Shown here one piece after another: positions 1 to 20,000 of a stretch of 20,000 nucleotides of DNA (positions within the stretch are counted from its first letter, which is position 1; each line of letters starts with the position of its first letter). The position numbers were made by a program, and so were the translations under genes. The notes under the pieces were generated by a model, which was not told the origin of the DNA, searched no databases, and saw only the letters and a program-made list of their open reading frames with translations. This DNA comes from an uncultured virus (IMG/VR IMGVR_UViG_3300036045_000006) (taxonomy: Duplodnaviria > Heunggongvirae > Uroviricota > Caudoviricetes): IMG/VR virus record IMGVR_UViG_3300036045_000006; one strand, given 5' to 3'.

Positions 1-14
1 CAGGCGAGGGGAGA

Positions 15-281
15 GTGATGGACGAAGCACTAAGCAACGAGGAAATTAACGCTGCGATTGAAGCGCTTGGGCTACCGGCTGCAAACTACGCTGGGGAGAT
101 TGAAGCCGCCTTGCGACTGATTGAAGCAAACGGTGAAATCCTCACGCTGCGGAAATTGTTCATCGGGTGGCACGCTACGCTGGATGATCCGTACATGGAC
201 GATAGCACGGCCGGGTACGACTCGGACATGACGCGGGCGGTGGCATTGGCGTATCTCAATTATCGACGCGCGCGGGGGTGA
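15..281 (+). CDS. Hypothetical phage protein (88 aa)
   Basis: ORF preceded by a purine-rich RBS (GAGGGGAG). Its stop overlaps the next start (GTGA). Confidence 0.7.
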   Translation: MMDEALSNEEINAAIEALGLPAANYAGEIEAALRLIEANGEILTLRKLFIGWHATLDDPYMDDSTAGYDSDMTRAVALAYLNYRRARG

Positions 282-580
282 GTGATGGACTTATGGCAAT
301 CATCAATATTGTGGCAATTCACTGTGATGTTTGTGGTGATATGTCTGATCCCAGAGCAACCAGTGCGGAAGCCCGCACTGTAGCGGACGCAGACGGATGG
401 ACGCAGTATGAACACCGGAGCGGATTATACGATCTGTGTCCGGCCTGCTCCAGCAATCCAGTCGCCGCCATTACGGGCGATTGGCCGCCTGCGTCCACGT
501 TGCTGACGGTGATAGCGACTATCACATCACATGAAATTCGACCGACATTTACGGTTGACCTGGATGACGTTCATGATTAA
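278..580 (+). CDS. Small putative zinc-binding protein (CxxC...CxxC)
   Basis: CDVCGD and DLCPAC motifs with an intervening GW; coupled to the upstream ORF. Confidence 0.7.
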   Translation: MSDGLMAIINIVAIHCDVCGDMSDPRATSAEARTVADADGWTQYEHRSGLYDLCPACSSNPVAAITGDWPPASTLLTVIATITSHEIRPTFTVDLDDVHD

Positions 581-680
581 CTCGTTCATCCAAATCGCGC
601 CACTTTCCACGTCAATCTGTAGTTGTCTATGCGCCGGAGATCGACAGGCTGTTTGTTCATGAATCCATCGAGGACAGACT

Positions 681-1115
681 ATGGCTGAAAACCAGACACT
701 CGACACGGCCACCCACAAACGCATGGCCCAGCGCGCACAACAGGCGATCGATCACATTGCTGACATCGCCGTTGGCCGTGCAAAATTTCGGATGCGTATC
801 CCGGTGCAGCAGGACGACAGCGACATACTCTTGGCGGAGCAGGCCGAAAACGTGCTGCTGCTTCTGCGTCAGGCGACGCTGTACAGCGCGGAGTGTGCCG
901 ACCTGGAAGGCCAGAAGGACGGGATCGTGGGCCTGTTCTGGACGCTCGAAGAAGCGCAGGCCGCGTGCGATGAAGATGCAGATTTTCAGCTTGAATGGGA
1001 GCAGGAGCCAGACGATCCGCATTGGGTAGGTCGCAGCCGGGAAAGTTCACGAACCTACTATATTGAAGTCCGAGTTGTGGGTCAGGCGCGAAGCGATTTT
1101 GAGAGCGAGTCCTAG
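681..1115 (+). CDS. Hypothetical phage protein (144 aa)
   Basis: GAGGA RBS before the ATG. The C-terminal ~70 aa resemble the next ORF. Confidence 0.75.
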   Translation: MAENQTLDTATHKRMAQRAQQAIDHIADIAVGRAKFRMRIPVQQDDSDILLAEQAENVLLLLRQATLYSAECADLEGQKDGIVGLFWTLEEAQAACDEDADFQLEWEQEPDDPHWVGRSRESSRTYYIEVRVVGQARSDFESES

Positions 1116-1125
1116 AAGGCGACTT

Positions 1126-1359
1126 ATGAGCAAACTGACGGTCTACGTCTCTCAGTGCTTTTACTGGGACGAAAGGTCAGACGACCCGATCGTACTGCAC
1201 GAAAGTTTTGACGACGCGGCGGCATTCTCCCAGACGCAGGCTGACGAAGTTCTGTCCTGGGAACTTCAGAAGGATGGCATGTGGAAGGCGCGCAACTGGA
1301 AGCACAACCGAATATTTTTTATCTATCGCTGGCGCGTCGGCGAAGAGTTGACGGTTTAG
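1126..1359 (+). CDS. Hypothetical phage protein (77 aa), paralog of the upstream ORF's C-terminal domain
   Basis: ATG at 1126 (MSKLTVY) after GAAGG avoids overlap with the upstream gene; motif similarity to 681..1115. Confidence 0.7.
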   Translation: MSKLTVYVSQCFYWDERSDDPIVLHESFDDAAAFSQTQADEVLSWELQKDGMWKARNWKHNRIFFIYRWRVGEELTV

Positions 1360-1375
1360 AGTGAGGAGGGAAGCG

Positions 1376-1744
1376 ATGAGCAAGGCATGGACTGAGCAGG
1401 ATTACGAAGACCTTAAGGAAAAATACAGGTTACTGCATACGCCGGAAGCGGTCGTGGACATTATCAAGAGTCGGCTAGCGACCGGCAATCACGCGCCGAA
1501 CGGCACGGAGGAGTTACTGGCGTGGATACTCAATCTCGTTGACGCCAAACCCAAACTGAAGGAATCCGCAAAGCTGAAGTTCAAGCCCAGGGATCGGGTG
1601 CGGATCACCACAACTCCGGAGAATGTACAAGGCGTCATTGACAGGGTTGATTCATCGGATGAGGACGGCACCTGGTATCGTGTTCAGGTCTCCGCTGGCT
1701 GGTCCACATGGCGGAGAGAAGCGGAATTAGAGAGGGTGGAGTGA
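1376..1744 (+). CDS. Hypothetical protein with C-terminal KOW/SH3-like beta-barrel
   Basis: Strong RBS GAGGAGG before ATG 1376. The C-terminus FKPRDRVRI...GVIDRV...WYRVQV...W..EAELERV fits the pattern of phage SH3-fold proteins. Confidence 0.7.
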   Translation: MSKAWTEQDYEDLKEKYRLLHTPEAVVDIIKSRLATGNHAPNGTEELLAWILNLVDAKPKLKESAKLKFKPRDRVRITTTPENVQGVIDRVDSSDEDGTWYRVQVSAGWSTWRREAELERVE

Positions 1745-1793
1745 TGGATCAGCGGTTTGAACTGTCAGCGGATTATCAAGCTGAGGAGGACAG

Positions 1794-2141
1794 ATGAGTT
1801 TGCCAACCCCTGACGATCTGGAAATCTCGCTTTTGGCGAATATTACGTCAGAAGAAATCGCGATCTGGGAACGTGACACCATGGCGCGCATTGGCATCTG
1901 GCTGGAAAATAACGCGAAGAGGTGGCGAAAGAACCCTAACGAAGTGCTGCGTTACAACTACAAGGTGCCGTACTCATTCTGGCAAAACGACATCGACCAG
2001 AAACGCAAATACAAACTCTGGCAGATACATCGGTCAACGATCGCCAGTCACCTGCGTGAAGCGGGATGGGACGTAAAGATCGGTGATGCGTCTTATAGCA
2101 CAACCCTTCACATTCGTCCCTCTAAGAACCTCCCCACCTGA
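1794..2141 (+). CDS. Hypothetical phage protein (115 aa)
   Basis: GAGGAGGA RBS; ends just before the terminator. Confidence 0.75.
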   Translation: MSLPTPDDLEISLLANITSEEIAIWERDTMARIGIWLENNAKRWRKNPNEVLRYNYKVPYSFWQNDIDQKRKYKLWQIHRSTIASHLREAGWDVKIGDASYSTTLHIRPSKNLPT

Positions 2142-2145
2142 ATCA

Positions 2146-2171
2146 AAACGTCCCCATCATCGGGGACGTTT
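2146..2171. terminator. Bidirectional intrinsic terminator between convergent gene blocks
   Basis: AAACGTCCCC-atcatc-GGGGACGTTT perfect inverted repeat with A/T-rich flanks, between stops at 2141 (+) and 2188 (-). Confidence 0.8.
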
Positions 2172-2187
2172 CATTTACGTGCAGCGT

Positions 2188-2676
2188 CTAGCCCTGTGGC
2201 TCGTCGTCATCGTTCCAGGAGATCGGCGTATCCGTCCGGGCAGGTGTCGATGCAGCCACGGGAGCAGGTGGCTGCTTCTGACGTTCCAGATACGCGAGGA
2301 ACTCCTGATACTGGTCGCGCAGCTGCTGGCTGCGTTTATCGTCCAGTGTGCCCGGTGTGAGGCGCGTAAACTGCTGGTACAGGTCGAGCGCCGGATCGAC
2401 GACCGGCATTAACGACGGAATAAGTTTTTCCATCTTGTCTGCCGGAATGCTGCTGTGCAGCAGCCATGCGACCAATGCCACCAGTCCGAACACGGCCAGG
2501 TCCGTCAGACGCAGCGGCTCCGCCTCTTCGTCAACCGTGACGACGATCGGGGCAGGGGATGGACTGACCGGCGCCGCGACCTCGGTCGCTTCAGCGGTGG
2601 CTTCCTGGGCAAAGGCCAGGCCGGGGATGAGCAGAGCCAGCAGCACCAGCGCCAGCGCGAACAATAGTCGGTTCAT
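2188..2676 (-). CDS. Membrane protein with signal peptide plus one TM helix, holin-like position
   Basis: AGGAGG RBS; signal peptide ending AFA|Q; Ala/Pro/Glu linker; TM LAVFGLVALVAWLL; C-terminal TPGTLDD motif; last gene of the late operon. Confidence 0.7.
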   Translation of the reverse strand: MNRLLFALALVLLALLIPGLAFAQEATAEATEVAAPVSPSPAPIVVTVDEEAEPLRLTDLAVFGLVALVAWLLHSSIPADKMEKLIPSLMPVVDPALDLYQQFTRLTPGTLDDKRSQQLRDQYQEFLAYLERQKQPPAPVAASTPARTDTPISWNDDDEPQG

Positions 2677-2685
2677 AGAGTCCTC

Positions 2686-3486
2686 CTAATCCAGAAAAAA
2701 CTGACGGACAAACTCGATAATGCCTGGCAGGTTGATACTGAGTAGGGTCAGCAGACCGATCAGCAGGCCCACCAGCAGCGCCTCACCAAAACGAGTGTTC
2801 AGCAGAAACCCGCCCAGCAATGACCAGCGTCGCCGCCGCGCTTCCTGTTTGCGCTGTTCGGCACGCATAAACTCAAACACGGTCATGAGAAGTTCCCTCT
2901 GCTGAGCGATGTCGGCTTTCACTTCTTCCTTGCTGAGCGCAATGGCGGTGCGGATGCCAGGACGTGATTTATCGGTTGCGTCACCCTTAAATTCATCCTC
3001 AAATATCTTCAGGCGACCGTTGAAATTCTCGATCATGGCGGCGGCTTGAATTTGATTATCTGTCAGTATTGTCAGCCGGTAGCGAATATCGCTTTCGATG
3101 TCGCCAATCCGGCGGGTGTGATCCCGCACCAGTTCATCGCGGGCCTCGATGCTGTCATCGAGACCCGTTAACTGCGAACTGATGCCCTTGACTTTGACCT
3201 CAATCTGACCCAGCCCTTCGGCCAGCTGCTGTACTGACGGATTCAGCGTTGCCAACTGCGTCTGGATCGCAGCGAATTTACTGACCACCGCTGCGACCTG
3301 TTCGTTTATGGCGTTGATCTGCTGGTCACGCTGATCCAATGCCGACCGCAGATCGGCCTGCGTCACAAAATGACGGCTGTCCAGAATGCGGTGAATCTGC
3401 GTGTCCATCTCTTCCGCAACGATGCGGCGAATATTCGCCAGCAGCGGTTCTTCGGACGACAGCGGCCCGGTATCCGGTACAGTCAC
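2686..3486 (-). CDS. Coiled-coil protein with C-terminal membrane anchor (~266 aa), lysis-region gene
   Basis: Probable GTG start at 3486 overlapping the upstream stop (GTGA). Long heptad region, then RRRRW and hydrophobic segments. Confidence 0.7.
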   Translation of the reverse strand: MTVPDTGPLSSEEPLLANIRRIVAEEMDTQIHRILDSRHFVTQADLRSALDQRDQQINAINEQVAAVVSKFAAIQTQLATLNPSVQQLAEGLGQIEVKVKGISSQLTGLDDSIEARDELVRDHTRRIGDIESDIRYRLTILTDNQIQAAAMIENFNGRLKIFEDEFKGDATDKSRPGIRTAIALSKEEVKADIAQQRELLMTVFEFMRAEQRKQEARRRRWSLLGGFLLNTRFGEALLVGLLIGLLTLLSINLPGIIEFVRQFFLD

Positions 3487-3677
3487 AAGGTCTGCGCCTT
3501 CAGTTTCTGGTAGAGCGCTTCCACCAGATTGAGCCGCGTGCGCAGCATGGCGATCAGGTAATCCTTCTCGGCTTCCGTCAGTCGGTCGACCGTCATCAGC
3601 CTGAGCAGGCGGTAGAGCATCGTGAACGTCAGCGTTGCGAGCCACAGGCCTACGATGGAGTCCCACCGCCGCCACAC
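3483..3677 (-). CDS. Small single-TM membrane protein (64 aa)
   Basis: Starts 3 nt after the previous stop; N-terminal hydrophobic IVGLWLATLTFTMLY; coupled to the downstream ORF. Confidence 0.6.
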   Translation of the reverse strand: MWRRWDSIVGLWLATLTFTMLYRLLRLMTVDRLTEAEKDYLIAMLRTRLNLVEALYQKLKAQTL

Positions 3678-3680
3678 GGC

Positions 3681-4472
3681 CTAATGGCCCTGAAGTCCAT
3701 CCGCCAGCGCGTTCGCCAGCAGCCGCAGCATACTCGCTGCTTCGGTCATCGAGCCGATGTTGTAAATGCCAAGAGTGCCCATCAGGTTTCCACGCCAGAG
3801 AATCGTGACGGTGATCTGCGGGTTCTCATCCGGTTCCGGTTCGGGGTCAGGGTCTGGCAGTGGATTGGGAGTTGGCTCTGGCAACGGATCGGGATCAAGT
3901 GCAGGTGTTGGCGCAGCGTTTTTCTTGAGGATCAGCGCCGGTGCGCCGTAACTGGGCGCGACCTTCTCGATCGTCACACGCAGCACATCCACAAAGCCGT
4001 CGTTGGATTTCCACAATGAGTCAAACATCAACCCAAAATCAATGATGACCGGCTCTGGCCCCACAACCTGGATCACTGCCAGCGATTCCTCGCCCTCGCT
4101 GTTGCGCGCGAACCGGGCGTCTGCTCCGGTGTGGCTGTAGCGCTGGCCCTCATGCGTGATTTCAAAGCCCCACCCCAGATCGGGGATCGGCCCGGCGGTC
4201 TGACGAGCAATCCGCGCCGCCAGCACATAACGGCCAGCAGGCAGGCTGATATTGCGCTGAAGATACCCAGCGCGCTCAAACTGCCGGTAAGCCACATGGA
4301 AGCGACTGCCGGACGGGGTCAGGTTGAACGCTTCCGGTGGCGGATTGTCCTCTGCCGCGTTGTCCTGCGTGATGATGTCCCATCCGGGTGGAAATGCCTG
4401 GTTACGCCCGAAGGGCGACTGCTCGCGTTCTACCCCGGCGAGCGTCGGGTTGGTGACAAAGGTCTCAGCCAT
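3681..4472 (-). CDS. Protein with putative carbohydrate-binding-like beta-sandwich, Pro/Asp/Glu linker and short C-terminal domain
   Basis: AGGAG RBS; N-terminal NP.L...P.GW pattern, beta-rich, GRYVLAA motif; DPDPLPEPTPNPLPDPDPEPEPD linker. The fold is inferred. Confidence 0.65.
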   Translation of the reverse strand: MAETFVTNPTLAGVEREQSPFGRNQAFPPGWDIITQDNAAEDNPPPEAFNLTPSGSRFHVAYRQFERAGYLQRNISLPAGRYVLAARIARQTAGPIPDLGWGFEITHEGQRYSHTGADARFARNSEGEESLAVIQVVGPEPVIIDFGLMFDSLWKSNDGFVDVLRVTIEKVAPSYGAPALILKKNAAPTPALDPDPLPEPTPNPLPDPDPEPEPDENPQITVTILWRGNLMGTLGIYNIGSMTEAASMLRLLANALADGLQGH

Positions 4473-4486
4473 TTTCTCCTGCTAAC

Positions 4487-4521
4487 GGAACAGATGTTCC
4501 ACTTACTCGTCTATTGTATCA
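4487..4521 (-). promoter_or_regulatory. Extended -10 promoter with downstream LexA-type box
   Basis: Minus strand TGaTACAAT (4521-4513), then GGAACATCTGTTCC (4500-4487), AGGAG, and ATG 4472. Confidence 0.7.
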
Positions 4522-4527
4522 TTGACT

Positions 4528-4854
4528 TCAGACATGATCCATCGATCCAAGGCTTGCAATCAGCGCGTTGATCTCACATTGCCACCAATATCCACGACCA
4601 CCGGCGACGATGCGTCCATCATCAATACGATTCATTAAACAGAATTGACGCGACCATCGTTGACTGGCATTTTCCAGTCTGTGAAATTCTCCACTGATCA
4701 AACAACCGCCATCTCGAATGAGATAGACATCGGTTGTCACGAGTTCATATGGATACCTTCCATCACAAGTGTGCAATTGCCGATTGACTTCAATCGATAT
4801 TAGCAATAGGCATAAACTGAGAAAGATCAGCACTATCTTTGCGCAGCGAGACAT
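4528..4854 (-). CDS. Small exported or membrane-anchored Cys-containing protein (~108 aa), AT-rich
   Basis: ATG 4854 overlaps the end of the hub gene; hydrophobic N-terminus IVLIFLSLCLLLISI; four further Cys residues. Confidence 0.55.
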   Translation of the reverse strand: MSRCAKIVLIFLSLCLLLISIEVNRQLHTCDGRYPYELVTTDVYLIRDGGCLISGEFHRLENASQRWSRQFCLMNRIDDGRIVAGGRGYWWQCEINALIASLGSMDHV

Positions 4855-6608
4855 GAACCACGCACCCGGACATTCAATTCGATAATTCCCTGAGATCCCC
4901 AAGCCTGGATCATAGATTGATTAATACCGACCTCTGCATTACGTTGACCACAGCGAAACTCAATTGAATGATCCCGGTAGATACTACCGGTTTGTTCAAA
5001 CAAAATATCAGTAATGTCACATTCCACATTGATCGACTGATTAACGCCACTTGCCCACGGCCCGCCAAGTCGATTTGTATATTCTATTCCGTTGATGAAT
5101 AACCTGAGATCAGACGGATACTCCGTGTGAATATTGCAGCGCCAGTAACCCGCGACATAAGATATCCCAGGCGGCGGAACCTCGACAAATGATAAAAAGT
5201 TTGATGTGTTGTCCAATGGTCGCGTCTTAAATCTGATCCTCACCCGATCAATTTCGGTGATCTCTTCGTCAATTTCTAACTTAAAGACAGCCCATTTGTG
5301 ATCAGAAAAAGCAAAGTTCCCATCGTTCATAATGGTATCTGTCCAGGTGTTCTCGCTCCATATAGCCGTGTTCTTCGGTTCGCGGTGGATCAGTCTTACA
5401 TCCTCCATCGTCTGCACCACGGCGCTCATGGTGTCCTGGTGCGGACGATCCACGTTGCTGATCTCCAGATCCAGCGACAGCCCGTCTGGTGACAGACGCT
5501 CGCTTGCTGAGGTGATATAGAACATCCCGCTGACGGTCTCGTCAGCGAATACGTCGTCATATGCACTGCGTACATCGCCGTGATACCACAACCGGATCAT
5601 GTCGCCGGTACGCACCGTCCTGGCGCACTTGGTGACGGATACCCGGTAGGTGGTTTGTTCAACAGCGGCCCGTGCCATCCATTCCCTGCCAGCCTGCAAA
5701 AGCGCATTGGATGATCGTCGTTTGCCCTCGACGGAGTTGTTGATCTGCGTGATCTCTTTGAATGTGACAGCCATCTCCCGGCGTCCGTAGCGCGCAATGC
5801 TGGCCGCGTCCTCGATGTAATAGTAGGTCTTGCCGTCATCTTCCACGCGGCTTTTCACGTCGGGGTCGTCGCTGTATTTCAACGTCAGCGCTGCTGTACC
5901 CTCCCCATTGCCAAACACAAACGCCGCATTGGTCACGTCTTCGCTGTCGGCCAAAATTTGCATCGAGGTGATAAACGCCACGTCCGCATTATCGTTCTGG
6001 TATGGCACAGCAGAATTGATGTTCATGAGTGTGAGATTGATGTCGGTGGCAAACCGGCCCATCTCAAGCACCGGCGCGCCCAGCATCGGCTGGGGCAGCT
6101 TCTCTCGAAGGTGCAGCCCTAACTGCTTCGCCATCGTCTGAAGAATTTTCAGGCTGGATGCGCCGGTGTAACGCCCGTCGATCGTGACGTTTTCCAGACC
6201 CGCTTCCAGTTCCACCCGCCAGCCAGCGCGGGCCGCGACCTGGTTGGCCGCAACGTTAAGGAGCGTATCGTCAAAGACTGCAAAGCTCACGACATGTTTC
6301 AGATCGGCCAGCGCATCCGTGCCTGTGCCGCTGCGCGTCTTGCCGCCGGTGGAGACATTCTTGCGCAGCTTCTGAATAGTGCCCCGGCAGAATTCGCGGT
6401 ACTGGCCGTTCTGCTCGACCTTAATCTGCACGCGCGTTTCGGTTGTAAAAAACCGCATCGTGCGCTCATCCCCGACCGGCACGTCGATCTGAATCGTGCC
6501 CGCACCGTCCAGCTTGCGGTTGACGCTGGCCGAGAGAATCTTGATCGGCCCTTCCGCGTCCGGGTGCTTCACCCATCCAGGTGTATATACATCCGCCAGG
6601 ATATTCAT
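4833..6608 (-). CDS. Tail tip / baseplate hub (Tal-like) protein with variable C-terminal domain
   Basis: 591 aa downstream of TMP-Dit. N-terminal SVNRKLDGAGTIQI, VTNAAFVFGNGEG, SIARYGRRE and TGDMIRL motifs are typical of siphovirus hub proteins. Confidence 0.7.
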   Translation of the reverse strand: MNILADVYTPGWVKHPDAEGPIKILSASVNRKLDGAGTIQIDVPVGDERTMRFFTTETRVQIKVEQNGQYREFCRGTIQKLRKNVSTGGKTRSGTGTDALADLKHVVSFAVFDDTLLNVAANQVAARAGWRVELEAGLENVTIDGRYTGASSLKILQTMAKQLGLHLREKLPQPMLGAPVLEMGRFATDINLTLMNINSAVPYQNDNADVAFITSMQILADSEDVTNAAFVFGNGEGTAALTLKYSDDPDVKSRVEDDGKTYYYIEDAASIARYGRREMAVTFKEITQINNSVEGKRRSSNALLQAGREWMARAAVEQTTYRVSVTKCARTVRTGDMIRLWYHGDVRSAYDDVFADETVSGMFYITSASERLSPDGLSLDLEISNVDRPHQDTMSAVVQTMEDVRLIHREPKNTAIWSENTWTDTIMNDGNFAFSDHKWAVFKLEIDEEITEIDRVRIRFKTRPLDNTSNFLSFVEVPPPGISYVAGYWRCNIHTEYPSDLRLFINGIEYTNRLGGPWASGVNQSINVECDITDILFEQTGSIYRDHSIEFRCGQRNAEVGINQSMIQAWGSQGIIELNVRVRGSCLAAQR

Positions 6609-7792
6609 CAGTCGCTTTCCACCATCATGGTGCGGATCAATATGGATTTGGCAACTGCCGCCTGTGTATAGGCGATCACCACCAGCGACAGGTTATCCGT
6701 CGCGGCGGGCAGGGTGGCGGACAGCGACGTCTCGGTACTGTCGTTGACGCTAAAATAAGCCTGCCCCATACTGGCGTCGTACCGCACGCGCAGCAGGTAT
6801 CTCGTGTTGGTTGCAATCGATCCAATCGGCGCGCCCAGGGTTTGCGCCACGCCGGTGCAGGTGACTGGCCGCCAGCCGGCGTCGCCAGCCGTTGTCGAAT
6901 AACGGAAACCGAGGTAAGGATTTGACAACGTATCGCTGTTGGCAACGGTTGTATTAAACAGGCCGACATAAATGCGAACTGCTGAAATGTCCGCCCCGGT
7001 GCGAATCACAGCTTCGAATGTAGGGCTGTGACCAATGCGAACCGCTTGCAGCGTATTCAGCACAAATGCCAGGCCGCCAGCCGATGCAGGGGTTGCATAG
7101 GCTGTGTAGTGGCTGTCGGACTGATGAGATGATGTGGCTGTGCCTCCTATCGTTGCGCCCTCCGCACCCAGAGGGACGACACCGGCATTGGACGACTGAT
7201 ACCCCCACCACCGGCGTCGCGCGAAACCCGGCAGCACGTCCAGCCGCCGCGTGCTGCCGACCGTCACCAGGCTGCGCGACGGAACGACGAGATCAGTGAT
7301 GCTGGTATTTGCGGCCGGGATTTGCGTCACTAGGCGGAACGACATGTCCTGCGCGATGCCGACCACATTCGCAAGTCCTGCGAATTTGTAAAGCGCCAGG
7401 ACTTTGTTCGTGTCGTTGAGGACATAATCCTGCTGGTTTTGCAGGTAGATATTGCCCCCGACGGCCAGGTGCTTCACGGTGATAACGCGCGCATTATTCT
7501 TGATGCGAATGTAGATCACCTGGCCGTCAACCATGCTGTTGATGGCAACCAGATCGTCGGATCCGACCAGGCCAAATGTGTCCAGAATGTGCTGGCTCAG
7601 CGTCGCGGTAAACGCGCCGTTGACATCCAGCGTGACTTCGGTCCCGGCCTGGGACGGCCCGTTGACCAGGCGCCTCGTCGGGATAACGCCCGTCTGCATG
7701 TTCTTGATCGCAGTTTCCAGACCCGCAAAATTGGTATTGAGCGGGTCGTTATCGGCGATCCCATCCGGGATTACGGTATAGTAGTCAGGCAT
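6608..7792 (-). CDS. Minor tail protein / putative tail fibre or receptor-binding protein
   Basis: 394 aa after Dit; N-terminal LNTNFAGLETAI anchor-like helix; Thr/Ala/Gly-rich beta C-terminus resembling a lectin-type fold. Confidence 0.6.
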   Translation of the reverse strand: MPDYYTVIPDGIADNDPLNTNFAGLETAIKNMQTGVIPTRRLVNGPSQAGTEVTLDVNGAFTATLSQHILDTFGLVGSDDLVAINSMVDGQVIYIRIKNNARVITVKHLAVGGNIYLQNQQDYVLNDTNKVLALYKFAGLANVVGIAQDMSFRLVTQIPAANTSITDLVVPSRSLVTVGSTRRLDVLPGFARRRWWGYQSSNAGVVPLGAEGATIGGTATSSHQSDSHYTAYATPASAGGLAFVLNTLQAVRIGHSPTFEAVIRTGADISAVRIYVGLFNTTVANSDTLSNPYLGFRYSTTAGDAGWRPVTCTGVAQTLGAPIGSIATNTRYLLRVRYDASMGQAYFSVNDSTETSLSATLPAATDNLSLVVIAYTQAAVAKSILIRTMMVESD

Positions 7793-7795
7793 TTT

Positions 7796-8659
7796 TTAAC
7801 TCCATGCGTCATAAAAACCGACGCGGATTGCAGCGGGTGCGGCCAGCGTGCCATTCAGCTGAAGGGTGTTTGCGCCCGGCTCCAGGCGCAGGTATCCGGT
7901 TCCAGCAATGACATCGGTCAGGTGGTAGGCGCTAACCAGTCCAGTACTGGTGAACTGAGTGATACTCAGATCCCAGCCGTTGATGATCAATTTATCCCCG
8001 GCCGCCAGGCTGCTGCGCCAGAAGAAGCCATCGACCTCACGTCCGTTTTCTATGCGCGCGATCCGAATGTTGCTGGACGTACCGGTCGCCGTCAGTGTCA
8101 GATGAATCGGCGTATCGGTATCGCCGTTGTTGGTCAGCGTCCAGGTATCGCCGTCGCCTCCCGTGGTGCTGAGTTGCGGTGCGGCCCAGTTGTTTTCACC
8201 CCACAGCGTGCCGTCGCCCCACTCCCACCCTGATCGGCTGTACCAGCGGGGATCCTCCGCGCTGAAATTGATGCGCACCGGCTGGATCAGATCGGTGTGT
8301 TTGTGCAACTGCTCGTTCATGCCGATATTGGCGACCTTGCACACGCAGAAGCGCGCCGGACGGGTGGCGTGCGCGGGCTTCATCCAGAGCGTGCCGCGTC
8401 CCCAACGTTCCATACGTTTCACATCGCGGCGGAGATCGTCCATGCCGTCGCGTAAATACGCCCGCAGATTAAAGTCCAGCGAGATCGATCCGATTTCTTT
8501 GCGATAAGGCCGATCCTGTTCCTGATCCACGCCGCCATCCATGCCAACGGCGCGCTGCATCCGCTGAAGCACCTGCGTGAAATTGGTCGTCAGCGCTTCC
8601 TGATAGATCGGAAACGTGTACTGGTTGCCCTTTGCGCGGAAATACAGAATCTGCGTCAT
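7796..8659 (-). CDS. Distal tail protein (Dit)
   Basis: ATGA overlap with the TMP stop; F.AEDPRWY, LTNNGDTDTPI and LRLEPGANTL motifs are characteristic of siphovirus Dit. Confidence 0.8.
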   Translation of the reverse strand: MTQILYFRAKGNQYTFPIYQEALTTNFTQVLQRMQRAVGMDGGVDQEQDRPYRKEIGSISLDFNLRAYLRDGMDDLRRDVKRMERWGRGTLWMKPAHATRPARFCVCKVANIGMNEQLHKHTDLIQPVRINFSAEDPRWYSRSGWEWGDGTLWGENNWAAPQLSTTGGDGDTWTLTNNGDTDTPIHLTLTATGTSSNIRIARIENGREVDGFFWRSSLAAGDKLIINGWDLSITQFTSTGLVSAYHLTDVIAGTGYLRLEPGANTLQLNGTLAAPAAIRVGFYDAWS

Positions 8660-11600
8660 CCCTGCGCTCTCCTTAACTGCTCGATTTGATCCCACGCGCC
8701 GCGTCCGGCCGCCTGACCTTCCTCATAGGAGTTGGCGTAGACGTTCATCGAACCCACCAACGGCGACTGCTGCTGGCTGCCCGCTGCAATGGCGCTCAAC
8801 ACCCGGTCAAAGTTGGGAATAAACTGACCGTTTGTCGAGGGAACAAAGAGTTCGGGCTGTGCCCCAGCCCCAATCATATACGCCTGACCGGCCCATCCCG
8901 GACCGCCGCTGTCTCTGAAGATGCCAGAGATACCGCGCCCGACATCACGCAGGAAACCGCCCGTGTTGTCTATGCCGCGCAGCACGCCCGTTCCGCTCCG
9001 GAACGGACTGGCCGCTTCAACCGCATTGATCGCGCCGCCGACGGTGCTGCTAATTCCATTCACGACATCACCCACTGTGCCTGCCACCCGCTGCACCACC
9101 TCGACGATCGACTCGATCAGGTCGATCACGGGCTGAATAATATTGGTACTGACAAAATTGAAAACCGCCGACAGCGAATCCCGGAACAGATTAATGCCGA
9201 CAGACACCGCTGACCAGATACCAGCGAGGATGTCGATCAGTCCTTGGATTGCCGGTGTGATGACCCCGGTGATCACGCCTTCGATGATCGGCCAGCCGGT
9301 GGTGGTGAACCAATCGATCAGACCCTGGATGACCGGGCTGACCAGGTTCCAGATGTCCTGCAGGATTCCGATGAAGGTCTGAATAATGGGAATAGCGACG
9401 TTGTTAATAAAGTCCAGCGCCAGCGGCAGTCCGGTCGTAATAAACCAGTCGACCAGGAAGGTGATGATCGGACCGACCACCTCCCAGATGCCGCGCAGGA
9501 CGTTGATGAACTGGCCGATCGCGGGAATGACCGTGCCGGAAATAAAGTTGAGGATCGCCGGCAGCGCGTCCTGGAGGAACCAGGTAGCCAGTGCTGCTAA
9601 CGCGGGGGCGACGACCGCCCACAGTCCGGCCAGCGTGTTGATGACCGTCTGAATAAGGGGCAGCAGTTGATCCCGGATCACCGCCACGATCGCGGGCACG
9701 GCTTCGGTCAGGAACCAGTTGGCGATCTGCACCAGCGCGGGAGCGACCACCGCCCAGGCATTCGCCAGGAACTGGAAGAAGGATTGAATCGCGGGGATGA
9801 CTGTCCCGGTGATGAACGCGGCGATCGCGGGCAGCGCATCGACCACGAACCAGGTATACATCGCTTCCAGCCCAGGCCGGATCACCGTCTCCCAGGCCGT
9901 CCCCAGCCACTCGAAGAAACTGCGGATAGCAGGCAGCGCCACGTCGATTACAAAATTTACAATCGCGGGCAGACCTTCAGACACAAACCAGCTGACCAGT
10001 GCCTGAAAGCCAGGGATCACGATTTGTGTGATGAACGTCGCCAATGTCTCAAAGACGCCGCGCACAGTGTTGACCACCCGTTGCGTCGCCTGATATAAGC
10101 TCTGCACGACTGCGATCGCCCGATCGCGTGCCATGCCGAAGCTGACCAGCACGCCCTCCAGCGTGCTTTGCATGGTCTCGTCCATTGTGCCTTCGCCAAA
10201 AATTCCTAAGATGGCTTCATGCAATCCGAAATCTCTGAGGTAGGCGAAAAACGTGTCAATCGCAAATACAAGCCGCTCGAATCCCCTGGATAACGTGTCA
10301 ATCACCGGCTGCACCAGGTCTCTGATGCCGCCCAGGTTAGATTGAAATGCAGCGTACAATCCTGCTATCGCGCCGACGATCAGCCCGATCGGACTGAACA
10401 GCAAACCAAAAGCCGCGCCCAGCCCGCCTATGGCTGTGCCCACCGCCGTAACGAACCCGCCGATACCGATCAGGATCGGACCCAGCACGCCCAGCGCCGC
10501 GACGACCACGCCGATCGTGCGCGCCAGGCCGGGGTTCTCCTGCACCCATCCCGTGATGGCGCGGATGACTGGACGCACCGCGCCAACAATATCGTTCAGC
10601 ACGGGCAGCATGGCCTGACCAATCTCAATCGCCAGTCCGCTGATGCTGGACTTCAGCAGGTCAAACTGCGCGGCGGCGCTCTCCATCTGAATTTCGCGGG
10701 CCGCCGTCGTCGCGCCGTCGATGCCATCAACGTAAGTTTCAGAAAATTCTGTGAAATTCTCCGAGGCCAGCGCTGTGACGCCGCGCAGGGCTTCCACCGA
10801 GCCGACCATCGGCGCGATCGCGTCCTGACCGAATTCACCGGCCAGCGCCTGGTACGCGCCGACCAGCCCCAGCTGCTCGACTGCCGCGCGTCCACTGGCG
10901 AAGCCCAGGCGCTGCAACCCGGCCCGCATTCGCTCGTTGGGGTTCAGCAGCGCGGACATCATCGCGCCTAACTGCGTGGTGGCCTGAGATGCGGTATTGC
11001 CCTGCGTGGTGAGGTAGGCCGCCGATGCGCCCAAATCCTCAAGCCTGATCCCCATGGAATTGGCCAGCCCGGTAACCTGCGGCAGCGCGGAGGCGAACTG
11101 ATCCATCGTGCCGACACCCATCCCAACCGTTCGGGTCAGCACGTCGGAAGCAAACGCTGCCTGATCCGCGCTGTACCCGTAACTGTTCATGATGGAGATC
11201 ATGGCGTTGGTGGCGCCGCCGAGGTTGGCGTTACCCGCTTCGGCCAGCGCGATCGCGTTGGTCAGGATGTCCATGTGGGTGGAAGCATCCGCGACGCCGC
11301 CGACCACATCGTACATCGCGTCCGCGACCGACTGAGGCCCGAAACGACTTTCCTCGCCCATCCGTTGCAGTTCGTTGGACATGGCCTGCATTTCGGACAG
11401 CGGACGGCCCATCACCGCGGCAATGTTGGCGATCGATTCCTCGAAGTTCACCGCGCTTCGAGTGGCTACGCCCAGACCCGCCGCGAACGGCGTAAACGTC
11501 TGGGTCAGCTGCGATCCCAACCCACTTAACTGCTGACCGACACCGCGCAGACCGTCGCCAATCCCGGACAGGCCAGCGGAAAACGCGCGCCGGGCTTCGT

Positions 11601-11682
11601 CCATCCCCGCGCGTACACCGCTGGCATCAATGACCACACGCCCGTAGGCGGTTCCGAGATTCGCGCCGCTGTCCATCGACAT
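8656..11682 (-). CDS. Phage tail tape measure protein (TP901-like core)
   Basis: 1008 aa, Ala/Gly-rich. N-terminal LGTAYGRVVID, TP901-type core (FEESIANIAAV...A.DVL...G), W/F amphipathic repeats, C-terminal GGP...YMIG..PELFVP..G..IPN. Confidence 0.92.
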   Translation of the reverse strand: MSMDSGANLGTAYGRVVIDASGVRAGMDEARRAFSAGLSGIGDGLRGVGQQLSGLGSQLTQTFTPFAAGLGVATRSAVNFEESIANIAAVMGRPLSEMQAMSNELQRMGEESRFGPQSVADAMYDVVGGVADASTHMDILTNAIALAEAGNANLGGATNAMISIMNSYGYSADQAAFASDVLTRTVGMGVGTMDQFASALPQVTGLANSMGIRLEDLGASAAYLTTQGNTASQATTQLGAMMSALLNPNERMRAGLQRLGFASGRAAVEQLGLVGAYQALAGEFGQDAIAPMVGSVEALRGVTALASENFTEFSETYVDGIDGATTAAREIQMESAAAQFDLLKSSISGLAIEIGQAMLPVLNDIVGAVRPVIRAITGWVQENPGLARTIGVVVAALGVLGPILIGIGGFVTAVGTAIGGLGAAFGLLFSPIGLIVGAIAGLYAAFQSNLGGIRDLVQPVIDTLSRGFERLVFAIDTFFAYLRDFGLHEAILGIFGEGTMDETMQSTLEGVLVSFGMARDRAIAVVQSLYQATQRVVNTVRGVFETLATFITQIVIPGFQALVSWFVSEGLPAIVNFVIDVALPAIRSFFEWLGTAWETVIRPGLEAMYTWFVVDALPAIAAFITGTVIPAIQSFFQFLANAWAVVAPALVQIANWFLTEAVPAIVAVIRDQLLPLIQTVINTLAGLWAVVAPALAALATWFLQDALPAILNFISGTVIPAIGQFINVLRGIWEVVGPIITFLVDWFITTGLPLALDFINNVAIPIIQTFIGILQDIWNLVSPVIQGLIDWFTTTGWPIIEGVITGVITPAIQGLIDILAGIWSAVSVGINLFRDSLSAVFNFVSTNIIQPVIDLIESIVEVVQRVAGTVGDVVNGISSTVGGAINAVEAASPFRSGTGVLRGIDNTGGFLRDVGRGISGIFRDSGGPGWAGQAYMIGAGAQPELFVPSTNGQFIPNFDRVLSAIAAGSQQQSPLVGSMNVYANSYEEGQAAGRGAWDQIEQLRRAQG
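9180..9990 (-). repeat. Six ~45-aa amphipathic repeats in the tape measure protein
   Basis: Units WF....LP.I..FI.....P.I......L...W..V.P beginning WFVSE, WFVVD, WFLTE, WFLQD, WFITT, WFTTT. Confidence 0.8.
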
Positions 11683-11700
11683 CGGCCAGTATCCTTAAAT

Positions 11701-11734
11701 AAAAAAGCGCCAAGAGTTGACACACTCTTGGCGC
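11701..11734 (-). terminator. Leader intrinsic terminator upstream of the tape measure gene
   Basis: Minus strand GCGCCAAGAGT-gtgtca-ACTCTTGGCGC-TTTTTT (11-bp stem plus U-tract). Confidence 0.8.
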
Positions 11735-11750
11735 GCTTCAGGTTATCTCA

Positions 11751-11769
11751 ATTATAGCACAGTCGTTCT
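11751..11769 (-). promoter_or_regulatory. Extended -10 promoter overlapped by LexA-like box (one mismatch)
   Basis: Minus strand AGAACGACTGTGCTATAAT: TGcTATAAT plus AGAAC-GACT-GTGCT. Confidence 0.65.
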
Positions 11770-11802
11770 ATGCACAAACGGCGAAGCGATCCGCTTACGC
11801 CG

Positions 11803-12099
11803 TCACATGACAAGTGTGCTTCTGCCCTGCGCCAGCGCCAGCGCGGTCAGCGAGATCACCCCGCTGCGCGCGCCGATCTGCGCCCGCCCTTCCAGGATGT
11901 CTTCCAGGGTAAACATCGGTTTGCCCTGCTTGTCGCGTTCGTCGAGTTTGTGCTCGACGTAACGGCCATAGACACCCACGGCCCGGTCGACCATAAAGGC
12001 CAGCCAGGGATCCTCAATCGCCAGCAGCAGGCTCGGCCTCGATCCGTAGTCCTTCGCTGTGAGGTGCAGCGTCCACACGGCCAGCTTGTTCTGCAGGAA
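11803..12099 (-). CDS. Tail assembly chaperone extension (gpT-like), probably expressed by +1 frameshift
   Basis: Overlaps the chaperone 3' end in the +1 frame and has no good own RBS/start. AKDYGSRPSLLLAIEDPWLAFMVDRAV is a typical pre-TMP motif. Confidence 0.7.
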   Translation of the reverse strand, partial: FLQNKLAVWTLHLTAKDYGSRPSLLLAIEDPWLAFMVDRAVGVYGRYVEHKLDERDKQGKPMFTLEDILEGRAQIGARSGVISLTALALAQGRSTLVM

Positions 12100-12517
12100 A
12101 CGCCTCCGCCGCGTCCCTCCCGCGCGGCATCGACCAGTTCATCACCCACATTTTGTCCGTCGAGTCGAGGTCGCTGTAGGCGATTTCGCCCGCCTCGTAG
12201 TCCGGCTCGCGGCTGGCTGGCGCGATGCGCGGTTCCACAAATGCCAGGCGCACCAGCTTTTCCATGAACGTGCCCAGCCCGGCCAGGCGTTTACGATCCT
12301 CGCTGTCGTTGCCGGTGAACATCTCCACGTCGCGATGCTCGCCGGTGATCTCGCGGGCGACCATACCGGTCAGCCAGTCGGGGACATCGCCGTTATCGGA
12401 GGACATCACCAGACCGACGATGTCGGGCTTCTTCAGCCGCGCGACCTTCCCCGACGGCAGCACTTCCTCAAAGGTGACGGGCTTCCAGAGCGCAGCAGGC
12501 GTTACGGCGCGGTTCAT
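12014..12517 (-). CDS. Tail assembly chaperone (gpG-like)
   Basis: Lies between tail tube and TMP; LPSGKVARLKKPD...FVEPRI...DLD..DK motifs; probable start ATG 12517. Confidence 0.8.
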   Translation of the reverse strand: MNRAVTPAALWKPVTFEEVLPSGKVARLKKPDIVGLVMSSDNGDVPDWLTGMVAREITGEHRDVEMFTGNDSEDRKRLAGLGTFMEKLVRLAFVEPRIAPASREPDYEAGEIAYSDLDSTDKMWVMNWSMPRGRDAAEAFPAEQAGRVDAAPHSEGLRIEAEPAAGD

Positions 12518-12519
12518 GG

Positions 12520-13116
12520 TCAATCCCACAGGTCTTCCAGATACGACTGGAATGCCAGCTGCGTAGCGGGCAACGCGGCGGCCGTTTCATTGGTGCGCAG
12601 CAGGTACAGTTCGCGTTTGATCACGGATGGCGAGAAGAAGCTGAACGCTGCCTCGCCGCGGCGGAACCGGTTCTGTTCCACATCAAAGGCCGGGTAGGTT
12701 TCCAGCAGGCACTTGGGGAAAGCGACGACACAGTTCGCGCCGTTGAGCGCCGCGTACTCGACAATCATGCCGAAGTAGGGTAGACCCTGGCCGCCGGTTT
12801 TCGGCTTGGCGATCGTATAACGATTTGGCGTCGTACCATATGTCTGTGCGGTGATGCCCAGCATCGGGACACTGGACCCAGTCAGGTCGAGCGACCCCAG
12901 CATCAGCGTGCCTGTGCCCTTCTTGATGATGCTGATCGCCTCTACCGTCTGGCCGCCGCTGTTGAGTTCGTCGTTATCGGCCTCAAATTCAAACGAGACG
13001 CGGTCGATGTAGTCGACAAAAACGGGCGTGCCGTAAACGATGTCGGGGTCGGTCGCGGTGATGGCCGCGACGACCGCCGCTTTGGGGTTGTAAATCACGT
13101 CGCCATATTTCGGCAT
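12520..13116 (-). CDS. Major tail (tube) protein
   Basis: 198 aa, positioned after the tail terminator and before the chaperones; acidic and beta-rich. Confidence 0.75.
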   Translation of the reverse strand: MPKYGDVIYNPKAAVVAAITATDPDIVYGTPVFVDYIDRVSFEFEADNDELNSGGQTVEAISIIKKGTGTLMLGSLDLTGSSVPMLGITAQTYGTTPNRYTIAKPKTGGQGLPYFGMIVEYAALNGANCVVAFPKCLLETYPAFDVEQNRFRRGEAAFSFFSPSVIKRELYLLRTNETAAALPATQLAFQSYLEDLWD

Positions 13117-13119
13117 GGA

Positions 13120-13560
13120 TTATGTCCTCACGTGTACTACTTGAATGCGGACCATCTGAGTCGGTCGCCCGACTTCCCTGGCGGTAAAGCGGCGGGTTCC
13201 GCCGACTTCGATTGTGTGCGCCAGGGCCACGTCGTCGGTATGCCAGTACTGGTTATCGAGCGCTTTGCCAATCGCTGACGCGCCGGCCTGAAGTGCGCTG
13301 ATACCCGTCTCGGCATATACGTAAATCTCGATAAAGCCCTGAAACGCCTGCACGCTCTGGGGCGCCAGACGCGCATACTCGCCGAAATTCATCACCGCAT
13401 AAGGCAGCAGCGTCACCCCGTCTGATGCACGTGGCGCAGCGGTCGCGCCGCCGCCGTCGTAAGGGAGTGTATCGTGATCCTTCACACCGCCAGGCAGCGC
13501 AGCGATCACCCCTGCATTGGTATTGAGCGCGTTCAACAGGGACTCGCGAAACGTCGCCAT
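13120..13560 (-). CDS. Tail terminator-like protein
   Basis: 146 aa; LPYAVM and IEIYVYA pattern; synteny. Confidence 0.65.
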   Translation of the reverse strand: MATFRESLLNALNTNAGVIAALPGGVKDHDTLPYDGGGATAAPRASDGVTLLPYAVMNFGEYARLAPQSVQAFQGFIEIYVYAETGISALQAGASAIGKALDNQYWHTDDVALAHTIEVGGTRRFTAREVGRPTQMVRIQVVHVRT

Positions 13561-13910
13561 CAGACAAAAATCCCGGCCAGCATCTGCGCGATCGCAGTCA
13601 GATGCGCTTGAATGGTCGGCCAGACCACAGCGTAGCGGCCTTCGTTGGCAACTTCGAGATAAATCCCGTAATCAACGCCGTGCGCCAGGTAAAGCGCCAC
13701 CACGTCCTGGCCCAGCCGCTGCGTAAAGGCATACAGCGACTGACGCGCGTTGCCGGTACGGTCGGTCCAGGGCGCGTTGGCTTTGGCGTAAGCCTCAAAC
13801 ACCCCGGCGAAATAGGTGGCGACCGCGTCGATCGCGTCGTACACCCGGCCTTCATAGGTGTGCATGGCGGTGATCATCGCGCTATCGCCACGCCATTCGA
13901 TGTGACTCAT
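13560..13910 (-). CDS. HK97 gp10-like tail completion / neck protein
   Basis: AKANAPWTDRTGNARQSL...HGVDYGIYLE...GRYAVVWPT signature. Confidence 0.85.
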   Translation of the reverse strand: MSHIEWRGDSAMITAMHTYEGRVYDAIDAVATYFAGVFEAYAKANAPWTDRTGNARQSLYAFTQRLGQDVVALYLAHGVDYGIYLEVANEGRYAVVWPTIQAHLTAIAQMLAGIFV

Positions 13911-14278
13911 GACAGCGCCTCACAGCGCGCCTGCACTTCGCCGGGCTGGGTGACGATGGCGATCACACGGTACTGGATGCCGTTGTGAGCGAAGCGATCG
14001 TTAGCCCGGATGTCGGTATCCTCCACGTCGGGATGACCCCGCACGCCAAAGATCACCGCTTCCTGCCGACCGGACTGCACCGTACTCTCGCCCTCGACCT
14101 GGCGGTGTGTGTTGCTGATCTCGATTCGCACGGTTTGCGAATTCAGCGCGACGCCGCTGCGCACGAGAACGATGTCCGCCGGGACATCCTGAATGCAGCG
14201 CCAGGCGTCACCGGCCTGAGACGCGATCGCTACCGCGCCGGTGTAGCTGGAGTCGATATAAGCGTCCAGGTCAGGCAT
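13907..14278 (-). CDS. Head closure (stopper) protein
   Basis: 123 aa; DTDIRANDRF.HNG.QYRVIAI motif; synteny. Confidence 0.7.
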   Translation of the reverse strand: MPDLDAYIDSSYTGAVAIASQAGDAWRCIQDVPADIVLVRSGVALNSQTVRIEISNTHRQVEGESTVQSGRQEAVIFGVRGHPDVEDTDIRANDRFAHNGIQYRVIAIVTQPGEVQARCEALS

Positions 14279-14651
14279 CCGGGAATTCCTTTTCCGGGCG
14301 GGGGCTGCCGCCCTTCAGGGTGAACCAGCGCGCACCAGATTCCCCCATCCCCTCGTCTTCCAGGATTTTGTTGAGCCGGGCCTGACGATGGCCGATCAGC
14401 TTGCCGAAGTGCGCGAATATCTGGCTGGCTTTACGCTGCGAATCGTTCTGCGTGTAATCCACGCGGGCTACCGCCTGCGCCTGGAACTGCTCCAGCGCCA
14501 GAATGCGCACGTATTCCTCTTGTGCCTTTGCGCTGGCCGGGTAGTCGGCGGCGGCGCGGACATAGAAATCGTCAATCTCCGCCGCCGATAACGACTCCGG
14601 CGAAGCCCCGACATCGGCCCGGACACGGTTACGCTGTAGCTCGGTGGGCAT
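14271..14651 (-). CDS. Head-tail adaptor (gp6/gp15-like)
   Basis: Probable start ATG 14651 (MPTELQRNRVRADVG...LSAAEIDDF); helical; synteny. Confidence 0.65.
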   Translation of the reverse strand: MPTELQRNRVRADVGASPESLSAAEIDDFYVRAAADYPASAKAQEEYVRILALEQFQAQAVARVDYTQNDSQRKASQIFAHFGKLIGHRQARLNKILEDEGMGESGARWFTLKGGSPRPEKEFPDA

Positions 14652-15636
14652 GTCGGTCGCACGCCTCCTGATAAATACCGTACACCTGCCGTGCGAAGCG
14701 GTCCCAGGTGTACCGGCTGCGCACATACCGGCTGGCGATGCGTGCCATGAACTGTGCGTGTTCCTGACGTTCGACCATCCGGGTCATCAGTTCAGCGAGG
14801 TGATCCTGATCGGGAATCGCCCACTGGCCCATGCCGCGCCATTCCGGATCGCTCGTCCAGGCATCGCCCAGCGTATACCGGAGCGGCCAGCCCCACAGCA
14901 TCAGGTCGTCCGCCGTGCCGCCAAAGTCGGTGGCGATCACGGGTCCGCCAGTCGCGGCGAATTCGCGCGGCGGAAAGCCGAAGCCTTCGGCGCTGGTGGG
15001 GAATACCATGCAGTCGGCGCGCGTGTATAACGCCGCCATCTGCGCCTCGCTGTAGGTGGCGCGGATGATCTCGATGTTGGCGTTGCGCACGTTGACCGGG
15101 AAATGCTGTGCTTTCACGATCAGCCTTACGTCATCCCGATCGCCGAAAGCCTGCACGAACGCCCACATCGCGACATGCCAGTTTTTGCGTTCGGCCCGAT
15201 CGCCGATGGCCAGGAACGTGTACGGCTTGCGATGCAGCGGTCGCTCCACATACTGGAACGTCTCGCTGATGCCGAGCGGCACGCAGTACACCGGCACCGT
15301 CACACCCGCCGCGCGAAACACCTCGACATTCCAGCGGCAGGGGACGATCACCGCGTCCATCTGATTGAGCGTCTCCACCCACCCGGGCGGCAGCACCGTC
15401 CCCTCAAACATCGTGATCGCCACACGCGGGCCGGTGCTGGCAACAAGCGGGCCGAAATGCTCGAAGTGCGAGGGGTAGCCCAGCAGAACCCCACCGGTAC
15501 AGGGCACGAGATGCGCGCCCTCCTGACCGATGCGATTCACATGCAGCCCCATCTGTTCGAGACGGCCCGCCAGTTCCAAAGCGAGGCGGCCGTAGGAGAT
15601 TTCGATCTCCCAGTTGAACGCCGCGACGTTGATCAC
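14629..15636 (-). CDS. Glycosyltransferase, GT-B fold (GT4-like)
   Basis: SYG N-terminus, TMFE, D.VIVPC.WN, VPLGI, RKN, ADCMVFPTSAEGFGFPPREFAATGGPVIATDFGG (E-x7-E), YTW. Confidence 0.9.
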   Translation of the reverse strand: MINVAAFNWEIEISYGRLALELAGRLEQMGLHVNRIGQEGAHLVPCTGGVLLGYPSHFEHFGPLVASTGPRVAITMFEGTVLPPGWVETLNQMDAVIVPCRWNVEVFRAAGVTVPVYCVPLGISETFQYVERPLHRKPYTFLAIGDRAERKNWHVAMWAFVQAFGDRDDVRLIVKAQHFPVNVRNANIEIIRATYSEAQMAALYTRADCMVFPTSAEGFGFPPREFAATGGPVIATDFGGTADDLMLWGWPLRYTLGDAWTSDPEWRGMGQWAIPDQDHLAELMTRMVERQEHAQFMARIASRYVRSRYTWDRFARQVYGIYQEACDRHAHRATA

Positions 15637-15639
15637 GGA

Positions 15640-16692
15640 TTAGCTGTTGGCGGTCGCCGTCGCCAGGGTCGGCCAGGTAATCTCTTCGGTGGTCGCCGCG
15701 ATGTTGGCGTACACGCCAAAGTAGGTGTCCCAGATCACCTTGTCGATCACAAACCGGCTCATGTCGCCATCGCCGCGCTGCTCTCGCAAAGGCAGCTTCA
15801 CCCAACTCTGGAAGTCCGACATGCGCATCGACATATCGATCAGATACGCCTTGCCTGCGGTCACGCCAGGATAGTTGCGCACCAGCTTGCCGCGCTGGCT
15901 GGCCCACCCGTTATAAACGATGACCCGATCGATCATGCTGAGCACATCACCCTGAAGCGTGATGCCCTGCTGCGCCACCGCTGTCAACGCGCGATGCACA
16001 TTGAAGACATCACTTTGCGAAATCAGCAGCGTGTACGGCCCACGGCGCGGATTGGTCGTATCTTCGGTCGCGTTCACCACCGCTTTTTCCAGCAGACGCA
16101 GGTAGCGTGCCGGCAGCTCTTCCTTGGAGCTGTACACCACATCGGTCGCCGCCGTTTGGTTAGCGGACGTGTAGGTGTAATTGAGGAACGGCGCGAAGTG
16201 GTAATGGTTCAGCATCGCGCTGTATGCGATACCGGCCCACCGTTCAATGAGAGGCAGATTGACATACTCGTTGAACAGAAACAGGTCTTCGGTGTACTCG
16301 ATGCCCAACCCGAGGTGCATCAGAGAAACCGATTTACTGCCGCTGTTGAGCGTGCCCATCTTGACCTCGCCGCCTTCCTGAATCTGTTCAAAGATCAGGC
16401 CGCCTTCACGCATCTGGTAAATCGTAACGTTCCGAGGCAGTCCGGCATCCTGAACGGTCTGGTAGAGGCTGTCGTACAGAATAGGTTCTTCCTGCCTGCC
16501 TGCCTCAACCTCATATCGCTGACGGTTAAACCACTCATCCGGAAACGTGCCGGTGGAAAGAAATTCCGCCATCATGTTTTCGCCGGAGCGGTAAACACGG
16601 AAATGATCGAGCAGGTTGAAGCCCTCGCGGAATTTCACCTGCGGTTTTGATGCTTGCTTTTCAAGCAGAATGGACTTACTGATCCACTGCAT
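15640..16692 (-). CDS. Major capsid protein
   Basis: 350 aa following protease/scaffold and decoration genes; EGGEVKMG and GIEYTEDL HK97-fold-like motifs. Confidence 0.75.
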   Translation of the reverse strand: MQWISKSILLEKQASKPQVKFREGFNLLDHFRVYRSGENMMAEFLSTGTFPDEWFNRQRYEVEAGRQEEPILYDSLYQTVQDAGLPRNVTIYQMREGGLIFEQIQEGGEVKMGTLNSGSKSVSLMHLGLGIEYTEDLFLFNEYVNLPLIERWAGIAYSAMLNHYHFAPFLNYTYTSANQTAATDVVYSSKEELPARYLRLLEKAVVNATEDTTNPRRGPYTLLISQSDVFNVHRALTAVAQQGITLQGDVLSMIDRVIVYNGWASQRGKLVRNYPGVTAGKAYLIDMSMRMSDFQSWVKLPLREQRGDGDMSRFVIDKVIWDTYFGVYANIAATTEEITWPTLATATANS

Positions 16693-16696
16693 GGCT

Positions 16697-17077
16697 TTAG
16701 ATGCCCTCCGGGTTCAGGATGCCCGTGACGACGTTATTGCTATCTTTCGGGCCGGTCGAGATGAACAGGCAGTGTTTGCCCGCGCCGCCAGTCGTCGAAT
16801 AGGCCGCGTCCGGAATGATGTTGGCGGTGATATCAGCCAGCGTCACGTAAACCCTGACGCCAGCGCTGGCGATCGTTAGCCCGGCGGGAACCGTGAACTG
16901 ATATTCAAAGCGGTCGATGGTAATCGCGCGGAAGTCGCCCGACTTGCCGCTGGCCATGGTCACGCCGAAAAACGACCGCGCGTGAATCACAGTCGGCGCA
17001 TCGACATCCTCCACCAACTGAAGGGTGACGGCCTTGCCGTCCGATTCCTTGAACGTGTTACCTACGTTGACAGGCAT
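16697..17077 (-). CDS. Head decoration / cement protein (DUF2190-like)
   Basis: 126 aa between scaffold and capsid; SDGKAV...FFGV...G pattern. Confidence 0.6.
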   Translation of the reverse strand: MPVNVGNTFKESDGKAVTLQLVEDVDAPTVIHARSFFGVTMASGKSGDFRAITIDRFEYQFTVPAGLTIASAGVRVYVTLADITANIIPDAAYSTTGGAGKHCLFISTGPKDSNNVVTGILNPEGI

Positions 17078-17562
17078 TACTTCTTCTCCTCACTGGGGAA
17101 GATGAACGGCGAGTCGGCTTCCACTTTCGTCGGAGCCACGACGACCGGGCGAGTGCGGGCGGGTCCCATCTCGGAGGCAATTGCCGCTGCGAGTAGTGCC
17201 TTGATTTCCGGACGGTCCAGCACGCCTTCAACGGCGCGGGTGGCTTCGGCGCGGGTGGCCGGTTTTTCCGCCGCCACCAGCATCGCGATCACCGGACGCT
17301 GAGACTCCAGCTTCACGGCATCGGCGATCTGGTTCCTGATAAATCCGTCGAGCAGTTCGCGGTTTTCCTTGCGGAGATCGGCGTTCTGTTCGTGCTGTGA
17401 CCGGACGGCCTTGTACGCGCCATCGGTCTCGACGTTAAGCAGGGTGGCAATCTTCTGGAGGTCTTCCAGCAGCGGCCTCTGCTCCTTCAACTGACGTTCC
17501 AGGGATTCGACCAGCGTGGAGAGCCGGTCGCGCTCAGCCTGGACTTCCTGAATTTCCGGCAT
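17077..17562 (-). CDS. Nested in-frame scaffold protein (161 aa)
   Basis: Internal AAGGAGG (17574-17568) 5 nt before in-frame ATG 17562 (MPEIQEVQAERDRL), at the start of the coiled-coil. Confidence 0.7.
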   Translation of the reverse strand: MPEIQEVQAERDRLSTLVESLERQLKEQRPLLEDLQKIATLLNVETDGAYKAVRSQHEQNADLRKENRELLDGFIRNQIADAVKLESQRPVIAMLVAAEKPATRAEATRAVEGVLDRPEIKALLAAAIASEMGPARTRPVVVAPTKVEADSPFIFPSEEKK

Positions 17563-18708
17563 AACGTCCTCCTTCGCCGGCACCAACTGAGTATTGGGGG
17601 ATGTTGACGTATTCAAGGTTTCCGCTGTGGGCACTGGCACAGAGGCCATGTCGGGCAGACCCAGCTGTTCGGCGTTGGCCAGATCGATCGTCCACAGGGT
17701 GTAGTCGATGATCTCGTTGCCTTCGTAAACCGGGTTTATCCCAAAAATCGAGGTACCCACCTTCGCGTTGGCTGCGTTGGCGGCTTCGAGGTGGATGCGC
17801 GCTTCGCGGGTGTAGGTGAAGCATTTGCCCCACGCCATCTGGGACGCTTCATCCCAGACCGCCGCCACCCAGCGGATCGCGGGGAGTTCATATTTACTCC
17901 CCATTTCGTAATCGGCCAGGTGACCCCAGCGGCCCTCTGGCCGGCGCTTGTTGACCTGGTTGACCAGGCTCATGACCGCTTCCTGGCTGTACTTGTGACC
18001 GTTGCGGCTGATGGTCGCTTTGCCGATCGGGCGCGTATCGAAGATCAGGTTTTCGCCGATCGCGCTGCGCAGCGCCTCCAGATTGAAGTCTTCAGGCAGC
18101 GGGATGTCCGGGACGGCATAGCCGCTGACCGCTTCAGCCAGCGTGTACATCAGCTTCGCGGGTGACTTGCCCGCGGCGATCGCTTCCTGTACCGGCACGC
18201 TTTCCAGCAGCGGCCAGGTCTGCACCGCGTCAAATGACCCCTCCGCGGTGAGCGTCACGGCCTTGGCCTCGACGCCAATGGGCGACATGACCTCAAACAG
18301 GTCCTGCCGACCGGGCGCATAGGCCAGGGTGATGTGCGGGCGGTAGGCCATCGGGTAGCTGCTCGCTCCAATGGTAAGGCCGCGCGCCACGGCTTCGTAG
18401 TACAGGCTGTACTGGAGATAAATCAGCGGCGGCACATACTGCATGAGCAGCACGACCGCGCTTTCATCATCGTGGTAGAAACTCGTGATGTACTGGCCAG
18501 ACGCGCCGAACAGCGCCACCCGATCGTTCGGCACGCGCATATCGGTCAGGTCCTGACCCTTGTCGTCTTCCAGGTACAGCAGGGTGATGTGAAACTCAGC
18601 AGGATCAACAAATCTCGTGCCTTCAGGCATGATCCGTCTGAGGAAATTCTGTGCCTCCACCAGCGCCGGGTGGTTTGGCAGCGGGATCGAGAAATATGCT
18701 TTCGGCAC
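17077..18708 (-). CDS. Fusion: 2H phosphoesterase + prohead protease + scaffold
   Basis: GCAGGAG RBS with GTG start. Two HxT motifs (FHITLLY, PHITLAY) in the first ~165 aa. The middle has SRNGHKYS, WGH, VGTSIFG and IDLA protease-type motifs. The C-terminus is coiled-coil. Confidence 0.8.
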   Translation of the reverse strand: MPKAYFSIPLPNHPALVEAQNFLRRIMPEGTRFVDPAEFHITLLYLEDDKGQDLTDMRVPNDRVALFGASGQYITSFYHDDESAVVLLMQYVPPLIYLQYSLYYEAVARGLTIGASSYPMAYRPHITLAYAPGRQDLFEVMSPIGVEAKAVTLTAEGSFDAVQTWPLLESVPVQEAIAAGKSPAKLMYTLAEAVSGYAVPDIPLPEDFNLEALRSAIGENLIFDTRPIGKATISRNGHKYSQEAVMSLVNQVNKRRPEGRWGHLADYEMGSKYELPAIRWVAAVWDEASQMAWGKCFTYTREARIHLEAANAANAKVGTSIFGINPVYEGNEIIDYTLWTIDLANAEQLGLPDMASVPVPTAETLNTSTSPNTQLVPAKEDVMPEIQEVQAERDRLSTLVESLERQLKEQRPLLEDLQKIATLLNVETDGAYKAVRSQHEQNADLRKENRELLDGFIRNQIADAVKLESQRPVIAMLVAAEKPATRAEATRAVEGVLDRPEIKALLAAAIASEMGPARTRPVVVAPTKVEADSPFIFPSEEKK

Positions 18709-18727
18709 GCTCCTGCCTCATCGAAAC

Positions 18728-18763
18728 AAAAAAAGCGCCCAGAGTTAGGCACTCTGGGCGCTC
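18728..18763 (-). terminator. Leader intrinsic terminator with tandem GAGNNCC motifs, upstream of the protease gene
   Basis: Minus strand G-AGCGCCCAGAGT-gccta-ACTCTGGGCGCT-TTTTTT (12-bp stem plus U-tract). Confidence 0.8.
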
Positions 18764-18779
18764 ATGTATTCAGCCATGC

Positions 18780-18809
18780 ATTGTAAGGCACGAACTTATG
18801 TTCTGTCAA
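18780..18809 (-). promoter_or_regulatory. Sigma70-type promoter with LexA-type box in the spacer
   Basis: Minus strand TTGACA-gaacataagttcgtgcct(18 nt)-TACAAT; box AGAAC-ATAA-GTTCG at 18804-18791. Confidence 0.8.
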
Positions 18810-18810
18810 T

Positions 18811-19017
18811 TCAGGGCCGATTTTCCCTTAATACTCCGGGATTATCCGGCCAGGTAAACAGCCTGCGGCAGTGCCGGTTCGGGCACTTGATTTCAAGTAC
18901 GCTGCCCGCGGCGGCTTTGCAGGCCATCTTGTGGCAGTACGGACAGCGCACCTCGATCAGTTCAGCCGTCGGCGGCTGGCGATCCTTGATCTTTTGCAGC
19001 GTCTCTTTCCAGGTCAT
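18811..19017 (-). CDS. Mu Com-like zinc-finger regulator (68 aa)
   Basis: EVRCPYCHKMACK...LEIKCPNRHCRRL matches the Com pattern (RCxxCxK...EIKCPxxC); ATGA overlap with the GT2 stop. Confidence 0.8.
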   Translation of the reverse strand: MTWKETLQKIKDRQPPTAELIEVRCPYCHKMACKAAAGSVLEIKCPNRHCRRLFTWPDNPGVLRENRP

Positions 19018-19691
19018 GACGCCCTCCACTTCTCAATAAATTTTGCGCGACTGGCATTGGCGATGTCGTGATTGACCGGGTGGGACGGGTGCACCAGGCC
19101 GATGTCGCCCGCCGCACGCAGACGGAAACCTGCCGCGCGGGCCTGATAACAAAAGTCCACGTCCTCCCAGTAGTTGGGATTGAACCGTTCGTCGAAGCGC
19201 AGGCCGGTGTTGAAGACGCGCCCGGCCACCGCCATCCAGCCGCCCGACACATAATCCGGTGTCTGCGCGCCCTGGATCGGCAGCGTATGGTAATCCCCGG
19301 TCACGTAACGGCCTTCAACACCGCAGATGTCTGTCAGCCCGCGCGCGATCGGCCCGGCCAGGCTGAACAGCCACGAGTGGCGAGCGACCCACAGGTCGTC
19401 ATCCAGGAAGACGATGATATGGTCGTCCTCCAACCCGCTGGCTTTGATCCTGTCGATCAGAAAGTTGCGTCCGCCGGCGCAGCCCAGATTTTTTTTGCTG
19501 TGATACCACTGGCAGCGCTGCATATAGCGGCCTTTATACGCCAGCTTATACTCCTGCTGAAGGACATGAATACTGGCCTTCGTCGTATTGCAGGCCGGTT
19601 CAATGGTGGACAGACAGCGCATGATCTCTATCGGACGGTTCATGGTGACAATCGCCACATGAATCACCGTTGGTTTAAGAAGTTCGTTCAA
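19014..19691 (-). CDS. Glycosyltransferase family 2 (GT-A fold)
   Basis: IVTMNR, NLGCAGGRN, VFLDDD (DxD), DYVSGGWM, FDERF...WEDVDFCYQARAAG. Confidence 0.9.
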   Translation of the reverse strand: MNELLKPTVIHVAIVTMNRPIEIMRCLSTIEPACNTTKASIHVLQQEYKLAYKGRYMQRCQWYHSKKNLGCAGGRNFLIDRIKASGLEDDHIIVFLDDDLWVARHSWLFSLAGPIARGLTDICGVEGRYVTGDYHTLPIQGAQTPDYVSGGWMAVAGRVFNTGLRFDERFNPNYWEDVDFCYQARAAGFRLRAAGDIGLVHPSHPVNHDIANASRAKFIEKWRAS

Positions 19692-20000
19692 GCGGCAAAA
19701 ACCCCTTCAAATTCGTTGGCGAATGCGGCCGAAAGTGTCGCGCCGAGCAGCCACGCGGCGAAGCGCGGCCCAGCCGCTGGGTTCAGGTGCGGCGTGTCGG
19801 GCATCAGGCCGGGGTCTTCCAGCATCAGGCGGATCTCCGCCGTGATCTGCGCCGGGTTATCGGCCATCGCCGACGCTGCGCCGCACAGACAGTGCGGATG
19901 CGCGGGCGGGATGCGCGCGCTGTCGTAAGGGTAGGGCTCCTTCAGCCGCTCCCGGCCCATGCCGAGCGTTGCCAGATCGTCGCACACATCGCGTTTCGGG
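19688..20000 (-). CDS. Minor head protein (MuF / SPP1 gp7-like), C-terminal part; 5' end lies outside the window
   Basis: DVCDDLA...PYP....PPAHPHCLC motif typical of phage head morphogenesis proteins. Confidence 0.75.
   Translation of the reverse strand, partial: PKRDVCDDLATLGMGRERLKEPYPYDSARIPPAHPHCLCGAASAMADNPAQITAEIRLMLEDPGLMPDTPHLNPAAGPRFAAWLLGATLSAAFANEFEGVFAA

Follow-up and report, generated by a model that had tools for sequence, protein, structure and literature searches.

Com-like genes recur, in many unrelated phages, beside cassettes in which a Com-type RNA site is built into an intrinsic terminator. Two such cassettes precede virion genes in the 20,000-nucleotide stretch of uncultured phage DNA analyzed here (the window). 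Judging from sequence, the best reading is that the virion genes are probably under Com-dependent antitermination, suggestive of a not yet described mechanism by which phages turn on virion production. Our literature search found no paper describing Com-type sites in terminators before virion genes. The initial annotation of this DNA had proposed the same interpretation, and it is supported here, with every computationally testable part having held. All genes in the window read from the minus strand, and the relevant features, in the order of transcription, are:

19014..19691, minus strand: GT2/TAGT-like glycosyltransferase (PF20691, 30.4 bits; PF00535, 26.9 bits; phrog_2456)
18811..19017, minus strand: Com-like zinc-ribbon gene, 68 aa, CPYC...CPNRHC (Pfam PF10122 Zn_ribbon_Com)
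18780..18809, minus strand: predicted promoter P1, TTGACA-18 nt-TACAAT, 11/12 matches
18724..18763, minus strand: predicted intrinsic terminator T1, a 13-pair stem at 18763-18733 including G-U, then U7-G-U3
18748..18763, minus strand: candidate bipartite Com-type site GAGCGCC-CA-GAGTGCC, fitting the SELEX consensus
17077..18708, minus strand: scaffold-like protein, 543 aa, first gene behind T1 (phrog_3219; N-terminal 2H-phosphoesterase-like domain)
15640..16692, minus strand: major capsid protein, in the operon behind T1 (phrog_3116, E 1.5e-50)
11751..11778, minus strand: predicted promoter P2, extended -10 TGcTATAAT, weak -35
11720..11736, minus strand: candidate degenerate Com-type site GCGCGCC-AA-GAGTGTG, core CC-AA-GAG kept
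11701..11734, minus strand: predicted intrinsic terminator T2, an 11-pair stem at 11734-11707, then U6
8656..11682, minus strand: tape-measure protein, 1008 aa, first gene behind T2 (Pfam PhageMin_Tail 2.1e-22; phrog_991 and others)

The twin promoter-hairpin-gene layouts noted previously are confirmed. Each hairpin lies 14-18 nt 3' of a sigma-70-type promoter and shortly 5' of a virion gene, and the two near-identical hairpins (18763-18733 and 11734-11707, minus strand) are the two strongest of 22 terminator-like matches in the window. T1 has a predicted energy of -25.9 kcal/mol (z = -7.6; 0/200 shuffles as good) and T2 of -21.8 kcal/mol (z = -5.5), while the pattern common to both, GCGCCNAGAGT..ACTCTNGGCGC, occurs twice in the window and not at all in 200 shuffles. 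Their single stem difference is indeed compensatory, as had been claimed, and can be read directly from the sequence as C-G in one and A-T in the other. P1 is the best promoter-like site of the window, with 16 nt between the end of its -10 element and the GAG of the Com-type site, and its spacer motif AGAACATA is found again in other cassettes. The TGcTATAAT of P2 (11759-11751) is a perfect extended -10 located 14-16 nt 5' of the degenerate site. The P2 block GCATAGAAnnnCTGTGCTAnAAT is also present in the second cassette of L177, a second uncultured phage, and had no match beyond that phage's contig in the IMG/VR scan.

Directly 5' of the T1 hairpin lies the gene that the initial annotation had called a Com-like zinc finger, and the Pfam PF10122 match of its 68-aa product bears this out (23.3 bits; cut-off 22.9; a margin of 0.4 bits). 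The second knuckle of this protein is CX4C, not CX2C; it can be aligned with Mu Com and other Com-like proteins, its AlphaFold model has four strands with block-mean pLDDT of 91-95 over residues 21-50, and it is a singleton in an index of 5.8 billion proteins. The gene shares a transcription unit with the glycosyltransferase gene 5' of it, its ATG overlapping that gene's stop codon (ATGA). Behind T1, the 543-aa scaffold-like protein is followed by a 126-aa protein and then the major capsid protein. By tblastn, the scaffold-like gene matches genes upstream of capsid genes in Bacillus phages, and the capsid gene matches the annotated major capsid protein of phiCD508; the scaffold-like protein also has weak Acb1/LigT Pfam matches and two HxTL motifs. 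The scaffold-like gene's RBS, GAGGCAGGAG, and GTG start fall outside the T1 hairpin, and T2 is followed by AAGGA and then the ATG of the tape-measure gene.

Com SELEX yielded GAGNNCC(N)2-3GAGNNCC, with the bipartite form NGAGNNCC(N)2-3GAGNNCCNN, and the same paper describes the target as a hairpin loop with a C-G closing pair and a crucial GA (PMC6483171). The consensus GAG(N)2CC given in the annotation is in print, and the 5' arm of T1 fits the bipartite form exactly: this arm is the bipartite site, the sole exact match to GAGNNCCNNGAGNNCC in the window. Mu's own site, GAATGCCTGCGAGCATCC, is found at L246 876-893. Site 1 can fold as a small hairpin, GCGC-CCAGA-GUGC (-3.6 kcal/mol); site 2 lacks the 5' GAG and 3' CC, and its small hairpin has two G-U pairs (-2.0 kcal/mol). 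What is conserved across the family is a core hairpin of 4 bp, with a C-N-N-G-A loop, that overlaps the terminator's 5' arm. Over the 22 distinct sites compared, pairing holds in 87 of 88 cells, and the outer pair is G:C in 12, A:U in 8, G:U in 1 and other in 1. Neither the percentage paired nor the covariation score was reached in any of 500 shuffles, with only the outer two pairs giving a free test of covariation because the regular expression used for site selection had already constrained the inner two in part. The recognized unit is more likely this small hairpin, as in Mu, than a single-stranded 5' arm.

Hairpin conservation and linkage to com-containing relatives had been named in advance as a test that could refute the interpretation, and it came out in favor, both in L177 and in the IMG/VR scans. 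L177 is the one capsid-gene relative of 58 with a Com match (Pfam 30.4 bits; 50% identity to Mu Com), and it carries twin promoter-site-terminator cassettes ~7 kb apart at the window's two junctions. Its Com gene is directly 5' of the cassette preceding the scaffold gene, and the second cassette, near-identical to the first, precedes a 966-aa ORF. No cassette is present at the scaffold junction of the other three distinct Com-negative relatives compared, those with a scaffold match starting near residue 1; there the scaffold gene abuts its neighbor.

Searching IMG/VR from the DNA and from the protein side yielded dozens more site-plus-terminator cassettes, which precede terminase, portal, protease/scaffold and tail genes and usually lie directly 3' of a Com-like gene or a cysteine-less relative. 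DNA-motif scans made without protein information landed beside Com-like genes, and the protein-first scan landed beside the RNA motif. In the first DNA-first scan, 10 of 14 stretches were cassettes; Com-like ORFs end 38-58 nt 5' of the cassette in L234 and L240, and cysteine-less Com-like ORFs lie upstream in L235, L232, L238 and L241. The second matched Com or cysteine-less profiles at 16 of 51 loci (E<0.05, among 4216 six-frame ORFs from 51 stretches), L240 and L287 doing so by construction since their proteins are in the profile. All of these matches are on the motif strand and end 31-565 nt upstream of the motif, with none elsewhere. By inspection of the 51 stretches, ~13 of ~33 distinct groups look like chance matches, and in six groups that are clearly cassettes the 1-2.5 kb examined contains no Com-like gene. 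When the cysteine-less family was instead used as the starting point, a site-plus-terminator followed downstream on the gene's strand in 16 of 22 loci (28 matches on that strand vs 1 opposite), including 10 of the 16 loci not known beforehand. The first downstream ORFs (16 scanned) comprise three terminases, three head proteases, one scaffold, one tail protein and eight without a function call; apart from these, the gated gene is a portal gene in L240 and an S78 protease gene in both L232 and L238. An hhalign comparison (probability 41%, E 2.8e-4) is no more than suggestive of homology between the cysteine-less family and Com. A promoter score of at least 10 occurs within 100 nt upstream of 13/32 cassettes vs 3/903 control windows.

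We propose that a portable late-gene switch is present twice in the window, each copy consisting of a sigma-70-type promoter, a short leader with a Com-type site, an intrinsic terminator with that site as its 5' arm, and a virion-gene ribosome-binding site. Promoter activity, start points, U-tract termination, Com binding and read-through are what we infer from these elements. Without the protein, RNA polymerase would stop at the U-tract and free a ~45-nt RNA. The 68-aa Com-like protein, a product of the upstream portal/minor-head/glycosyltransferase unit, would recognize the site in nascent RNA in its small-hairpin form, with a 4-bp stem closed by C-G and a C-N-N-G-A loop, much as Mu Com binds mom mRNA. 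With its 5' arm held by the protein, the terminator could not form, and read-through would extend from cassette 1 into the scaffold-capsid-tail block and from cassette 2 into the tape-measure/tail-tip block. Since the terminators are predicted to be far more stable than the small hairpins, any action of the protein would have to be kinetic, on RNA still being transcribed. In L177 the site is at the top of the terminator, and a 6-bp lower stem could thus survive binding.

Com-like binding might instead be mainly post-transcriptional, as in Mu, opening a structure that would otherwise restrict how well the mRNA downstream is translated or how stable it is; the U-tract hairpins would then be leaky terminators of an ordinary kind, trimming expression from one operon segment to the next. 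We consider this unlikely, though not negligibly so. Translation control is the only Com activity documented in PMC6483171 and PMC3299994, and a Com-like ORF of Moraxella phage Mcat6 has a Mu-like layout, carrying a site within its 3' end and lacking a T-run. Plain terminators lacking promoter or site occupy equivalent junctions in L226, L213 and others. Several AT-rich relatives have a Shine-Dalgarno sequence (AAGGAGG) in the terminator's 3' arm and the ATG right after the T-run, so that translation may be controlled there too, or instead. However, the hairpins in the window leave the RBS and start codons, 14-25 nt further on, unsequestered; site and terminator 5' arm overlap in each of the cassettes examined; and a promoter right before a strong terminator is sensible only if termination is the regulated step. 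That the hairpins are plain intra-operon terminators setting stoichiometry (e.g. less tape-measure than tail-tube protein), kin by duplication, with the motif fit and adjoining gene coincidental for this phage, strikes us as very unlikely. Terminators at the MCP-GT4, chaperone-TMP and GT2-scaffold junctions do also occur in relatives without Com, and about one CGCCNNGAGYG core (shuffle mean 1.03) and 1.6 bipartite motifs with at most one mismatch are expected per window by chance. Such coincidence is nonetheless at odds with the recurrence of the site-terminator design beside Com-like genes in many unrelated phages, the covariation of the small hairpin, and the strong promoters immediately 5'.

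Lambda PR'-tR' likewise consists of a promoter that looks constitutive, then a short leader, then a terminator, and its Q-binding element is located in the promoter spacer. A Q-like or other polymerase-modifying antiterminator could accordingly be encoded outside the window, with AGAACATA as its DNA loading site and another job for the Com-like protein. The conserved spacer motif in several cassettes fits this, and the sequence examined (the window plus L082) covers 21,760 of 67,463 contig bases, the other 45.7 kb lying outside. This too is improbable, and a shade more so: the 22 window and 3 upstream proteins include no Q-family Pfam match, and the Com-type RNA site and its covariation would be left unexplained. 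The hairpin also appears to start only ~10 nt past the likely transcription start (~+1 in L177), which would be too close to accommodate a sigma-dependent pause at +16 to +25. We give least credence to the idea that the cassettes encode ~45-nt small RNAs, each made up of a 5' seed, a hairpin and a U-tail, that act in trans or soak up the Com-like protein. A promoter and terminator alone do define a short transcript, the common leader motif CUGAAUA could be a seed, and the weak sub-threshold Rfam matches are sRNAs with terminators; yet no Rfam family reaches its gathering score, and the cassettes are always directly before, and co-directional with, virion genes, with an RBS within 10-25 nt.

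The nearest known counterparts of such an arrangement are Mu Com, lambda Q and the BglG-type antiterminators. As in Mu, there is a small zinc-ribbon protein (PF10122 in both) and an RNA site of the form GAGNNCC(N)2-3GAGNNCC, presented in a small hairpin whose C...GA loop is closed by C-G, as described in PMC6483171. The site likewise lies next to a larger inhibitory hairpin, which would be disrupted by binding, as in the mom translation-inhibition structure. Unlike in mom, that hairpin is an intrinsic terminator with a U-tract, with no stem over the start codon; the targets are virion genes (scaffold/capsid and tape measure) rather than a DNA-modification gene, there are two sites 7 kb apart with a promoter each, and the com gene is located 5' of an independent promoter, whereas Mu's overlaps its target gene. 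The arrangement resembles lambda Q/PR'/tR' in that a strong host-type promoter is followed at once by a terminator before virion genes, the gene for the candidate antiterminator lies shortly 5', and release from termination would be the regulated step. It differs in having no Q-family protein in the window and in its candidate being an RNA-binding mini-protein with an RNA site, while Q is a DNA-loaded polymerase modifier. That each operon segment has its own cassette suggests local rather than processive action, again unlike lambda Q. A parallel in design is seen in BglG/SacY/LicT and their RAT targets, where the 5' arm of an intrinsic terminator is shared with a small hairpin that the protein stabilizes, making the two structures mutually exclusive. 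The fold here is unrelated, with no CAT-PRD domains, the setting is that of phage late genes with no sugar or PTS input, and the hairpin, at 4 bp with a 5-6-nt loop, is much smaller than RAT.

The two near-identical hairpins reported in the initial annotation are present where it placed them, at 18763-18733 (followed by T7-G-T3) and at 11734-11707 (followed by T6), and each belongs to a cassette in which a putative sigma-70-type promoter, a Com-type RNA site and a predicted intrinsic terminator stand ahead of the ribosome binding site (RBS) of a virion gene. Com is the small zinc-ribbon RNA-binding protein of phage Mu that activates mom. The DNA derives from a 67,463-bp metagenome contig, the long genes of the window all lie on the minus strand, and a locus of the same contig (L082) extends the gene order 1.7 kb past the window's end.

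Gene order around the two cassettes, in the direction of transcription
Probable portal gene, first in transcription order
Mu-F/SPP1-gp7-like minor head gene, after the portal gene
19014-19691 (-): GT2/TAGT-like glycosyltransferase gene
18811-19017 (-): Com-like gene, 68 aa, its ATG overlapping the glycosyltransferase stop codon
Cassette 1, between the Com-like gene and the scaffold-like gene
543-aa scaffold-like gene, then a 126-aa gene, 3' of cassette 1
15640-16692 (-): major capsid gene, after the 126-aa gene
14629-15636 (-): GT4 glycosyltransferase gene, adjoining the capsid gene
Head-tail connector genes, a probable tail tube gene and the tail chaperone pair, between the GT4 gene and cassette 2
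Cassette 2, between the tail chaperone pair and the tape-measure gene
8656-11682 (-): tape-measure gene, 3' of cassette 2
Dit gene, then tail-tip genes

No close relative was found among cultured phages by megablast of 11000-19500, nor did cassette 1 match any phage in blastn's distant mode, and nothing in the protein index exceeds 52% identity to the capsid protein. The presence of two glycosyltransferase genes within the virion module suggests that phages of this group glycosylate their virions or DNA bases; of 58 IMG/VR loci gathered by capsid-protein alignment, 54 have the GT4 gene and 9 the GT2/TAGT-like gene. The N-terminus of the scaffold-like protein (18100-18708 (-), about 180 residues) has two HxTL motifs, FHITLLY and RPHITLAY, and weak Pfam matches to Acb1 (anti-CBASS) and LigT 2H phosphoesterases. 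HxTL motifs also occur in its homologue from L177, a second uncultured phage with a Com gene, and a 2H enzyme joined to a head scaffold protein would be unusual. As an IMG/VR query, the scaffold protein recovered one weak locus only. A terminator-like hairpin at 2169-2148 (-), with nine pairs followed by TTTGATT just past a 162-aa ORF (2188-2676), may mark the end of the late operon.

With stems of 13 and 11 pairs and U-tracts of T7 and T6, both cassette hairpins are GC-rich stem-loops of the intrinsic-terminator type, and they rank as the top two of 22 terminator-like sites in a scan of the window. Their predicted fold energies are -25.9 kcal/mol for hairpin 1 and -21.8 kcal/mol for hairpin 2, with none of 200 shuffles equally stable. 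Both contain GCGCCnAGAGTG...AACTCTnGGCGC-T6, a combination with two occurrences in the window and none in 200 shuffles, and the sole difference between the stems, read from the sequence, is compensatory, as had been pointed out. Cassette 1 carries the window's best promoter-like site, TTGACA-18-TACAAT (11 of 12 matches), whose end is 16 nt away from the Com-type site of hairpin 1, and a perfect extended -10 element, TGcTATAAT, ends 14-16 nt before hairpin 2. Beyond the hairpins, the two cassette regions are only loosely alike. The exact hairpin pattern has no match in IMG/VR; a relaxed pattern matches 69 loci in genome_contigs and 102 in metagenome_contigs from unrelated taxa, about the chance number by our own arithmetic, and occurs in two copies only in the window's own contig. 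Rfam, applied to the window and six loci, gave nothing at gathering score, and matches with E below 1 were weak look-alikes among terminator-bearing sRNAs only.

The gene upstream of cassette 1, initially described as a Com-like zinc finger, does match PF10122 (Zn_ribbon_Com), marginally: it scores 23.3 bits where the cut-off is 22.9 (E 4.5e-5). Its cysteine knuckles, CPYC...CPNRHC, align with the CX2C...CX2C of Mu Com, the second knuckle being an unusual CX4C instead. The structure model has four strands and a block-mean pLDDT of 91-95 over residues 21-50; Foldseek against the PDB found nothing at E <= 0.001 (best E 0.54), and its weak rows include zinc-binding domains (RBR/IBR modules, Rpo12 and Rpb9). 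A sequence search of the PDB returned no Com, the best match being ribosomal eS27 (E 0.0026), and within IMG/VR the protein found no relative, matching only itself in the protein index. By its sequence, the 68-aa protein narrowly passes as a PF10122 member with a candidate RNA site adjoining its gene.

SELEX with a Com zinc finger yielded a core GAG(N)2CC and a bipartite motif NGAGNNCC(N)2-3GAGNNCCNN, and its authors propose that the protein recognises a small hairpin whose loop presents CC(N)2-3GAG; a C-G pair closes the loop, and the GA is crucial (PMC6483171). The consensus given in the initial annotation is the one published there, and the window fits it better than had been stated. The 5' arm of hairpin 1, GAGCGCC-CA-GAGTGCC (18763-18748), is the only exact bipartite match in the window. 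Such a match alone proves little, since 1.6 are expected by chance with one mismatch allowed. Each hairpin holds one copy of the core CGCCNNGAGYG, and the window has no third; site 2 is degenerate (GCGCGCC-AA-GAGTGTG).

When 22 distinct sites are aligned, Mu's own among them, each can be drawn as a small hairpin with a 4-bp stem and a 5-6-nt loop, C-N-N-(N)-G-A; 87 of the 88 cells are paired, the inner two pairs being largely fixed by the regular expression that picked the sites and the outer two serving as the free test. The outer pair is G:C in 12 sites, A:U in 8, G:U in 1 and unpaired in 1. In 500 shuffles, neither the percentage paired nor the covariation score of the real sites was reached, and no more than 65% of cells stayed paired when the 3' partners were slid. 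As far as these alignments tell, the conserved unit is the small hairpin. Its energies are only -2.0 to -5.8 kcal/mol, and since the hairpin or its GAG words overlap the terminator 5' arm in every cassette examined, the two structures exclude each other; the energy gap between them is so large that only co-transcriptional trapping could overcome it. In L177, the lower terminator stem might survive binding at the site.

Further words recur around the sites. A spacer motif, AGAACATA, is conserved between the promoter elements, AGAACAT(A) is common to the promoter spacers of the window (18803-18796 (-)), L177 (about 1573-1580), L252, L257 and L265, and CUGAAUA stands a few bases before the first site in many leaders, the window's form being CTGAATAC at 18773-18766. 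AGAACAT(A) and CUGAAUA could mark a further regulator site or a third half-site, or reflect common descent of a mobile cassette.

Among the 58 capsid loci, tblastn matched the window's Com-like protein in L177 alone. The Com of this phage has 46 aa, scores 30.4 bits in Pfam and is 50% identical to Mu Com, and its gene is followed directly by TTCACA-17-TATAGT, next by a U-tract hairpin and then by the scaffold gene; a second, near-identical cassette lies about 7 kb downstream, before a 966-aa ORF in tape-measure position. GAGCG, CGCCCAGAG and C(T)CTTTTTGTTT are words common to the window and L177, although the proteins of the two are only 32-45% identical, and so is the tape-measure-side promoter block GCATAGAAnnnCTGTGCTAnAAT, for which a scan of IMG/VR recovered L177's contig only. 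In the three other distinct relatives whose scaffold protein matches from near residue 1 and which have no Com match, the scaffold gene abuts its upstream neighbour with no cassette between. Plain terminators with neither promoter nor site occupy the same junctions in L226, L213, L180, L229 and L230. L226 has three unrelated ones, at the GT2/scaffold, MCP/GT4 and chaperone/TMP junctions (7825-7852, 11002-11022 and 14882-14916); these junctions seem favoured for transcript attenuation in this phage group.

Scans that started from DNA extended the comparison. The first pattern (CGCCMRGAGYG, 9-16 nt, CGCTYTTTT) was built from four cassettes with no protein information and found 14 stretches in IMG/VR, of which 4 look like chance and 10 are cassettes, two in L177's contig and the rest in L232, L234, L235, L238, L239, L240, L241 and L244. 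The matches read GAGCGCC-NN-GAGCGCC at or before the terminator 5' arm, twice in L235. A Com-like zinc-ribbon ORF ends 38-58 nt upstream of the cassette in L234 and L240, and in L235, L232, L238 and L241 a small upstream ORF aligns with Com but has none of the four cysteines. The second pattern (GAGCGCCNNGAGYGCC, 6-32 nt, T6) found 51 stretches, against a chance number that we roughly estimate at ~10; of the roughly 33 distinct groups that they form, about 13 appear to have arisen by chance. Small profiles from our own alignments, run over 4216 six-frame ORFs of these loci, gave Com or cysteine-less matches in 16 of the 51 at E<0.05 (L240 and L287 by construction). Every match lay on the motif strand and ended 31-565 nt upstream of the motif, with none elsewhere, and inspection by eye added two more loci (L308, L310). 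Six clear cassette groups have no gene of this kind in the surrounding 1-2.5 kb examined, and three of them directly precede a terminase gene.

The small proteins that align with Com without its cysteines form a family with 25 further members in the protein index. They have 55-90 aa and share the block TGKLLFRFDPERGLIExQxRGxKxxIDL, also given as GKLLFRFDPERGLIE; examples are the genes at 4081-4311 (-) in L235, 4617-4826 (-) in L232 and 2008-2199 (+) in L241. At the thresholds used, neither Pfam nor PHROGs matches the family, and its profile found nothing meaningful in the PDB and no tblastn match in cultured phages. Aligned with Com by hhalign it reaches a probability of 41% (E 2.8e-4), and the predicted four-strand topology is alike in cysteine-less and Com-like models; homology of the family to Com is suggestive only. 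An IMG/VR scan with the family's alignment (A6) returned 22 loci. An automated search for a site G[CT]C-N2-3-GAG[CT] plus a hairpin of -9 kcal/mol or better ending at most 3 nt from a T-run found one downstream on the gene's strand in 16 of them, with 28 matches on that strand against 1 on the other. Sixteen of the 22 loci were new to the comparison, and ten of these passed the search; by eye, four more of them have variant cassettes and two have none. The same automated search matches the window a third time, at 7887-7800 (-) inside the 3' end of the Dit gene, where flanking motif and proper terminator are missing, so we read this match as a chance false positive.

A promoter score of at least 10 within 100 nt upstream was found for 13 of 32 cassettes, compared to 3 of 903 control windows taken within these loci. 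When 16 first downstream ORFs were compared with PHROGs, three matched the terminase large subunit, three a head maturation protease, one a scaffold, one a tail family and one a family of unknown function, and seven had no match. Gated genes elsewhere include a portal gene (L240) and an S78 protease then capsid gene (L232, L238); that of L235 encodes a protease/scaffold protein, and the product in L241 is longer than 1226 aa.

From these features we infer the following course of events. The host-type promoter would fire and, without the protein, the strong hairpin and U-tract would end the transcript at about 45 nt. The Com-like protein, a product of the preceding unit, would trap the nascent small hairpin, the terminator could not close, and the virion genes would be transcribed. 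The weaker site 2 might, speculatively, let fewer transcripts run on into the tape-measure block. Since every segment carries a cassette of its own, the protein would probably act locally. The comparative evidence supports the Com-antitermination reading put forward in the initial annotation, and we consider Com-dependent antitermination at both cassettes moderately likely. We are somewhat more doubtful than confident about a broader proposal, in which Com-family mini-proteins, the cysteine-less branch included, would be hairpin-trapping antiterminators that operate a portable late-gene switch widespread among tailed phages, with cassettes before terminase, portal, protease/scaffold and tape-measure genes and a Q-like role; there, the mini-proteins would act locally, and hence each operon segment would carry its own cassette.

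Other functions could be imagined for these hairpins. A palindromic DNA operator was set aside because the U-tract, strand bias and covariation favour RNA, and a 5' stabiliser hairpin because the U-tract points to termination. Control of translation instead is a live alternative for part of the cassette family: in L277, L280, L298 and similar AT-rich loci, the SD AAGGAGG lies in the terminator 3' arm and the ATG follows directly after the T-run, so the same hairpin could block both transcription and translation. In the window, the RBS and start codons of the scaffold-like and tape-measure genes lie outside the hairpins, and the nature of these gated genes likewise agrees with the earlier view that the system is not translational control of mom.

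To our knowledge, Com has for decades been known in a single role, switching on translation of mom and related methyltransferases. Com-like genes precede mom or methyltransferase genes in the cultured phages Mu, JD024 and Chuche (PMC3299994). In the cultured Moraxella phage Mcat6 (L272), an unannotated Com-like ORF (2503-2660) is flanked by the terminase gene and a 277-aa gene, with a site GAGCGTC-AA-GAACGCC inside its 3' end and no T-run, a Mu-like layout in a head module. The string 'terminat' has 0 occurrences in the Com paper (PMC6483171), which never mentions termination, and a literature search on Com in antitermination or virion-gene control, or on the heptamer, returned nothing relevant, with most subscription journals outside its coverage. 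The Com family and protein-operated terminator switches are both known; if our reading holds, their combination at virion-gene terminators would be new. Many uncultured phages would then use a 17-nt RNA hairpin and a small protein that binds RNA to time particle production, a compact new late-gene control class beside Q, N, Ogr/Delta and late sigma factors. It would also supply a sequence rule, site plus terminator adjoining a mini-gene, for annotating late operons in metagenomic phages, and a very small protein-RNA switch that is easily tested and possibly reusable. The cysteine-less relatives would represent a zinc ribbon that retained its job despite losing its zinc ligands.

Several known systems share parts of this design. 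The likeness to BglG/LicT is one of RNA-switch logic only, and no Pfam family of the CAT RNA-binding domain (BglG/LicT, CAT-PRD) occurs among the window proteins. No Q-family Pfam match was found in the 22 window proteins and three upstream ones, drawn from 21,760 of the contig's 67,463 bases, and the hairpin appears too close to the promoter for a lambda Q-type pause at +16 to +25. Com-mom control acts on a DNA-modification gene that has its start codon or SD hidden within an inhibitory stem, and the window differs on both counts. The protein and RNA site of the window's system are of the Com type, and the function of the proposed switch would resemble that of lambda Q at PR'-tR'.

Follow-up and report, generated by a model that had tools for sequence, protein, structure and literature searches.

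A 2H phosphoesterase domain fused to a phage prohead protease and scaffold, and its possible role as head cargo

Head Operon and the Fused Reading Frame

The window analyzed here, that is, the whole stretch of 20,000 nucleotides from an uncultured virus of the Caudoviricetes (IMG/VR record IMGVR_UViG_3300036045_000006), carries a siphophage-like structural operon in which a MuF-like gene, a glycosyltransferase gene, a gene for a Com-like zinc ribbon, the fusion gene that is our subject, a probable decoration gene, and the major capsid gene are followed by neck, tail, tape measure, and Dit genes (Table 1). The position of the fusion gene between the portal/MuF and capsid genes fits a prohead protease. 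The Com-like gene likely regulates the head-operon leader, and the capsid protein is homologous to phiCD508 gp49; its Glu43, which follows a variable N-terminus and is conserved in 6/6 aligned sequences, may be a maturation site. No Rfam match was obtained anywhere in the window, and a scan of GTDB genomes returned one weak, probably spurious match, with no host assigned.

Table 1. Features of the fusion gene and its neighbors, with positions in the window.
Feature	Position	Strand	Basis or remark
Whole open reading frame (P0001)	17077..18708	minus	2H phosphoesterase, prohead protease, and scaffold in one frame; GTG start at 18708, stop at 17077, 543 aa
2H phosphoesterase domain	18208..18708	minus	residues 1–167; AlphaFold model and matches to LigT/ThpR, Acb1, and Usb1; Pfam scores below cut-offs
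First HxT motif, H40-I-T42	18583..18591	minus	in EFHITLLYL
Second HxT motif, H125-I-T127	18328..18336	minus	in RPHITLAYA
V173-Q-E175, putative self-cleavage site	18184..18192	minus	[VILAM]-x-E after the 2H domain, 39/39 rows
Prohead protease domain	17614..18147	minus	residues 188–365; predicted T4 gp21/herpes assemblin fold
Predicted protease catalytic residues H263; S320; D342	17920–17922; 17749–17751; 17683–17685	minus	
E363, second putative cut site	17620–17622	minus	T-x-E motif after the protease
Candidate internal Shine-Dalgarno and ATG (M383)	17560..17574	minus	AAGGAGG at 17568–17574, 5 nt spacing
Helical scaffold region	17077..17562	minus	residues 383–543; long helices in model, weak PF06810, position
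MuF-like head morphogenesis gene, C-terminal part	19688..20000	minus	L011:3894-5021; phrog_1657, E 1.2e-27
Com-like zinc ribbon gene	18811..19029	minus	PF10122 over cut-off; same position in L004 and L028
Sigma70-like promoter (TTGACA-18-TACAAT) and terminator-like hairpin	18733..18809	minus	leader of head operon
Probable head decoration protein, 126 aa	16697..17077	minus	by position and size: phiCD508 gp48, BalMu-1 gp29
Major capsid protein	15640..16692	minus	profile match to PDB 9GAY gp49, E 1.6e-86

The three parts of the fusion lie in a single open minus-strand frame. The original prediction, made from the sequence of the window, was thus right in describing two HxT motifs in frame with protease and scaffold domains, while the interval it assigned to the fusion (17560–18708) spans residues 1–383 and leaves the scaffold part, residues 383–543, outside.

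The scaffold region is modeled by AlphaFold as long helices, and PF06810 (Phage_scaffold) gives weak matches in 2 of the 55 relatives scanned. We infer that it has its own translation start at M383. A purine-rich stretch precedes an ATG or GTG at the equivalent place in all six related loci examined, which is supportive of such a start rather than proof of it, given that these stretches were picked by eye and that Glu and Lys codons mimic such signals. Nested scaffold starts are found in lambda (C/Nu3) and in herpesviruses (UL26/UL26.5). Inspection of the sequence between the 2H and protease domains for a further internal start showed no Shine-Dalgarno sequence before M187. An internal start at M383 would mean that the scaffold is made separately and in excess, which argues against stoichiometry between the 2H domain and the scaffold; of the stoichiometric co-expression originally proposed, the part that stands is therefore the 1:1 ratio to the protease.

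Fold and Family Affiliation of the Two Enzyme Domains

The AlphaFold model of the fusion protein was built from an 11-sequence alignment and has a mean pLDDT of 69. For residues 1–161, Foldseek placed the BCSR5 PDE (9q2g) at the top (E 1e-5), followed by LigT (1iuh) and Acb1 (7t27/7t26), and a second structural aligner ranked drCPDase (5h7e) highest (Z 15.1, rmsd 3.2, 151 aligned), with LigT at Z 14, Acb1 (7t26) at Z 12.5 (rmsd 3.1, 134 aligned), and 9q2g at Z 11.6. The 39 best structural rows from this second aligner are all 2H-fold chains, which match over residues 1–164. As modeled, the N-terminal domain is thus a two-lobed 2H fold with both HxT motifs, as befits a member of the 2H superfamily, and the fold originally anticipated for this region is borne out by both comparisons. 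A single-sequence search of PDB sequences was too weak to identify either the 2H or the protease domain.

Both HxT/S motifs are intact in 38 of the 39 aligned fusions, at only 26–44% identity to the query: H40 is present in 39/39, T42 is replaced by Ser in two, and the second motif is kept in 38/39. On these grounds we predict the 2H domain to be an active, metal-free phosphodiesterase. Decayed versions also occur in the family, with L033 having lost both catalytic His residues, P0177 the second, and P0209 the first, and at least three distinct 2H sequence lineages are found on this protease family. The language-model neighbors of the domain are viral clusters, which we treat as a lead.

The label "Acb1/LigT-like" given in the original prediction is apt as regards the 2H fold and the intact motifs, but does not extend to membership of Acb1. 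The domain alone scores 24.3 bits against PF23474 (Acb1), where the curated cut-off is 27; this is the best score among the 16 members, and P0036, a related protein outside this set, passes at 29.8 bits. Acb1 membership was rejected on the basis of this score and of the missing Acb1-type C-terminal lid, and ThpR membership was likewise rejected, with 26.9 bits against TIGR02258 (ThpR/LigT) lying far below its cut-off of 65.7. In profile–profile comparisons, seven Acb1 sequences cover residues 14–135 (E 1.9e-11) and twelve ThpR-named proteins cover residues 7–171 (E 1.9e-20), the latter set being biased in favor of ThpR by its selection from query-profile hits. Overall, the domain appears closer to LigT/ThpR by profile, and tied or slightly closer in the modeled structure (Z 14–15 vs 12.5).

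The pocket offers a further comparison. The determinants of Acb1 activity, as given in the available text of Hobbs et al. 2022 (PMC9117128), are the catalytic tetrad, Y12, W74, F107, E141, and the lid residue W147. The three aromatics correspond to F6, F77, and Y118 of the fused domain, candidate base-stacking residues that are retained in 90% or more of the rows (F6), aromatic in 31/39 (F77), and aromatic in 36/39 (Y118); only Y118 is telling as an Acb1-like feature, since F6 and F77 are also common to ThpR. The Trp conserved in ThpR (W92 in the alignment, located in the strand ahead of the second lobe helix) is Val86 in the query, and Acb1 has V83 there. In contrast, the Acb1 lid (residues 145–152, with W147) is missing, the Acb1 profile match ending at residue 135, beyond which the chain continues with a LigT-type C-terminal hairpin, which Acb1 does not have, and then the protease. 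Acb1 E141 falls outside the aligned stretch, and by register it would lie near L153, where no Glu is conserved. Finally, the F/W-x-T-x-D-G turn of Acb1 occurs in about 25 of the 39 fusion rows (counted by eye) and is absent from the query. Sequence and model together thus suggest a LigT-like scaffold with a partly Acb1-like pocket, in a domain that belongs to neither family by membership. We note that, in the available text of Doherty et al. 2025 (10.1101/2025.08.21.671373), activity on immune nucleotides extends to many phage 2H clades other than Acb1, with widely varying substrates, while two structural groups had no activity on 18 nucleotides, and that the lid of 2H PDE-9 is N-terminal, such that a lid need not be C-terminal. 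It is possible that a lid is supplied to the fused domain from elsewhere in the chain.

Residues 188–365, folded alone from 68 sequences, gave a pLDDT of 93.9, and the best match of this model among 48,161 chains is T4 gp21 (5jbl; Z 9.7, rmsd 3.6, 125 aligned), followed by herpes assemblins (varicella-zoster virus protease 1vzv, Z 8.8), with the first unrelated row at Z 5.7. S234, H263, S320, and D342 are invariant in 68/68 aligned proteases, and the His–Ser spacing is 57, as compared to 55 for H85/S140 of T4 gp21. Both lines of evidence identify this part of the chain as a T4 gp21-like prohead protease with a predicted assemblin-type barrel. It matches phrog_3219 (E 6e-10), which is listed there as of unknown function and is the family of phiCD508 gp47 (profile match probability 98.7). 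According to the available text of Wilson et al. 2025 (PMC11948020), gp47 is a capsid protease and is among the proteins detected in purified phiCD508 virions; this virion report covers only the unfused homologue. By analogy to T4 gp21, the protease seems to be Glu-specific, and phrog_3219 can now be assigned as a prohead protease of the gp21 type that is probably Glu-specific.

T4 gp21 cleaves after Glu in I/LxE motifs, as described in the available text of PMC12991175. In the fusions, a [VILAM]-x-E motif lies within about 15 residues after the 2H domain in 39/39 aligned rows (read by eye), in a linker that is otherwise variable in both length and sequence, and the same 39 all have E363 behind the protease. 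Even though an x-x-E motif can arise by chance in an acidic linker and the 39 rows are related to each other, this pattern, taken with the gp21 analogy, makes it likely that Glu-specific self-processing at V-x-E175 releases the 2H domain, and the release by autoproteolysis that was originally put forward thus has a plausible site in V173-Q-E175.

Distribution of the Fusion and of the 2H Clade

In runs X1 and X2, which possibly derive from the source sample, the entire stretch lies in one contig. In run X3, from a second study, a 616-base contig spans positions 17697–18312, crosses the 2H–protease junction, and has zero differing letters. The possibility that two genes have been fused by an artefact of assembly, as raised in the original prediction, or of gene calling draws on the fact that unfused homologues begin exactly where the protease begins in the fusion; it is made practically negligible by the lack of an in-frame stop, by the bridging of the junction in the second study, and by dozens of independent fused homologues, with the same N-terminal domain already present in 4 of the 10 non-self homologues of the first search.

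To place the fusion in its family, a full-length profile was compared with 1.84 billion representatives, giving 1,533 matches, 427 of them at E 1e-30 or better. Among the best 150 of the 1,533, a full 2H domain is found on this protease in 45 (31 by whole-profile match, of which 8 are profile seeds, 12 more by Pfam, and 2 by eye), two carry a partial 2H domain, one has a 2H domain on another protease, and 102 have none. Of the 139 new proteins, 55 went through the Pfam scan; the remaining 84 have a protease match that starts within the first 49 residues, with no room for the domain. Since a 2H domain raises the profile score, the resulting fusion rate of 30% is a maximum; the minimum is about 11% (45/427), provided that all lower-ranking matches are unfused. 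The survey of homologous proteases that the original prediction had called for puts the fusion in 45 of these best 150 matches. Among cultured-phage records, 10/10 matches cover the protease–scaffold part only, without a 2H domain.

L012, a true unfused form for which the upstream DNA is known, shares 50% identity with the query protease, the fused L004 and L031 only 34–35%. The presence of the 2H domain does not track protease similarity, which points to losses or repeated gains, gain and loss being judged here from identities only. We did not count P0009, which is 76% identical to the fused P0003 and has no 2H domain, as a loss, since its 1,793-base contig may be cut. Other family members have a different small domain at this N-terminal position, for instance a Hva1-type Tudor domain or a Cys-rich module. 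The 2H domain is optional and sometimes decayed in this family, and the comparison of sequences suggests that cargo domains can be slotted in at the protease N-terminus; patchy presence (45/150), and a position shared with other domains, are what one typically sees for conflict cargo.

The 2H clade is not confined to this protease. A 2H profile, compared with proteins of 327–2000 aa, gave 26 matches, and 26/26 are head-assembly proteins: 14 carry the domain on this protease, 9 on portals (one of which also carries MuF), and 3 on a different predicted prohead protease. The C-terminal region of these last three cannot be aligned with the present family; its language-model features are like those of S77/S78 prohead proteases, again a lead. 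The conserved trait thus appears to be attachment to a head protein and not to this particular protease, and a specific coupling to the protease as an immune trigger is not supported in the form first envisaged, with portals accounting for 9 of the 26 long matches. In a search among proteins of 93–329 aa there were 178 matches; among the 120 best, the top one looks like a fusion fragment and the runner-up, of 276 aa, has a different C-terminus, after which scores drop from 161 to 86 bits and ThpR-like proteins appear from 57 bits downward. This is weak evidence, from a word-seeded search, that free forms of the clade are rare.

Possible Function and Relation to Known Systems

Taking these observations together, we tentatively favor, at somewhat less than even confidence, a model in which a low-copy full-length chain is cut in the prohead and its 2H enzyme is delivered against nucleotide immune signals. 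Here, the gene would be the protease–scaffold of a phiCD508-type head module, with its N-terminus serving as a cargo slot. The full-length 2H–protease–scaffold chain would be made late and in low copy, with the bare scaffold produced in bulk from the internal start, and the full-length chain would be recruited to the prohead by way of its scaffold tail. Cuts made there by the protease, behind the Glu residues of V-x-E175 and T-x-E363, would leave a folded 2H enzyme of 19 kDa free in the head. This enzyme would most likely hydrolyze cyclic or 2'–5' oligonucleotide immune signals, working like the Acb1-type viral 2H phosphodiesterases while coming from a separate, head-associated clade. If it is assumed to be ejected along with the DNA, the enzyme would reach the next host, and it would also be present in the cytoplasm before assembly. 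Several points weigh against this model. A low-copy enzyme confined to the head may not suffice to dampen a signal, the domain lies below the Acb1 cut-off and is nearer to ThpR by profile, decayed copies occur in the family, and two structural groups of phage 2H enzymes were inactive on the panel of Doherty et al. 2025.

Both premises of the original prediction agree with published work: prohead proteases activate CBASS late in infection (available text of PMC12991175), and Acb1 degrades CBASS signals (available text of PMC9117128). One could therefore suppose that the 2H enzyme destroys the very CBASS signal that the attached protease provokes by cutting the activation loop of a CD-NTase, with packaging being incidental. 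The 1:1 expression that the fusion yields, the apparent Glu specificity shared with T4 gp21, and the presence of the clade on two unrelated-looking protease types, with at least three 2H lineages on this one, would all fit such an antidote. However, protease-specific coupling leaves the portal fusions unexplained, a free late gene, such as T4 has, would be just as useful and give more copies, and inside the prohead the enzyme would be shut away from the cytoplasm. The occurrence of the clade on portals and on a second protease type favors head cargo over a protease-specific antidote, and we regard the latter as rather doubtful, while noting that it is compatible with the head-cargo model. Decidedly doubtful, in turn, is the fuller proposition that the phage welds a signal-degrading enzyme to its own CBASS-provoking protease, frees it by Glu-specific autoproteolysis, and carries it in the head to pre-arm the next infection, using a clade separate from Acb1 that has repeatedly become attached to portals and to two types of protease.

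A role at RNA ends, mentioned as an alternative in the original prediction, would make the domain either a ThpR/LigT-like 2',3'-cyclic phosphodiesterase that heals host-cut tRNA or mRNA, or a Usb1-like RNase. The best structural and profile matches are indeed ThpR/LigT, the retained C-terminal hairpin is of the LigT type and absent in Acb1, and an RNase is the option named first in the available text of Iyer et al. 2017 (PMC5512222). The shortfall against TIGR02258 and the replacement of the ThpR Trp by Val86 point the other way, as do the viral language-model neighbors (a lead only). The repair version is further weakened by the lack of an RNA ligase in the relatives: Rnl1, Rnl2, and RtcB were each sought without a match in G001 (100% complete), and RNA ligases likewise in G002 (61% complete), with the controls positive. 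We still carry this alternative, as an unlikely one. It is improbable that the domain is simply a passenger, or a non-catalytic binding or spacer domain tolerated at a cleavable N-terminus; most family members do lack it and it has decayed in the three proteins named above, but a passenger would hardly keep its HxT/S motifs in 38 of 39 fusions at such low identity.

The fusion is real and recurrent. It is less surprising for the fact that the general principle behind the head-cargo model was published as a prediction in 2017. In the available text of Iyer et al. 2017 (PMC5512222), MuF or portal proteins with a fused 2H domain are described and an RNase or anti-nucleotide-signal role is proposed, and the present family shows the features of such head-associated effector fusions, namely a conflict enzyme on a head protein and variable architecture among orthologues. 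In Doherty et al. 2025 (10.1101/2025.08.21.671373), 13 of 75 phage 2H phosphodiesterases are in multi-domain proteins, some with proteases; in its main text, the words "portal," "capsid," and "fused" have 0 occurrences and head proteins are undiscussed. Our literature search, in a corpus that holds little of the subscription literature, found no paper describing a 2H–prohead protease fusion.

If the domain cleaves immune nucleotides, protease-triggered CBASS and the signal-destroying phage 2H enzymes would be joined in one chain; to our knowledge, known anti-CBASS nucleases are free proteins. The fusion would then also provide a simple construct for asking whether anti-defense enzymes load into heads via the protease–scaffold. 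The family further offers about 45 diverged, mostly intact 2H enzymes for substrate screens.

Compared with known systems, Acb1 (T4 gp57B and FBB1 Acb1; PDB 7T26/7T27) likewise has the 2H fold and the HxT/HxT tetrad, yet it is a free protein whereas the domain is fused here. LigT/ThpR (TIGR02258, PF02834; PDB 5LDM, 5H7E) provides the best structural match and a full-length profile alignment that includes the C-terminal hairpin, and differs in its conserved Trp, replaced here, and in that the fused domain is viral and sits on a head protein. The top Foldseek match is itself a phage enzyme, the 2H PDE-9 of Burkholderia phage BCSR5 (PDB 9Q2G). phiCD508 gp47 is a homologous protease–scaffold located between the MuF and the decoration/capsid genes, with His, Ser, and Asp retained and without the 2H domain. 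Closest in concept are the polyvalent proteins of Iyer et al. 2017 (PMC5512222), which in its available text also place a 2H domain on a head protein, there with no linked RNA ligase; their carriers are MuF or portal proteins, as opposed to the protease–scaffold here, and "prohead" occurs in the main text only in the title of a reference. Beyond that work, the putative cut sites and the internal scaffold start described here would give a concrete route for loading such an enzyme into the head.

Leader of the head operon

The Com-like zinc-ribbon gene of the window is followed by a sigma70-like promoter and then by a hairpin with a U-tract, with the head operon lying directly after. The sigma70-like promoter was found at the leader in all four loci compared (the window and the related phage loci L004, L028 and L002), with the Com-like gene adjoining it in three of them. 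The hairpin carries GAGCGCC/GAGTGCC-like repeats and, in the window, has a folding z of −4.3; pairing of the window's U-tract with the Shine-Dalgarno sequence is possible. A search of the window against Rfam gave no match for this element, and the 7-mer by itself is not enriched within the window.

Features of the window and of related phage loci
Locus	Coordinates	Strand	Feature	Remark
Window	15-2141	+	Small ORFs	
Window	2188-20000	-	Structural/lysis operon	
Window	14629-15636	-	GT4 glycosyltransferase	Directly after capsid gene
Window	18700-19029	-	Leader with Com-like zinc-ribbon gene, promoter, hairpin	
Window	19014-19691	-	GT2-like glycosyltransferase gene	After MuF gene
L002	7468-7570		Corresponding leader stretch	
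L004	7867-8000		Corresponding leader stretch	
L028	1245-1665		Corresponding leader stretch	
L011	88-3894		1,268-aa beta-helix/malectin/Ig protein	Directly upstream of MuF
L012	5379-6014		GIY-YIG-like endonuclease gene	Assigned on visual inspection
L033	6001-7578		2H-protease fusion with decayed 2H active site	

Variation at the protease N-terminus

The L033 fusion has lost both catalytic His residues of its 2H domain while retaining the remainder of the domain, and is followed by a capsid protein of a different type. At the expected location of the 2H domain, L012 has the endonuclease gene; it overlaps the beginning of the protease gene, which is unfused here. We note also longer polyproteins of 712-819 aa (P0182, P0184, P0191, P0193, P0195, P0202 and P0209), which carry Cys-rich N-terminal modules or further domains lacking annotation between 2H and protease, with x-E-M motifs separating the domains.

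Head operon content and comparison with relatives

The position of the GT4 gene is shared with L002, L004, L031 and L033, and methyltransferase and sugar-modifying genes are additionally present at the head-operon location in L004, L012 and L031. Together with the two head-operon glycosyltransferases of the window, this suggests glycosylation of capsid or DNA. At its end, the structural/lysis operon is convergent with the small ORFs.

In the window's phage, the head module appears to have undergone rearrangement. The large L011 protein contains long Pro-Ile-Gly repeats, and its spot is occupied by the portal gene in the relatives L031 and L033. The leader element, for its part, resembles a late-gene attenuator under the control of Com.
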